The translations under genes were made by a program, and so were the position numbers. Shown in pieces: positions 1 to 47,927 of a stretch of 47,927 nucleotides of DNA. The DNA lies in the IMG/VR virus record IMGVR_UViG_3300032272_000022, positions 1 to 47,927 of that record. The stretch is one strand, 5' to 3'. Below the pieces are notes generated by a model that was not told the origin of the DNA, ran no database searches, and saw only the letters and a list, made by a program, of their open reading frames with translations. This stretch comes from a virus. Its lineage: Duplodnaviria > Caudoviricetes. The stretch's first letter is position 1. The number at the start of each line of letters is the position of its first letter.

Positions 1-97
1 AGGAGGCCTCGATGTACATCGTCACCGGATTGAAACTCTTTCCAGACGACACGCGGTTGCAAAGTTTGAATAAACAGATAAACGCGCAGTATCTAAA

Positions 98-373
98 TTG
101 ATGAGCCGATCTATGTCACCTTTTCGCATACTCTCTAAGACGTATGCCAACCAGATGCTGACTCGAGAACAATACGTCTCGATACGGGCCCAGTTGCTCA
201 AAAAACTGCAACGACAAGGTCAGGTTACTGAAGATGATTTAAAAAACTTTACCGACATCATACACGGTAAAAAACAACCCCAGGTGGAGAAATCTTACTC
301 CTCGTCTGACTGGCTCATTATTGGCCTGGGAATAGTAGCGGCTATGGTTTTAGGATTTGTACTCTACGGTTAG
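98..373 (+). CDS. Hypothetical small membrane-anchored protein (host)
   Basis: 91-aa ORF with a C-terminal hydrophobic helix (WLIIGLGIVAAMVLGFVLYG); no family recognised. Confidence 0.6.
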   Translation: MMSRSMSPFRILSKTYANQMLTREQYVSIRAQLLKKLQRQGQVTEDDLKNFTDIIHGKKQPQVEKSYSSSDWLIIGLGIVAAMVLGFVLYG

Positions 374-545
374 AACCCTATATTTAAAAAGCACCTGATT
401 TGCGATCTACCTCACAAAATTCACACCAATTAATTCACATAAACTCAAATTCTCGGCTAAGCTATAAATCTGTAGGCTCAGAATAGTAATTCAGGCTTTA
501 TCAAAAAAAACATTCAATTTCATTCGCGAAGTTCGGGAGTATTAC

Positions 546-902
546 ATGCAGTTATCGAAAAAAATAATTCTAATCTCAGCACTTATTGCTACCAAAGTTA
601 TCGTTAGCGCCTGCGACCTCGGTAGCACCGATAGTTCAAGTTCTGGTAGTAGTTCATCTGGCAGTTCCGGTAGTTCCAGTAGCAGTTTCACATTGAAACC
701 AAAAACCCATAACACGAGTTACGCTAACTGTAGCGAAACTCAGTCCGCAACAATATGTCAGGGTGCAGATGTCAGATATGATCAATATGAAGAATGCATG
801 AATCTTCACGACGGTTCCCCAGACTGTGATGGCTATTACACACCTAATTACACGGAAACAGCCAAATTATGCATGAGTACTGTTGCCGCAATAGGCTGTT
901 AA
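546..902 (+). CDS. Putative lipoprotein with Ser/Gly linker and Cys-rich domain (host)
   Basis: Signal peptide ending in the lipobox-like VSAC, a poly-Ser/Gly tract, several Cys, GGGAG RBS upstream. Confidence 0.7.
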   Translation: MQLSKKIILISALIATKVIVSACDLGSTDSSSSGSSSSGSSGSSSSSFTLKPKTHNTSYANCSETQSATICQGADVRYDQYEECMNLHDGSPDCDGYYTPNYTETAKLCMSTVAAIGC

Positions 903-924
903 ACACAATTTACCGTAAATAGAT

Positions 925-1746
925 TTGTCAGTTACTAAATCACGCTGGTTTGTTATTGGCGCAATCTTCATTCAACTTTGTGTTTACTTTATTGGATACC
1001 AGCACGGAGTCGGGAATTTCAACCCAACTCCTGCTGGCATCGAACCTAAAGTTAATGACATAACGCCATCAGTTTGTGATTGTATCGCGACAGAATCTAA
1101 ATCACATATTGCAGATTCGACGGGCAATACAAATAAATCTCTACTGGAAAAAATCGCCCTGCTTCAAAACCAATACCAGGCCCTCCAGGAAAAACAGAAC
1201 CTCGACGAATTTAGTAGTGAGCAAAAACAGGAACTCCCAAATTTACTTAAGCAGACCTTAGATCAGTTGCCAATCGATATGATAGCGTCTCGAATCGAAA
1301 GATATATCGAAATACCTCAAGAGACTTTCGAACGAATGAACGATCAACGAGCTTTTGTGAATCGACTAGCTGATGTAGCGATGGAAGGGATTATTACTGA
1401 ATCAGACGAAGACAGTATAGCCTTGTTGGGACCGATCAGCTTCTCCGACCAATACCAGGGAGGTGCAATTAAAAATATTTTTTCAAATAAGGAGGTTGCA
1501 GTTTTTGCCGGTTTTGATACAGCAACATTCGACAAACCCGTTGTCCTGGTTAAATGGTATCGAACCGAAGACAACAAAGTATTTATTTTTAAACAAATGC
1601 CAATTAGCCCAATAAATACCAACTATATTTGGTTAACGGACCAAAACGGTCTGGAAGCAGGTCAATATAATGTCGATATCTACGATGTTAGCTCACAAAT
1701 GAACTTACTATCTCGTGGTTCGTATCAGGTATTAAATTATGAATAA
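925..1746 (+). CDS. Hypothetical membrane-anchored protein, paralogue of 3044-3793
   Basis: N-terminal TM helix and coiled coil; C-terminal motifs RLAxVAMxGI, VKWY, TNYIW, GQYxVxxY and LLSxG shared with 3044-3793. Confidence 0.75.
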   Translation: MSVTKSRWFVIGAIFIQLCVYFIGYQHGVGNFNPTPAGIEPKVNDITPSVCDCIATESKSHIADSTGNTNKSLLEKIALLQNQYQALQEKQNLDEFSSEQKQELPNLLKQTLDQLPIDMIASRIERYIEIPQETFERMNDQRAFVNRLADVAMEGIITESDEDSIALLGPISFSDQYQGGAIKNIFSNKEVAVFAGFDTATFDKPVVLVKWYRTEDNKVFIFKQMPISPINTNYIWLTDQNGLEAGQYNVDIYDVSSQMNLLSRGSYQVLNYE

Positions 1747-3034
1747 GCTATTTACAGCTTTGTGTTTGGCTATGTTTTCTATTTCCGTAAGCGCAACCGA
1801 TTGGTCAAAAAGACTAAAGCCAACAACAGATGTCGAGACTAAAGACGAAGAGATCTGGTCAACATTCGATGTGAATTGTGAAAGCCCTTTTGTACAAATA
1901 AAAACCAAGAAATATAAACCTGTCAAAAAACAGAGCACTAACATCGAACACGCACCACAAACCGAATGTTTAGGCGGTATATTTCAGAAGGCTATATATC
2001 ATAAACGTGGCCCAGAAGATCCTATTGCTTACAAAACTATCGATGGTAAACCTTATCTAGAATTTTATTTCTCAGCTCCGGGAAAATACATACAAAAAAA
2101 TGTCCCTCCAAAAAAGTATGCTGTAAAACTCGCTGTCCATGACTTTAAAGGGAAAGGTAAATACCCAATTTATCACGAGAATGAAACCTTCAAACCGATG
2201 CTGGACAAGGACCATCCGATCACACTGTATAATAATTTAATCCCGATGATCAATTATAGTAAAGGAAGGCACATTCCTGTCATCATGGGTAATTTTGCTG
2301 TATTTCGAGATGCTGAACTTATTAAGCTAACCCGGAAGGAAAGAGACAGCGGGCAATATCTCGATGATAAACATAGAGAAAAAAACGTCTCCTATACGTA
2401 TACCAGTGGTGATCGTATTTATGGTAAATACGCTTTAAATGACATGCAAAAAGTAATGTCAGCAAACAAAAAACTCGGCGAAATTGTAATCACAGATATC
2501 AATAAACAGGGCATTATATCGGGTAGCTTTAAAGTTAGGATGTTGCGCGAAACTTGCAACGATATATTAATGATAGCCGATTGCCAGATAAGTAGTGTTT
2601 TAATAAAAGGCAAATTTGATGCCGCTGAGTTCAAACCGAACAAGGATTACATCAAGAAAGGACTTTTAAAACCTAAGATGAAGATGAAGATGAAATTGAA
2701 ACCCAAACTGGGTTCAAATAATAGTGGCGTCAAACCCAAACTTCGCACACCATCATCATCTGAAACTATTTTTGATCCCCCTCAACCAAGACTGCATAAA
2801 CCATTACTTGGGTCCCAATGTAAGAGAAGCATTGCTAATGCCTGTAAGTCGGCGGAAACAGCATTTCAAAGTTATCTATCCTGTCTAAACAAGTACAATT
2901 TCAAGAAAAACGATGCGCAAGACACCGCACGCAAAAACCTTAAAAAATGTTATGCGATATATGAAATTGAATACACCAGGAAATCAAAACAGTGTCGCAA
3001 ACTATTTGTTGAAGACGCGACTTGCATTAAGTAA
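1739..3034 (+). CDS. Hypothetical secreted Lys-rich protein
   Basis: Signal peptide (…ISVSA), 431-aa ORF overlapping the previous gene, Cys-rich C-terminus. Confidence 0.75.
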   Translation: MNKLFTALCLAMFSISVSATDWSKRLKPTTDVETKDEEIWSTFDVNCESPFVQIKTKKYKPVKKQSTNIEHAPQTECLGGIFQKAIYHKRGPEDPIAYKTIDGKPYLEFYFSAPGKYIQKNVPPKKYAVKLAVHDFKGKGKYPIYHENETFKPMLDKDHPITLYNNLIPMINYSKGRHIPVIMGNFAVFRDAELIKLTRKERDSGQYLDDKHREKNVSYTYTSGDRIYGKYALNDMQKVMSANKKLGEIVITDINKQGIISGSFKVRMLRETCNDILMIADCQISSVLIKGKFDAAEFKPNKDYIKKGLLKPKMKMKMKLKPKLGSNNSGVKPKLRTPSSSETIFDPPQPRLHKPLLGSQCKRSIANACKSAETAFQSYLSCLNKYNFKKNDAQDTARKNLKKCYAIYEIEYTRKSKQCRKLFVEDATCIK

Positions 3035-3043
3035 ATTGAGTCC

Positions 3044-3793
3044 GTGATATCTAAACCTATCTACATCAAAAGTGGCTACATTGTAGCTATAATCGGCCTC
3101 CTGATTGCAATTGCGATCGTGCAAACAGACTCTGTTACCTTGATTAATAAAGTGTCTGCAACGCACATCGAGGCTGCCGAAGAAAACCAGTCGATAATAT
3201 CCATCGTCGATGCTATTGCTAGTTTGTATCTATTACTGCCTGTTTTCACCGAACCAGAAAAACGAGCCCTCTTGAGCCTCAAAGAAAGAAGAGCCAGCGA
3301 GCAGAAATTTCTTTTGCTACTCAATAGACTACCGGTAGATAAGATTATCGACAAAATGATAGATCTCGATCTAGTCACAACAGAACAACTTTCAAAAATC
3401 GAGCACAAAAGACCTTACATACATCGACTGGCTAAAGTCGCCATGAACGGCATCATGACACCTGAAATACCGGAGATTGCAAAACATGGCAAAGTCCATT
3501 TCAAGTCTGCTCTAGAGGATCCGAGGGCAAATACTTTTGAGGCAACGAACATGGCCATATATGCATTTTTTGATTCAAGTGCGTATCAGGATGAAAATAT
3601 CTTCGTAAAGTGGTATGAGTCTAATCAGGGGAGAATGGCGCTTTTTAAACAGTTTCCTATCACGCAAGAGAATACAAACTATATCTGGATACACAATTCC
3701 GGAGGCTTCACAAAAGGTCAGTATCAAGTTGAAGTTTACCGAATCAACGAAAGTTTCGATTTATTGTCGAAAGGCAATTTCGAGGTTCGGTAA
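3044..3793 (+). CDS. Hypothetical membrane-anchored protein, paralogue of 925-1746
   Basis: N-terminal TM helix and the shared C-terminal beta-rich domain motifs. Confidence 0.75.
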   Translation: MISKPIYIKSGYIVAIIGLLIAIAIVQTDSVTLINKVSATHIEAAEENQSIISIVDAIASLYLLLPVFTEPEKRALLSLKERRASEQKFLLLLNRLPVDKIIDKMIDLDLVTTEQLSKIEHKRPYIHRLAKVAMNGIMTPEIPEIAKHGKVHFKSALEDPRANTFEATNMAIYAFFDSSAYQDENIFVKWYESNQGRMALFKQFPITQENTNYIWIHNSGGFTKGQYQVEVYRINESFDLLSKGNFEVR

Positions 3794-3797
3794 AAGA

Positions 3798-4277
3798 CTA
3801 TATCCAGCGACTATAAAAAAGAACTGAAATAATAAGAAATACAATTCCGACCAAATTACCCAGATCGGCGATGTTAAAAATCCCTGATTGAATAAAATCA
3901 AGATCAATAACAATAAAGTCAGTTACAGCACCCTGCCTGGCCCTTTCCAGTAAATTTGACAACCCTCCCCCCACAACCAGGCCCCAGGCCAGGGCAAATA
4001 TTACGTGACTAAACCCTTTATAGATAAGTAAACCAAATAATCCAGCCAGGAGTACCGCAACGAGTACGATACCAATATACAAAAAGGTTGATGCTTCCAG
4101 GCCGGAGCCAACACCCATCATTAAACCCTTATTTTGATAGAGATCAAAATTTACAATATCCAGAACATTCTTTGAATAAAGATCAGGTCGAAATTTCCAG
4201 AACCAGTTCTTTGTGATTGAATCGACAAGAATACTGAGCAGTAGAAATACGATAAAGGGGTAACGATGACTTTGCAT
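3798..4277 (-). CDS. lspA: Lipoprotein signal peptidase (signal peptidase II)
   Basis: Motifs NKG, GGLSNLLER…GAVTDFI and IFNIAD; multiple TM helices; ATG at 4277 (ORF track start is TTG at 4289). Confidence 0.9.
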   Translation of the reverse strand: MQSHRYPFIVFLLLSILVDSITKNWFWKFRPDLYSKNVLDIVNFDLYQNKGLMMGVGSGLEASTFLYIGIVLVAVLLAGLFGLLIYKGFSHVIFALAWGLVVGGGLSNLLERARQGAVTDFIVIDLDFIQSGIFNIADLGNLVGIVFLIISVLFYSRWI

Positions 4278-4288
4278 AAGACATGACA

Positions 4289-4342
4289 AAAATTGGTCGG
4301 GACGGCAGGATTTGAACCTGCGACCACCTGCCCCCCAGGCAG
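4289..4342. repeat. Left att core (duplicated 3' half of tRNA-Pro)
   Basis: AAAATTGGTCGGGACGGCAGGATTTGAACCTGCGACCACCTGCCCCCCAGGCAG, identical to 47800-47853. Confidence 0.97.
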
Positions 4343-4403
4343 AGCACTACAAAACCCTTGAAACCTTTATGCAGTGCGGGTTTCAGCTTTTAAAAGAAAC
4401 AGA

Positions 4404-4483
4404 AAACCTTCTACCATTTTTTTAATTAACGGCTCGTAAGTCGTTGATTTAATTAAATGGAGAAATGCTGTGGTAGAAGGTTT
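4404..4483. repeat. Putative integrase arm-binding sites (left), inverted pair
   Basis: TGGTAGAAGGTTT at 4404-4416 (reverse) and 4471-4483 (forward); the same 13-mer occurs twice near the right att. Confidence 0.75.
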
Positions 4484-4546
4484 TTTGCATGACTATTTTG
4501 CGAGATTATCACAAGCGCTCCGGACATTAAAGGAGCGCTTGAAAGA

Positions 4547-4744
4547 ATGAAACCCATCATCATTATCGCTATGTTATTACTGCCAGGTTGCGCTGGTACT
4601 GTTTTTGATCTGTCACGCGAAAAGAGCTATTCGTGCGACGAAACGATTCTTGCTATTAACAAAATCACCGGTGAACTCGAACTAATGCCAGCGAATGATT
4701 TATGCTTTGAGCCATCATTGCAAAAAATGCTGGAACAAACTTAA
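4547..4744 (+). CDS. Small phage lipoprotein (moron-like)
   Basis: Lipobox LPGC after a hydrophobic leader; AAGGAG RBS; oriented against the late operon. Confidence 0.7.
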   Translation: MKPIIIIAMLLLPGCAGTVFDLSREKSYSCDETILAINKITGELELMPANDLCFEPSLQKMLEQT

Positions 4745-7700
4745 AGAACCAGCGAGGTGATGATACCGGCAGAATCAACACCGTTATAATCGCCTACACA
4801 TATATATCGATTGTTGTGGTATATAACGGCTTGCAGTTGTGTAAAAATTGCCTGCGTTCTTTGCTCCCATGTCACCCCGTCAACCGACGATAATATTAGC
4901 CCACCAGAGCCAACCATCAGCAAACCATGCCGACCCTTAGCAATCGATCTAATATGGTTCAATGGCGCGGTGGCTGGATAACCTCTTTCAAACCAGTTGA
5001 TTCCATCTGGTGACACAATATAAACCCCAGTATTTATTTCCCCAGCTGCTATAAACTCACCATTGTTGTATGCTATTTCATAAATATTATTTATTGTTGT
5101 ATTCGACCTTTCTGTCCACGTTATCGCATCAGCGGATGTGATCAGGTAGGCATCCACGCCATCACTTCTGCCACCAGCAATATATATGCCATCCTCATAA
5201 ATAATATCATGCAACCAAAACGCCTTTGGATTCGATCTTTCTGTCCAGGTTATGCCATCAGGTGACGTTATAATATAAGCATCAGTTCCATCGTCATACC
5301 CAACCGCAACGAACAGACCGCCACCCCAGATGATTTGCGTTATTGTGGCGGAAGGATTTGGCGCGGTTCTTTCTGTCCATGTCGTTCCGTTCGTTGATGT
5401 CGCTATCATTGCTTCAGCAGCTCCGAATTCCCCTTTCCATCCACCTACAACTATTATACTGCCGTTATCGGCCACAGCCACCGCATTAGACTTTGACCCA
5501 CCGCCGGACAGTACCGCATGAACATCGTATTCAGTCCAATCAACAGCATCATCGGACAAGTAAACTATCGCTTCAGATACTGTTAGAACTGGATCTTTAA
5601 GTGAGCCAACTGCAACGATCCTTTCAATTGTTTCGCTATACACCAAAGAGTTCAGCCCTGCGTCATTTGGTGTTTTTTGTATTGACCAATTAGACGCCTG
5701 CAGCGCGTGCGTTATCTGGGTGTTTTCTGTTGATTCAGTAGAAATCACAACATGATCAATCAACACTGACCCATCGGTGGCAGATTGAATAGCAAAATAA
5801 TCAACACCCGCCGCCGATGAATCCGGAATAGTATAAGTGAAGTTGTACTTTCTCCATGTCGCATCCGGTTTGAATGTCCGCCAACCAAGATCACCATCGC
5901 CGTTTGTTGAATAGGCCGCCTGCGCAAAAGAAACGGCATCATCCGTTTTTGCATAAAGCGATATTTTCGCTTGCTTACCCGCCAATGAAAGCGCCAGCCT
6001 TTCCGGTATCTGAATGCTGACACCCCCTATGGTCCCGGAAGCATCTGTATCCAGGATAGTTGTAGTGACGCGCATAGATTGCGCACCGGAAAATTTGTCC
6101 ACCGATTCCGCGGCGACTGTGTGGCCCGTGTTGGCCACCCATCCGGCGAGCTCGTTGGCTTCCATGCCGTTAAACCAGGTACTTGCCACCGAGGACTGCA
6201 CATCTACAGAGGGAAGGTCAGCTATATTGGTTGAGTTCAACGCAGTATTAAACGCAGTCAGGTCAGCATCAGTCGCAGGCAAAGCGTAGGCACTAGGCTC
6301 GGTGAGTTCGCCAACCTGCTCTTCAATCATGATCCCATCGACACGCAAGGTGCTGCCATCTGACACCTGGTTACCGTCGATCCGCAATATCGCACCGGTC
6401 GAAGAATCGCCCGACAAGTCAATCACACTAGACACTTGAACCCATGTATCGACCGTCGGTGCGTTGATCAAGACCGGTGTTGATACATGAGCACCCGATC
6501 CATTCGTGCGCAGGGTAAACTGCACTTCCGACAGTGCGACATCACTGCGGACATAAGCGGACACTATCCATTTTCGATTCGGCGACATGCGTATGTTGTA
6601 ATCAGTGCTGTTGGCCCCGAGATAAACCTGCGGGTTGGCACCAGTGCTAACAAGCTTATGGCTTTGCGAACCAATATAGAAAACGCTGGAATAACTGAAA
6701 TCGGCATTGTTTACAGTACCTGGCACCGGCTGAATAACATCACCAACTGAATAATCATAGTTCGCGATATTAATGCCCTTGCCACCCAGCACCGATTTAG
6801 TCAAATCTGCCCAGCCTTGCGGTTTGTTATTATACCCAGTTGCTTGCTGTTGCTCGTCGCTTGGATACCACTCAAACGGTGCTTTCGGTTGTGGCAGATA
6901 CTGTGCGCGTATCAAACCAGCAGACATATCAATTGAGCTGACGCCAGTTTGGCCATAGGCGACTTCGCCAGCATTGACGACCTGCGCAGTGTTTTTCTTA
7001 GCGTAAACATCAACTGCGGGATCTGGTGACGCACCCGTTAATGCAATTGATTTTGTCCCGCCAAACGTGGGTAAAGAAAAGTTTCCATCGACCAGGAACA
7101 ACACGCCGCCCGGGTAACCACCCGCGCCCGTTTGTCCATAGATGGTGCTTGAAGAGATAATACCAAACGAACCAGGCGCGCCATCGTCGCCACTAGTGAT
7201 AACCTGCCCTGCCCCGGCAATGGTTGCCCCACGCGATATGATGACACCCCCGCCACCCCCATCGCCACCGGCACCACCGGCAACCGGAGTGGCAGGAATA
7301 CCTATATCTGCGGCATCACCGGTTTTGCCGGGGATACCCATTAGATTATTCGGGAGACCGCCTATTGATAATCCATCGGGGTTGGTCAAACTGAATTTCG
7401 GCATTTGCTTCCAGCGCCCACTATCACCCGCGCTTTTGGATGCCAATAAAAGAACCTGGACTGGTGCCAGCCCAACTTTAAACATATAAGCGGGTTTACC
7501 CGATTGGCTTTCACCAAATACGCCAGACTGGGTGTTCGTGCCCGAGAAAACCAATGTGCCGTTGATGGTTAAAAAGCCTTTTATTTTCAACAAGACATTC
7601 AGCGAACAAGTGACTGTGACACCTGCGCCTATTTCTAAATCGCCATCGTAATAATAAATTGCGCTCGTGTTGAGTGCGGCACCGGTGACCGTGCCACTTG

Positions 7701-9393
7701 CGGTGACAACGCCCCCGACGATGGTCAGTACGCTCGCCAGGTTTGTGCCGACAGCCGTGTAATAGCTGTCCTGCAACACAGCGCTCGATGCGACCGGCGC
7801 TTGACCACTGTTGGATACCCCACCGAACAAACTGACCGTCACTTTGCCTGTGATCCAGTCGGTTTTTACCTGTTGCACTTCAAACACGCGATCGAGGATA
7901 GCGTCGGCATAAACATCCCAGACATAAGGGCAAGTCACGCGGATAGTCTGGCCGACTGCGAGTTTGTCCCATTTAGGCTGTAAGACCAGTGACAACCTGA
8001 CTGGTGGCTCGTGGTAGCGATCGAGGATGGCATCGGCATAGCTCTGAATATCATTATCCGAATGCGCACCAGTGAACACGCCCCGGAACTCGTATGCACG
8101 CTGATCAGCTGATTGATACTTAGCAATCGAATCGGTGTCGATCAACTGATTGCTTTTTGTGAACCGGTCTTCGGTATCCAGCCAATTCCAGTCAATCCGC
8201 ACATTGTTAATCACGGCAGGCTGGTCATAAACCAGGTCGCCATAGCTGATGATTTCTGATTCGTCGATCACTTCGGAATAAGCCGAAAAAGGCAAGGTCG
8301 AGAGCAAGCGCACTGGCGAATAACTACCATCGGTTTTAACGCTTAAAAAGAAGCCCGCCCACAAAGCAAGCTCTCTCTCGATAAAGTCCTTACCGTTTTC
8401 TTTTTCTAACCCCATGAACCGGGCCATTCTGCCTTTGCCGGTCGATGGGTTCCATAAGTCGTCGCCCAGGTTTTGAAAGCCTGCCAGATCGACATATTTG
8501 GTGGGGATAGACAGGTGCCAGTGATCGGGTAGATTCGCGGCTTGACCATCGAGTATGCCAGTTAAAATGGCGTATACCATCTTAGGCGCTGCCATTTGCA
8601 GATAAATGTATTCCTCGACCTGCTTCTTTTGATCGTCCTGCCCGGCGGTGACGACATGCTCGACGTTTTGTGTACTGAATGCACCGCGCTGCACAACTGT
8701 TAAATCGGTGAAATTGACATCTGTCCAACCGGAATGACAAATGATCTCATCATCGATTTTGATATAACCAACCGTTACATTCGGTTGCGATGAATAGTTG
8801 GCGTCGTGCGCGACCAGTGGGAACTTGTTACCCGCATCAGCAGCGGTGATCGGGATGGTCATTTGCGCTGCGGTAATGGTTGACGTCAAAGCGCCCTGGT
8901 GCGGCACAAAAATAGTCTTCTTGGCGGTGCGCTGGATATCACTACAACTCAGCGTATAGACGCCGTTCTTATATTTTATTTGACCATCGACGATATACGT
9001 TAAACGTAAATTATAATCAGACCAATTTGCCAGGGTTATCTCACCTTTATAAAGCTGCACCTGTTTATTGCGTAAACCATCCCCGCCATCGAGTTTGGTT
9101 TTTAACTTGGTCGATATCTCGTTGTTAACATCGAGCAATTTGAAAGTCACACTGCCAATTGTGTGCTGAGCCTTGTCCGGGTTGATGCGCTGGCTTTGCC
9201 CTGATATGCCCTTTACTTCAATCGCGCCATCGATTCGATTTATTGCTGTAGTACCCGGTGGCACCTGGCAATCCGCATGGCTGGTGATATAAGTGACATC
9301 TGTGTCGGCATCGTCAAATGACAAAGCAATGACATAACGGGGTTCCAGGGTAGCCTGCTCGGCGGCTTCGAGGTACGCGGTGGTTTCGGTCAT
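4741..9393 (-). CDS. Tail tip / host-specificity protein with carbohydrate-binding-like modules and a C-terminal Asp-box repeat (beta-propeller) domain
   Basis: 1550 aa, last gene of the tail operon, Gly-rich segment, repeated SxDGxxWxER motifs. Confidence 0.8.
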   Translation of the reverse strand: MTETTAYLEAAEQATLEPRYVIALSFDDADTDVTYITSHADCQVPPGTTAINRIDGAIEVKGISGQSQRINPDKAQHTIGSVTFKLLDVNNEISTKLKTKLDGGDGLRNKQVQLYKGEITLANWSDYNLRLTYIVDGQIKYKNGVYTLSCSDIQRTAKKTIFVPHQGALTSTITAAQMTIPITAADAGNKFPLVAHDANYSSQPNVTVGYIKIDDEIICHSGWTDVNFTDLTVVQRGAFSTQNVEHVVTAGQDDQKKQVEEYIYLQMAAPKMVYAILTGILDGQAANLPDHWHLSIPTKYVDLAGFQNLGDDLWNPSTGKGRMARFMGLEKENGKDFIERELALWAGFFLSVKTDGSYSPVRLLSTLPFSAYSEVIDESEIISYGDLVYDQPAVINNVRIDWNWLDTEDRFTKSNQLIDTDSIAKYQSADQRAYEFRGVFTGAHSDNDIQSYADAILDRYHEPPVRLSLVLQPKWDKLAVGQTIRVTCPYVWDVYADAILDRVFEVQQVKTDWITGKVTVSLFGGVSNSGQAPVASSAVLQDSYYTAVGTNLASVLTIVGGVVTASGTVTGAALNTSAIYYYDGDLEIGAGVTVTCSLNVLLKIKGFLTINGTLVFSGTNTQSGVFGESQSGKPAYMFKVGLAPVQVLLLASKSAGDSGRWKQMPKFSLTNPDGLSIGGLPNNLMGIPGKTGDAADIGIPATPVAGGAGGDGGGGGVIISRGATIAGAGQVITSGDDGAPGSFGIISSSTIYGQTGAGGYPGGVLFLVDGNFSLPTFGGTKSIALTGASPDPAVDVYAKKNTAQVVNAGEVAYGQTGVSSIDMSAGLIRAQYLPQPKAPFEWYPSDEQQQATGYNNKPQGWADLTKSVLGGKGINIANYDYSVGDVIQPVPGTVNNADFSYSSVFYIGSQSHKLVSTGANPQVYLGANSTDYNIRMSPNRKWIVSAYVRSDVALSEVQFTLRTNGSGAHVSTPVLINAPTVDTWVQVSSVIDLSGDSSTGAILRIDGNQVSDGSTLRVDGIMIEEQVGELTEPSAYALPATDADLTAFNTALNSTNIADLPSVDVQSSVASTWFNGMEANELAGWVANTGHTVAAESVDKFSGAQSMRVTTTILDTDASGTIGGVSIQIPERLALSLAGKQAKISLYAKTDDAVSFAQAAYSTNGDGDLGWRTFKPDATWRKYNFTYTIPDSSAAGVDYFAIQSATDGSVLIDHVVISTESTENTQITHALQASNWSIQKTPNDAGLNSLVYSETIERIVAVGSLKDPVLTVSEAIVYLSDDAVDWTEYDVHAVLSGGGSKSNAVAVADNGSIIVVGGWKGEFGAAEAMIATSTNGTTWTERTAPNPSATITQIIWGGGLFVAVGYDDGTDAYIITSPDGITWTERSNPKAFWLHDIIYEDGIYIAGGRSDGVDAYLITSADAITWTERSNTTINNIYEIAYNNGEFIAAGEINTGVYIVSPDGINWFERGYPATAPLNHIRSIAKGRHGLLMVGSGGLILSSVDGVTWEQRTQAIFTQLQAVIYHNNRYICVGDYNGVDSAGIITSLVL

Positions 9394-9776
9394 AGCAGGC
9401 GGATAGAAAAGCTATAAGAAAAATAAATGCCATTGCGACTTCGCGTTGCATCGCCTTTCATTATGGCTGCGACAGGCGTGCCATCAGGGTCATAGGAAAA
9501 AACCTCACCACCCGCCACACTCGAAAAAAATTCATCAAAGTCAGCATCGCTGGGGTTGCCACCAGAGACAGGCACCATGTCGGTTGTTATTTTATAAATA
9601 CGATCAATTCGGTTCAGGACGGTGACAACATTACCATCCAGAGATAAATTTTCTGTTTTAACCGGCTCAGGCATTCCGCCATCACGGGCTTGCAAATCAA
9701 TTGTGATCGCGTAATCAACACCCAAGGTATGCCCGGATTTTATTTGTCGCTTCGCCGTATATGTAAAACTAGCCAT
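9390..9776 (-). CDS. Putative distal tail protein
   Basis: Lies between tape measure and tail tip genes with overlapping start/stop codons. Confidence 0.6.
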   Translation of the reverse strand: MASFTYTAKRQIKSGHTLGVDYAITIDLQARDGGMPEPVKTENLSLDGNVVTVLNRIDRIYKITTDMVPVSGGNPSDADFDEFFSSVAGGEVFSYDPDGTPVAAIMKGDATRSRNGIYFSYSFSIRLL

Positions 9777-11634
9777 TACTCACAATCCTGATTTCGTCAT
9801 CGGCGTCGGCGGACTCAATAGCCTGGACAACCATGTCACGAAAAGGCCCATCGCCCGCAATCGTGATGACCAGCTCGCGCGGAGCTTGCTGGTCTTGCTG
9901 CCCTTGAGGATTAACTGGCACGGTGTTGATGGTCTCCGATCCGCCACCACTACCGGCCAGGCTAGGCGCAGATCCGCCACCACCAAACGAGGTTGAACTA
10001 ATGGCATCCACTGTGGCTAGACCCGCTGCCAGGTGCGTCGCTGCCAGTATGCCGGCCAATGGTTGCGGGTACGCCGATAGCGTTTTTGACACGCCCTCGT
10101 AGGTATTGATAGTCGCTTGCGCGATACCAGCCACTTTGTTGATATTGAATAGCGCTTTATTGTGCTGAGCGACACCTGCGGTCAAATTAACCAGTTCACC
10201 CAGCACTTGCTTTGTCTGGTTTTTTGCCGACAACAATTGGAACTTATCGCGGGCTTTGAGGTTTCTGACCGTTATTTCGGTTAACTGGCGCTCGTGATCT
10301 TCAGCCAATTGCAGGCGCAGGTCATTAAACGGGATAATGCTCTCGATGCCTGCTAGCTCGGCCTCGTTGATGATTTGCTGGCGGGTCAGGTGCGACTCGG
10401 CTATGAGTTGCTCTTCGGATTTTAGCGAATCACCAAGTTGCGCGAATTCGTTTTGCAGTGCTTCGGCTTGCTGTGCTCTCAGAGCTTCGAGCCGTTTTGC
10501 TTCCCTTTCCATTTGACGGGATAGTTTATCGTTCGCTTTCGCTTCTGCATCGCTGTCGGCATCCCTGGGGCCGACGCTGCCAACGGTTGGGGTAAAAGTC
10601 AAAGCTTCTGGCACTGGGAGCGAGGCACGAAGATCATTTTCTTCGAGTATTTTTTTCTGGCGCTCCAGCGAATCGACCAGTAAATTCTGGCGGTCTAATT
10701 GCTTTTTCAGGTCTTCGATTGCGATTTCATTGCCGACATGTTGCGCAAATGATAAATCATCAGCCAGTTTACTTTGCCGGGCCAGGGCTTCTTCTAGTCC
10801 TGTGCTGCTACTGACGTCGCTCGGGTTTAATAGCTCCCACAAATTGAAAATATCCCGACCAATGCCATCAAATGCAGGCTGAGCAAAATTAACTGCTTTG
10901 GGTATTTCAGTTCGAATCAGATTGATGAAATCAGTCAGCGCCGGGGCGGCTCTGACTGTTAGTTCTTGCGTCAAACCTTCGAATTCTGCGCTTAAAGCTT
11001 TGGTTGCTTTATTAACTTCGTTCAGTTTTTCGGCTTCTATCCGGGTTAAGGTGTTGCCTGTTTCGTCGGACAGATCAATCAACCGTTCTAGCTCACGCGC
11101 ATTGTCATCGAGCAAAGGCAGCAGCAGCGCTGCATCATTGCCCAGGGCTTCAAGCACTTGTATTTTTTCGCCCTGTGTGCCGACTGTGGCCAGTGCTTTA
11201 CCTATTTCTAGCAGCTGCTGATCGGGCGACAGACGCGCCATGTCTTCGATTGAGAGATTGAGGCTATCGAGGGCTTCTTTTGCTTCGCCACCCCCATTGC
11301 GAAAAGCATCGCCGATTTTTTCAGCCACATCTTTCAGGATGTCACCTGTTTTGTCACTACCGATGCCAACCTCGTTAAATGCAAACTGCATTGCTGTAAG
11401 TCGCTCAATCGGCACATTCAGGGCATCAGCATAGGTCAACGCCTGTTTTGCACCCCGCGCTTGCGCGGTAATAATCGCACCGAAACCGGTTGCCCCGGCT
11501 AACGACCCCAACCCAATTCCAAACTTGCCGACGATACCGTCGAGGCGACTGAAATTATTCTCGACGCCTTTTAATGTTGCGCGGGTTTTATCTTTGGCGG
11601 TGAGTACCAGCTCGGACTTATGCTGTCTTGGCAT
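9769..11634 (-). CDS. Tail tape measure protein
   Basis: 621-aa helical Ala/Leu-rich protein with N-terminal LTAKDKT and LSPDQQL motif; follows the chaperone pair. Confidence 0.85.
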   Translation of the reverse strand: MPRQHKSELVLTAKDKTRATLKGVENNFSRLDGIVGKFGIGLGSLAGATGFGAIITAQARGAKQALTYADALNVPIERLTAMQFAFNEVGIGSDKTGDILKDVAEKIGDAFRNGGGEAKEALDSLNLSIEDMARLSPDQQLLEIGKALATVGTQGEKIQVLEALGNDAALLLPLLDDNARELERLIDLSDETGNTLTRIEAEKLNEVNKATKALSAEFEGLTQELTVRAAPALTDFINLIRTEIPKAVNFAQPAFDGIGRDIFNLWELLNPSDVSSSTGLEEALARQSKLADDLSFAQHVGNEIAIEDLKKQLDRQNLLVDSLERQKKILEENDLRASLPVPEALTFTPTVGSVGPRDADSDAEAKANDKLSRQMEREAKRLEALRAQQAEALQNEFAQLGDSLKSEEQLIAESHLTRQQIINEAELAGIESIIPFNDLRLQLAEDHERQLTEITVRNLKARDKFQLLSAKNQTKQVLGELVNLTAGVAQHNKALFNINKVAGIAQATINTYEGVSKTLSAYPQPLAGILAATHLAAGLATVDAISSTSFGGGGSAPSLAGSGGGSETINTVPVNPQGQQDQQAPRELVITIAGDGPFRDMVVQAIESADADDEIRIVSNG

Positions 11635-11902
11635 CGATCACCCCCATGGCCTGGATATAAAGATTCGGCTGGTCATAGACCCCACCCGCTCGGATTAGCA
11701 ATCCGTTTTTATAATGCTGGTACAGCCTCAAACACTCGCGAGAGAAACTGGTCAGCATCGGCAACAGGCAAACGTTCGTGCGAATGACGCCTTTAATTTC
11801 CCATTGCCCGGGCAACCCAGGGCCATTACTACCAGCGCGACTGCCATCGGAATCGCAATTTTTATGAGAACAGGTTTCGCAATTGAACTTGTCGGCGTTC
11901 AT
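11618..11902 (-). CDS. Tail assembly chaperone, frameshifted C-terminal part (gpT-like)
   Basis: In the -1 frame of 11905-12270, open from the slippery site; GGVYDQP motif. Confidence 0.7.
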   Translation of the reverse strand: MNADKFNCETCSHKNCDSDGSRAGSNGPGLPGQWEIKGVIRTNVCLLPMLTSFSRECLRLYQHYKNGLLIRAGGVYDQPNLYIQAMGVIDAKTA

Positions 11903-11904
11903 TG

Positions 11905-12270
11905 CTACTTCGATGGCGATGAGGAGTTTTTTGATTGTTCCCCGCTCAGTGATGACGAGGTAAATATATGCATCGCCAATCCAACACGATCGCTGTAGGG
12001 AATGAGCCGGAAATTAGACGGCATAAACTCGATGGGGCCATTGGAGTCTTCGAAGTTTTCCCAGCCTTTTAGTGCGGTTGATAGACATATTTTTTGGCCC
12101 AGGGCGCTGATCCGGATAGAGCCATTCACCAGCGCGACATGGTCGGCAACTTCTGCGTATTGATCACCATCGAGCGGACAAAATTTAAACCGGGTCGGCT
12201 TGTCGTCTTTGTCCTGACCTTCCGGCGTATACCAGGTTGGCACTAGCCCTTCGAGTGCTTTAATACCCAT
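11905..12270 (-). CDS. Tail assembly chaperone (gpG-like)
   Basis: Between tail tube and tape measure genes; ends with in-frame A AAA AAC. Confidence 0.75.
   Translation of the reverse strand: MGIKALEGLVPTWYTPEGQDKDDKPTRFKFCPLDGDQYAEVADHVALVNGSIRISALGQKICLSTALKGWENFEDSNGPIEFMPSNFRLIPYSDRVGLAMHIFTSSSLSGEQSKNSSSPSK
11926..11932 (-). other. Programmed -1 frameshift slippery heptamer A AAA AAC
   Basis: TCA AAA AAC in frame; a -1 shift reads LLIAIEVA straight into MNADKFN of the downstream ORF. Confidence 0.8.
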
Positions 12271-13199
12271 CAGGTGTACACCAACGCGAATTCATCATCA
12301 CCGGCAGAAATACCGGCACCAAAACCAATCTGCAAAGTCCGCACCTGGTCGCGATCACCCGGGCCAAGATCACGATAGGCGACCGCTGGCATGGTGACCT
12401 GATAGCGATTGCCTGCGGTGCTACCGATGACGCCGGTATCGAGTGCATTTTCTGTATCGGCTGACCAATCGGCGATAAAGTCGTTGACTGCGACGAGTTC
12501 GTCTTCGGGGTCGATTGATCCGGATACGTCGCGGCCCCCGATGCGGATCTCGCCATAGCCGTCGGCGGCACTGACACTGGCCGGGGTAAGAATCTCATTG
12601 TTCATCGAGAATTCAAGCACGTTGAACTCAGCAGCAAAACCACCGATATCGAATGATGTCAGGCCGATGATTGGCTCTGGTTCGGTTGCGTCGAACGTAC
12701 CCGCTGGCAATGTGACGTCGGCAACGGCACCGATATGGCCGGTAAAGTTAAAACTCGCGACGCCGTATTCGCCCGCAGTGAGGTTAAATGACACATTGCC
12801 CCGGCAACCGGTGATGATGTGGCGCTTACCGTCCTGGTAGTAGTAAATCGTTGCGGATTCGATACCCGTACTGACTGGCGCATAAGTCACACTGGTGACA
12901 GCGACAACAGTTTCGTCCAGTCCACAGGCCCGCAATGCTGCTGCCATTTCTGGCGGGGTTCCGGCAGTACCAGAGCCTTTCATCTCCATATCAAACGAGA
13001 CCGATTTCAAGCTGCCGCCGTATTTCTTTTTAGGCGTATCAAGCGTCGATTTGACATGATTACGATCAAGCCGTCGCGCACCTTCGTGCGACCAGGACGG
13101 ATTGGAGATTAACACTGCATCAGTGGCAGCGGCGGGCACCGAGTCGGTGTTATAAGCACCCTCGATCTTGATTAAAATTAACTCGCGTTTAACTAGCAT
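12270..13199 (-). CDS. Major tail (tube) protein
   Basis: 309-aa beta-rich protein with GSGTAGTPPE…LRACG motif; position upstream of chaperones. Confidence 0.8.
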   Translation of the reverse strand: MLVKRELILIKIEGAYNTDSVPAAATDAVLISNPSWSHEGARRLDRNHVKSTLDTPKKKYGGSLKSVSFDMEMKGSGTAGTPPEMAAALRACGLDETVVAVTSVTYAPVSTGIESATIYYYQDGKRHIITGCRGNVSFNLTAGEYGVASFNFTGHIGAVADVTLPAGTFDATEPEPIIGLTSFDIGGFAAEFNVLEFSMNNEILTPASVSAADGYGEIRIGGRDVSGSIDPEDELVAVNDFIADWSADTENALDTGVIGSTAGNRYQVTMPAVAYRDLGPGDRDQVRTLQIGFGAGISAGDDEFALVYT

Positions 13200-13302
13200 T
13201 GTTTACGCCCTCTTTTTTCTGTTTGGGTTGTTCTTTGCTTTCTGGTTTCTGGGTTTTCGTGCCGCCTTTTCTCGGCACGAAGGTTATTTTTTTGTTCGAC
13301 AT
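13189..13302 (-). CDS. Small basic hypothetical protein (37 aa)
   Basis: MSNKKITFVPRKGG…; fills the gap and overlaps the tail tube start; below the ORF-track cutoff. Confidence 0.4.
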   Translation of the reverse strand: MSNKKITFVPRKGGTKTQKPESKEQPKQKKEGVNNAS

Positions 13303-13305
13303 GGT

Positions 13306-13728
13306 TTAAGCCTCTGTGCTTGCATAGCTGTGACGGTAAAAAACATCGAATAACATCACTTGTTTTACGATGGGAATTTCGTGGTTTTTCTGCTCGGGTT
13401 CTTCATCGATGACCAGTTCGGTGTCGATGACATAACCCAGGCCGAATTTAGGCGCTGCCATCAGGGCGGCATAGACTTCGGCGCGGATCTGGTTGAATGT
13501 GGTGTCGGTGGTTTCGTCCGCTTTGGCACTGGACTCGATCATGACCCGCAGTATCCGATCGACTTTTGTGACGTTGTTGATGGTTGCTGAGTCCGGCCCC
13601 ATTTTCACGATGAGGCCGGGTAAGCCTGCGAGCTGCTCGGCATATCCGCGCTGGACGTTGGCACCGGTGGTAGCCAGACCAGTTATAGCGGCGGTGATAG
13701 CGACCAGGATTGATTCGGCGCGATGCAT
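13306..13728 (-). CDS. Putative tail terminator/completion protein
   Basis: Size and position; N-terminal HRAESIL…VQRG pattern. Confidence 0.6.
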   Translation of the reverse strand: MHRAESILVAITAAITGLATTGANVQRGYAEQLAGLPGLIVKMGPDSATINNVTKVDRILRVMIESSAKADETTDTTFNQIRAEVYAALMAAPKFGLGYVIDTELVIDEEPEQKNHEIPIVKQVMLFDVFYRHSYASTEA

Positions 13729-14162
13729 TAGACGGCCTCGATATTAAATGAGGTTTTCAAAATGACCGGAAATTGTGCATAGCCCTGATGATATTCGGGT
13801 TGCGAGCGGTCAACGATTTCTAACGGCTTTAGATCCGCATTGAATTTTTTGCCGACCAGTTCTTTTAAAATAGGCAGCAAAAACGCACCGGCGCGGCTGG
13901 CAGTGGTGTTGACGCCATCGGTTTTAAAATGCTTAACCAGGACGGTTATTTGCCAGAACTGCGTTTCGGTCTGCACGCGCCCATCGGTGCCAGCGCTATA
14001 CTGACCCGGCCCGGCGAATAAAATACAGGCGGGCAACAATGCTGACACATCGGCCAGGTTGGCAACGGCGGTTTCATCTTCGACGGTTAAATCTGTCAAA
14101 GCCAGATCCTTGATCGCCTGAATGATGAGCGGCTCGATTTCGAACTGTGATGTCAGGGCCAT
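13728..14162 (-). CDS. Putative tail completion protein (gp37-like)
   Basis: Size and position; Q-x-W-x-I-x-V-x-V strand pattern. Confidence 0.55.
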   Translation of the reverse strand: MALTSQFEIEPLIIQAIKDLALTDLTVEDETAVANLADVSALLPACILFAGPGQYSAGTDGRVQTETQFWQITVLVKHFKTDGVNTTASRAGAFLLPILKELVGKKFNADLKPLEIVDRSQPEYHQGYAQFPVILKTSFNIEAV

Positions 14163-14737
14163 TAGCGACGGCCTCGGACATTGACTTCGAAATTGAATTC
14201 CTGGTCGAATGTTTTGTCGTAGCGGGCGGGTATAAATCGCTGCACGGCGGTGACTGTCGGCGTTACGCCCTGTAAATTCACTGCCTCTTCTTTGATGGGT
14301 AGACGTTTTTTTCCTACCCGTTTGAATATACCGATGTGGCCACTTTTTAATCGCGCGATGAACGCACGGTCAAAATAAAACTTGCCTGCGCGAGCGCCAC
14401 GCTCGTCTTCGCGCTGTAACAGCTTGCCGACATAACTGGCCTTAACCGGGTTCGCACCGATCCAGACACTGCCGGACGTCTCGCGCCGTTTGGGGAAATC
14501 GTAGCGCAGGCGGGTTGCTTCGCGCTTGCCACTGCCTTTGGTAATTAATTTTAACGGGATACCGGTTTGAATCGCGACCGTTCGCCCGATAAACGAACCG
14601 CCCCACCTTAAAGTTTTGGTGATGGCGCGGCGTTGCGCTCGATTGATCTGCGCGGGCAGCACTCTTAATGATTTGCGATAACCCCGAAAGCCTTTAAGAC
14701 TGTTTGGCTCGACACGGATCTGGATCGGCGCAGTCAT
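14162..14737 (-). CDS. Minor tail protein Z-like
   Basis: Basic protein with the AFIARLKSGHIGIFKRVGKKRLPI motif of the gpZ family. Confidence 0.8.
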   Translation of the reverse strand: MTAPIQIRVEPNSLKGFRGYRKSLRVLPAQINRAQRRAITKTLRWGGSFIGRTVAIQTGIPLKLITKGSGKREATRLRYDFPKRRETSGSVWIGANPVKASYVGKLLQREDERGARAGKFYFDRAFIARLKSGHIGIFKRVGKKRLPIKEEAVNLQGVTPTVTAVQRFIPARYDKTFDQEFNFEVNVRGRR

Positions 14738-15058
14738 TTAATAGCTCCGAACTTCCAGCCGGGTTCTGCCACCTTCCATGGGTTTGACTTTGAATATTGT
14801 CTTCGGCATGCCACCGTTTCGGGTAATCGTTGAATTGCCGTCTTCGGTGGGTTGATTAATTAATTCGGCCAGGCATGCAGTGCTCACTACCATGGCCGGG
14901 TCTAACTGTTCGAACTCAGCATTGCCGACCCTGGCATTGCTGTATGGGGCAGCGTAAACACCCTCCATCGTCACATCCGCACCATTGACCGTGAGCGTGA
15001 AAGATTCGCCCATGTTGATCATGGTTGCGGCGTGCATGATGGAGGTGTTTAACATCAT
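14738..15058 (-). CDS. Head-tail joining protein (FII-like)
   Basis: Size, beta-rich sequence and position after the capsid genes. Confidence 0.55.
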   Translation of the reverse strand: MMLNTSIMHAATMINMGESFTLTVNGADVTMEGVYAAPYSNARVGNAEFEQLDPAMVVSTACLAELINQPTEDGNSTITRNGGMPKTIFKVKPMEGGRTRLEVRSY

Positions 15059-15064
15059 TGCTGG

Positions 15065-15418
15065 TTACTGTGCTGGGGCTTCCAGATTTGCGACTTTAGC
15101 CATTAGCTCGTCGATTTGATTTTGCTGCTCAGCATTGGCGGCCGTGCCTTTGGTGATGACTTCATTGAGACGATCAATTTCCTTTTGTTGCTCTTCGTTG
15201 ACTTTTTCGGCGGCTTTGATAGAGGTACTAGCAGGAACTACTATTTCACCGATATCACCAGACCCGTCACTCAGCACGCCCTTTTTAACGTACTTTTCGA
15301 CGTCGTCTTTTTTAATGCCGAGTTTCGCATGATCGACAACTGTACCAGGTGGGAATACTTCTGACTGCTTCCCTTCGCCTTTACCTACTTTCCAGGTTCC
15401 TAAAGTTTTAACCTTCAT
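15065..15418 (-). CDS. Hypothetical head-associated protein (FI position)
   Basis: Directly after major capsid gene, GGAGA RBS, C-terminal coiled coil. Confidence 0.55.
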   Translation of the reverse strand: MKVKTLGTWKVGKGEGKQSEVFPPGTVVDHAKLGIKKDDVEKYVKKGVLSDGSGDIGEIVVPASTSIKAAEKVNEEQQKEIDRLNEVITKGTAANAEQQNQIDELMAKVANLEAPAQ

Positions 15419-15428
15419 GATCTATCTC

Positions 15429-16445
15429 CTACAGCACTTGAGCTTTTGCGGACGCATTAGCTCGTGTCGGCACCGGCAATGGTGCAGATTGGGTTAAAAT
15501 AATGTCGGCAGATGGGTCCCATTCCCTTTTATGCTTAGGGAAATAAGCCAACGCTTGTAAACCGGATTCAACATCGTTGATGGCACCGTGCGCGCGAACA
15601 CCCTCGATAGCAGCACTACCCAGTAACACTTCGCCACTTGCCAACATTGGCTGCTCAACACCCGCATCGTCTTCAAACCATTCGACGTATGTCCAGATAT
15701 TGAACCCATCGACAACCCCCATAAATGTCGCACCGATATCGACGGGACCACCCATCATGATGACGCTATCCTTGACGTTGCGGGTATCGAGTCGTTTCTC
15801 TACGTCAGCATGGCTACGAAATGCTTTCCACCCATCGATTTCCAGAAAAACATCCACAATCGGCGCGCCACTTTTCTGCAACATCAGCAACGACCAATCC
15901 TGCAAATCATCCAAAGGTTTTGATAACGGATCATTCCAAAGATCAGTACCCGCCAAAGTGATCGTTAGAGCCGCATCACGCTGAAAATCAACCACACTGG
16001 TTTGATAATCATCACCCGACACAGTCACCGATCCATTCAAAATGGATTGCACCGCCATCCATTCCATACGTCGATCTATTTGCTCGACGTGATCCATTAA
16101 TGTCGAACTAATTCTGCCAAGCTGTCGATCAGCAGCACTCATAGCCCCACCAATCTGCTCACCTACTGCACGCTTTAGCGCACCCGATGCTGCCAAGGGC
16201 GTTTTCGGTTTGAGATAAGCGGGCTTAAATGTATTGGTAGTTTTACCCAGCTCTTGAACGATCTTTCCCGCAACAAGCGGCGAGACAAATGGTGCGAGTC
16301 GGCGCTTTTTGTTGATCAAGTCGAAATGAATTTCTTCGGTCTCTTGCAACTGTTCCTGTCGAAAATATCGATCCAGAAAGAATGTTGAGGGACGGATTAA
16401 ATTCGCTATTACTTTAACTAAAAAGCCTGTTGTATAAACACTCAT
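15429..16445 (-). CDS. Major capsid protein (lambda gpE family)
   Basis: LAPFVSPLVAG…FKPAYLKPK and QSAPLPVP motifs. Confidence 0.93.
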   Translation of the reverse strand: MSVYTTGFLVKVIANLIRPSTFFLDRYFRQEQLQETEEIHFDLINKKRRLAPFVSPLVAGKIVQELGKTTNTFKPAYLKPKTPLAASGALKRAVGEQIGGAMSAADRQLGRISSTLMDHVEQIDRRMEWMAVQSILNGSVTVSGDDYQTSVVDFQRDAALTITLAGTDLWNDPLSKPLDDLQDWSLLMLQKSGAPIVDVFLEIDGWKAFRSHADVEKRLDTRNVKDSVIMMGGPVDIGATFMGVVDGFNIWTYVEWFEDDAGVEQPMLASGEVLLGSAAIEGVRAHGAINDVESGLQALAYFPKHKREWDPSADIILTQSAPLPVPTRANASAKAQVL

Positions 16446-16458
16446 TATTTTTTACTCC

Positions 16459-16830
16459 TTAAGCTGAAAGACTTGGGATGAGAACAATACCTTTCACCCT
16501 CAAGCCTTCGCGGATGGTATCCGCTGTGTGAGCGGTACCGATGGTCAGTGCATTTTCGTCAAAGTCGCCACGGCTGTAGGCAATCGTGGTGACGTCGCCA
16601 CCGGAGGCATTGGTGTCTTCCGCCAGGATCAAATCCGGCGTTTGCGACCCATCAGCCGCTGCCGATAAACTTTGAATGTATTTGCCGCTGGCGGTAATCT
16701 TTCCGAGAACAGTGCCTCGAACCAGGTTCTGTCCACTCAGCAAAGTGATTGACTCTGATTTAAGCAGTGCATGATTTCCGGCGACCAGCCGATCCGGCGA
16801 ATACGCTTCTGTTGCTGATGATGCTCGCAT
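16459..16830 (-). CDS. Head decoration protein (lambda gpD-like)
   Basis: GQNLVRGTVLGKITASGKY…DGSQTP motif; between protease and capsid genes. Confidence 0.88.
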   Translation of the reverse strand: MRASSATEAYSPDRLVAGNHALLKSESITLLSGQNLVRGTVLGKITASGKYIQSLSAAADGSQTPDLILAEDTNASGGDVTTIAYSRGDFDENALTIGTAHTADTIREGLRVKGIVLIPSLSA

Positions 16831-16832
16831 GA

Positions 16833-18164
16833 CTATTTACCTCCTACGGCTTTTAAGGGATTTACCAGGCTTGCAGCGTGAGCAGCCTTAGCGTCTTCGC
16901 CCATAACATCCTCATCACCCACAACAGCGGCGACATCAGGATTGTTTTGTACTGCTTTCCGCGCAAAAAACGTGCTTTCGAGCTTGGCCGGTTCAGGCAT
17001 CGCCCCCAGCACACCAGTGGCTTGCTCTAGCGACAAACCTGTTTTGATGGCGTTGGACGCTTGCGCAAAATTCGCAGCGGCCTTTTCGTGACCCAGGATG
17101 CCTTCGCAACGCGCGCGCTCCTGGTTGATACCTTCGTCGATGCCCTCGGAACGAGCAGCATCGAGGTCGGCCGGTGTGATGACTTTGTCATCTGGCTTTT
17201 TGTCTTTATCAGACATAGTGACTTCCTCAGTGGTGTTTCGAGCTTCGGCCCGAGTGGTTGAACTTGAAGACCGATTTAATTCGCTCTCCAGCATGTCAAC
17301 AGCTTCGCCGAATGATTCGACAACGCCATCGATTAGGTTGGCCGCGAGTGCATCGCGTGCCATGAATATTTGTGCTTCGGTGTTGCGCACGGCTTGTTCT
17401 TCCAGTCCGCGCGCATTGGTAACCTGGCTGACAAAAATGCCGTAGGTTTGATCGACCATGCCTTTGTATGTGTTGTAGGCTTGCTCGGACAAGGGGGCGT
17501 GTGAGCTGCCATCGACTTTGTGCGCCCCGGCAAAGACAGGGGTATATGCCCTGCCCGCTTTTTTGTTTGCGGCGGATCGGTCGAGGTGCATCATGACGAC
17601 GCCAATGCTGCCGATGGTTGCGGTCTCTGGTGCTAAAATTCGCCCGGTTGATGCACCGATGGCATAGGCGGCGCTGGTCATGCTTTCGTAAGCAATCGAC
17701 CAGATGGGTTTGTCGGCATTAATCGCCTGAATTTGTCGAGTTAACTCAAAAAGTCCAGACACCGACCCACCAGGTGAGTCGACATCGAGCAAGATTCCAC
17801 GGACGTCGTTGTCATCCGCAGCAGCCGCGAGGAGACGGCTGATTCTCTGGTAGCTGGTTAATCCGGATAATGCATCGAGACCAAAGGAGCGATGCACCAT
17901 TGAGCCATTGACACCAATGACAGCAATGCCGGTTTCGGTCATCTGGTATGGCTTGCGCTCGCCTCGGGTCTGGAAACTGCCCAGGGCGTCAATCGCAGGC
18001 GGCTGGCCGAGTGCATAGCCTTGCAAAACATGATGTATGACATCGGCTTTTGCCGGGTCGATGAGTAGCGGCACGTTGTAGAGCAGCTGCGATAATTGCG
18101 GATAGACAGATTGCGCAGAATTCACCCCTTCATCCCATCCATTAATCTCAGATAGATCAGTCAT
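16833..18164 (-). CDS. Prohead protease, peptidase S49 family, with C-terminal scaffold region
   Basis: LLDVDSPGGSVSG, SAAYAIG and GSIGVV motifs; probable ATG at 18164 overlapping the portal stop. Confidence 0.92.
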   Translation of the reverse strand: MTDLSEINGWDEGVNSAQSVYPQLSQLLYNVPLLIDPAKADVIHHVLQGYALGQPPAIDALGSFQTRGERKPYQMTETGIAVIGVNGSMVHRSFGLDALSGLTSYQRISRLLAAAADDNDVRGILLDVDSPGGSVSGLFELTRQIQAINADKPIWSIAYESMTSAAYAIGASTGRILAPETATIGSIGVVMMHLDRSAANKKAGRAYTPVFAGAHKVDGSSHAPLSEQAYNTYKGMVDQTYGIFVSQVTNARGLEEQAVRNTEAQIFMARDALAANLIDGVVESFGEAVDMLESELNRSSSSTTRAEARNTTEEVTMSDKDKKPDDKVITPADLDAARSEGIDEGINQERARCEGILGHEKAAANFAQASNAIKTGLSLEQATGVLGAMPEPAKLESTFFARKAVQNNPDVAAVVGDEDVMGEDAKAAHAASLVNPLKAVGGK

Positions 18165-19758
18165 TGTTTTTGTCTTCCTCGGTTTCTTGAGAAACGGTTT
18201 TTTCGCCTGGGATCGCTTCTTCGGGTTCGTCTTCTTCGACGTTGGCGGCGGGAGATGCAACAGCATCTTCAACCATTAACTCGACACCTAATTCGATGGC
18301 GCGCTCTTTTTCGTAAGCGCGCTGTTCGAGCACGTCTTCCCAATCCAGTCCTTGCTCTGCACATTCGTTTTCGAGTGTCGAAAGATTGTTTTGCATTCGG
18401 ATTTTGCTGGCGTTGGCTTCTTTAACCGGGTCAACCCAGCCACGGCCCTGCATGATCCAGCGGCAACGGGTATAGGCAAATCGGTTCTCGTAAAAGTCTG
18501 GCGCTTCGACGCGACCGTGGGCGATGGCTTCTTCGAGCCAGATTTCATACACGCAGGTTAGCCAGTAGTCAGACAACCAACGCCGACGACCATAAAAATA
18601 TCGCCAGGCTTCGAGCAATGCGGCGCGAGCGCTGGAGTAGTTGGTTTGTGAGAAGTCTTTGAGCAGCAGCTCATAAGGAATATTGAAACCCACGGCGGTT
18701 TTGCGCAGCAGGGTCATCATGAATTGCTCGAACGCGGCATTGTTGCGGCCCGAGCTCATCAGGTGCATGCGCGTGCCGACCGGGGCTTTGAGGATTGCGC
18801 CGCTTTTTAGCTGTGAGCGAAAACCATTGATACGCTCGTCGAATTTAGCGGCCCCACCTTCGCCCAAAATCGCACCCATGGTTTCGGGGTCGAGATCGGA
18901 CTCCAACACACCTGCAATCAAGCTGCTGGCGATGGCGGTTTGCAGTTCGGTGTTGGCATATTTGCCGGTCATCTTTAGTTCGCGGATGACTGATGCGATC
19001 AGCGGTTTTGCGCGGCTTTGGCCGACGCGTTCTTTATCCGCCAGGTGGATGACTTTGCGGGTGCCGACTTCGTCGAAGGCATCGACGCTTGTCCACTGGT
19101 CTGGCGCTGACATGCGCAATGTCCAGCGGTCGCCGGGGTGGCTTTTCATAAACCAGTATTTCAGCGGTTCGCCGTGCAAATCACTCTGGATGCCACCGTT
19201 CAGGTTTTTGCGCATTTCCATGCCAACCGGCGTGGCCAGACGATCCGCTTCGACCAGTTGAAATCGCGTGCCCCACCGACTGCCAGGGCGAGGCTTCCAG
19301 ATCGGCAAAGCGACGGCATCGCCGTTTTGGATAGAGCCGTCAAGCATCTGCAAGGTCAAACCCAGCAATGTCGAACTGCGTGCGGCATCGCATTCGGTAC
19401 TGTCGGCATAACTACGGAATTGGGCTTCGGTGTTTTTTGCCCATTCGCGCTGCCATTCGACAGTTTTGCCGAGCAAGCGATAATCGGGCTTGGCGCTCAA
19501 ACGCAGGGTCGCGCCGACGATGTTGTCTTTAAGTGTTTGCTTGCCACCCGTAGCGACGCCGTCGTTGCGGAAAATATCCCGCGAGCGACCGACCATGATT
19601 TCTTGCTCGTCTTCTAGCTCGGCATTGGCGGAGGTTGCCGATGGTGCCCAATTAAACATGGCGCGATCATCGAGCGAAGCGGCGTCATAAGCAGCGGCGT
19701 TCATGCTGGGCAGCTGCTCAATGGCTTCGAGGTCGGAATATTGGGCTTGCGTATCCAT
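18157..19758 (-). CDS. Portal protein, lambda family
   Basis: DFSQTNYSSARAALLE and GWVDPVKE motifs. Confidence 0.95.
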   Translation of the reverse strand: MDTQAQYSDLEAIEQLPSMNAAAYDAASLDDRAMFNWAPSATSANAELEDEQEIMVGRSRDIFRNDGVATGGKQTLKDNIVGATLRLSAKPDYRLLGKTVEWQREWAKNTEAQFRSYADSTECDAARSSTLLGLTLQMLDGSIQNGDAVALPIWKPRPGSRWGTRFQLVEADRLATPVGMEMRKNLNGGIQSDLHGEPLKYWFMKSHPGDRWTLRMSAPDQWTSVDAFDEVGTRKVIHLADKERVGQSRAKPLIASVIRELKMTGKYANTELQTAIASSLIAGVLESDLDPETMGAILGEGGAAKFDERINGFRSQLKSGAILKAPVGTRMHLMSSGRNNAAFEQFMMTLLRKTAVGFNIPYELLLKDFSQTNYSSARAALLEAWRYFYGRRRWLSDYWLTCVYEIWLEEAIAHGRVEAPDFYENRFAYTRCRWIMQGRGWVDPVKEANASKIRMQNNLSTLENECAEQGLDWEDVLEQRAYEKERAIELGVELMVEDAVASPAANVEEDEPEEAIPGEKTVSQETEEDKNND

Positions 19759-20003
19759 CAGCCGAGGTACGTTGGCGCATAAGCCGACGCTCCACTGAGT
19801 TTGCCCGCTGTTTGCGAGGCGCGAGATTCCCAGCCTTTGCGAAGGTTGACGATGGTGTCGAGATTGTGGTGTGTGATCTTTTGCCCTTCGACTTCGACCG
19901 ATTGGCCCAGGGCGACTGCGTTTTCTATATGCAGATAATATTCAACCCATTGCGCGGCTGTGCGGTTTTGCGGATCGGGTAAATAGCTTGTGTCGAATTT
20001 CAT
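19758..20003 (-). CDS. Head-tail joining protein (gpW position)
   Basis: 81 aa immediately upstream of portal; GQSVEVEGQKIT. Confidence 0.65.
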   Translation of the reverse strand: MKFDTSYLPDPQNRTAAQWVEYYLHIENAVALGQSVEVEGQKITHHNLDTIVNLRKGWESRASQTAGKLSGASAYAPTYLG

Positions 20004-20020
20004 GGCGCTATTTATGACGT

Positions 20021-20059
20021 AAAGCGAGTTGCATTTTTAGGGAAGAAATGCGACAAGGT
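20021..20059 (-). promoter_or_regulatory. Putative activator-dependent late promoter element, copy 2
   Basis: 39 bp identical to 24241-24279; internal inverted repeat TTGCATTT-N9-AAATGCGA; CATAAAT -10-like box downstream on the minus strand. Confidence 0.65.
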
Positions 20060-20134
20060 GGGTTTGTAGGACAAAACCGACATGTATTCAGGATTAAGCT
20101 GATATTATTTTTTGATGAGTTTTGAGATATTGAA

Positions 20135-20232
20135 CTTGCCCAAGCCATGGATGGCTCGAAAACTCAGATGCTTCCAACTTCCTTGTCTGAGGGCACTACA
20201 CCCCTGCAGTTCCGACAGAACGCAGGGGTATA
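20135..20232. ncRNA. Putative structured small RNA / terminator region
   Basis: Hairpins AGCCATGGATGGCT, CTCAGA…TCTGAG and ACCCCTGC…GCAGGGGT in an intergenic gap. Confidence 0.4.
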
Positions 20233-20243
20233 TTTAATACTGC

Positions 20244-20579
20244 TTAATCGATATTCCCCTGCACTATCTCAGCATCAAAGAACCAGCTTTCGTCATTTCC
20301 GTTGTCATCGACTTTAACTTCGATTTTTGCGCGTGCTGGTTCTAGCCCAGATAGTTCGCTGCCATCGACTATTAACGACAATAAAGATGTTGACCAATCT
20401 GCGCCCTGGTCGGCACTCAATAAAGGAAACGGCCCTGCAAGCAACTTAGTCCTGTCACGACTAACAATCACCGCTAGCACCGTTGACGCGACGGGAATAT
20501 TAAATGTCGCACCCTGTCGCTGGATCTGCAACAGTTCCGCCAGGTCATTACCTGAGACAATTTCAATTTGATTAAGCAT
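20244..20579 (-). CDS. Hypothetical phage protein (beta-sandwich-like)
   Basis: Coupled to 20572-21936. Confidence 0.6.
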   Translation of the reverse strand: MLNQIEIVSGNDLAELLQIQRQGATFNIPVASTVLAVIVSRDRTKLLAGPFPLLSADQGADWSTSLLSLIVDGSELSGLEPARAKIEVKVDDNGNDESWFFDAEIVQGNID

Positions 20580-21936
20580 TATTTGCTACCCTCGTGTTTT
20601 TAGAGTTGTTGCTTATTGCGATACTAGAAGAGTTGTTGCTGATTGCGATACTGGAAGAGTTGTTGGCCACAACCGGCGCACCGAAGATATTAGGAGTTTC
20701 CTGGGTTTGTATACTTGCGTTTATCACATCCCCCGCCTCAAGCTGATCAGCAGTGATATTAACAACCACATCAAATACAGCGCTTTGCGTTTCTACCGCC
20801 TCAATCTGGTTAGCTGATAGCTGAACAATAGTTTCGATTGTCGCTGTCTGAACATCACCAGCTTCGGCCTGGTTTGCTGATATCGATGCGGTTTGAGTGG
20901 TTAACAATGACGCCGCTTGACTGTCACCCTGCTCTGTTTGATTGGCTTGTAGTGTGACTAAAACAGATAAACTGCCAGTGGTCGCATCACTCTGCTCGCC
21001 CTGGTTAGCCGTGACGTTAACCGGCACCTGTATATTCGATACCTGACTGTCGCCCGCTTCGGTTTGGTTAGCGGTTACCGCGCTCGTAACGACGCCAACA
21101 ATACTCGCGGTTTGTGCGTCGCCTTCCTCAACCTGGTTTGCACTGATGTTGACTACGGCCTGAATATTCGATATTTGTGCATCACCGAGTTCAGCTTGTG
21201 CCGCTGATATTTGAACGGGCACCTGGATTACTGCGGTTTGGCTGTCGCCGGTTTCGGCTTGGTTAACTGTGACTGTGTTCCCTGATGGCGCTGCTTCTTC
21301 AAATGCCAATACAACACCAGCCCATCGTCGGCTCGTGCTAAAAGTTGCAGCAAAGCTAGTCGCCCCTGCACTAGCGACAGGCACTGTGCCGACGCCTAGC
21401 GCTGAACCGGCAGCACTAACATCTGCTCGTGGTGTACCGCCCGTATAAGTGAAAGTTGTACCAGACGTTCCCTGGTTAATGGCACCGACCAACCAGGCAT
21501 TATCCGTAAGCGTCGTGACTGATATTGAACCGCTAGAAACATTTGACGTATTGGCATTCGCGGCAGTCGCTTCAGGGGCTTGATCCTTAACACCTTCCAG
21601 GCTCATGCAAGCCAATAATTGATCAGTGTTACCAAAATCCCAGGTTGCAATTACATTATAGCTACCCGCCCCCGGCAAAGACGATTCGCCCAAATACGCA
21701 GAACAAGCTTGCTGGAAAACAGTACTCGTACCACTGCTATCGATACTCAGAACCATCGACGTGCCGTTATACGTCACCGATGATAGTGTTGCTAACGTTT
21801 GCCCCCCCGACGATTCCGCTCCTGCGAGCGCGACAGCCATGCGGTCGCTGCCACCGCTTATAGTGTGAGATAGTGTTGCGTGGGTTGTGCTGACTGTATC
21901 TGTGTTCGATGCAATCGCGTCGAAGGAAATAGCCAT
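20572..21936 (-). CDS. Repetitive virion fibre/decoration-like protein
   Basis: Ser/Thr-rich N-terminal domain, about nine ~21-23-aa QxExGDxQ repeats, C-terminal NNSSSIAIS repeats. Confidence 0.65.
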   Translation of the reverse strand: MAISFDAIASNTDTVSTTHATLSHTISGGSDRMAVALAGAESSGGQTLATLSSVTYNGTSMVLSIDSSGTSTVFQQACSAYLGESSLPGAGSYNVIATWDFGNTDQLLACMSLEGVKDQAPEATAANANTSNVSSGSISVTTLTDNAWLVGAINQGTSGTTFTYTGGTPRADVSAAGSALGVGTVPVASAGATSFAATFSTSRRWAGVVLAFEEAAPSGNTVTVNQAETGDSQTAVIQVPVQISAAQAELGDAQISNIQAVVNISANQVEEGDAQTASIVGVVTSAVTANQTEAGDSQVSNIQVPVNVTANQGEQSDATTGSLSVLVTLQANQTEQGDSQAASLLTTQTASISANQAEAGDVQTATIETIVQLSANQIEAVETQSAVFDVVVNITADQLEAGDVINASIQTQETPNIFGAPVVANNSSSIAISNNSSSIAISNNSKNTRVANNA

Positions 21937-21947
21937 GCGTTTAGGTG

Positions 21948-22412
21948 TTACAGATCAGGGTTTGCGATGACTGCTTGCAAGGCCACACAAGAAGCTCTTA
22001 AGGCATCGGATTCAGGGCTTCCAATATTAGAATTAATCTGCCCAGTGGTATCATTGGCTGTCACTATCTGGCCCTGCGCTGCGACCACAACCAGCAAATC
22101 ACTCATGGCGCCCAGCATCGTACTACTTGCAGCATTCGCAGACGCTATTTCCGCACCAATATCCGCAATGCTATATTGAACGGCAATTTCAGCTCTGACA
22201 TCAGCATTCCCTGCACCGGCAATACTCGCCGCGAGATTCGTGCGGACTTGAACAGCAGCGTTAAGCTTAAAGTTTACATCTAAACCTGTTAAGGACCCGC
22301 TATCTATCATCGTGATTATTTGATCACTGATAAGCCAATACTCTCGCAAATACAAAACTGCTTGAGACACCCGATTTATCAGTAGCTTTCTTGGATCGCT
22401 AGGTAGGCTCAT
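21948..22412 (-). CDS. Hypothetical protein
   Basis: 154-aa ORF with GAGG RBS. Confidence 0.6.
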   Translation of the reverse strand: MSLPSDPRKLLINRVSQAVLYLREYWLISDQIITMIDSGSLTGLDVNFKLNAAVQVRTNLAASIAGAGNADVRAEIAVQYSIADIGAEIASANAASSTMLGAMSDLLVVVAAQGQIVTANDTTGQINSNIGSPESDALRASCVALQAVIANPDL

Positions 22413-22458
22413 TATTTTTCCTCACACAATAAAAGTATTGCTATGCCTGACTGTTCGA

Positions 22459-22833
22459 TTATTCGACAATCAAGCCTGGTACGTTTGGGATTGCAGTTCC
22501 TAACATCGGACACCCTGTCGGAGACACTTGAAAGATCACATTAACAGGCGCACTTTCTAAGCCGCCACTGTTTACCGCAGCCCAGCTTGCTGTATAAGCC
22601 ATTAAAGGGTCAGCACCTGGAACCGCTCTAATATGCACGTTTGAAGTCGCGGGGAAGGAAGCAGTATCCACAACAACCCCATTAGCATCACTAACGGTGA
22701 GACTGTAAGACGTCAAATCTATTAACGCTGAACCGTCCGTGTTCGCAGTCGGAGCTGTTACCGTGTAGGTGCAATCAGCAAATACGGCAGATGAAAATAG
22801 AAAAAGAAATAGAAAATATTTAATCATGATCAT
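22459..22833 (-). CDS. Secreted fibronectin-III/Ig-like protein
   Basis: Signal peptide (AVFA); APTANTDGSAL…AVNSGGLES pattern. Confidence 0.6.
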   Translation of the reverse strand: MIMIKYFLFLFLFSSAVFADCTYTVTAPTANTDGSALIDLTSYSLTVSDANGVVVDTASFPATSNVHIRAVPGADPLMAYTASWAAVNSGGLESAPVNVIFQVSPTGCPMLGTAIPNVPGLIVE

Positions 22834-23237
22834 ACCCCATCATCATAAGCTGCAGTATTAACCCAGTTACCGGACATCTGCACAGTCTGGCCAGCAACTA
22901 CGGACGTATTATCGATAGTCACACCATCGGTTCCACCGACATCGGCGATACCAGATTCGAGCCATACCGACGCCGACGTCAGTAACTCATAGTGCGCCAC
23001 CGTCCCGGTTGCATCGGCACTGGCATCCGCTGTGATTGCATTGGACGTGAGCACACCAGCGACTGCGGCGGCGGCCCATGCTGTAGCGTTACCGGTTAGT
23101 AAAGCGAGCAACACACCCGCGCCACCAACACCATCCGGGGCCAGTGTACGGAGTTCAATCCGAGCACTCGTACCGCGTTGAGTCGTGAGCGCAGCCATTA
23201 ACGCATTGCGCTTTGCATTAGAGCGGAAAATAGTCAT
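22830..23237 (-). CDS. Hypothetical virion structural protein
   Basis: Ala/Thr-rich, DASADATGT…IDNTSVVAGQTV; coupled ATGA overlaps. Confidence 0.6.
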   Translation of the reverse strand: MTIFRSNAKRNALMAALTTQRGTSARIELRTLAPDGVGGAGVLLALLTGNATAWAAAAVAGVLTSNAITADASADATGTVAHYELLTSASVWLESGIADVGGTDGVTIDNTSVVAGQTVQMSGNWVNTAAYDDGV

Positions 23238-23725
23238 GCCACACCCCCGGTTTGAATTTCAGCAATTCGAGCGTGCATATCCTTTGCTGCCTGTTTGATC
23301 GCAGCATTGGCCTGCGATAGATGCGCTTGAAGCTCACCTTTTTTCTGGTGATATAAATTAATATCTCCGCCAGCCATGGCCGCATCGGCTTGTGTGTTGA
23401 TATCGGTTGCGAGCTTGTTCGCGGCGTTGATCATGCGGCACACCGGCTTGCGTTCCTCGACGTGGTCGCGGGAGTATTTTTCACGCACTGAGTAGAGCCA
23501 CTCATAACACGCCGATATACCTTCTGGGTCGTGAACGTCACCGTTGGTCGGTATCTCGGTGGCATACTCTTCGAGAAGCTTTCGGGTTTCGTCGCCGGGG
23601 TCATTCGCCCAGATACGCACTACCCAGGTATCTTCATTCGCGTATAGAATCGGGCTGCCGATCGATAGCCGGAAATCCCACACCTCCAGAGTTTCTTTAC
23701 CCGTAAAATCTTTTGCTTTTTTCAT
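23234..23725 (-). CDS. Hypothetical protein
   Basis: 163-aa ORF in the operon. Confidence 0.65.
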   Translation of the reverse strand: MKKAKDFTGKETLEVWDFRLSIGSPILYANEDTWVVRIWANDPGDETRKLLEEYATEIPTNGDVHDPEGISACYEWLYSVREKYSRDHVEERKPVCRMINAANKLATDINTQADAAMAGGDINLYHQKKGELQAHLSQANAAIKQAAKDMHARIAEIQTGGVA

Positions 23726-23745
23726 TTCTGCCCCGAGTTAGTTAA

Positions 23746-23955
23746 TTAAGTTTTTTGCCGCAATATTTTTAACTGTTGCCGCTTAAACCATATATTGATT
23801 GCGGTGCCTGTCACGAAGCTTAGAACGCCGATGACAATACCAACCACGACGCCCCATTCGCTTAGCGATAGCCCGGATATCGCAGCAAATACACCAGAAC
23901 TGACTGTGACTTTATGCGCGGCATTAGTAGCGGTTTCAGCAATGTGGTGTGTCAT
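23746..23955 (-). CDS. Putative holin (HP1-like small single-TM type)
   Basis: 69 aa, SLSEWGVVVGIVIG…NIWFKR, basic C-terminus. Confidence 0.65.
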   Translation of the reverse strand: MTHHIAETATNAAHKVTVSSGVFAAISGLSLSEWGVVVGIVIGVLSFVTGTAINIWFKRQQLKILRQKT

Positions 23956-24200
23956 TAGTCGGCTTTTGAGAAATCGAGGTAATACTCTTCGCCGACTTCG
24001 AACTGTCCAACCAAAGATGGATTGCTAACCAGCATTGTTAAATCAGCCGAAGGTGTATAAGTGGCAAAAGTGTTGTTCTCATCCAGTCCGCCTTCGGGGT
24101 ATCCATCGGATTTGCTCACAGCACCAAAGTGCAATGTCTGACTAGATTCGGAATGACTTTCAACTTGAGCGACTTTCATTTTGGCGCGCATCTTAGGCAT
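23955..24200 (-). CDS. Hypothetical phage protein
   Basis: Likely start MPKMRAKMKV; ENNTFATYTPSA…NP…GEEYYLDF. Confidence 0.65.
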   Translation of the reverse strand: MPKMRAKMKVAQVESHSESSQTLHFGAVSKSDGYPEGGLDENNTFATYTPSADLTMLVSNPSLVGQFEVGEEYYLDFSKAD

Positions 24201-24240
24201 TTCTAATATTCCAATATTTTGATTGGCGTATTTATGCCGC

Positions 24241-24279
24241 AAAGCGAGTTGCATTTTTAGGGAAGAAATGCGACAAGGT
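24241..24279 (-). promoter_or_regulatory. Putative activator-dependent late promoter element, copy 1
   Basis: Identical to 20021-20059; directly downstream of the Mor-like gene. Confidence 0.65.
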
Positions 24280-24600
24280 TCAGCCATCCGTTTCCCAAGA
24301 AACCCCGTAGCCTTTTAAAATCCGATAAACAGTAGTGACATGCATGCCTTCTCGATGCGCTATTTCTTTCACTGGTTCGCCACTGCTATAAGCGACAAAT
24401 ATGAAACTATCCCTCGCGCTTTTGTCTTCTGTAGGCACATACCAGCTATCGCCACCACATCGCCGTCTTATACCTGACTCGACTGCCATGGCTAAATCGA
24501 CCGAGACATTTGCCGTTACGCCAAGACGCCTCGCGGCTGCCACCATTTCGTCATGCAGGGTTTCTAACAAATCTAAGTTTTGTTCTTCTGCTATAGCCAT
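24280..24600 (-). CDS. Mor/C-like transcriptional activator
   Basis: GGDSWYVP followed by RD…IAHREGMHVTTVYRIL helix-turn-helix, as in the Mu Mor family. Confidence 0.75.
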   Translation of the reverse strand: MAIAEEQNLDLLETLHDEMVAAARRLGVTANVSVDLAMAVESGIRRRCGGDSWYVPTEDKSARDSFIFVAYSSGEPVKEIAHREGMHVTTVYRILKGYGVSWETDG

Positions 24601-26594
24601 GGGTCACTCGATTCTATGTTGTCGTGCGTGCCTGTGGCGGCACTGGGTTGGGGTTTGGTTTGTTGCTGCGCGGGTATCTGTGGGGTAAACAGGTCTTCTT
24701 GTTTTAGTTGATGTTCGATGTCATCCCATTGCCCAGGGGTGAGTAAGTGGATTTTTTCATGTCGCGATGCATGCAGTGCGTAAACTTCGCAATCGAGCGC
24801 TTCATTGCGCGCACCTGATTTTTTCTGCCATATTTTACGCCCTCTGAACCGCCTCGAAGGGGCTTTGACTTCTGCTGTAATTTGGTCGAAGTAGTCTTTG
24901 CGCACATCTTTATAAAAATGCATCCTGCCTGGCCCGGCACCCTCTAGCTGTAGGCGGCTGCTGAGCAGGTCTTTGGCTTTGTTGGTGCCGACCATGAATA
25001 TACGTAAGCCGTATTTACTTGCTTTTGTTGGAGTACGATGATCGACAGCCCGACCGGTGGGTGTGAATATTTCTTTTTCGCCGCGTTCGTCACTAGCGCC
25101 TTTTACCGGTATTATTTTGGTCCGGTTATATTTTTTCTTCATTGCGCGAATCCATGCATAGACCTGGTCGGACGTTCCGCCGTCTGATGTATCCATTGAT
25201 GCCGCGCTGGGATGGATCTGGTAACCATCGGCGCTATTAACCGGGGTTTTGAAAATGAGCCGTTCGAGTTCGTCCCAAACCGGGTCTTGCTTGTCGGTGA
25301 TAATCCCGAATATCTCACCCCAATAGATAAGCCAGCTTTCGTCGCCCCTGCCCCATGCTCTGATGATAATTGCAAACCGATCGTGCTGAACGTCAATACC
25401 AATTGTAATTTTGAGCGCGCCGGTAGGTGCTTCCATTTCTCGATAAATTTCGGCTTTTTTCTCCAGGGCTTCTGAGTCGAGGTTGTTATTTTCGTACTCG
25501 TAGGGTTTGCCTTCGCTGGTGTTGACCCAGGTGATGTAATCGGTGTCGTCGCCTTGTTTAAATTTATGCCGGGCTTCGAGGTATCGCTTGAGCAGGTTGG
25601 ACATGCGACTGGCGCGAAATGGCACGTATAGCTCGCTGACATATCCAAAACCAGCGGTGCCATGGAATTCGGCGTGGGCGATCCAACCAGCACCTTCTGT
25701 GGTTTCGGCAGCCTGGACGTTGGCGAATTTTTGTTTGTCGTCCCAGATTGACCCGCACTTTGGACAAACATAGACGGCGGTGTCCAGGCGCGCTCGGCCA
25801 TAGATCTCGTGATTGATATCTGCGTCTTCCTGCCATTTAACGTTGACCCAATCAAGCACATGACTTTCGCCGCAATCATGACATGGGACATAGTATTTGC
25901 GCTGGTCGGAGGCTTTGTAGGCGTCTTCGATGGCGCTCAGGTCTTTGACAGTGGGCGTGCCACCGTAGATGATTTTGCGATATTCGAAAGTTTTGGAACG
26001 ATCAATCAGTAGTTTGATTGAGTCACCCTGCCCTTTGATATTTGTATTCGCGTCGTCAGGTTCTTCGACGTAAATTACCGGGGCACTGGTTGATTTTACT
26101 AACCCGGTCGAGTTTGACCCGCCGAGCTTTAAAAAACCACCTACGAATTTTTTATAGAGCTTTTTGACACCTGCTTTGCGCGTGGTCTCCATGTCGATCA
26201 AGCCTTTCATACGGGGCGTTGCTCTAACTGCCGGGCCTAGCTTTTCTTCGACAAAGTCTTCTGCACTTTCACGCTTTGCAAACATGGCTATCATGCCGCT
26301 TGGCTCGTTGTCGATTCGGTACATCATGTCGTTGACGACGACACCATCGGTATAAGCGGTTTGACTGGCTTTCATGTTGACGACCATTTCGGCTTCCGGG
26401 TCATCACAAGCAGCCTGGATGCCACGAACCCACGGTGTCCGCATCGACCTATATTCGCCAGGCTCGGCGGATGACTCACTCGACAACCTGCGATATTTAT
26501 CAGCCCATTGTGTGCGGCTGATATCGGCGGGTGGTTGCCAGTTAGTCCACGCTCGACGCAGCGCCTTCGTCCAGTTCTGGCTGACATTCAGCAA
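24591..26594 (-). CDS. Terminase large subunit (lambda GpA family)
   Basis: MKASQTAYT, YVEEPD, GGTPT, YYVPCHDC, GIDVQHDR and RNEALDCEVY motifs; start uncertain (26594-26654). Confidence 0.95.
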   Translation of the reverse strand: MLNVSQNWTKALRRAWTNWQPPADISRTQWADKYRRLSSESSAEPGEYRSMRTPWVRGIQAACDDPEAEMVVNMKASQTAYTDGVVVNDMMYRIDNEPSGMIAMFAKRESAEDFVEEKLGPAVRATPRMKGLIDMETTRKAGVKKLYKKFVGGFLKLGGSNSTGLVKSTSAPVIYVEEPDDANTNIKGQGDSIKLLIDRSKTFEYRKIIYGGTPTVKDLSAIEDAYKASDQRKYYVPCHDCGESHVLDWVNVKWQEDADINHEIYGRARLDTAVYVCPKCGSIWDDKQKFANVQAAETTEGAGWIAHAEFHGTAGFGYVSELYVPFRASRMSNLLKRYLEARHKFKQGDDTDYITWVNTSEGKPYEYENNNLDSEALEKKAEIYREMEAPTGALKITIGIDVQHDRFAIIIRAWGRGDESWLIYWGEIFGIITDKQDPVWDELERLIFKTPVNSADGYQIHPSAASMDTSDGGTSDQVYAWIRAMKKKYNRTKIIPVKGASDERGEKEIFTPTGRAVDHRTPTKASKYGLRIFMVGTNKAKDLLSSRLQLEGAGPGRMHFYKDVRKDYFDQITAEVKAPSRRFRGRKIWQKKSGARNEALDCEVYALHASRHEKIHLLTPGQWDDIEHQLKQEDLFTPQIPAQQQTKPQPSAATGTHDNIESSDPWL

Positions 26595-27030
26595 GTCTGG
26601 CAAGGGCTGTGTCGATATGTCGTGTAATGCACTTGATGTCAATTTCGACTCCATGGGTTTCGAGGATTGATTCTTTGATTTTTCGGGCTGATTGGCGAAG
26701 CGATGTTTTGGCCGACACGATTGATGCTTCGAGTGCGGTCTCAAAGCCTGCAACATCAACCAGTCGGCCTGAGGTGACAGCAAGTTCAAGTTCGATCTTG
26801 TCTGCCTGGGCGCGTGTCAGTCTTAGACGCTCAGCGCTTTCGGATTTGGTTTTGCGGGCGTTCAAGCTTTTCAAATAGCGGATGTAGCCCTGCACACTCG
26901 GCCAGAGTAAATATTCACCGTGCGCTGCTTTGGGTATCTCTCCATTTTTTGCCAGATTTTGTACCGTTTTAGGATCGCACTCAAATAAAGCAGCGAGGCT
27001 CTGAACATCGACCGTCTGACCATCAGCCAT
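26542..27030 (-). CDS. Terminase small subunit (Nu1-like)
   Basis: N-terminal wHTH; ERLRLTRAQADKIELE coiled coil. Confidence 0.88.
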   Translation of the reverse strand: MADGQTVDVQSLAALFECDPKTVQNLAKNGEIPKAAHGEYLLWPSVQGYIRYLKSLNARKTKSESAERLRLTRAQADKIELELAVTSGRLVDVAGFETALEASIVSAKTSLRQSARKIKESILETHGVEIDIKCITRHIDTALARLAECQPELDEGAASSVD

Positions 27031-27721
27031 TAATTTCCCCGCATACTTCCAGTTCCTTTTTACCTTTTAAGAATTCTTTAATTTCATTCATCCAGGCGCA
27101 GGTGAACTCGAACAAACCTTCGTCATTGTCGATGACGTATTGCTCGACCCGGCTGTTGTTCGACATATTTCCACTACCTTCGATGGTGTAATGATTGCCT
27201 TGTTCAGTCGAGCAGCTGAGCAACTTCGCATGTGACGAGCAGTAAAATAATTTGATTTTTTCGTGCGACATAAACAGGTCTTTCATGACCCGCTCTTTTT
27301 CTCGATGCGCTCCGTTGCGCAGGTTCGAGATTAGTATTTCGGCACCTTTAATTTTGCCCGCATCGATCAACTCAACCAGTTTCTCAGCAGCCTGAAAATT
27401 GATTGAGTAGACCACCATGCGCAGGTCAACAATCGTTTCGTTGTTCGCAACAAATTCGACAAATTGAATCGCGTTGAAAGATCGGCGGGTCACCAGACGA
27501 AACTGATGACCAACATCGGGCAGACCTATTTGCGCCATGTCGGCGATCAGCGCGTAATGTTTTCGGCAAAATTTTTGATACATGCGATCTGCCATCGATT
27601 CGAGTCCGCTGTCCATTGTCTTTTCCGATACTGTTTCGAAATTAAAATCGATATCACGCGTATTGTCGGCAACGGGTTCGGTATCCAAAAACGCTCGAAG
27701 GCTATTAACGTCTATATCCAT
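27023..27721 (-). CDS. Phospholipase-D-like (HxK…GSxN) putative nuclease
   Basis: SHAKLL…IEGSGNMS motif. Confidence 0.65.
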   Translation of the reverse strand: MDIDVNSLRAFLDTEPVADNTRDIDFNFETVSEKTMDSGLESMADRMYQKFCRKHYALIADMAQIGLPDVGHQFRLVTRRSFNAIQFVEFVANNETIVDLRMVVYSINFQAAEKLVELIDAGKIKGAEILISNLRNGAHREKERVMKDLFMSHEKIKLFYCSSHAKLLSCSTEQGNHYTIEGSGNMSNNSRVEQYVIDNDEGLFEFTCAWMNEIKEFLKGKKELEVCGEING

Positions 27722-27764
27722 ACCAACCTCATGAAACGAAACGCATCAGAGAATCCTAAATCTA

Positions 27765-27816
27765 CAGAAAACCCGCGAGCTTCGTACCCGTGTACGGTGA
27801 AGGGGCTGGAAGTACC
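27765..27816 (-). other. Candidate cos/packaging region
   Basis: Non-coding GGTACTTCC…CGGGTACGAAGCTCGCGGGTTTT upstream of the terminase operon, the usual cos position in GpA-type phages. Confidence 0.4.
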
Positions 27817-27836
27817 TTTTTTTGTGGGGAGTGACA

Positions 27837-28241
27837 TCAATGCTCACCTGGTGCTGATAGATGGTTGCGCAGTGCTGCGAAGGCATCGTCTGGGATGACT
27901 GCGACCGGTGCAACGTTTGGCAGCACTGCATCGTCGATGACTCTGGCGCAACGATCCAACCACACTGACACCTGCTCGCCAGGTATCGGTTTAATCCTAC
28001 TGTCGGCAATGGAGCGCATAGCTTGATGTAACCGAATGGTTTTGATGTTGGCTATGATCTTGCGCGTGGTGGCCGTCCACTCACGGCCTGGTGCCTCCGA
28101 GTGATACTCGCACACACCCCAACGCGGCAGGCGAGGGTCACGCTTCTTCTCGGGTTCGTACCAATGAGTGACCACGGTCGCGGCTAATGGGCAACCATTG
28201 GCTTTGCATGATGAGTGGAATGTCTTGTCAATGTCAGTCAT
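27837..28241 (-). CDS. Hypothetical Cys/His-containing protein downstream of the replication gene
   Basis: ATGACTGA overlap with the replication gene stop; CxxxxC…CxxH. Confidence 0.6.
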   Translation of the reverse strand: MTDIDKTFHSSCKANGCPLAATVVTHWYEPEKKRDPRLPRWGVCEYHSEAPGREWTATTRKIIANIKTIRLHQAMRSIADSRIKPIPGEQVSVWLDRCARVIDDAVLPNVAPVAVIPDDAFAALRNHLSAPGEH

Positions 28242-29091
28242 CGGTTTGACGGTCTCTCTCTGCGACGGCTCGGTGCAATCGTTGCCGATAGGATTCGTAG
28301 TCTTCACCGGGTCGCGGTTTTGGATATCCATACTGATCAGCCCAGGTGACCAGCTGATTGTTATTCGTCGGAACCTGGTTACTAGACCCAGGCGCATGAT
28401 GCCTATCCTCCTGCCTGATTGGATCAATCGCATCGTTCCATCGAGCGCCTTTGAGATAATTCAACGGGTCAGGTGAATAGCCAGCTTTCCATTTTCGATC
28501 TGATTTTTTGCGATGCTGAATATCAGCAATGATCATGTCGATTTGTTCGTCAAGATTTAGCTGTTTGTTCAACTCAGTCCATTCTTCACGGATCTGTTTT
28601 GCTTTGACCTGCTGTGGATAAGTTTTTATAAAAAGATCACACGCACCCCCTTTTGTGTTTGGGTTTTGTATAGTGTCTTTTGAAGACCCACATTTTTTGT
28701 GGGTGGTGGCACCCACATTATTTGTGGGTGGTTCGCTACATTTTTTGCGGGTGGTAGCATCTTTTGCACCTGCATTTTTTGTGGGTAGTTTTGACGAATC
28801 ACCGAAGACAGCACCCAGCTCATATTCGTTCTTTTTGCCTAGCTCACGGGTGACAATAATCAAGCCTTCACGCTCCAATTCGGACAGGATTTTTTGCACA
28901 GTGCGTTCGTCTTTTGTGCATAAAAACTGTTTGAATTGCGTGACTGGAATCGAGTCTTTTTGTTTATGCCAACCCCGTGTTTTACGGATGATGAAAATGA
29001 TACAAGCGAACGCTTTGGCCGACACCCGTCCCGCAATATCATCAACGACAGAATTAGGCACTTGGAATGAATTGGGGTAGTAATCGCTCAT
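28234..29091 (-). CDS. Phage replication initiator (O-like)
   Basis: PN…IIRKTRGWHKQKDSI N-terminal domain; internal iterons; C-terminal PxxYLxxxRWND. Confidence 0.88.
   Translation of the reverse strand: MSDYYPNSFQVPNSVVDDIAGRVSAKAFACIIFIIRKTRGWHKQKDSIPVTQFKQFLCTKDERTVQKILSELEREGLIIVTRELGKKNEYELGAVFGDSSKLPTKNAGAKDATTRKKCSEPPTNNVGATTHKKCGSSKDTIQNPNTKGGACDLFIKTYPQQVKAKQIREEWTELNKQLNLDEQIDMIIADIQHRKKSDRKWKAGYSPDPLNYLKGARWNDAIDPIRQEDRHHAPGSSNQVPTNNNQLVTWADQYGYPKPRPGEDYESYRQRLHRAVAERDRQTDD
28691..28789. repeat. Four 17-bp iterons, putative phage origin of replication
   Basis: CATTTTTTGTGGGTGGT variants at 28691, 28716, 28739 and 28773 inside the O-like gene. Confidence 0.85.
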
Positions 29092-29189
29092 CGACCAACC
29101 CTCAAAAAATCAATCACAACGCCACCCAGTTGCCACAAGATAAACGCCAAAGATGACAACAAAGCCAACAATGCCAGGGTCGTATTCCA

Positions 29190-29648
29190 TCATCGCGGCA
29201 CCTTGTCGAGCATCGCTTTGCCCTGCTCTTCCAACACCCTCGACAACGCGAGCAACTTTGGCCCCATAGCGGCGCAATCGCGGTGACACCAGACACCATC
29301 GACCAGACGTTCGGTAATTTCACTGACGGCTTGCGACAGCCTCGCAGCAGAAGCCAAAGCGTTGACTGAGTCAGCGCTCTCTACCCAATCGACGCCACCC
29401 ATCCCGATAATCGCCAAAAGTTCGCTGGCGAAATCAGTCCCGAAAAACAAACAAAGCTTAAATATCTTATCCACCTGCGGCATGTTGTTGCCTTCCGCGT
29501 AGGTTTTTAAGGTCTTCACCAAAATACCTGTGCCATCTTGCAAATCGCTATAAGAAACCTTGTCCTTGCCGACACCAACCCGTCTAATAAAAGCCAGGCG
29601 AAACGCCGCCACCGTGACATCGTGTGTAATTGAATCAGGGTCGATCAT
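29190..29648 (-). CDS. CII-position HTH regulator
   Basis: HTH-like segment; lies between cro and the replication gene. Confidence 0.6.
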   Translation of the reverse strand: MIDPDSITHDVTVAAFRLAFIRRVGVGKDKVSYSDLQDGTGILVKTLKTYAEGNNMPQVDKIFKLCLFFGTDFASELLAIIGMGGVDWVESADSVNALASAARLSQAVSEITERLVDGVWCHRDCAAMGPKLLALSRVLEEQGKAMLDKVPR

Positions 29649-29719
29649 CGGAACACTCCAATAGCTGAGTTGGGAAAAGTAGGGTTATTAATGGGAAATT
29701 GACCATTTTATTAATGGGC

Positions 29720-29971
29720 TTATGCGGTTAGTTTTAGGGGATGAGTATTGCTATCCCCACCGTCAATAATTTCAGGCAAACAATTGCCAAAGCGTTTCAG
29801 CGACATGCGCCACAAACGCCAGGCTTGCAATGGCGGGATAAAATCACGATTACTCGACACCCATTCGTTTACCGACGACTTGCCAACACTGAGAATTCGA
29901 CTCAATTTGGCCTGTGAACCGGCAAAAGCAATGGCCTCAGAAACTGGAATAAGGGGATCAATATTATGCAT
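29720..29971 (-). CDS. Cro-like repressor
   Basis: GSQAKLSRILSVGKSSVNEW helix-turn-helix; divergent from cI. Confidence 0.8.
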   Translation of the reverse strand: MHNIDPLIPVSEAIAFAGSQAKLSRILSVGKSSVNEWVSSNRDFIPPLQAWRLWRMSLKRFGNCLPEIIDGGDSNTHPLKLTA

Positions 29972-29978
29972 AGCCCGA

Positions 29979-30007
29979 AAGTTAGGACTAACGAACTTAA
30001 AAGTCAA
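29979..30007 (-). promoter_or_regulatory. Early lytic promoter (pR-like) with overlapping operator
   Basis: TTGACT-N17-TAACTT containing GTTCGTTAGTCCTAAC; nearly identical to 35653-35681. Confidence 0.75.
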
Positions 30008-30040
30008 CCCTTACGAACCTTTTATATGCAAAATGTAAGG

Positions 30041-30535
30041 ATGGCCGTACTGTCTGAACGATTGAAAATAGCAATGTCTGAAACTTCCCCGCCGATGAGA
30101 GGCGCGGATTTGTGCAGAGCAATAAAAATATCAAAAGCAACGATGTCAGATTGGCTATCAGGCAAGACCAAATACATCAGAGGCGAAAACCTGGTCAAAG
30201 CAGCAAAAGCGCTTAACGTAACGCCGGAATGGCTCGCTAATGGCACACTACCCATGCGCCCCAACTATCAAAAAACTCTACCCTATGCCGTTTACCAGGT
30301 TTCAGAAAACAAAGACCCAGTCCACATCGAGACAAAATCAATCCCCGCCGAAGCATTCCTTCGAGTACGTCACATTATTGACAACGGCATAGGCGCGGAA
30401 CGCTTCAATAACTGGACAGAAGAAGAACAAAAGCATATCGTCAACTTGTTACAAACAATATTGCTCGATAAGGAATCGAAAGACCTTAGCGACGACTTTA
30501 TTTTAAAAATGGTGCATTTAAATGAACAAGGATGA
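30041..30535 (+). CDS. CI-like XRE repressor with no recognisable S24 peptidase domain
   Basis: LSERLK…ISKATMSDWLSG…LNVTPEWLANG helix-turn-helix; start at 30026 or 30041. Confidence 0.85.
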   Translation: MAVLSERLKIAMSETSPPMRGADLCRAIKISKATMSDWLSGKTKYIRGENLVKAAKALNVTPEWLANGTLPMRPNYQKTLPYAVYQVSENKDPVHIETKSIPAEAFLRVRHIIDNGIGAERFNNWTEEEQKHIVNLLQTILLDKESKDLSDDFILKMVHLNEQG

Positions 30536-30902
30536 AAAACTCATACAACTTCTGCAAGACACAGTCAAAACAGCGGTAGAAAAACAACAAAAGCCAGTCT
30601 CAAAGCCCTTTATACCAACCTACCAAATCATAGTGCTAACCATAAGCGCACTGATATTGGGCCCCATGACGATACTTTACAACCTGGACAACCGAGCGCT
30701 TAGATCACAAATCACCGAATTAAAAACTAACACCAACGAGCAGCAATTATTACCCAGCACACCACGGTTTAACTTTGCCGAATACCAAATCATAGGCGCG
30801 ACCACTAGAGTCAATCAAAGCATTGGCGAACTACCGCCATTCGACTGCCAGGGACTTTATAACGATGTGGATGGCTTCGAGATCTGCTCGTTCGGGATTT
30901 AG
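30522..30902 (+). CDS. Hypothetical single-TM protein co-transcribed with cI
   Basis: Overlaps the cI stop; one hydrophobic helix. Confidence 0.6.
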   Translation: MNKDEKLIQLLQDTVKTAVEKQQKPVSKPFIPTYQIIVLTISALILGPMTILYNLDNRALRSQITELKTNTNEQQLLPSTPRFNFAEYQIIGATTRVNQSIGELPPFDCQGLYNDVDGFEICSFGI

Positions 30903-30923
30903 TTTTCTGACAAGGACGCATAA

Positions 30924-31856
30924 ATGAACAAAACCCTGACCAGCCTGCTTCTCTTAGGCAGCCTAATTTCAGCATCAGCCAACGCCGAAGGGTTCAAAGT
31001 AGATGCTTCATACATGGACACCATCAAACACTTTGATATCCTCACTATTGGCAGTCTGGCCGTAGGTGAGACCGGTTTGCTATCAAAATATGACCTTGGT
31101 ACCTGCGTCGATAAACGCAACCTGATGATAGCCTCTTCCGCTATACTCGAGAATTCACCAGATGATTACTTGGTGATTTACAACGTCACCAGAAAGCCCG
31201 GCGATAAAATCACTATTACACTATCCGATAAAGGCAAAAAGCCAAAGATTAAAGACGTGCAAGATGCAATTACGTGGGTATCGCGATCATCACTATGTGA
31301 CGACTACAAAAAATTGGGCGTCCCACTCTTATCGGTCGATGAATTCCTTGGCGCTAAATCATTAAAGCAACTTCTGTCCAACCAAAACACAAACCCGGTA
31401 AAAACCAAAACCCCAAAAACAGCAAACACCGACTTATCAAAAAATTTAGGGCTGCTTAACGAATGGATTACCCGCGAATCAAAATCCCCGATAGACGACA
31501 GCCCTAGAGTCTTCATGACATTAAAAGCAGAATACACTAAGCAGGAACTCACACTGCGTTGCCAGGAGAACAAAACAGAGGCTTATGTCGTCGCCAATGA
31601 ATATTTGGGCAGCAAAAGAAATACAGCCACAGTTCGCTACGGCAACAACAAAGCGAAGGATGAAAAATTCTCTGTTTCAACAGATAAAAAGGCCCTTTTT
31701 TTCAGCAAAGCCATTCCCACTATAAAAACAATGATGAAGCACGAAAGCATGATATTCCGTTACACGGTTTATGATGGTAGTAGCCGTACCGTCACTTTTT
31801 TACTAGGCGATTTAAAAAATCAAATTCAACCGTTAAGGGCGGCTTGCAATTGGTGA
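30924..31856 (+). CDS. Secreted protein with C-terminal VasI/TagO-like domain
   Basis: Signal peptide ASANA; W…SPIDDS…LTLRCQENKTE…STDKKALF…PLRAACNW. Confidence 0.7.
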   Translation: MNKTLTSLLLLGSLISASANAEGFKVDASYMDTIKHFDILTIGSLAVGETGLLSKYDLGTCVDKRNLMIASSAILENSPDDYLVIYNVTRKPGDKITITLSDKGKKPKIKDVQDAITWVSRSSLCDDYKKLGVPLLSVDEFLGAKSLKQLLSNQNTNPVKTKTPKTANTDLSKNLGLLNEWITRESKSPIDDSPRVFMTLKAEYTKQELTLRCQENKTEAYVVANEYLGSKRNTATVRYGNNKAKDEKFSVSTDKKALFFSKAIPTIKTMMKHESMIFRYTVYDGSSRTVTFLLGDLKNQIQPLRAACNW

Positions 31857-32031
31857 GTAGATACCAATCCTGAATAGCAGACGTTGAGATTTGCTTTGGT
31901 TAAGCCCGTTTTCGGCACTGAGCAGACGTTGATATGGCTACTCTTACGTGAGAATATCATGCGGAAATCTTGCTACATAAGTCAATATTGTGTGTGGTAA
32001 ATAACATGTGTTAGCGCGTTGGAGTAGACGA

Positions 32032-32658
32032 ATGGAATTGAGTGAAGTCATAAATCAAGTACTAGCCATCGCCGGCGGAACGTCTGTTGTTATAGTTTCT
32101 TTGGCTGCATTCCTCGGAAAACTCTGGATTGCTAGAGTGCTGGGCAGAGAGAAATTAAAGCACGATATGAAACTCCAAGGCATCCAGGCGCAATTGGATG
32201 CAACTAACCAAAATCTTAAGGCCGAATTGGATAAGGGTCTTCACATCCACAAAGTCCAATTCGATAAAGAATTTGAAATTTATGAGGAGCTTTGGTCAAA
32301 GCTAATTGAGCTCCGAAAAGCGGCACTTTCTTTAAGACCTGAGTTAGATTATATAAATCCAAGCGAATCAGATGAAGAACGAAAAATAAAGCGATTAAAG
32401 AGGTTTGTAGATTCGATAAATGAGTTTACCGATCTGACAGACAAAAATCGTCCGTTCTATTCAGAAATCGTTTTCGAGAGCATGAACAAACTCTGGAAAC
32501 TGGCCCATTCAGAATCAGTTTGGTATAAGCGTCAAGATCCTTATTCCAATGAATATTGGGAAACTGCACAAAAAAACCGAGACGAAATTCTTTCCGAAAT
32601 TGAAAAATGCTGCGAAATCATACGACAGCGAATCGGATCGATAAGAGTATCAGGCTAA
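32032..32658 (+). CDS. Hypothetical TM + coiled-coil protein (cassette-like)
   Basis: GGAG RBS before ATG 32032; preceded by GTTAGCG at 32010. Confidence 0.8.
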   Translation: MELSEVINQVLAIAGGTSVVIVSLAAFLGKLWIARVLGREKLKHDMKLQGIQAQLDATNQNLKAELDKGLHIHKVQFDKEFEIYEELWSKLIELRKAALSLRPELDYINPSESDEERKIKRLKRFVDSINEFTDLTDKNRPFYSEIVFESMNKLWKLAHSESVWYKRQDPYSNEYWETAQKNRDEILSEIEKCCEIIRQRIGSIRVSG

Positions 32659-32852
32659 AACAGGGCCATTAGCGAATGACTATAAAGTGCACAAAGCCGC
32701 TATTCGAACAGATTTTGCGAACGGCTCAAAACGGCACATTGCGGACGTTGGCATATTAGACATTGAGCAAGAAGATCATGAGAAAAAGTTGTAACATAAG
32801 TTAATATTCGTGTTTATCATATAATCAAGTTGTTAGTTGCTAAGGAATTTCA

Positions 32853-33713
32853 GTGCCAACCGTCATAGATGCTTCTGGAAAAAAACTAGATTCAGAATGT
32901 AACCTTAAAGAAATATCTGGCTACGCTGGGTTAGTTCTTGAGTCTATGGGAGGTGGAAGAAATAAGAAATATAACGAAGCTTTTGAACTTGTCCTACAAA
33001 GACTAATCGAGTTTGGTGTCCCGTTTATCCAAGTTTTTGTTGTTTCAACAAACCTAACGAAATTTTATCCTGATATAGAAAATAGGGCCTTATCAGTTAA
33101 TGGTGATAGGTATATAAAAATTGGACTGGAAACAGTAAGAGAAACACGATTAGCCATTGGTCGAGAACAATTAAATCTAAAAGAAGATCAAAGTAAAATT
33201 GGTGGAAACGCAACGAAGAGAATACTCATTCACAATGAAAATATAAGCTTTGACCTTTGGCGAGATATTTATCAAGGAAAAATCGACAGTAAAGGTTTTC
33301 ACGATTTAGTTAGTGAACCGACAAGTAACTACTTCGTATTAGAGAAAAAAGTAAACTCATTAATTAAAACAGAAATAAGTAAGCCTAGAGGGTATTACGA
33401 GCCGAATAAGAAAATGCAACAGGTGCTGGCTTATGAAAGAGACCCACAGGTAAAGGCTTGGGTATTAAAACAATCAAATGGTGTGTGTGAGGCTTGTGAT
33501 TTGCCAGCACCGTTCATAAAGTCAAATGGCGAACCATACTTAGAAGTTCATCACGTTTTACCTTTAGCAGAAGGTGGTAGCGACACAGTAAATAATACAG
33601 TTTCTGTTTGCCCAAACTGTCACAGGATGCTTCACTATAGTCACGATAAAATAACATTACGGAAAGTTGTTGTTGCAAAGATTACAAGGCTTACTAATGA
33701 AAAAAGCAACTAA
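32853..33713 (+). CDS. HNH endonuclease (McrA-like C-terminus), candidate defence protein
   Basis: YERDP…CEAC…YLEVHHVLPLAEGGSD…N…CPNCHR. Confidence 0.9.
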   Translation: MPTVIDASGKKLDSECNLKEISGYAGLVLESMGGGRNKKYNEAFELVLQRLIEFGVPFIQVFVVSTNLTKFYPDIENRALSVNGDRYIKIGLETVRETRLAIGREQLNLKEDQSKIGGNATKRILIHNENISFDLWRDIYQGKIDSKGFHDLVSEPTSNYFVLEKKVNSLIKTEISKPRGYYEPNKKMQQVLAYERDPQVKAWVLKQSNGVCEACDLPAPFIKSNGEPYLEVHHVLPLAEGGSDTVNNTVSVCPNCHRMLHYSHDKITLRKVVVAKITRLTNEKSN

Positions 33714-33751
33714 CAAGGTGTTCAATGCGATGGCTTTCAGCCGCGCGTTAA
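33705..33751 (+). repeat. Truncated attC site of the HNH cassette
   Basis: AACTAAC-AAGGT-GTT[C]AATGCG[A]TGGC…GCCGCGCGTTAA; R' end is missing and replaced by a palindrome. Confidence 0.7.
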
Positions 33752-33963
33752 TGACCGGTAAGGGCACTAACCGGCTATTCAGAAATTTGATTTGAAGGTC
33801 GGCAAACGGCACATTGCGGTCATTGAGTAAACTATCCTTTCGTGAGAATATTTTGCGAAAATCTTGTAACATAAGTCAATATTTTTGCGTGCCATATAAG
33901 TCAGTATTCATGTGTGTCGCATAATCAAGCTGCCAATAGCAATCTAAGGTTGAAGTTTTATTT

Positions 33964-34860
33964 ATGGAAGCTATATTCAAATTTATCTATGAGTTTCAGA
34001 ATGAGAATTTATACGCTCTGCTAAACTCACAATTTTTTTCTACTATCTTGGGAGCCTTAGGAGGAGCATTCGCAGGCGCGTTTGCCGCACACAAAATTGC
34101 TTTAAATACAAAGAAAAGAGAAGAAATAGAAAAAGAAATTAGGGCTGTAAATGTAGCGATTTCATCAGCTTTTCTTATTTGTAACTCAATACTTAGCTTA
34201 AAGAATCAGCATTTAGAACAACTTTACAAAGGTTATATGGGGGGTCGAAAGGTTTTTGAGAATGCTTTGAAGAGTACACCGGATGTGGCCCTACAATTCG
34301 ATATGGACCTAAGGACTCTTGATATGCCTCACATTCCAATTGAGCTTCTTGAAATGAATGGCTATGAAAAAATAACTCTTAGAGGACGCCCTCTAGCACT
34401 CATTTCTACTCTTTCTACCTCGATTGATACAATGCGTTCTAGCCTAAATCGTCGAAACAAGGTCATAGAAAATTTCAAAAGCTTATTGCCAACTATTTCT
34501 CAAAAGGAAAAGCTTGATTACTACTTTGGTTTTCCGTTGACTGATGGAAGTGTAGATCAAGAATACCTGGATACTACGGAAGGTTTATATCAATATGCAG
34601 ATGATGTGATTTTCTTCAGTTCATTACTTTGTGAAGATTTAAGAAAGCATGGAAATAAGCTTAGGAATATCTATAAAAAACTACACGGTAAGAAAATTGA
34701 CAAAATTTCAGGTTTTCACTTTGACACGCCTCAGGCAAAAGCTATCTGGCCAAATCAAGATAATTATAAAGACTGGTTAAAGATGTTTTTTGAACAAGAA
34801 AAAAAGAAAAGTTGGTATGAACGTATTTTTGCTACTAAAAAGGAAAATCCACATGGATAG
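33964..34860 (+). CDS. Hypothetical N-terminal TM protein (cassette-like)
   Basis: 298 aa, AT-rich, GALGGAFAGAFAA TM segment. Confidence 0.8.
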   Translation: MEAIFKFIYEFQNENLYALLNSQFFSTILGALGGAFAGAFAAHKIALNTKKREEIEKEIRAVNVAISSAFLICNSILSLKNQHLEQLYKGYMGGRKVFENALKSTPDVALQFDMDLRTLDMPHIPIELLEMNGYEKITLRGRPLALISTLSTSIDTMRSSLNRRNKVIENFKSLLPTISQKEKLDYYFGFPLTDGSVDQEYLDTTEGLYQYADDVIFFSSLLCEDLRKHGNKLRNIYKKLHGKKIDKISGFHFDTPQAKAIWPNQDNYKDWLKMFFEQEKKKSWYERIFATKKENPHG

Positions 34861-35034
34861 ATTTAAGCTACTCCACGATATTACGCAGCTAAAAATTGCC
34901 AGTGGTTTTCGACGTTAAAGTCCGCAAAGGGCACTTAGCAGAAGCCCGTCCCTAATAATTGAATGTCCGCTTTGGACTAAACAAATTGATCTTTTCTTTC
35001 AGCTTATTCTTGAGTATAGGCGCCCTTATTGCGC

Positions 35035-35520
35035 CTACTTCCTACGAAACTCCCAAGGTGGGATAGCAGGCGCAGCCCAAAGCCCTATTGTCTTGGCCCT
35101 GGCCTCGTTCTCTGCGGAATCGTATAAAACCCTGTCTAACCTGGACTGATCTTTTTGGTAGTGCTTATAGTGCCAAGCATAGCCCTGTTTGACCTGTAGC
35201 AGATTGATATCCCGACCATCCATTATCAGCTTACCGATGATTCGGCTGTATCGATCGCGCTTACTGTATTCAACCTCAACATTCTTACTAGCCACTAAGC
35301 CAGATAGGTTTTGTTTAGATTTCTGACCGAATGCCTGCTTCTTCTCGGGTGCGTCGATCCCGCCTAGCCTAATTTTATGCTTTGTCTTTGTTTGATCGAG
35401 GACATGGACGGTATCCCCATCGGTAACTTTGACAACCCTACAAGGGCAATCTAAAAAGTCTGCACCCGCATTGAAAGGCTGCAAGCCGAAAAAGAGTAAT
35501 AAAACGCATGATAGTCGCAT
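35035..35520 (-). CDS. Thermonuclease (SNase) family secreted nuclease
   Basis: DGDT, IRLGGIDAPE, DRYSR and PPWEFR motifs; signal peptide; start approximate. Confidence 0.92.
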   Translation of the reverse strand: MRLSCVLLLFFGLQPFNAGADFLDCPCRVVKVTDGDTVHVLDQTKTKHKIRLGGIDAPEKKQAFGQKSKQNLSGLVASKNVEVEYSKRDRYSRIIGKLIMDGRDINLLQVKQGYAWHYKHYQKDQSRLDRVLYDSAENEARAKTIGLWAAPAIPPWEFRRK

Positions 35521-35652
35521 TTGTAAAAACCAAATCAAAAGGGCAAATATAGTATTGCACAAACTACCGAAATCCCTATCCGTTTCTCAAGAAACCAAAC
35601 CCTTCTTTTTGCCTTCATCCCACCCCCCCTATAAAAATAATTTCAAAAACAT

Positions 35653-35722
35653 TTGACTTATTAGTTCGGTAGTCCTAATCTTTTCGCCATTCCGAACCGT
35701 GGATAATTAGACAGGCCGAACT
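35653..35722 (+). promoter_or_regulatory. Early promoter (pL-like) with operators
   Basis: TTGACT-N17-TAATCT with GTTCGGTAGTCCTAAT; further CCGAAC half-sites ending at about 35697 and 35722. Confidence 0.75.
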
Positions 35723-35724
35723 TT

Positions 35725-35997
35725 ATGAACCCGAAAAAACCAACAACCCCGTTTCTCAAGAAACCAATCATCATCACAGTAGCCGACCAAATCCGCGCCA
35801 GCCATCACAGCACCATCACCAGCACCGATGCCGAGCGCAACAAGCGCCAGAAAGCTAACAACATGGATCGCTTTGCACGCTACAACGCCAGGCGCATCGC
35901 GGCGGGACTGATGCCCTTTAACTACACCGAGCAATCCAACCGGATTTATGGCACGCCAGCGGCAGTGCAAAAACCCAAACTGACACTGGTCGCGTGA
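35725..35997 (+). CDS. Hypothetical early protein
   Basis: First ORF after the pL-like promoter. Confidence 0.55.
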   Translation: MNPKKPTTPFLKKPIIITVADQIRASHHSTITSTDAERNKRQKANNMDRFARYNARRIAAGLMPFNYTEQSNRIYGTPAAVQKPKLTLVA

Positions 35998-36206
35998 TCA
36001 TGACGAGCCTCGTCCCTAAAACCGAATTCGGCGCAGCCCAGATGCAGGCAAAATTTTACAGAGACTCGCTCGCGGATCTAAAGAACCGACTCGAAAAGGG
36101 CATATTTAAAAATCCAGAATGCCGTCATCGTTGCCAGAAAACAATCGACAACATCCGCGACCGACTGCTCGAAACCGAAGCCAAACTAATCAGCAACCGG
36201 AGATAG
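35994..36206 (+). CDS. Hypothetical early protein
   Basis: Coupled small ORF. Confidence 0.55.
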   Translation: MIMTSLVPKTEFGAAQMQAKFYRDSLADLKNRLEKGIFKNPECRHRCQKTIDNIRDRLLETEAKLISNRR

Positions 36207-36208
36207 AC

Positions 36209-36385
36209 ATGTACTCATCCCCCAATCAACCCGAAAGCCTGACTAACATTCAAGTCCGCGACGAAATCAGCGCACTGCATGCAGCCGGTTATTGCCATGA
36301 CGGCGACGGCAACTGGTCAGCACCCGACAGCAACGCCTTTTACCCGCGCGAAGAAGCTTACCAACAATTGATGGAGTGGGGTTAG
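36209..36385 (+). CDS. Hypothetical early protein
   Basis: GGAGA RBS before MYSSPNQ. Confidence 0.5.
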   Translation: MYSSPNQPESLTNIQVRDEISALHAAGYCHDGDGNWSAPDSNAFYPREEAYQQLMEWG

Positions 36386-36387
36386 GT

Positions 36388-36570
36388 ATGGCCAAAACCA
36401 ACACAACAACTATCGGCGGACTGACCTACAAAATCGGTGTGCACGGCAAAGCCTTTTATCAAAGCGATGGCGAATGGCGGCTGTCAGCCAGAAACAACGA
36501 CAAAGCATTTATGAAAATACTCACCGGCAATCAACCCAAAAAGACAAAAAAGCAGGCGGTAGCAGCATGA
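36388..36570 (+). CDS. Hypothetical early protein
   Basis: MAKTNTT…; ATGA overlap with the next gene. Confidence 0.55.
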   Translation: MAKTNTTTIGGLTYKIGVHGKAFYQSDGEWRLSARNNDKAFMKILTGNQPKKTKKQAVAA

Positions 36571-37106
36571 TCGAAAAACTACTCTACAAAATCGCTGGCA
36601 ACCTGCCAATGCGCCTGATCAAAATCAACAACAAGCCGTATTTAGAGCGCCACTACATCGGCAAGTTTCTCGGCATCAGCTTTTACCTGCATCGTTTTAT
36701 ATCCGACGACAGTGAACGACACTTGCACAATCATCCCTGGGCGCACTCACTCGCCATCGTGCTCGCGGGCGGCTACACCGAAGAACGCATGCACTACCTC
36801 GACGTCAAACGCGGCCCGGTCAACAAACTGATATCGCGCTACTGGCGACCGATCAACTACATCAGCGGTGCTGCTTTTCATCGGATCACCAACCCAAAGC
36901 CCGAGACCTGGACTCTGTTTATGCATAGCAAAGTCCGCCAGAACTGGGGTTTTATTGAACATATAGGGGACGCCACCGACCTGCATAGAAGCGTCACCCT
37001 GTTTCACCAGCCTTTGAATGTGGATGAAAATAGAGACTGGGCCTCGAAGGTTGCGCCCGCCTCGCTTAATAGTGAACGGACGCCGTTTGGAGGCCAACAA
37101 AAATGA
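36567..37106 (+). CDS. Cupin-like phage protein
   Basis: YLHRF…LHNHPW…GGYTE…FHRI…WTLF metal-binding pattern. Confidence 0.65.
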   Translation: MIEKLLYKIAGNLPMRLIKINNKPYLERHYIGKFLGISFYLHRFISDDSERHLHNHPWAHSLAIVLAGGYTEERMHYLDVKRGPVNKLISRYWRPINYISGAAFHRITNPKPETWTLFMHSKVRQNWGFIEHIGDATDLHRSVTLFHQPLNVDENRDWASKVAPASLNSERTPFGGQQK

Positions 37107-38647
37107 ACGCCATCCCCAACCAACCAGAAATGGAAGTAATCACCCACCTACCCCTGGCCAAAATCCAGCCCGACCCAAACCAGCCACGCCGGTTATTCGA
37201 CGCCGACGAACTCGCACAGTTCGCCCAGTTCATCCGCGCCGATGGTTTAATTCCGCCGATCCTGGTACGCCATGTTGATGATGATCAGCACCTCATCATC
37301 CACGGTGAGCGTCGCTATCGTGCTAGCAAAATGGCAGGTAGAGAGACCATCCCCGCGATAATCGACATTCGCCAACAAGGCCCGATCGACCGGTTAATCG
37401 AACAGGTTGCCGACAACCTGCAAAGCGAGCTCAAACCGATGGAGATCGCGCAGTTTTATGAAGACCTGAACAGCATCCACAATGTCCGCAATGCCGACAT
37501 TCCCAAACTGTTGAAAGCGCGCGGACTCAAAGAACCCAGTCGCGAGCAGGTTAGCGCATACCGTCGATTGCTCAAGCTACCCAAATGGGCGCAAGACTTA
37601 ATCAACGCGGGCACCCTCACCCCAAGCCATGGCAAATATATTCTCAGTGCCCACGGACTGGATGACGTCATGGCCGACATCCGTACTGATGTCGAAATGG
37701 ATCTTGTTGCCGAAGGCCGAGCGCCCACAGTCATCGACCTGGAAGACACAATCTCCCAGGCATTTAACAATCACTATATCGACATACACTACCCATCGAA
37801 CCAGGAGCCTCGCTACTTCGACCCGGCAACCTGCAAAGACTGCAAAACCTGCAAAAAACTCACCACCCGAAACAATGGCGAAGAAGTTTTTTGTCTGAAT
37901 GACGATTGTTTTGAGCAAAAGCAAACAGTAGCCAAAGCACAGCGCGAAGCGGGATGGGATATCAAAGAGCCCAAAAAAGCACCATCGCCCACATCACCAG
38001 AAGCCGACAACCCCGAAAGCTACGAAGGCCACGACGCTGTTGAGTCCGAGCAACAACCAGAACCAAAAGCAACGTCATTGCAAGCCGAAGCGCTGGCAGC
38101 GGGCAGAGTCGAAAAAACACAGCAATATCTCGATAACTGGCTCAGGTATCAGCTAGCGCGGCACCTGGCCGAAGACCAGGAAAGCATCTTTGCCATACTG
38201 CTATGGGCAGCAGCTGGCGCACCTGGCAACGCCAACGGCTACATGACTGGCGGCGGACTCTCACACCCTGATATCAGCCATCAGGATGGTTACAAACATG
38301 GCATTAATCTCACGCTAAAAAAACACATCGATCACGGTGAGCTATCACTCGAAATCGTCAACAAAGCACTGGCCAGCATGACCCGAATTAACCTGCGACG
38401 GCTGGCACACCATTGTGAGATAAAACTCGAAGGTAACTACAAAATAGACCTCGACTATTTCCGGTTAAAAACCAAAGACGAGCTGATCAACGCAACACCA
38501 ACGTCAGTGCGCGACAACTGGATGGACGCCGACGCCTGGCGAACATTCTGCAAACAGCCCTTGCCAAAATTGCAGGAACAAATATTCGTCCACGCCGATG
38601 ATTGGGGTGTGCCAGACGACCTGCTTGAATATTACGAGGCGCAATAA
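37103..38647 (+). CDS. ParB/Spo0J-like protein
   Basis: PDPNQPRR…LIPPILVR…IIHGERRYRA; downstream HTH and Cys cluster. Confidence 0.9.
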   Translation: MNAIPNQPEMEVITHLPLAKIQPDPNQPRRLFDADELAQFAQFIRADGLIPPILVRHVDDDQHLIIHGERRYRASKMAGRETIPAIIDIRQQGPIDRLIEQVADNLQSELKPMEIAQFYEDLNSIHNVRNADIPKLLKARGLKEPSREQVSAYRRLLKLPKWAQDLINAGTLTPSHGKYILSAHGLDDVMADIRTDVEMDLVAEGRAPTVIDLEDTISQAFNNHYIDIHYPSNQEPRYFDPATCKDCKTCKKLTTRNNGEEVFCLNDDCFEQKQTVAKAQREAGWDIKEPKKAPSPTSPEADNPESYEGHDAVESEQQPEPKATSLQAEALAAGRVEKTQQYLDNWLRYQLARHLAEDQESIFAILLWAAAGAPGNANGYMTGGGLSHPDISHQDGYKHGINLTLKKHIDHGELSLEIVNKALASMTRINLRRLAHHCEIKLEGNYKIDLDYFRLKTKDELINATPTSVRDNWMDADAWRTFCKQPLPKLQEQIFVHADDWGVPDDLLEYYEAQ

Positions 38648-38649
38648 TC

Positions 38650-38970
38650 ATGACCATCGCATCAAAAATACTTGCCCTGCTCAAAACGCATCCAGCCCTG
38701 ACTATCGCCGAAATCCAAGAGACAGACGGATACAACTACTGCATAAGCAGCACGCGCAACGCAGTCCAACGCCTCACGCGAGAGGGATTAATCGACCTGG
38801 CCTTTTTCGTAGGTAAAGAAAAATCGCACAAACTCACCAGCAGAGGCTTCACCGAAATCAAACCCGAGACGAACCAAAAAATAAAGAGTGAATGGCTCGA
38901 AATACAAGTGCAACACAAGGCAATCAATCAGTTTCTTTATACAAAACATGACGCCGTAGCGCGTTTGTGA
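38650..38970 (+). CDS. Winged-helix DNA-binding protein
   Basis: ILALLK…LTIAEI…STRNAVQRLTREGLI. Confidence 0.65.
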   Translation: MTIASKILALLKTHPALTIAEIQETDGYNYCISSTRNAVQRLTREGLIDLAFFVGKEKSHKLTSRGFTEIKPETNQKIKSEWLEIQVQHKAINQFLYTKHDAVARL

Positions 38971-39007
38971 CATTGGAGATTAAACCCATGCAAAACAAAA
39001 CCACCCA

Positions 39008-39202
39008 ATGATAAAAGCAGGGCTAGCAAATCACCTGAGCCCACAACGCCCACGCCTGCGCGTGTATGAGGATGGCACTTGCAGGTATGAATTCACAATC
39101 GAAGGCTGGATTATTTTTGAGGATATAGCTAAGGCTTATGCGTTTTTGAAAGAGCAGATTAATCCCTTGCGCAGATCACCTGCTTTCAATCGGCACTGGT
39201 AA
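39008..39202 (+). CDS. Hypothetical protein
   Basis: TAATG coupling to the methylase gene. Confidence 0.5.
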   Translation: MIKAGLANHLSPQRPRLRVYEDGTCRYEFTIEGWIIFEDIAKAYAFLKEQINPLRRSPAFNRHW

Positions 39203-40824
39203 TGGCAATGCTACGTCATCAAATTAGGGACCGGGAACTGATTATCGATAACTTCGCCGGTGGCGGTGGCGCATCGCTTGGCATCGAGCAAGCATTGGGC
39301 CGACCGGTTGATATCGCTATCAATCACGACGCTGAAGCGGTAGCCACGCACACAGCCAACCACCCTGACAGCAAGCATTACTGTGAGGATGTCTGGCAGA
39401 TAAACCCACGCAACGCCTGCAAAGGCCGACCTGTCGGGCTTGCCTGGTTTAGCCCAGATTGCAAGCACCACTCAAAAGCCAAAGGCGGCAAACCCGTTAG
39501 CAAAAAGATTCGCGGGCTAGCCTGGGTCGTCATCAAATGGGCCAAACAGGCTCGCCCCAGAATCATCATGCTGGAAAACGTCGAAGAGTTCGCCGACTGG
39601 GGCCCGCTCAATATTGCGGTTGACGCCAAAACAGGTAGAGCCATTTACGAACCAGACGGCACCCCAAAACTATTCCCCTGCCCGCTACGCAAAGGCCAAA
39701 CCTTTCAATACTGGAAATCCCAACTCGAACGCCAGGGATATATCGTCGATTGGAAAATACTGCGCGCCAGCGACCACGGCGCGCCCACCATCCGCAAACG
39801 CCTGTTCTTAATCGCCCGGTGCGACGGTCGTCCCATCGTCTGGCCCAGGCCCACGCATGGCGACCCCAAAAGTGACGCAGTCAAACAAGGCAAGTTACTA
39901 CCCTGGCGCACAGCAGCTGAGTGCATCGACTGGACACTGCCAACACCATCGATATTCCTGAGCAAAGAAGAAGGCAAAAAAGCAAACGTGCGCCGACCAC
40001 TGGCACAAAACACCATGAAGCGAATTGCCAAAGGGATAAAACGCTTTGTTATTGATGCTGCGGAGCCGTTTATTGTTACCTGTAACCATAGTGGTGAAAG
40101 TTTCCGTGGACAGGGTTTAACCAAGCCGATGAACACAGTAGTCGGGAGCCGCGATGCTCACGGGCTGATAATCCCCAGCATCACCGAATGCGCCAACGCA
40201 TCCAGCCAACGCAACATGCCGGCCGATGAACCACTACGCACCATTTGCGCCCAAACCAAAGGCGGACATTTCGCCCTGGTCAGCGCCTTTCTCGCCAAAC
40301 ACTATGGCGGCAACTACGACGGCGCTGGACATGGACTTAACGAACAGACCGGCACCATCACAGCGAAGGATCATCATTCGCTGATCACATCCCACATGGT
40401 CAAGCTACGCGGCACCTGCAAAGACGGCCAACCAATCGACGAACCCGCCCCAACCATCACAGCAGGTGGTAATCACATCGGTGAGGTTCGCGCCTTTCTT
40501 ATCAAATACTATGGCACGGGTGGACAAGATCAAAGCTGTCAAGATCCAGTACACACCATCCCATCCCGCGAACGCTTCGGCCTCATCACTGTATCCGGAC
40601 AAGACTACATCATCGCCGACATCGGCATGCGCATGCTCACCCCGCGCGAGCTATATCGTGCCCAAAGCTTCCCCGACAGCTACATCATAGACCCGCAAAT
40701 CAACGGCAAGAAGTTAAGCAAAGCAGCACAGGTACGCATGGTCGGGAACTCAGTCGTGCCATGCCTGGCAAAAGCACTGGTTGAAGCCAATGTTCAATTT
40801 GATAGAAAACGTCACGTTGCTTAG
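39202..40824 (+). CDS. DNA (cytosine-5) methyltransferase, orphan phage type
   Basis: FAGGGG, SPDC, ENV, RKRLF and GNSV motifs; internal PxxTI repeats. Confidence 0.95.
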   Translation: MAMLRHQIRDRELIIDNFAGGGGASLGIEQALGRPVDIAINHDAEAVATHTANHPDSKHYCEDVWQINPRNACKGRPVGLAWFSPDCKHHSKAKGGKPVSKKIRGLAWVVIKWAKQARPRIIMLENVEEFADWGPLNIAVDAKTGRAIYEPDGTPKLFPCPLRKGQTFQYWKSQLERQGYIVDWKILRASDHGAPTIRKRLFLIARCDGRPIVWPRPTHGDPKSDAVKQGKLLPWRTAAECIDWTLPTPSIFLSKEEGKKANVRRPLAQNTMKRIAKGIKRFVIDAAEPFIVTCNHSGESFRGQGLTKPMNTVVGSRDAHGLIIPSITECANASSQRNMPADEPLRTICAQTKGGHFALVSAFLAKHYGGNYDGAGHGLNEQTGTITAKDHHSLITSHMVKLRGTCKDGQPIDEPAPTITAGGNHIGEVRAFLIKYYGTGGQDQSCQDPVHTIPSRERFGLITVSGQDYIIADIGMRMLTPRELYRAQSFPDSYIIDPQINGKKLSKAAQVRMVGNSVVPCLAKALVEANVQFDRKRHVA

Positions 40825-40834
40825 GAGACAATAA

Positions 40835-41053
40835 ATGATGTCCCACCCATCCACAAAACCAGCGATCCACGGCTTCCAGCCAACAGATCCCATGGTCAGC
40901 AAAATCGATCACCTGGCTGAAGTTTGCCAACTGTGGAAAGAAAGGCGTCAAAAACACATGCAAACGAACAGTCTGCGCGCCAGTGTCGTCGTGCTGTGTG
41001 AAGAAATTGCTGATTTGGCTCGGGCGCATCCTGAGCCTTCGAGGAAACCATAA
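40835..41053 (+). CDS. Hypothetical protein
   Basis: AGGAG RBS; coupled to the next gene. Confidence 0.55.
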   Translation: MMSHPSTKPAIHGFQPTDPMVSKIDHLAEVCQLWKERRQKHMQTNSLRASVVVLCEEIADLARAHPEPSRKP

Positions 41054-41340
41054 TGCATCACTTCCACCAACTCGAATGCGCCATCGAATCAATCATTCAG
41101 ATTGCAGAAAACGTGAGTCCACGCCCACTCACACTGCATGACAACGAGTCAATCGCTGGACTCGTCAAAAGCAGCGACAACAACCCGACTGTCGGTCATG
41201 TACCGCATCCTTTTGGGGGATGTATGGGCGTCACGACTAGTCCTAGAGAAAATTACCTTGGGGAACAATCAGTCACCATTGCTTTGAAGCGCGAACCCCA
41301 CGTGGAGCGGGTGGCTGGTTATATTGGGATACAGATATGA
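41053..41340 (+). CDS. Hypothetical protein
   Basis: TAATG and ATGA couplings. Confidence 0.55.
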
Positions 41341-41831
41341 GTCGAGGCATCAACAAAGCAATCATCGTCGGCACACTAGGCCACGATCCATCCCTGCGAT
41401 CAATGCCCAACGGCAATGCCGTGGTTAACTTCTCCGTTGCCACCAACGAAAGCTGGAAAGACAAGCAAACCGACCAGCAGCACGAACACACCGAATGGCA
41501 CAACATCGTCATCTTCGGCAAGCTCGCCGAAATCGCCAAACAATACCTGGTCAAAGGCTCGCAAGCCTACTTCGAAGGCAAGCTAAAAACCGAAAAATGG
41601 CAGGACAGAACCGGCAACGATCGCTACACCACCAAAATCATTGTGTCCGACATGCAGATGCTAGGGCGCAAATCCGAAGGCGCAGCGCACGACAACACCG
41701 ACCATCGACCAAAACCAGAACCCGGCAAATCAACTGCGCACGGGCAAGCGTATCGCGCGGCCACGGAAGGTAGCGCGATACCAGACAACAGCGCGCCTGT
41801 TGATGATGGTTTTGATGATATTCCTTTTTGA
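41337..41831 (+). CDS. ssb: Single-stranded DNA-binding protein
   Basis: [12 protein letters not shown]…TEWH…; acidic tip DDIPF. Confidence 0.97.
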
Positions 41832-42454
41832 TGATGCAAAAAATCATGAACCCATTATTCATCCCACTAAAAACAGAGTTCTTCGATGCCTTTGCATCAG
41901 GCGAAAAAACCGAAGAACTCAGAGCCTACGGCCCGCGATGGAATGAGCAAACATGTGCCATCGGGCGCAACGTCACACTCAGCAAAGGCTATGGCAAACA
42001 AAACCGACTAACAGGAAAAATATGGAAGTTCAAAAAACAACATGCGACGCTTTTTGGCAGCACATACAAAGCGGCAATCAAGTCCGTATTTGGGACACTC
42101 GACATCGAAATAGCCTGCATATCAATTGCTGATTTAGAACCGTTAACGGACATTAGAATGCCTGAAAGAATCCAACGCCGACGCACCAAAGGCTGGCGCA
42201 TGCCCGACAACACTATCTATGTCGGCAGGGGCAGCAAATGGGGTAACCATTTCACAGTCGAGCAATACGGGCGCGAAAAAGCCATTGAAAAGTTCCGGAG
42301 CTATATCGGTCATCCTAATAGCCCACACCGATTTGAACCGGAAGAAATCGAACAGCTACGCGGTAAAAATCTGGCGTGCTGGTGCTCACTCGACCATGCA
42401 TGTCATGCCGACGTATTGCTAGAGATAGCAAACAATAACCAGGTGCAACCATGA
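41828..42454 (+). CDS. ASCH/PUA-like domain fused to a DUF4326-like domain
   Basis: [14 protein letters not shown], then [12 protein letters not shown]…[10 protein letters not shown]…CHADVL. Confidence 0.7.
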
Positions 42455-42801
42455 CCCTATCCTGCTCATGCGACTTCGAAGACTGCGCATTTTTTTACGA
42501 CTCGCCGACCGACTATGAAACGCTCGACACTATCCGCCGAGGCCGGTGTTTAAGCTGCAAAGACCAGATTGATGTCGGTGCAATAACAACAGCGTTCCCA
42601 AGCTGGCGACCACCCAACTCGGATATCGAAGAACGAATCCATGGCGAAGATGGCGAAGTCCCAATGGCAACCAAATACATGTGCGAAGAATGCAGCGATC
42701 TCTTCTTCTCACTCACCGAACTAGGCTACTGCATCACGATCGGCACGCACACCATGAAAGAACTGGTTGCGATGCATAACAACCAGGAGGTCGACCAATG
42801 A
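42451..42801 (+). CDS. Hypothetical Zn-finger-like protein
   Basis: CxxC…CxxC pairs. Confidence 0.6.
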   Translation: MTLSCSCDFEDCAFFYDSPTDYETLDTIRRGRCLSCKDQIDVGAITTAFPSWRPPNSDIEERIHGEDGEVPMATKYMCEECSDLFFSLTELGYCITIGTHTMKELVAMHNNQEVDQ

Positions 42802-42923
42802 TCATTCATAAACTTTGGAAAAAACGAAGCAATGGTGGCTGTACAGTTACTTACTGTGAAGGATGGTTTCTGTTTGGAATTATCCCTTTATATATCAAAA
42901 AAACTGTTGTGGGAGATTAAATA

Positions 42924-43232
42924 ATGGCTGATCAATCCGCAATAAGAAAATACCGCCCATCAAACGGCACCGAAGGTGAAATATTCACGGCCGTTCACTG
43001 CTTTCAATGCGAACGCGATAATTATGATCTTGAAACAGGCGAAGGTGAACCCTGCGAAATACTTGGGCGCACAATGGTCCACTCGCGCGACGATGACGAA
43101 TACCCCAGCGAATGGACATTTGACCAGGAAGGCAACCCAACCTGCACAGCATTCATCACAAAAGACGAACCAGTACCGATCCGATGCACCAGGACGAATG
43201 ACATGTTTGGAGAATTCGATGGTCGACAATAA
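42924..43232 (+). CDS. Hypothetical Cys-containing phage protein
   Basis: PSNGTEG…CxxC…C…PxC; GGGAG RBS. Confidence 0.65.
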   Translation: MADQSAIRKYRPSNGTEGEIFTAVHCFQCERDNYDLETGEGEPCEILGRTMVHSRDDDEYPSEWTFDQEGNPTCTAFITKDEPVPIRCTRTNDMFGEFDGRQ

Positions 43233-43752
43233 AAGCAAAGCCGAAGCAATCATGAATTTTGTAGACTCGATGGTAGGCGCATTTGATGCGGGATACGTCG
43301 ACAGAAATCATTGCACCCTATCTGAGATTCACACAGTCGCAAAGCATCATGTTAAAGATACGTATGGAGTGGATCAGCCAAATGCTGTGGAAAAATACGG
43401 CGAAAAAATGGCTAAAGATATTGGGCTTAATTCCCCGCGTCCAGAAAACTATCCGCATGCGAGAACCTGCCGCCGCGTTGTTTGTGCCGCAATTCGATCA
43501 AGTGACGGCGACGTATTAATCGGCATCCGGCACTACAGCAAAGACATGCACCAGCAAATCAAAGCACGACACGACGGTAAAAAATTTTTACGCCGACACG
43601 ATCCAGACCAGGGCTTTGTCGATCAATACGGCGTGTACATGACCCGTGAAGAAGCCTTTGAGGTAGCCAAAGCTGCCAACCAGGTAATATTTGTAGAGCA
43701 CTGTGGCAAGGGGCTTGACGGAATGAAGCTGTACAGCGAAGGGCTGTATTGA
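43219..43752 (+). CDS. Hypothetical phage protein
   Basis: GGAG RBS before ATG 43219; VVCAAIR…RH…QGFVDQYG…LYSEGLY. Confidence 0.7.
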   Translation: MVDNKSKAEAIMNFVDSMVGAFDAGYVDRNHCTLSEIHTVAKHHVKDTYGVDQPNAVEKYGEKMAKDIGLNSPRPENYPHARTCRRVVCAAIRSSDGDVLIGIRHYSKDMHQQIKARHDGKKFLRRHDPDQGFVDQYGVYMTREEAFEVAKAANQVIFVEHCGKGLDGMKLYSEGLY

Positions 43753-43809
43753 GCATAACCCCAAGCTTTGTGGAGAGCGAAGCGATTCCAAAACAGCGTA
43801 TTGTTATGT
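43753..43809 (-). repeat. attC site 1 (57 bp)
   Basis: Minus strand: ACATAAC-AATAC-GCT[G]TTTTGGA…TCCACAAAGC-TTGGG-GTTATGC; near-identical to 45694-45751. Confidence 0.85.
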
Positions 43810-43835
43810 TTTTATTAATTTTAAACAGGTGAAAT

Positions 43836-44051
43836 ATGGAGCTTACAAACGAGCATATAGAAATATTAAAACACACTGCTAAGAACAGGTACTTTTGCGG
43901 CGACAGTAAAGAAATGCAAGAACTTTGTAATTTTAAAATGATGGTTTACGTGGGAAAAAAACCATTCGTGCCAGACCCATATTTTGAATTAATGAATGAC
44001 GGTAAAACATTTCTCGAAGCCCTTAACGAGCTTGAATGTGCCGAAACATAA
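43836..44051 (+). CDS. Cassette A hypothetical protein (winged-helix-like)
   Basis: AGGTG RBS; stop TAA lies in ACATAAC. Confidence 0.7.
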   Translation: MELTNEHIEILKHTAKNRYFCGDSKEMQELCNFKMMVYVGKKPFVPDPYFELMNDGKTFLEALNELECAET

Positions 44052-44172
44052 CCCTGGCTATTTGCTGCCACCGAAACGAAAACGAGGACTTAAATTATGA
44101 CCGATAAAACTGAGACCACTGCCCCCAAATCAATTACAGGTTTAGGTGGTCAGAAACATAGCGTTGTTAAGT
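44046..44172 (-). repeat. attC site 2 (127 bp) containing RBS and ATG of 44097-44288
   Basis: Arms GCTATTTGCTGCCACCGAAAC / GTTTAGGTGGTCAGAAACATAGC with two bulged bases. Confidence 0.85.
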
Positions 44173-44288
44173 GCGTTATTTGTAACGACACTGGCTGGAA
44201 CCACGGCGCTCAGTGCCACCCCAGCAAAGCCCATCCCAAAGGGTGGAGGACTATTAAATGTGATTGCGCGGCAGGTAAAAAATCATGA
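44097..44288 (+). CDS. Cassette B small Zn-ribbon-like protein
   Basis: GAGGA RBS; CVICNDTG…CDC. Confidence 0.6.
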   Translation: MTDKTETTAPKSITGLGGQKHSVVKCVICNDTGWNHGAQCHPSKAHPKGWRTIKCDCAAGKKS

Positions 44289-44470
44289 TAACGATAACTT
44301 TTCACGGGTGGATAATTCCACTGATAATAACTGTGTGCGGGTTTAGTGCAGCATATTTGTTGACACGCAATGCTGGTGGTATAGCTGGGCCATTAGCGCC
44401 GGTTATAGGTTACGGCGTGGCGCTGGTTTTAGCTTTAATAGTGTGGATGATTTATGGATTAGCCGCTTAA
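44285..44470 (+). CDS. Cassette B small two-TM membrane protein
   Basis: ATGA coupling; two hydrophobic helices; stop lies in GCTTAAC. Confidence 0.65.
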   Translation: MITITFHGWIIPLIITVCGFSAAYLLTRNAGGIAGPLAPVIGYGVALVLALIVWMIYGLAA

Positions 44471-44583
44471 CCCTAAATTTTGCAGTGCATAAACGAACTT
44501 AAATAGGCGATGAAATGAGCAAGAACACTGAACAAAAAACCGAGCACCCTGGCAAAGTGTCTGCCAACAATGATTTGTTATGC
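44465..44583 (-). repeat. attC site 3 (119 bp) containing the start of 44515-44943
   Basis: Minus strand: GCATAAC-AAATC-ATT[G]TTG[G]CAG…CTGCAAAAT-TTAGG-GTTAAGC. Confidence 0.8.
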
Positions 44584-44943
44584 GCTTATTATCCTTTGCT
44601 ACATCATTCGCTGGGAATCACCGACCCTGAACAATTTGATAGTTACAGAAATTATTTTGAGGCCAGCGGCGGACACAGTGATTTACCAGGATTATTAAAA
44701 CTCTGCGAAGCTGGGTTAATGGTAGAAGGAAATTCCCCTAGTTTTTGCCATGAAGATTCCCGCACTTTTTATGTAACCCAAGAAGGGCGGGCAATGGCTT
44801 TTGAGACTAGGCCGAAACCGCCGAAACTGACAAGAGGTCAGCGACGATACAGAGCATATTTAAAATCAGAGGCAGACGAAAGTTTTGGTGACTGGTTGAA
44901 AGACCCATATTGGGATGACTACAGGCGTCAGCTAGGCGCATAA
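44515..44943 (+). CDS. Cassette C hypothetical phage protein
   Basis: HSLG…YRNYF…LTRGQRRYRAYL…FGDWL; stop lies in GCATAAC. Confidence 0.75.
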   Translation: MSKNTEQKTEHPGKVSANNDLLCAYYPLLHHSLGITDPEQFDSYRNYFEASGGHSDLPGLLKLCEAGLMVEGNSPSFCHEDSRTFYVTQEGRAMAFETRPKPPKLTRGQRRYRAYLKSEADESFGDWLKDPYWDDYRRQLGA

Positions 44944-45060
44944 CCCAAAGCTATGCGGCGCATACGACTAACTTAACGAGACTTTGAACCATGAACGAAG
45001 ACCAGAACCAGAAACAAGCACTGAACGCAAAGCGTCCGATTCATGAGCGCTTTGTTAGCT
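44938..45060 (-). repeat. attC site 4 (123 bp) containing the start of 44991-45290
   Basis: Minus strand: AGCTAAC-AAAGC-GCT[C]ATG…CATAGC-TTTGG-GTTATGC. Confidence 0.8.
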
Positions 45061-45290
45061 GTGGGGAATACGATAAAAAAACTTTTGACAAAATCAATAA
45101 AGTTATAAAAACAAAGATTGCAGAACTTAAAGACGATTACGAAAAACTAAAAGCAGTCGATTCTCTTATCGGTGAAGATGCCACGAAGGAGAAAAAACAC
45201 GACTTATTGAATTCTGTATTTGTGCTACAAGAGGTCCAATCAGAATCTATGGATATTTTATTTACACCCGTGAAAAGCGTGAGCAGCTAA
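44991..45290 (+). CDS. Cassette D hypothetical protein
   Basis: 99 aa; stop lies in AGCTAAC. Confidence 0.65.
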   Translation: MNEDQNQKQALNAKRPIHERFVSCGEYDKKTFDKINKVIKTKIAELKDDYEKLKAVDSLIGEDATKEKKHDLLNSVFVLQEVQSESMDILFTPVKSVSS

Positions 45291-45412
45291 CCCCCGCGTT
45301 AATTTGACGCCGAAACGAAACTGAGGATTTAACAAAATGGCAGAAATTGAAGAGTACCTAAAAGACAAAAAGGCCGCTGAAAAAGGCGGTCAAATTGAAC
45401 CTGTTGTTATGT
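45285..45412 (-). repeat. attC site 5 (128 bp) containing RBS and ATG of 45337-45699
   Basis: Minus strand: ACATAAC-AACAG-GTT[C]AATTTGAC[C]GCC…GGCGTCAAATTAAC-GCGGGG-GTTAGCT. Confidence 0.9.
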
Positions 45413-45699
45413 GGCGTGGTGGTGACGGGATGACTAAGCCAGTAAAGGTTTCTTGCCCTGATGGGTTATGGCCCGAATACGATTCCGACGGGGTTCAAAT
45501 ATTTGAAAACACTCACTTCAAAACCGAAGATCAAGCATGGAAAAGTATCGAAGAAAGTGTTCTAGCTGGGATATCGTTAGCCGGTCGTGAGGTCGAGTTT
45601 AGGGAGAAGCAACTGGCAGAATCGAAGGATTGGGCGGCACAGGCTGCAAAAGATTTTGCTTTGTTTCGAACAAATTTGAGAAATAAGAACGACACATAA
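45337..45699 (+). CDS. Cassette E hypothetical protein
   Basis: GAGGA RBS; stop lies in ACATAAC. Confidence 0.7.
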   Translation: MAEIEEYLKDKKAAEKGGQIEPVVMWRGGDGMTKPVKVSCPDGLWPEYDSDGVQIFENTHFKTEDQAWKSIEESVLAGISLAGREVEFREKQLAESKDWAAQAAKDFALFRTNLRNKNDT

Positions 45700-45751
45700 C
45701 CCCATAGCTTTGTGGAGAGCGAAGCGATTCCAAAACAGCGTATTGTTATGC
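45694..45751 (-). repeat. attC site 6 (58 bp)
   Basis: Core AGCTTTGTGGAGAGCGAAGCGATTCCAAAACAGCGTATTGTTATG identical to site 1. Confidence 0.85.
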
Positions 45752-45767
45752 GCAGGAGTGATTAACG

Positions 45768-45989
45768 ATGCCAGATCGTGATAAAGATTTAGAACAGCTA
45801 CAGGCCATGAATCCTACACAATGGCGCTATGTGAATTGGCTTGAGGAAGGTGGAGGGGAAGTGCAGCGGGTGCATGATGTTTATGTCTTGTTTGAAATTC
45901 CACGGTACGGAGGGAAGCCTCAATATGTTGGGACATATCACCGAGATGATCTACATAAGCTAATAGACATGGCGTACTCATGGACGTGA
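45768..45989 (+). CDS. Cassette F hypothetical protein
   Basis: AGGAG RBS; LFEIPRYGGKP…AYSWT. Confidence 0.7.
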   Translation: MPDRDKDLEQLQAMNPTQWRYVNWLEEGGGEVQRVHDVYVLFEIPRYGGKPQYVGTYHRDDLHKLIDMAYSWT

Positions 45990-45990
45990 C

Positions 45991-46010
45991 GCATAACACT
46001 AGATTATCAA
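45991..46010 (-). other. Putative attI-like primary insertion site of the array
   Basis: Minus strand TGATAAT-CTAGT-GTTATGC: simple-site geometry and no attC hairpin. Confidence 0.55.
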
Positions 46011-46035
46011 GACCTTGCAAGGTACCGGTTAAAAA

Positions 46036-46341
46036 ATGTACAGAAAAACAGCTAAATCATTAAAGTACGAAAACATGCGCAAAGCCAAGGAACGTAAGCG
46101 CCTGGAGTCACCTGCGCCTGAACCAATCATCGATCTACCCGATCTGCGCAAGACCATCGTAATAACAAATTTCGATTTTGGTGAAGAAGTGCATAGGTTC
46201 GAGCTAATGCAAACCGGGCGCATCGATCAATATAAGGTGTTGGTAGATGGAGAACTATGGAAGCACCGCATCGGACTATCCGGGATTCTGGCAGGTGTCA
46301 GAAAATCCATGCCTCCAGTGAGATCAATCTATGCGAATTAA
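46036..46341 (+). CDS. Hypothetical protein
   Basis: 101-aa ORF in the early operon. Confidence 0.65.
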   Translation: MYRKTAKSLKYENMRKAKERKRLESPAPEPIIDLPDLRKTIVITNFDFGEEVHRFELMQTGRIDQYKVLVDGELWKHRIGLSGILAGVRKSMPPVRSIYAN

Positions 46342-46493
46342 AAACCCCCAGCAAGCAAGCTTACCAGGGGCCTCGGAAGCATCCACCATCCCTGGTGGTG
46401 CGGATCAGAATGATCGTGACCAAACTATGGCAAATTTCAGCAGTGCAGAAAATAGCCATATTCAACAAGTTTTGTAAGAAATAGACTACAAAA

Positions 46494-46709
46494 ATGTTTT
46501 TATCGCCCACCGATATCGCAGAACTAACCAACGCAAAGCGCAAAGATCGACAGATCCAGGCGTTGCAAGACATGCGAATTCGGTTTGCAAAGGCGATCGA
46601 CGGCAGGCCAAAAGTTTTACAAGCAGAGGTTGAACGGGTTATGCTCGGCGGGCCGATCGTCGATCGAGCGACAGAACAGCAACCCAGGTTCGACAAAATA
46701 CATGGCTAA
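46494..46709 (+). CDS. Putative excisionase (DUF4224-like)
   Basis: MFLSPTDIAELT…QIQAL…DGRPKV; overlaps the integrase start. Confidence 0.8.
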   Translation: MFLSPTDIAELTNAKRKDRQIQALQDMRIRFAKAIDGRPKVLQAEVERVMLGGPIVDRATEQQPRFDKIHG

Positions 46710-47715
46710 ACGCGATCTTCCGCCACGGATGTACAAAAAATACCACGTTTATTATTACGTGGTGCGCGTCGATGGTAAAAAAAAATGGATCAGACTATCG
46801 AACGACTACCAGGAAGCGCTGTTTAAATACGCCGAGCTCGAAGGCAACCCGCACAACACCGGCTTTATTAAAGCGGCAATTGACAAATACCGGGTCGAAA
46901 TCCTGCCCAGCAAAGCACCCAAAACTAGACGCGAGCGCCAATATTTGCTCGACAGACTCAAGCGAGTCTTCGGCGAAATGCGCTATGAAGCGCTACAACC
47001 AAAGCATCTACAAGAATACCTGCAAACCCGAACCGACAAAAAAGGCAAAACCGTCCCGGTAGCAGCGAACCGAGAAATCAAGCTACTATCAAGCATATTC
47101 CGACATTGCATCGTGTGGGGTTTCCACGACTCAAACCCCTGCGAACACGTTTTCTATCACCCTGAGAAAGGCCGTGACAGGTACATCACCGACGCAGAAC
47201 TGGACCTCTTAAGAGATAACGCAGACGAAATGACCAGGGCGATAATCGATATCGCATACTGCACAGGTATGCGCAAAAGCGACATCCTGCAAATCAAAAG
47301 CGCCGATGCTGCACCCGAAATGCTCTATAACAAGCAGAACAAGACCGGCAAACAGCAACTATTTTTGTACAAACCAAAGCTAAAAGCAGCCATCGAGTCC
47401 GCGAAGAAGCTTAAAAAAACGCGACGCACCAAAGACAACGCCCACCCGTTGACGCCCTATTTGTTTATCAACTCCAAAGGTGGCGTCATATCCGAGACCG
47501 GATTCAACTCGACATGGCGACGATTAAAAACAAAAACCGGTTTAGTCGGCGACAGGAATTTAACGTTCCACGATATACGCGCCAAAGCACTCACAGACGC
47601 GAAAAACAAACACGGACTTGAGTACGCCCAGGCACTCGGCGGGCACGAAAACGCAAGCCAAACCGAGCACTACATCAAGTCAAAATCCACTGATAAAATT
47701 GACTCGCTAGAGTGA
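46702..47715 (+). CDS. int: Phage tyrosine integrase
   Basis: Catalytic R (GMRKSD), HxxR (FHDIR), H (GGHEN) and Y (TEHY); adjacent to att. Confidence 0.95.
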   Translation: MAKRDLPPRMYKKYHVYYYVVRVDGKKKWIRLSNDYQEALFKYAELEGNPHNTGFIKAAIDKYRVEILPSKAPKTRRERQYLLDRLKRVFGEMRYEALQPKHLQEYLQTRTDKKGKTVPVAANREIKLLSSIFRHCIVWGFHDSNPCEHVFYHPEKGRDRYITDAELDLLRDNADEMTRAIIDIAYCTGMRKSDILQIKSADAAPEMLYNKQNKTGKQQLFLYKPKLKAAIESAKKLKKTRRTKDNAHPLTPYLFINSKGGVISETGFNSTWRRLKTKTGLVGDRNLTFHDIRAKALTDAKNKHGLEYAQALGGHENASQTEHYIKSKSTDKIDSLE

Positions 47716-47718
47716 TAG

Positions 47719-47751
47719 TGGTAGAAGGTTTATATATTTGGTAGAAGGTTT
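47719..47751 (+). repeat. Putative integrase arm-binding sites (right), direct pair
   Basis: TGGTAGAAGGTTT at 47719-47731 and 47739-47751. Confidence 0.75.
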
Positions 47752-47799
47752 CAGTATATTAGAAAAACAGAACAACTCTAATACACTGGAAAATAAGGG

Positions 47800-47853
47800 A
47801 AAATTGGTCGGGACGGCAGGATTTGAACCTGCGACCACCTGCCCCCCAGGCAG
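47800..47853. repeat. Right att core
   Basis: Identical to 4289-4342. Confidence 0.97.
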
Positions 47854-47881
47854 GTACGCTACCAGGCTGCGCTACGCCCCG
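47805..47881 (-). tRNA. tRNA-Pro (GGG)
   Basis: 77-nt cloverleaf CGGGGCG…CCTGC-CTGGGGG-GCAGG…GGTTCAAATCC…CCA. Confidence 0.97.
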
Positions 47882-47927
47882 AAAATCTAAATGTGAAATG
47901 ACTTAAACTAGCGTTTAAGTAAGGTGA

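What the first reader, a model, noticed from the sequence alone, without database searches (positions are those of the whole stretch)
43753..46010. Integron-type attC cassette array built into a prophage early operon, with no IntI
Seen: six imperfect hairpins of 57, 127, 119, 123, 128 and 58 bp separate seven small ORFs, each running from TAAC to GTTA. Each unit has its own complementary ends: GTTATGTTT(43803)/AAACATAAC(44044), GTTAAG(44166)/CTTAAC(44466), GTTATGCGC(44577)/GCGCATAAC(44936), GTTAGCTG(45054)/CAGCTAAC(45284), GTTATGTG(45406)/CACATAAC(45693), GTTATGCG(45745)/CGCATAAC(45990). Established: R''/R' matching within a cassette rather than within a linear site is the footprint of circular integron cassettes, and these sizes fit attC sites. 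The only recombinase in the window is a phage-type integrase. Inference: the phage uses an IntI supplied in trans to acquire and shuffle small, phage-type early genes. I do not know of a description of this as a phage gene-shuffling system.
Basis: partly seen in the sequence, partly recalled or inferred. Interest (0 to 1): 0.95.

Follow-up and report, generated by a model that had tools for sequence, protein, structure and literature searches.

The report
Phage integron platform lacking its integrase
This prophage carries six small gene cassettes bounded by integron-type recombination hairpins, mounted back to front and ending at a docking-like site shared by many unrelated phages; near-identical phages differ by their whole cassette set at exactly these sites, so phages likely borrow the host's integron enzyme to swap their own early genes.

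Summary
Observation confirmed. The six hairpins have canonical attC anatomy when read on the minus strand, against the genes, so each cassette runs TAA|C-hairpin-gene-TAA. A model built from related phage sites finds class 1 integron attC sites and 5 of 6 window sites. The seventh TAAC (45994) is not a hairpin. It begins a conserved 30-bp attI-like site found in about 79 distinct phage contexts, usually directly after a same-polarity attC array and often before a 100-aa gene of unknown function. Two phages 99% identical on both flanks carry entirely different arrays (5 and 10 attC), with breakpoints at TAA|C. No IntI was found in 52 viral records, and 13 of 18 near-complete ones have no tyrosine recombinase at all, so the enzyme is likely host IntI in trans (inferred, not shown). 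Cargo is phage-type and includes many DNA-modification genes. attC clusters in phages are published (Qi 2023). This scan noted reversed arrays before on other DNA. The conserved phage docking site and whole-array swaps were not found in my literature or scan-note searches. New variant of a known kind.

The parts
43753..43809 (-). attC 1 (57 bp); crossover TAA|C between 43758 and 43759; 48 of 50 nt identical to attC 6
   Evidence: covariance model 39 bits
43836..44051 (+). cassette 1 (43759-44051) ORF, 71 aa, no family; its stop is the TAA of the next crossover
44046..44172 (-). attC 2 (127 bp); holds a GAGGA and the predicted ATG (44097) of the next ORF
   Evidence: not found by the covariance model
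44097..44470 (+). cassette 2 (44052-44470): two ORFs, 63 aa with two CxxC-type cysteine pairs (44097-44288) and 61 aa hydrophobic (44285-44470)
   Evidence: no family
44465..44583 (-). attC 3 (119 bp); holds the predicted ATG at 44515
   Evidence: covariance model 19.3 bits, weak
44515..44943 (+). cassette 3 (44471-44943) ORF, 142 aa, phage family phrog_13561/21796; 42% identical relatives lie in other prophages without attC sites
44938..45060 (-). attC 4 (123 bp); holds the predicted ATG at 44991
   Evidence: covariance model 28.3 bits
44991..45290 (+). cassette 4 (44944-45290) ORF, 99 aa, no family
45285..45412 (-). attC 5 (128 bp), L box pairs 7/7; holds a GAGGA and the predicted ATG at 45337
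   Evidence: covariance model 17.9 bits, weak
45337..45699 (+). cassette 5 (45291-45699) ORF, 120 aa, no family
45694..45751 (-). attC 6 (58 bp)
   Evidence: 39.1 bits
45768..45989 (+). cassette 6 (45700-45996) ORF, 73 aa; by integron logic the most recently inserted cassette (inferred)
45991..46023 (-). conserved attI-like docking site: R box 45991-45997 with crossover 45996|45997, 5-nt spacer, L box 46003-46009, then a conserved TGCAAGGT arm at 46016-46023 (here inside the palindrome ACCTTGCAAGGT)
   Evidence: resembles two chromosomal attI candidates beside intI
46036..46341 (+). 101-aa gene of no known family or fold, tightly linked to the docking site in other phages but not required beside it
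46494..47715 (+). excisionase (46494-46709) and lysogeny integrase (46702-47715); not IntI and not conserved among platform-bearing phages
47800..47853 (.). prophage attachment core (3' part of the tRNA at 47808-47881), repeated from 4289; the window is an integrated prophage

Best explanation
This is a phage-borne integron-type cassette platform, a back-to-front attC array ending in a conserved attI-like site with no integron integrase, which likely uses the host's IntI in trans to gain, lose and swap small early-operon genes. SHOWN: each cassette is C-hairpin-gene-TAA. The hairpin has attC anatomy read against the gene, its two core halves match within the cassette as in a circle, and arrays of near-identical phages differ by whole cassettes with breakpoints at TAA|C. 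INFERRED from established integron mechanism: the gene-sense strand is the attC bottom strand and folds when single-stranded; IntI cuts at AA|C; attC x attC excises a circle; attC x docking site inserts a circle at the distal end of the early operon. INFERRED: because the genes face the docking site, they would be read from the phage's early transcript and would be antisense to Pc in a host integron, so phage and host share one recombinase but largely separate cassette pools. In long sites the hairpin loop is predicted to carry the ribosome site and start codon, which makes the cassette self-contained for translation. SPECULATIVE: DNA-modification cargo suggests counter-defence, and SOS induction could raise IntI and the prophage together. 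Odds: site-specific cassette traffic at these sites about 0.95; terminal site as preferred entry point about 0.8; enzyme a genuine IntI supplied in trans about 0.8.
For: Anatomy: with the extra base placed at L'' position 4, 155 sites are found read against the genes and 2 read with them; with no extra base, 4 and 5. The L helix is 94% paired with changes on both sides in all 6 pairs (the sites were picked for L pairing, so this is partly circular). A model from 65 phage sites, none from the window, finds six attC sites in two class 1 integrons (beside aac(6')-Ib in both, blaVIM-4, aadA16, arr-3, dfrA27) on the same strand as their genes at 22-51 bits, and 5 of 6 window sites on the strand opposite to their genes. 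Circle footprint, beyond what detection required: core positions 5-7 match perfectly within the cassette in 197 of 240 cassettes against 32 of 240 in the linear site; in 50 cassettes with a non-GTTA core, position 4 matches in 37 against 9; for cassettes next to the docking site, 48 of 58 match. Platform: 51 of 54 loci found with the 100-aa protein alone have the site within 200 nt, against 1 other match in 1.04 million strand-bases. Upstream of 80 site contexts there are 169 same-polarity attC against 4 opposite in 264 kb; downstream, 10 against 1 in 310 kb. Only 1 of 79 terminal sites can open a hairpin. Two candidate chromosomal attI sites beside intI share the first ~18 nt of the pattern (L194, L178). 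Turnover: L040 and L041 are 99.7% identical over 1,583 bp on the left and 99.0% over 6,334 bp on the right, yet carry 5 and 10 different cassettes, with breaks at +1 and -5 of the crossovers. L065/L067, L019/L140 and L060/L061 also diverge at or within about 23 nt of the site. 218 cassette proteins fall into 209 families. Enzyme in trans: 0 of 52 viral records have IntI over the cut-off, and 13 of 18 near-complete records lack any PF00589 match, including records with 5-10 attC. Host-orientation genes sit at the site or in the array in L024, L118, L052 and L070, and the genome holding L024 encodes IntI. IntI1 recombined 5 of 6 phage attC sites in PMC9892861.
Against: No recombination or excised circle was observed. 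The one sequencing run holding the DNA (contigs, probably the source) showed no joints. The host of this prophage is unknown, so its IntI could not be sought. Of three genomes carrying the site or its gene, one has IntI over the cut-off (G022) and two do not (G021, G217; all possibly incomplete). IntI is common in that phylum anyway (72 of 201), so the co-occurrence is weak. The long window sites do not fold to the attC hairpin without constraint, and the gene-sense strand is not the more stable one for sites 3-5. The TGCAAGGT arm was not found in 40 intI-upstream regions (best score 14 against 31 or more for phage sites), so the site is not a copy of a common host attI. Three of 47 contexts with at least 3 kb upstream have no detected attC. 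The orientation classifier left 52 of 240 cassettes unassigned.
Confidence: 0.72

Rival explanations
1. The cassettes are real, but the enzyme is not host IntI. It is another tyrosine recombinase (Xer-like, or one carried by a helper phage or plasmid), possibly aided by the 100-aa protein binding the TGCAAGGT arm.
For: The arm is phage-specific and the 100-aa gene is tightly linked to the site (51 of 54). Earlier scan notes describe phage arrays beside Xer-like recombinases in other phyla (unchecked). Two of three bacterial or archaeal genomes with the platform or its gene lack IntI.
Against: Extrahelical-base anatomy is what IntI's I2 domain reads (PMC4792948 and PMC5027507 passages), and the sites are interchangeable with class 1 attC in the model. 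13 of 18 near-complete phages encode no tyrosine recombinase. The 100-aa gene is missing next to the site in 18 of 37 pattern-selected contexts and from 3 near-complete phages, and has no recombinase-like fold match.
Confidence: 0.13
2. The terminal site is only a frozen secondary (attG-type) insertion point or attC remnant, conserved because it is the translation or regulatory signal of the 100-aa gene. The arrays are ordinary CALINs shuffled by attC x attC reactions with no dedicated entry site.
For: IntI inserts at any GWT (10.1101/2022.09.11.507474 passages). In many contexts GGAG and the ATG flank the arm. L013 has further attC sites downstream of the site.
Against: The site, including the AAC at a fixed 21-22 nt from the arm and the L-box-like stretch, is kept in 18 contexts that lack the gene. 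Its left half always changes with the last cassette (48 of 58 match). It resembles chromosomal attI candidates, and arrays end at it in unrelated backbones.
Confidence: 0.12
3. The array is a piece of a host integron captured passively, or the hairpins are RNA signals or repeats reshuffled by homologous recombination.
For: Captured chromosomal integron fragments exist in Vibrio prophages (PMC9892861). The array is lower in G+C (0.43) than the early backbone (0.51). Sites 1 and 6 are 96% identical.
Against: The genes are antisense to attC, unlike class 1 integrons and phage TJE1 under the same model. The cargo matches phage families. Most sites are too divergent for homology, breakpoints map to TAA|C, and the within-cassette core match is a recombination footprint. 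There is no Rfam family and no excess of terminator-like sites.
Confidence: 0.03

Closest known systems
CALINs (attC clusters lacking integrase) in phage genomes, Qi et al. 2023, PMC9892861
   Same: attC arrays in phages without intI; DNA methyltransferase cargo; such sites were recombined by IntI1. One of their phages (ctTUS972, MW202573) has the same reversed polarity under my model.
   Different: The paper reports 17 CALINs in 10,705 genomes and treats them as rare, possibly off-target acquisitions. In the text I read it describes no conserved phage entry site, no systematic reversal and no array swaps between relatives. TJE1 is in conventional orientation, and neither TJE1 nor the first 30 kb of ctTUS972 showed the terminal site.
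Integrons (intI, attI, Pc, attC cassette array); Cury et al. 2016 PMC4889954, Nivina et al. 2016 PMC5027507
   Same: attC anatomy, AA|C crossover, circular-cassette footprint, array anchored at one simple site, highly diverse single-gene cassettes.
   Different: No intI. Genes run toward the entry site instead of away from it. Expression would come from the phage early operon, so the newest cassette would be the most promoter-distal. Long sites are predicted to carry the start codon.
attI1 of class 1 integrons and attG secondary sites (PMC4792948; 10.1101/2022.09.11.507474)
   Same: R box, 4-5-nt spacer and L box, plus a conserved accessory element about 20-27 nt from the crossover, comparable in position to attI1's direct-repeat arm (by eye).
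   Different: No sequence likeness to the attI1 arm. Far more conserved than the GWT of attG sites, and located in phage genomes.

Membership tests
attC site | RYYYAAC / GTTRRRY core pair with AAC crossover | tested here: met
   circular forms pair 7/7 in 5 of 6 window sites and 6/7 in one; breakpoints at TAA|C in relatives
attC site | L''/L' box with extrahelical base on the R''-L'' arm and unpaired central spacer | tested here: met
   6/7 or 7/7 pairing with the extra base at position 4 in all six; 155 against 2 by polarity, peak at position 4
attC site | score under an attC covariance model | tested here: inconclusive
   The IntegronFinder model was not available. Reciprocal test: my model from phage sites finds class 1 attC sites and 5 of 6 window sites, 2 of them weakly
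attC site | IntI-dependent, bottom-strand-specific recombination | not testable with these tools
   needs an attC x attI assay
complete integron | intI gene beside the array | tested here: not met
   no TIGR02249 match in the window record; 0 of 52 viral records over the cut-off
complete integron | attI simple site heading the array | tested here: met
   by sequence and comparison only: conserved non-hairpin R-spacer-L site at the array end, like L194 and L178 beside intI; activity not assayed
complete integron | cassette genes on the attC top strand, read from Pc | tested here: not met
   all seven window ORFs are antisense; 171 of 240 cassettes antisense, 17 sense by rule (only 2 look like real genes by eye), 52 unassigned
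CALIN | two or more attC sites on one strand, no intI nearby | tested here: met
known phage protein family or fold (100-aa gene) | match in Pfam, PHROGs, or structure libraries | tested here: inconclusive
   no family; best Z 4.1 in solved chains, no Foldseek hit at E <= 0.001, no usable Atlas feature hit

The most novel reading that the evidence does not exclude
A widespread, undescribed phage counterpart of the integron: a portable module (dedicated attI-like site, often with a 100-aa accessory protein) that many unrelated temperate phages place at the end of an early operon. It hijacks host IntI and runs a separate, mirror-image pool of phage cassettes, rich in DNA-modification genes, turned over so fast that 99%-identical phages share no cassette. 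The system bacteria use to bank anti-phage defences would then also be the phage's counter-defence shuffler.
Probability: 0.55. Interest if true: 0.92.

Novelty: new variant of a known kind. Interest (0 to 1): 0.78.

Why it matters
It gives a concrete, testable mechanism for the mosaic strings of small unknown genes in phage early operons. Integrons are described as stores of anti-phage defence (abstracts of 10.1101/2024.07.02.601686 and 10.1101/2024.07.02.601719), and here phages appear to exploit the same recombinase, with 13 of 36 annotated cassettes being DNA-modification genes. A conserved 30-bp entry site that works without a cognate integrase would be a new natural IntI substrate. Mirror-image cassettes with terminal core matches offer a second, independent data set on the open question of how cassettes are made. 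The arrays are also an enriched source of candidate anti-defence genes.

Tried and rejected
Rfam: only a tRNA in the window. An exact 21-nt pattern from attC 1/6 found nothing in viral contigs. No match of the 100-aa protein or of the array region in 50,697 GenBank phage records, so no cultured example was found. The site pattern gave only 2 hits in genome contigs. No RNA holder was listed, and the one DNA run gave no joints. Host identification failed: one flank protein has 4 unnamed homologs, and NCBIfam named none of the four flank ORFs at 546-3790. The idea that the 100-aa protein is a recombinase or an arm-binding domain got no fold support; absence of a match does not exclude it. The idea that the site is a copy of a common host attI was not supported for the arm. 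A sigma-70 scan showed no excess of promoter-like or terminator-like sites. One pattern scan was mis-specified and gave 1 hit with no attC upstream. Plus-strand polarity (crossover at the GTTA end) was rejected by the extrahelical-base test and the class 1 calibration. Rows dropped before counts: L133 (the window's own record), identical contexts, a second chance-like match in L063 (kept only in the totals), L126 (dropped only), metagenome pattern hits that failed the tighter site filter (15 viewed: one a duplicate of L014, two the L007 prophage, the other 12 look like chance matches), and units over 1,300 nt.
Full report
OBSERVATION. All motifs, coordinates and sizes in the finding are correct. 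The window is an integrated temperate phage. An attachment core from the 3' part of a tRNA gene occurs at 47800 and again at 4289. The array lies at the distal end of a plus-strand run of early-type genes (ParB-like, DNA methyltransferase, SSB), just before a 101-aa gene, an excisionase and a lambdoid-type integrase.

ANATOMY. Read on the minus strand, each element is R'' (7 nt), a 5-nt spacer beginning AA, L'' (8 nt, extra base at position 4), a variable centre, L' (7 nt), a 5-6-nt spacer and R' (GTTRRRY). This is the attC layout described in PMC5027507 (passages read). The crossover is therefore TAA|C at the left end of each hairpin, and a cassette is hairpin plus downstream gene: 43759-44051, 44052-44470, 44471-44943, 44944-45290, 45291-45699 and 45700-45996. 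This explains two features. Five of the six cassettes end in an ORF whose stop is the TAA of the crossover. The four long hairpins hold the predicted start codon and the first 20-23 codons of their own gene, in two different phases relative to the core, which would be incoherent if hairpins travelled with the upstream gene. Modelled circles pair the R box 7/7 in five sites, against 4-6/7 in the linear forms. Against a clean picture: the long sites need constraints to fold as attC. All six window sites end GG|GTT, a signature seen in only 3 of 245 sites elsewhere, which suggests one source pool (inference).

POLARITY CALIBRATED. A covariance model from 65 short sites of related phages, none from the window, was run on two class 1 integrons, a Pseudoalteromonas integron region and the window. 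It found six attC sites beside annotated resistance cassettes on the strand of their genes (22-51 bits) and five of six window sites on the strand opposite to their genes (18-39 bits); site 2 was missed. On two phages from Qi et al., TJE1 is conventional and ctTUS972 is reversed.

THE TERMINAL SITE. The seventh TAAC (45994) has no partner arm. Three of four relatives of the 101-aa gene showed the same ~30 bp before the gene. A DNA pattern that demands nothing upstream found 19 viral loci, most preceded by attC arrays in the same polarity and followed by unrelated backbones: tyrosine or serine integrases, terminase genes, late genes (names judged by eye). Conversely, 51 of 54 loci found with the protein alignment alone carry the site; eight of these loci repeat records already seen, one miss has no upstream DNA and two have diverged sites. 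Pooling 80 distinct contexts from viral, metagenome and genome collections gave 169 same-polarity and 4 opposite attC in 264 kb upstream, and 10 and 1 in 310 kb downstream. A profile rescan gave 242, 5 opposite and 0 in shuffled DNA. Of 47 contexts with at least 3 kb upstream, 44 have at least one attC, up to 11. The site has two spacer classes (58 and 20 contexts) and an almost invariant TGCAAG. A second pattern for the short class gave 17 loci, five from new records, of which four had attC upstream. In 40 regions upstream of genuine intI genes the arm was absent, but two candidate attI sites matched the R-spacer-L part: TAA|CAGTTGATTAGACGGAGCG (L194) and TAA|CCATTGATTATCAGG (L178). I read the site as an attI-type simple site with a phage-specific accessory arm; its activity is untested.

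TRAFFIC. Over 240 distinct cassettes, core positions 5-7 match within the cassette in 197 and in the linear site in 32 (permuted mean 1.25 of 3 against 2.77 observed); positions 5-9 match in 124 against 6. L040 and L041 are 99.7% identical for 1,583 bp to the left and 99.0% for 6,334 bp to the right, yet hold 5 and 10 cassettes with only short attC-level similarity; the alignment stops 1 nt past the first crossover and resumes 5 nt before the terminal one. Three further pairs have near-identical right flanks and different cassettes left of the site. Whole cassettes recur at different ranks in different phages at 77-80% identity, but rarely: 218 proteins form 209 families.

CARGO. Of 135 gene-sense cassette ORFs scanned (the longest of 171, window excluded), 36 matched PHROGs. 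Nine are DNA methyltransferases, three PAPS-reductase-like, one Mom-like, and others include Thg1, DHH phosphoesterase and an acetyltransferase. In the window only cassette 3 has a family, and its relatives occur in prophages without attC. A few conventional, host-orientation genes sit at the site or in the array (L024 twice, L118, L052, L070), which fits uptake from host pools (inference).

WHICH ENZYME. None of 52 viral records has IntI. Of 18 records at least 90% complete, 13 have no tyrosine-recombinase match at all, among them L041's record with 10 cassettes. The enzyme must come from outside in those phages. The extrahelical-base geometry points to IntI (PMC4792948, passages). Direct host evidence is weak: one of three cellular genomes with the site or gene has IntI, against a background of 72 of 201 in the phylum of G022. 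The 100-aa protein (697 relatives, some labelled Gammaproteobacteria, Chromatiales or Sulfuricella) folds confidently as helix, four-stranded sheet, helix (pLDDT 84.5) with no clear structural match. It is absent beside 18 of 37 pattern-selected sites, so it is at most accessory.

MECHANISM. Shown: structure, polarity, footprint, breakpoints, absence of IntI. Inferred: IntI in trans excises and inserts circles, with entry at the terminal site; genes are read from the early transcript; phage cassettes would be silent behind a host Pc and host cassettes silent in the phage operon. How the cassettes are first made is unexplained. Sites 1 and 6 are one attC joined to two different genes, each with a core tail matching its own gene end.

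LITERATURE. Seven searches. PMC9892861: main text read in full (parts 1-4 of 7) and supplement part 1 of 2; its figures and the Dryad annotation file were not seen and may show the reversed orientation. Passages only: 10.1101/2022.09.11.507474, PMC5027507, PMC13323075, PMC8618304, PMC4889954, PMC4792948. Listing and abstract start only: the two 2024 anti-phage integron preprints. Subscription papers and bioRxiv supplements were not searchable, so 'not found' is limited to these searches. Earlier notes of this scan report reversed attC arrays in early operons of at least eight other genomes. No note matched the 100-aa protein or the word TGCAAGGT. I formed my reading before opening them and did not check their loci.

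VERDICT. Real, integron-type, and more organised than a stray CALIN: a new variant of a known kind. Interest 0.78. It stays high because the conserved entry site and whole-array swaps make a specific mechanism directly testable.

Noticed in passing
window 31913-33932: Three copies of a ~77-nt AT-rich repeat (CGGCAC...CATAAGTCAATATT) at 31913, 32732 and 33807 separate single genes (216 aa, HNH nuclease 286 aa, 298 aa) next to the repressor: possibly a second, non-attC cassette or operator array.
   Followed up: no
window 546-4289: DNA outside the prophage holds four ORFs without NCBIfam family (one has only 4 homologs) and a weak lipoprotein-signal-peptidase-like ORF; may be another island at the same tRNA.
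   Followed up: partly
window 43219-43752: The ORF before attC 1 (phrog_839) ends TGAGCATAA|C like cassette ends; it may be an old cassette that lost its hairpin.
   Followed up: no
window 43765 and 43807: In the source run, contigs match attC 1 but continue into other sequence, hinting at the same attC beside other genes in that community.
   Followed up: no
L113 and L131: One 37-kb record holds two docking sites with arrays in opposite directions that share cassettes at 95-99% identity but at different ranks.
   Followed up: partly
L013: Has a second, variant terminal-like site upstream and five more attC downstream of the main site.
   Followed up: partly
L146, L152 (G021:C94): A contig in a genome labelled as archaeal carries a further array of ~88-bp attC with most long ORFs on the opposite strand; L023 from that genome is 99.99% identical to viral record L009, so these may be mis-binned phage contigs.
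   Followed up: partly
L157 2069-3738 (MW202573): A phage CALIN in the published data set is itself reversed relative to its genes, which the paper's text does not remark on.
   Followed up: yes

Follow-up and report, generated by a model that had tools for sequence, protein, structure and literature searches.

A probable integron-type cassette array with genes on the attC bottom strand in a lambdoid prophage

Organization of the locus

The window, by which we mean the whole 47,927-nt stretch of DNA that was analysed (IMG/VR record IMGVR_UViG_3300032272_000022), has the gene content of a lambdoid prophage, including a gpA-type terminase, a lambda portal, capsid protein E, an O protein and a candidate HTH repressor. 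A plus-strand gene run extends from 35725 to 47715 and closes with an excisionase and a phage integrase. A tRNA, the sole match when the record was searched against Rfam, lies at the right end of the prophage. Part of this tRNA is repeated at 4297-4342, and the repeat marks the left prophage end. Querying GTDB genomes with the phage integrase and the terminase returned no relative.

46494-47715, plus strand: excisionase (DUF4224) and lambda-type phage integrase, right end of the prophage
47808-47881, minus strand: tRNA, right prophage end

Six hairpins bounded by TAAC and GTTA, 57-128 nt in length, are clustered within 43753-45751, near the end of the gene run. The genes that precede this array mostly overlap by 1-4 bases, and its GC content is 0.43 compared to 0.51 for the flanking operon. 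All six hairpins contain inverted R boxes (RYYYAAC ... GTTRRRY), spacers of 5-6 nt and paired L boxes. The strand given for each of these attC sites is that of its top strand.

43753-43809, minus strand: attC site 1, 57 nt, extra base at 43794
44046-44172, minus strand: attC site 2, 127 nt, extra base at 44157, loop with GAGG and an ATG at 44097 (plus strand)
44465-44583, minus strand: attC site 3, 119 nt, extra base at 44568, loop with an ATG at 44515
44938-45060, minus strand: attC site 4, 123 nt, extra base at 45045, loop with an ATG at 44991
45285-45412, minus strand: attC site 5, 128 nt, extra base at 45397, loop with GAGG and an ATG at 45337
45694-45751, minus strand: attC site 6, 58 nt, extra base at 45736

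Sites 1 and 6 are 96% identical over 50 nt, and a search of viral contigs with their exact sequence found no match. Site 4 is the weakest of the six and has an alternative fold in a shifted register. The plus-strand GAGG in the loop of site 2 resembles a ribosome-binding motif. The hairpins divide the array into the following six units.

43759-44051, plus strand: cassette 1, hairpin followed by a 71-aa ORF (43836-44051) that takes its stop codon from the TAA of the next R box
44052-44470, plus strand: cassette 2, hairpin followed by overlapping ORFs of 63 aa (44097-44288) and 61 aa (44285-44470)
44471-44943, plus strand: cassette 3, hairpin followed by a 142-aa ORF (44515-44943) matching phrog_13561 and phrog_21796, both of unknown function
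44944-45290, plus strand: cassette 4, hairpin followed by a 99-aa ORF (44991-45290) with no family
45291-45699, plus strand: cassette 5, hairpin followed by a 120-aa ORF (45337-45699)
45700-45996, plus strand: cassette 6, hairpin followed by a 73-aa ORF (45768-45989)

An initial annotation of this DNA had proposed these six boundaries, all of which coincide with TAA/C positions (the slash marks the crossover), and had described each unit as an attC followed by a gene. The hairpin does come first in every unit, although cassette 2 carries two ORFs rather than one. In five of the six units the stop codon is the R-box TAA. The longest minus-strand ORF that touches the array encodes only 68 aa.

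Database searches said little about the cargo. Neither Pfam nor PADLOC matched any of the 7 cassette proteins, NCBIfam matched none of the three that were tested, and PHROGs returned matches for one protein alone, to the two families of unknown function given for cassette 3. Homologues of the cassette 3 ORF are also found as ordinary phage genes without a hairpin, the cassette 6 ORF has an 81% homologue in an array of another phage locus (L003/L004), and a homologue search with the 120-aa ORF of cassette 5 returned only itself. The array sequence had no match among annotated phages and plasmids, and a metagenome scan recovered, besides the record analysed here, a single non-cassette homologue and a weak match.

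Polarity of the attC sites

The unpaired bases had been assigned to the arm next to GTTA on the plus strand, and we found them there in all six sites, at the extra-base coordinates listed above. Likewise, reading the minus strand gives R''-5 nt-L'' with the fourth base unpaired, as annotated (GCT[G], TAT[G], ATT[G], GCT[C], GTT[C] and GCT[G] for sites 1 to 6, the unpaired base in brackets), and the spacer on the other arm is the 5 or 6 nt originally reported. A purpose-written scanner that forces an extra base at L'' position 4 and scores both polarities was then used. With the minus strand as top strand the six sites scored 6.25-13; with the opposite polarity three sites scored 3 and three could not pair. 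At a threshold of 6, these six sites were all of the matches in the 47.9-kb window, compared to a null expectation of 0.275 matches on average and 1 at most in 40 Markov-simulated windows. As a control, the scanner called the Shewanella M16-3 arrays canonical in 12 of 12 scanned sites and TJE1 in 2 of 2, the top strand being the coding strand.

Extra bases that face the cut AAC designate the recombined bottom strand, according to the available portions of PMC5027507. By this rule the plus strand, which is the coding strand, would be the attC bottom strand here. All cargo ORFs are thus on the predicted bottom strand and follow the hairpin, rather than lying on the top strand ahead of their own attC as in the canonical layout. 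The predicted folds confirm that the polarity of this array is the reverse of that of bacterial integrons.

Other strand-specific features were less uniform. Folding of both strands had been suggested as a check; the plus strand was the more stable in only four of the six sites. There was no G:T excess on the plus strand and no GC-skew bias in the six sites. The purine fraction of the plus strand was 0.53-0.61, in a coding strand that is A-rich in any case. Read on the plus strand, the first of the extra bases is a C in four sites and a G in two; in attC sites it is usually G (PMC5027507, available portions).

The inverted layout in other viral loci

A symmetric two-arm pattern identified 65 viral loci, to which 8 hand-picked loci were added and from which 5 duplicates were removed. 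Units were kept when the gap was 100-700 nt and the end complementarity was at least 6/7. Using ORF coverage plus purine content as a proxy for polarity, the 70 units in 33 loci were called inverted in 55 cases, ambiguous in 14 and canonical in 1; a canonical-looking unit of 786 nt in L078 exceeded the gap limit and was left out of this tally. A one-arm pattern yielded 80 loci, most of them without attC, of which only L022, L040, L076, L078 and L085 (hand-picked, with at least two sites each) were tallied.

An alternative is that the array is a frozen fragment of a host chromosomal integron that was captured whole, or that the hairpins are terminators or chance occurrences. The array is lower in GC content than the flanking operon, and captured host integrons do exist in phages (M16-3). 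However, the captured integron that was tested, M16-3, is canonical, fewer than one site per window is expected by chance, and cargo genes have ordinary phage homologues. Moreover, related phages carry different cassette sets before the same terminal site, and in other loci closely related phages were seen to differ in individual cassettes, with the cut at AA/C. We therefore regard a frozen fragment, terminators or fortuitous hairpins as extremely unlikely.

Position of the crossover

In five of six units the 7-base box behind the hairpin is perfectly complementary to the box at the distal end of the gene that comes next; in the remaining unit the two boxes are complementary at 6/7 positions. 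Perfect 7-base complementarity was found between the ends of none of the six linear sites, and 12 of 5040 permutations were equally good. Complementarity across the gene units indicates that these units were once circles. It does not by itself assign a hairpin to a gene.

The ends of the array do distinguish between the two possible assignments. The left end is a full hairpin behind the TGA of the preceding gene, and the right end, from 45991 on, is an R box without a hairpin. A crossover at plus-strand TAA/C therefore yields one attC for each of the six cassettes, together with a single simple site, whereas a crossover at G/TT leaves the last cassette without an attC. In addition, four genes start inside hairpin loops (sites 2-5), in frames 0, 2, 0 and 0 relative to GTT. 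A G/TT crossover would sever these genes from their starts, and shuffling in such frames would break genes.

Cassettes from related phages were compared together with their flanking hairpins. In L102/L140 the gene is 93% identical, the upstream hairpin 88% and the downstream hairpin 64%; the corresponding values for L149/L109 are 88-93%, 97% and 62-65%, and for L128/L092 they are 76%, 96% and 47%. The L093/L133 genes are 88% identical with an upstream hairpin at 93% and unrelated downstream hairpins. All four pairs diverge a few bases past the downstream TAAC, and L145/L133 are 100% identical as far as TAACG and diverge thereafter. The shared upstream hairpin was chosen by the search pattern in L102/L140 and L128/L092, but not in L149/L109 and L093/L133. 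For reference, 619 random hairpin pairs had a median identity of 0.60, and 0.6% of them reached at least 0.85. Among pairs from different arrays that were at least 85% identical, none had the downstream hairpin alone in common, and in the best related-phage cassette pairs the homology spans from the upstream AAC to the downstream TAAC. Thus, the earlier suggestion that each gene travels with its upstream hairpin was borne out in the first four pairs, but not in homologues of the window's own cassettes.

No near-identical copy of the window's own cassettes was found, and their more distant homologues have different flanks. Two homologues of gene 44515, P0001 (87%) and P0002 (77%), compared as proteins only, have different hairpin-derived N-termini and diverge at the GTTA box; the body of this gene occurs with at least three different hairpin-derived N-termini. 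Both flanking hairpins differ in the homologue of gene 45768 in phage L004 (78-81%). In L123/L106 (80%) the downstream hairpins (62-63%) are slightly closer than the upstream ones (53%), with both near background, and both flanks are near background in several other pairs at 68-80%. The upstream hairpin of L165/L145 is common only in part. We infer that the swapped hairpins of distant homologues arose over longer periods, either because hairpins turned over or because cassettes formed repeatedly.

The divergence of P0001 and P0002 from gene 44515 exactly at the GTTA box is what one might expect if the crossover were at plus-strand G/TT, such that a gene would move together with its downstream hairpin and the hairpin would supply the start codon of whichever gene came next, and some natural attC sites do recombine the top strand at low rates (PMC5027507, available portions). 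With the extra bases on the wrong arm for a G/TT crossover, and given the array ends, the reading frames and the pairs described above, we consider this very unlikely. The array ends, the starts within loops, the related pairs and the pL-like site described below instead support the crossover at plus-strand TAA/C that was originally proposed, and with it cassettes in which the predicted hairpin comes first.

The terminal attI-like site and the 101-aa gene

The right end of the array consists of the following two elements. The first of these was absent from the description given in the initial annotation.

45991-46024, minus strand: hairpin-less attI-like site with an R box, a 5-nt spacer, an L-box-like element and a conserved extension containing GCAAGGT
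46036-46341, plus strand: conserved 101-aa gene with no known family, directly behind the attI-like site

The 101-aa gene has the position and orientation expected of intI relative to attI. Its homologues were found in 29 viral loci, and a motif like that at 45991-46024 lies directly upstream in 27 of them. In these 27 loci, which range from 39 to 70% GC, the crossover AAC is at a fixed distance of 20-21 nt from the conserved core, in a search that required AAC and TGCAAG and demanded AAC at 19-24 nt. Five positions between AAC and TGCAAG are 96-100% conserved in 24 distinct copies, and the sequence more than 7 bases to the left of AAC is unconserved. A strict version of the terminal-site pattern matched 15 of the 29 loci and had 3 matches in 164 other loci, all from the same records. 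A GTT core is present in the site. We also considered a decayed seventh attC and rejected it, as there was no L-box pairing and no scanner match.

attC sites occur upstream of the 101-aa gene in 19 of the 29 loci (41 sites, 40 of them inverted) and downstream of it in none. Together with AAC, the four bases that precede it match the nearest upstream attC at 7/7 positions in 11 of 15 rows, or 10 of 13 without duplicates, whereas 7/7 complementarity within those same attC sites was found in 0 of 15. The R-box complementarity to the last attC argues that the terminal site receives cassette ends, with the insertion point probably between 45996 and 45997.

The predicted structure of the 101-aa protein consists of a basic helix, a four-stranded sheet and a further helix (pLDDT 81). 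Comparison of this model with the PDB, BFVD, VIA-align (best Z 4.3) and the ESM Atlas gave nothing significant, and searching annotated phages and plasmids with the protein gave no match. An arm-binding integrase domain was considered and set aside, as the similarity (Z 3.1) was too weak to use. A role of the 101-aa protein in recombination is purely hypothetical.

It is distinctly possible that the terminal motif is simply the region where the 101-aa gene is regulated or its translation begins, and that it serves IntI as an attG-type hot spot rather than as a dedicated attI, the protein having no part in recombination. The motif abuts the start of the gene, the protein fold has no significant match, and short GWT sites, among which there are hot spots, receive cassettes through the action of IntI (10.1101/2022.09.11.507474, available portions). 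Phage L004 carries two arrays that both end in one other repeated half-site, with no 101-aa gene. The fixed spacing between AAC and the core and the presence of arrays on one side of the site only, in one polarity, argue against such an origin. More tentatively, temperate phages may possess an integron-like platform of their own, with an attI-type site dedicated to it and, at the intI position, a small partner protein that recruits or steers the host integrase, and in which ordinary phage genes are turned into reversed cassettes with the attC loop providing the start codon. An attG-type site would be compatible with the inverted polarity and differs only in the nature ascribed to the terminal site.

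Source of the integrase and expression of the cassettes

The integron-integrase model TIGR02249 had no match in the record, including the phage integrase at 46494-47715. It had none in 5 array-bearing records and none above the cut-off in 27 more, many of these records being fragments. The most likely explanation is that the integrase is a host IntI acting in trans. Host IntI is possibly under the same DNA-damage signal as prophage induction. That the cassettes are moved by another recombinase, either the phage integrase or host XerC/D, perhaps aided by the 101-aa protein, would fit with the lack of IntI in the 33 viral records searched and with a tyrosine recombinase only 0.7 kb away. Nevertheless, the phage integrase is lambda-type, has its own excisionase and fits the tRNA attachment repeat, and several terminal-site loci have no long ORF just downstream of the 101-aa gene. 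The sites also have classical attC anatomy, and IntI1 recombined similar phage sites (PMC9892861, available portions). Movement by another recombinase is therefore unlikely.

Read-through from a phage pL-like promoter had been put forward as the means of expression, and a candidate for this promoter heads the gene run.

35653-35678, plus strand: pL-like promoter/operator candidate with a TTGACT hexamer, at the head of the gene run 35725-47715

When two intergenic regions were compared, this sequence proved identical at 23 of 26 positions to 29982-30007 (minus strand) in the repressor region, and a pattern built from the two copies matches only those two. These 26-base repeats look like a pL/pR pair. 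The shared pL/pR-like sequence, about 8 kb upstream of the array, supports the predicted expression of the array genes by read-through from 35653. A general promoter scan gave only chance-level results and no recognised Pc; minus-strand promoter matches were also at chance level, and a Pc on the attI side would read antisense to the genes.

Proposed mechanism and implications

Taken together, these results are probably explained by a six-cassette integron-type array with its genes on the attC bottom strand, which is likely a cassette platform owned by the phage and driven by an integrase that the host supplies. Each cassette would consist of the C of plus-strand TAA/C, the hairpin and the gene, up to the next TAA. 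The plus strand would fold and be cut at AA/C, and circles would insert at the attI-like site between 45996 and 45997. Newly acquired cassettes would join the array at the end farthest from the promoter. It would be the pL-like promoter at 35653, and not a Pc, that drives transcription, and each cassette would bring its own start and stop codons. With this reversed layout, insertion would not break the phage early operon. Phages thus probably exchange their own early genes by means of an enzyme borrowed from the host.

The accepted view is that gene insertion by integrons has a single orientation and places the genes under the control of a Pc promoter. In the present array this chemistry is apparently used backwards, so that the cassettes fit the phage early operon. 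Phages would thereby be able to build mosaic genomes in a site-specific manner by way of a host enzyme. Cassette creation is made testable by a gene family whose members occur in cassettes as well as among ordinary phage genes, and by the presence of at least three different hairpin-derived N-termini on one gene body. If there is a dedicated platform of the kind tentatively described above, new cassettes would come into being in such arrays, and the process could be watched there. The terminal site and the 101-aa protein provide a concrete substrate and a candidate cofactor.

Comparison with known systems

With six attC sites and no nearby intI, the array is by definition a CALIN. A complete integron has intI beside the array, and only a lambda-type integrase is present here. 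Like the bacterial arrays treated in the available portions of PMC4889954 and PMC5027507, it has R''-L''-L'-R' hairpins with the extra base at L'' position 4, chimeric R boxes and one simple site at the array head. Unlike those arrays, its genes are on the predicted bottom strand after their own attC, with four of them starting in the loop; and unlike bacterial integrons, it has neither intI nor a recognised Pc, and a 101-aa gene occupies the intI position. The 'inverted integrase' group of PMC4889954 (available portions) refers to an integrase gene that faces the same way as the attC sites and not to inverted cargo; the same text calls the origin of new cassettes unknown. Judged from its sequence, the array would work like an integron array, departs from the canonical orientation and carries a conserved attI-like site.

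The terminal site resembles attG (10.1101/2022.09.11.507474, available portions) in that cassettes would be placed at a GTT core in double-stranded DNA that is not part of an integron. The attG consensus is about 3 bases plus short hot-spot motifs, whereas conservation of the terminal site extends across about 30 bases, and the site is linked to a single gene and stands at the head of multi-cassette arrays.

Clusters of attC sites in phages have already been published, and what is new here is a conserved, hairpin-less attI-like array end before the same 101-aa gene. The literature that we searched, with most subscription journals outside it, held no description of inverted cargo genes or of a phage attI-like site. 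Qi et al. (2023) reported 17 phage CALINs and found that IntI1 recombines five phage attC sites, the bottom strands better than the top (PMC9892861). Those arrays resemble the present one in having several attC sites in a phage without an integrase. The available portions of that paper describe no phage-specific attI-like site and no starts in loops, both of which are found here. They term the PH101 and TJE1 arrays typical and do not discuss gene polarity relative to attC. TJE1 is canonical by our scanner, unlike the inverted array described here. The PH101_attC1 forward-primer sequence matches the strand that carries all 12 nearby annotated genes, and from the aadA7 control we infer that forward primers in PMC9892861 (available portions) hold the bottom strand. 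Three more PH101 sites scan as having the bottom strand on the coding strand. The assayed PH101 array thus appears to be inverted like the array described here, although its polarity was not named in the available portions of PMC9892861.

Relationships among hairpins

The outermost attC sites of the array, site 1 (43753–43809) and site 6 (45694–45751), were 96% identical across 50 nt. As these near-identical sites nevertheless head genes that are unrelated to each other, their sequences suggest that a single hairpin was copied onto two cassettes. A comparable pair of near-duplicate hairpins was also present in another phage locus (L128). The long loops of attC sites 2 (44046–44172) and 5 (45285–45412) have the motif CCGAAACGAAA in common, in each case immediately 5' of a ribosome-binding-like motif. 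Judging from this motif, the two may constitute a loop family.

Arrays and cassettes in other phages

The 490–2558 segment of L194 is the array of Pseudoalteromonas phage H101, whose attC sites have been published and assayed. The attC bottom strand appears to lie on the coding strand in this phage, and its array seems to be inverted like that of the window. Another phage (L004, 9311 and 12666) contains two separate inverted arrays, and both end in one and the same site, which is about 45 bases long and has no hairpin. This site differs from the hairpin-less terminal motif of the window, and an exact search found no match to it in any other viral contig. A low-GC viral contig contained a cassette of canonical polarity (L078, 3718–4727), which is probably host-integron DNA.

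We also identified a gene start that was 89% identical between two loci (L185, 412–877; L142, 1345–1925). It belongs to a cassette in one phage and lacks an upstream hairpin in the other, so the two loci may show the states before and after a cassette was created or domesticated.

Surroundings of the array

The following features were located in the window:

29982–30007, minus strand: 26-base sequence beginning with TTGACT
35653–35678, plus strand: second copy of this common sequence
39202–40824: cytosine methyltransferase gene, same operon as the array
41337–41831: single-strand binding protein gene, same operon as the array

Single-strand binding protein could influence hairpin folding. The two 26-base copies look like a pL/pR promoter-operator pair, but they are separated by 5.6 kb, and between them lies a low-GC block of accessory genes (30.5–35.5 kb), among which are genes for an HNH nuclease and for a protein with a VasI-like domain. 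A tRNA segment was present at both prophage ends (4297–4342 and 47808–47881); the low-GC flank at 1–4296 encodes signal peptidase II and also contains unnamed ORFs.

Follow-up and report, generated by a model that had tools for sequence, protein, structure and literature searches.

We analyzed a 47,927-nucleotide stretch of viral DNA (Duplodnaviria; Caudoviricetes; positions 1 to 47,927 of the IMG/VR virus record IMGVR_UViG_3300032272_000022), here called the window, and found six attC-type recombination sites within approximately 2 kb (43753-45751). We consider it likely that these sites form an integron-type array in a prophage without an integron integrase, that the genes of this array are inverted, each cassette consisting of an attC followed by its own gene, and that the loops of the four long sites supply the ribosome-binding site, the start codon, and the first 20 to 23 amino acids of the protein encoded downstream. 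The window is a lambda-like prophage with genes for terminase, portal, protease, major head protein, tape measure protein, repressor, and an O-like replication protein. The array region (43753-46341) is located at the end of the early operon, immediately 5′ of xis and the phage integrase gene, and contains the following features, listed together with the right end of the prophage.

43753-43809, plus strand: attC A, short, 57 nt, bottom-strand geometry on the plus strand; first element of the array
43836-44051, plus strand: cassette 1 gene, 71 aa, with its own SD-like motif; the stop is the TAA of the next box
44046-44172, plus strand: attC B, long, 127 nt; loop with a GAGG motif and ATG 44097; predicted 23-codon leader, phase 0
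44097-44288, plus strand: cassette 2 gene a, 63 aa, Cys-rich; ATGA overlap with gene b
44285-44470, plus strand: cassette 2 gene b, 61 aa, hydrophobic; the next box holds the stop
44465-44583, plus strand: attC C, long, 119 nt; ATG 44515 with a weak SD; predicted 20-codon leader, phase 2
44515-44943, plus strand: cassette 3 gene (gene C), 142 aa; phrog_13561/phrog_21796 match from residue 19-24
44938-45060, plus strand: attC D, long, 123 nt, with an imperfect arm, identified by eye; ATG 44991 with a weak SD; predicted 21-codon leader, phase 0
44991-45290, plus strand: cassette 4 gene (gene D), 99 aa; no homologue found
45285-45412, plus strand: attC E, long, 128 nt; ATG 45337 preceded by a GAGG motif; predicted 23-codon leader, phase 0
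45337-45699, plus strand: cassette 5 gene (gene E), 120 aa; further in-frame ATGs inside the box and 8 codons past it
45694-45751, plus strand: attC F, short, 58 nt; identity to A of 96% across 50 nt
45768-45989, plus strand: cassette 6 gene, 73 aa, with its own AGGAG motif
45991-46009, minus strand: terminal half-site of box, 5-nt spacer, and box; putative attI, facing back into the array
46016-46023, plus strand: TGCAAGGT motif, unchanged across all eight aligned loci
46036-46341, plus strand: 101-aa gene, family unannotated ('MYR'); also linked with a terminal site in seven further loci
46494-47715, plus strand: prophage excisionase and phage integrase, the latter distinct from integron integrases
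47800-47853, no strand assigned: prophage attachment core, 54 bp, in tRNA-Pro; second copy at 4289-4342

All six sites carry the inverted R boxes RYYYAAC ... GTTRRRY and have the form box, spacer, arm, loop, arm, spacer, box. The unpaired spacer of 5 to 6 nt, the paired L box, and the extrahelical bases on one arm were recognized by a structure script in A, B, C, E, and F and by eye in D, which carries an extra bulge of 2 nt and was missed by the script. When positions 43701-46000 were base-shuffled 200 times, the script scored 0.02 sites on average and at most one, compared to five in the real sequence. The site lengths of 57 to 128 nt are inside the attC range of 57 to 141 nt. The first extrahelical base is a G in E and, read by eye, in D, whereas A, B, C, and F have a C instead of the usual G. 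The boxes, spacers, L boxes, extrahelical bases on one arm, and lengths support the attC type of the six sites, in agreement with the earlier note.

In predicted circle junctions, the full DNA hairpin was the minimum-energy form, or not more than 0.1 kcal/mol away from it, for all six sites. Folding energies of the circle form favored the plus strand in three cases and the minus strand in two and were about equal in one, showing no consistent preference for the plus strand. The long sites folded without constraints were no better than shuffled sequences (z from -0.80 to +1.00), and pairing of the DNA boxes in the array context was rare for C, D, and E (P <0.1), given which these three sites could be decayed. 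The ends of the cassette gene bodies are complementary over 6 to 9 nt and the two boxes of each site over only 4 to 6 nt; complementary cassette ends were dropped as a special feature, as the bacterial array L124 has them likewise (4 to 11 nt) and they represent an ordinary cassette signature.

The earlier note had assumed canonical polarity, which is most likely reversed in view of the arm geometry, the orientation of the bacterial site family, and the ends of shared cassettes. In all five scored sites the extra bases are located on the plus-strand arm opposite AAC, and the bottom-type scores on the plus strand ranged from 7.9 to 10.5, compared to 1.5 to 6.9 for the top type. The accessible text of Nivina et al. 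2016 (PMC5027507) assigns recombination to the strand with extrahelical bases on the arm opposite the cleaved AAC. As the geometry in the window matches this description, the plus (coding) strand is likely to be the recombining one. A pattern for the short-site family yielded 14 loci in bacterial genomes, including one in Thalassomonas (L124) with a true IntI. In the 10 loci with scored sites, the genes were found on the opposite strand in eight cases and on the same strand in none, with two ties. A looser pattern yielded 64 viral loci; after removal of duplicates and with the window counted, 50 had scored sites, and 25 of these were inverted, 12 were canonical, and 13 were ties in an orientation test that is noisy in GC-rich DNA. 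Gene orientation was called by a stop-at-box test, since calls based on the longest ORF had been abandoned as too noisy. Exact window-like patterns gave either no loci in viral contigs or loci without a bottom-type site, which were dropped.

The boundaries of the mobile unit became apparent from cassettes shared between inverted arrays of other phages, all with short sites and none of them a cassette of the window. A cassette of 610 nt (94% identity) is common to L010 and L062/L064, the latter two being one sequence, and a cassette of 651 nt (92 to 94%) is common to L017, L026, and L057. Both extend from TAAC to TAAC and have different neighbors in the different arrays, and the same picture was obtained by eye for L011 and L055. 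Because the shared cassettes start and stop at the TAAC of the left box, the mobile unit appears to be an attC plus the gene downstream of it, with the crossover most likely at the left TAAC box. In the window, the stop codon of five of the six cassettes is a TAA inside the next left box. In a canonical cassette the gene is located 5′ of its own attC and reads away from attI; the window genes read toward the attI-like site on the strand with bottom geometry. A crossover at the left box implies that a leader would move with its own gene and that shuffling would lend none to the next gene.

Only one cassette gene body, that of gene C, could be traced, and its relatives mark it as an ordinary and widespread phage gene. 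The comparison covered four GenBank phages and 31 of 37 viral loci, all but the six weakest partial matches. In none of these 35 loci is an attC present near the non-cassette homologue of gene C, and these homologues lack the leader, as anticipated by the earlier note, which had proposed the absence of leaders from such homologues as a check. Most of them have a Met a few residues 5′ of the conserved domain, which begins at residue 24-28 of gene C. The homologue in L129 (64% identical) uses a native start by ATGA overlap and has no site. Of the closer relatives, P0001 (87%) has a D-like leader and P0002 (77%) an E-like leader, and a third one, P0011, has a short unrelated N-terminus, all three judged from the protein sequence. 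A single-protein search of viral contigs with gene C gave no match. Homologue searches with genes D and E returned the window's own protein as the only match; for gene E there was no match in GenBank phages, and all Atlas leads were below 0.9.

Leaders of the window type were also found on other genes. Three low-depth contigs of X1, a DNA sequencing run possibly made from the same sample as the window, have B-, C-, and E-type leaders that run on in frame into other genes; the joints to these bodies lie at the right box or within approximately 8 nt of it. The C-type leader shows compensating -1/+1 indels and is followed by a WQPIET-type motif, which we take to be a common phage protein start. 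The occurrence of leader families on unrelated genes argues for gene capture rather than gene birth. The suggestion of the earlier note that the sites offer a route to gene birth or capture is thus retained for the capture of existing phage genes, gene C being one, and not for birth from arbitrary DNA.

The variety of leaders would also fit an array with canonical polarity, in which a G|TT crossover at the right box allows an attC to lend its start and leader to the downstream cassette. Such a reading could account for the four different N-termini of the gene C body (window, P0001, P0002, and P0011) and for the position of the leader-body joints in run X1; top strands recombine 1000- to 10000-fold less often according to the accessible part of PMC5027507, so that rare leader swaps are possible. 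We nevertheless regard canonical polarity as unlikely, since it is opposed by the arm geometry, the bacterial orientation, the left-box cassette boundaries, and both array ends. Moreover, two phases coexist, as the box is crossed in phase 0 by B, D, and E and in phase 2 by C (3:1) and in viral leaders 11 times in phase 0 and 7 times in phase 2, and free exchange of leaders would often cause a frameshift. Reuse of one attC family across many genes is the norm in chromosomal integrons and is visible in L124.

If, as we prefer, each attC precedes and accompanies its own gene, the proposal of the earlier note that an attC serves as a portable start for any downstream DNA loses its basis, because recombination most likely takes place at the left box and two phases would be incompatible with free exchange. 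A counterpoint to co-travel of leader and gene is that close homologues of gene C (77 to 87% identical) have different leaders, whereas strict co-travel predicts otherwise. With crossover at the left box, the reuse of leaders is best explained by the formation of cassettes or by rare wrong-strand events. Leader-bearing attC families would then join different phage genes as cassettes arise or are remodeled, and not during routine shuffling.

Upstream of site A, no GTTATG partner was found in the 5.7 kb from 38001 to 43750. The half-site at the downstream end consists, on the minus strand, of a box, 5 nt, and a GTT box and has no hairpin partner. Twenty-one such array ends without a hairpin partner, hand-picked by eye and thus not a basis for a frequency, have a loose TAAC-N5-NTAGAC in common. 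An integron integrase gene pointing away from the array directly follows the half-site in the viral loci L029, L045, and L051. The L029 integrase matched TIGR02249 with 371.8 bits (cutoff, 265), and those of L045 and L051 are 43% and 48% identical to it. Because IntI directly follows the half-site in these three loci, the half-site occupies the position of attI, and by analogy we infer that 45991-46009 is attI-like. Apart from the reversed genes, the three loci have the layout of a normal integron. They represent viral contigs with complete integrons and inverted cassette genes, and in L051 a phage integrase resembling that of the window comes after intI. Within the window no intI lies beside the array, two IntI queries gave no tblastn match at E 0.01, and the window integrase did not match TIGR02249.

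Homologues of the 101-aa protein (35 to 50% identity) are encoded behind the terminal site in L028, L138, L139, and L150, and also in L142, where the gene is clipped by the contig end. These five loci had been fetched by attC patterns alone and not by the protein. Genome searches with the 101-aa protein gave 1/400, 2/401 (one new), and 1/128 (none new), and the loci L152 and L153 found by protein search have a terminal site upstream as well as decayed attC-like hairpins recognized by eye. In the window and seven further loci, the downstream end of the inverted array combines the half-site, TGCAAGGT, and the gene of approximately 100 aa. The family comprises 255 clusters at 50% identity. The protein was modeled as a small helix-sheet-helix structure (pLDDT 95). 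It matched no Pfam or PHROG family and no GenBank phage or plasmid, and its fold gave no match when a shallow model was compared with PDB and BFVD and the pLDDT-95 model with BFVD. It may be a functional partner of the array or just a conserved neighbor of xis and int.

How the array might operate can be outlined as follows. An integron integrase provided in trans, encoded by the host or by some other element, would cleave the plus strand in its folded form at AA|C in the left box, and the attI-like site at the right end would serve as the entry point for cassettes. Their transcription might occur by read-through from the phage early operon toward xis and int; promoter and terminator scans gave results at chance level. 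As the site sits 5′ of the gene, its loop can become a translation start, and an A-rich loop might evolve in this way and replace the native N-terminus of the gene. A more far-reaching version holds that the phages run a mirror-image integron platform, in which the inverted attI and the 101-aa protein recruit or steer the host integrase and attC leaders are grafted onto the 5′ ends of resident genes. We consider this version improbable; if true, phages would be a working factory for new cassettes in which the cassette-making step is exposed.

With respect to translation of the leaders, the ATGs at 44097, 44515, 44991, and 45337 and the peptide ends HSVVKC, NDLLCA, ERFVSC, and EPVVMW described by the earlier note are all present in the sequence. 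Its estimate that 21 to 24 codons read through arm and box corresponds to 23 (B), 20 (C), 21 (D), and 23 (E) codons counted ahead of the G of the right box. The loop sequences that it quoted as related are present too. Their relatedness was borne out for B and E, whose similarity exceeded that of 1000/1000 shuffles, and not for the other five pairs, which were matched by 15 to 318 of 1000 shuffles; at the leader level, C and D are related as well (0/1000 shuffles as good). A clear GAGG/AGGA motif precedes the ATG only in B and E, and the motifs in C and D are weak. As stated by the earlier note, the two short sites are followed by genes with separate translation signals, an SD-like motif and ATG downstream of the site. 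The right-box ATGs of these short sites open mini-ORFs of 8 codons (43805-43831) and 5 codons (45747-45764), both of which stop just 5′ of the cassette gene start, and translational coupling like that of ORF-11 is possible.

A long-site pattern retrieved 17 viral loci, and 37 distinct long sites were kept across all viral loci. By the filter used, 19 of the 37 have an SD motif plus ATG in the loop and 18 do not, compared to 0/4 long bacterial sites. From 18 of the 19 positives the frame continues into a body of at least 45 codons, compared to a chance expectation of 8.0 with three phases or 12 with two phases; the 19 are not independent, because there are related leader families among them. 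The informative sites with a single open phase were in the matching frame in 12/12 cases. The loop ATGs are therefore probably the translation starts of the leaders, as far as can be judged from the sequence. RNA folding with flanks gave box pairing probabilities of at most 0.12 and an SD region approximately 45% unpaired, which gives no support to the suggested coupling of translation to the upstream stop by an RNA hairpin. Near-identical leader sites occur at 2498-2599 in both L144 and L148 (oriented) in phases 0 and 2, with a 1-nt shift near the ATG. In L015, L017, L026, L057, L062, and L064 a short attC has a GTG in frame into a gene of approximately 205 aa, and short sites may thus code for leaders as well.

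It is quite unlikely, in our estimation, that the sites are attC-derived but the working starts lie at or past the right box, or that the long sites are decayed relics that are open by chance. The former would be compatible with gene E, which has ATGs inside the box and 8 codons beyond it and might start at or just past the box, and with gene C, whose near-box alternatives are TTGs only, one of them in the box; the weak SD motifs of C and D would fit as well, and the poor folding of the long sites agrees with decay. On the other hand, gene B has no in-frame ATG, GTG, or TTG past the box, and the first such start in gene D is codon 51. The beginning of the conserved domain of gene C leaves little room for a downstream start, and the viral frame bias of 18/19 is also opposed to it. 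Passive pickup of a piece of a host chromosomal integron by the prophage, for which phages with captured integron segments described by Qi et al. (PMC9892861, accessible text) and the close resemblance of the short sites A and F to bacterial sites such as L117 could be cited, is highly improbable, since the window genes are inverted and 0/10 bacterial loci are, the only traceable gene belongs to a phage family, and unrelated phages have the terminal site and the 101-aa gene in the same position.

The preferred reading, an array of inverted cassettes with attC-coded N-termini, shares individual properties with known systems. The accessible text of Qi et al. 2023 (PMC9892861) reports 17 phage CALINs and recombination of phage attC sites by IntI1. 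A CALIN has at least two attC sites close together and no intI, and the window, with six sites in 2 kb and IntI absent, resembles the phage CALINs in this respect; inverted genes, attC start codons, and a terminal inverted attI-like site, which we propose for the window, are not mentioned in the accessible text. Canonical attC sites, as described in the available part of PMC5027507, share with the window the R boxes, 5-nt spacers, L box, extrahelical bases, variable loop, and a length of 57 to 141 nt, but there the gene is located 5′ of attC and the non-coding strand recombines, whereas in the window attC precedes the gene and the coding strand has the recombining geometry. ORF-11, ORF-17, and ORF-18 in attI1 and short ORFs in attC aid cassette translation (PMC8876359 and PMC11511950, accessible portions), and as in the window a recombination site bears an SD motif and ATG that aid expression of the cassette gene. 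As far as these portions describe them, those ORFs are separate, act by termination-reinitiation, or are located in the fixed attI, while in the window the attC peptide forms the predicted N-terminus of the protein. The synthetic coding attC sites of Nivina et al. 2020 (PMC7439510, accessible text) likewise code for protein and still recombine; they were engineered, whereas the window is a natural case at the 5′ end of a gene. The attG sites are short double-stranded GWT sequences located outside integrons at which IntI can insert cassettes (bioRxiv 10.1101/2022.09.11.507474, accessible part). The terminal half-site could be derived from an attG-type site, from which, as described there, it differs in being conserved across phages, anchoring whole arrays, and holding the place of attI beside intI.

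In the literature searched, which covered few subscription papers, no published account of an inverted layout with attC-coded starts was found, and mirror-image phage cassettes with attC-coded N-termini apparently represent an unpublished variant of the integron. The layout would overturn the view that recombination involves the non-coding strand and that attC is located 3′ of the gene, and it provides a natural sequence that likely doubles as recombination substrate and N-terminal code. The origin of gene cassettes is a long-standing open question of integron biology. Here the joining step is traceable, because a cassette gene can be compared with the non-cassette form in L129 and with versions carrying other attC leaders. 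The reading predicts that annotation gives phage cassettes wrong boundaries, and it would explain spurious N-termini common to unrelated small phage proteins.

Searches covering the array and its surroundings gave few further matches. No Rfam family except tRNA passed, comparison of the array DNA with GenBank phages gave no meaningful match, and no excision joints were found in run X1. The gene preceding the array (43219-43752) encodes a phrog_839 domain fused to an N-terminal part of approximately 80 aa. An alternative 66-aa frame over gene B (44146-44346) has a hydrophobic, signal-like start and is probably incidental. In L077, the small genes in the neighborhood of the gene C homologue are flanked by two kinds of direct repeats (2750-2940, 3385-3450, and 3700-3950); no attC is present there, and the repeats are possibly another shuffling signal. 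A low-GC accessory block of the window (30924-35562) contains an HNH nuclease gene, a thermonuclease-like gene, and a VasI-like domain. The TGGTAGAAGGTT repeats at 4405-4482 and 47719-47750 mark both prophage ends and are likely arm-type integrase sites.
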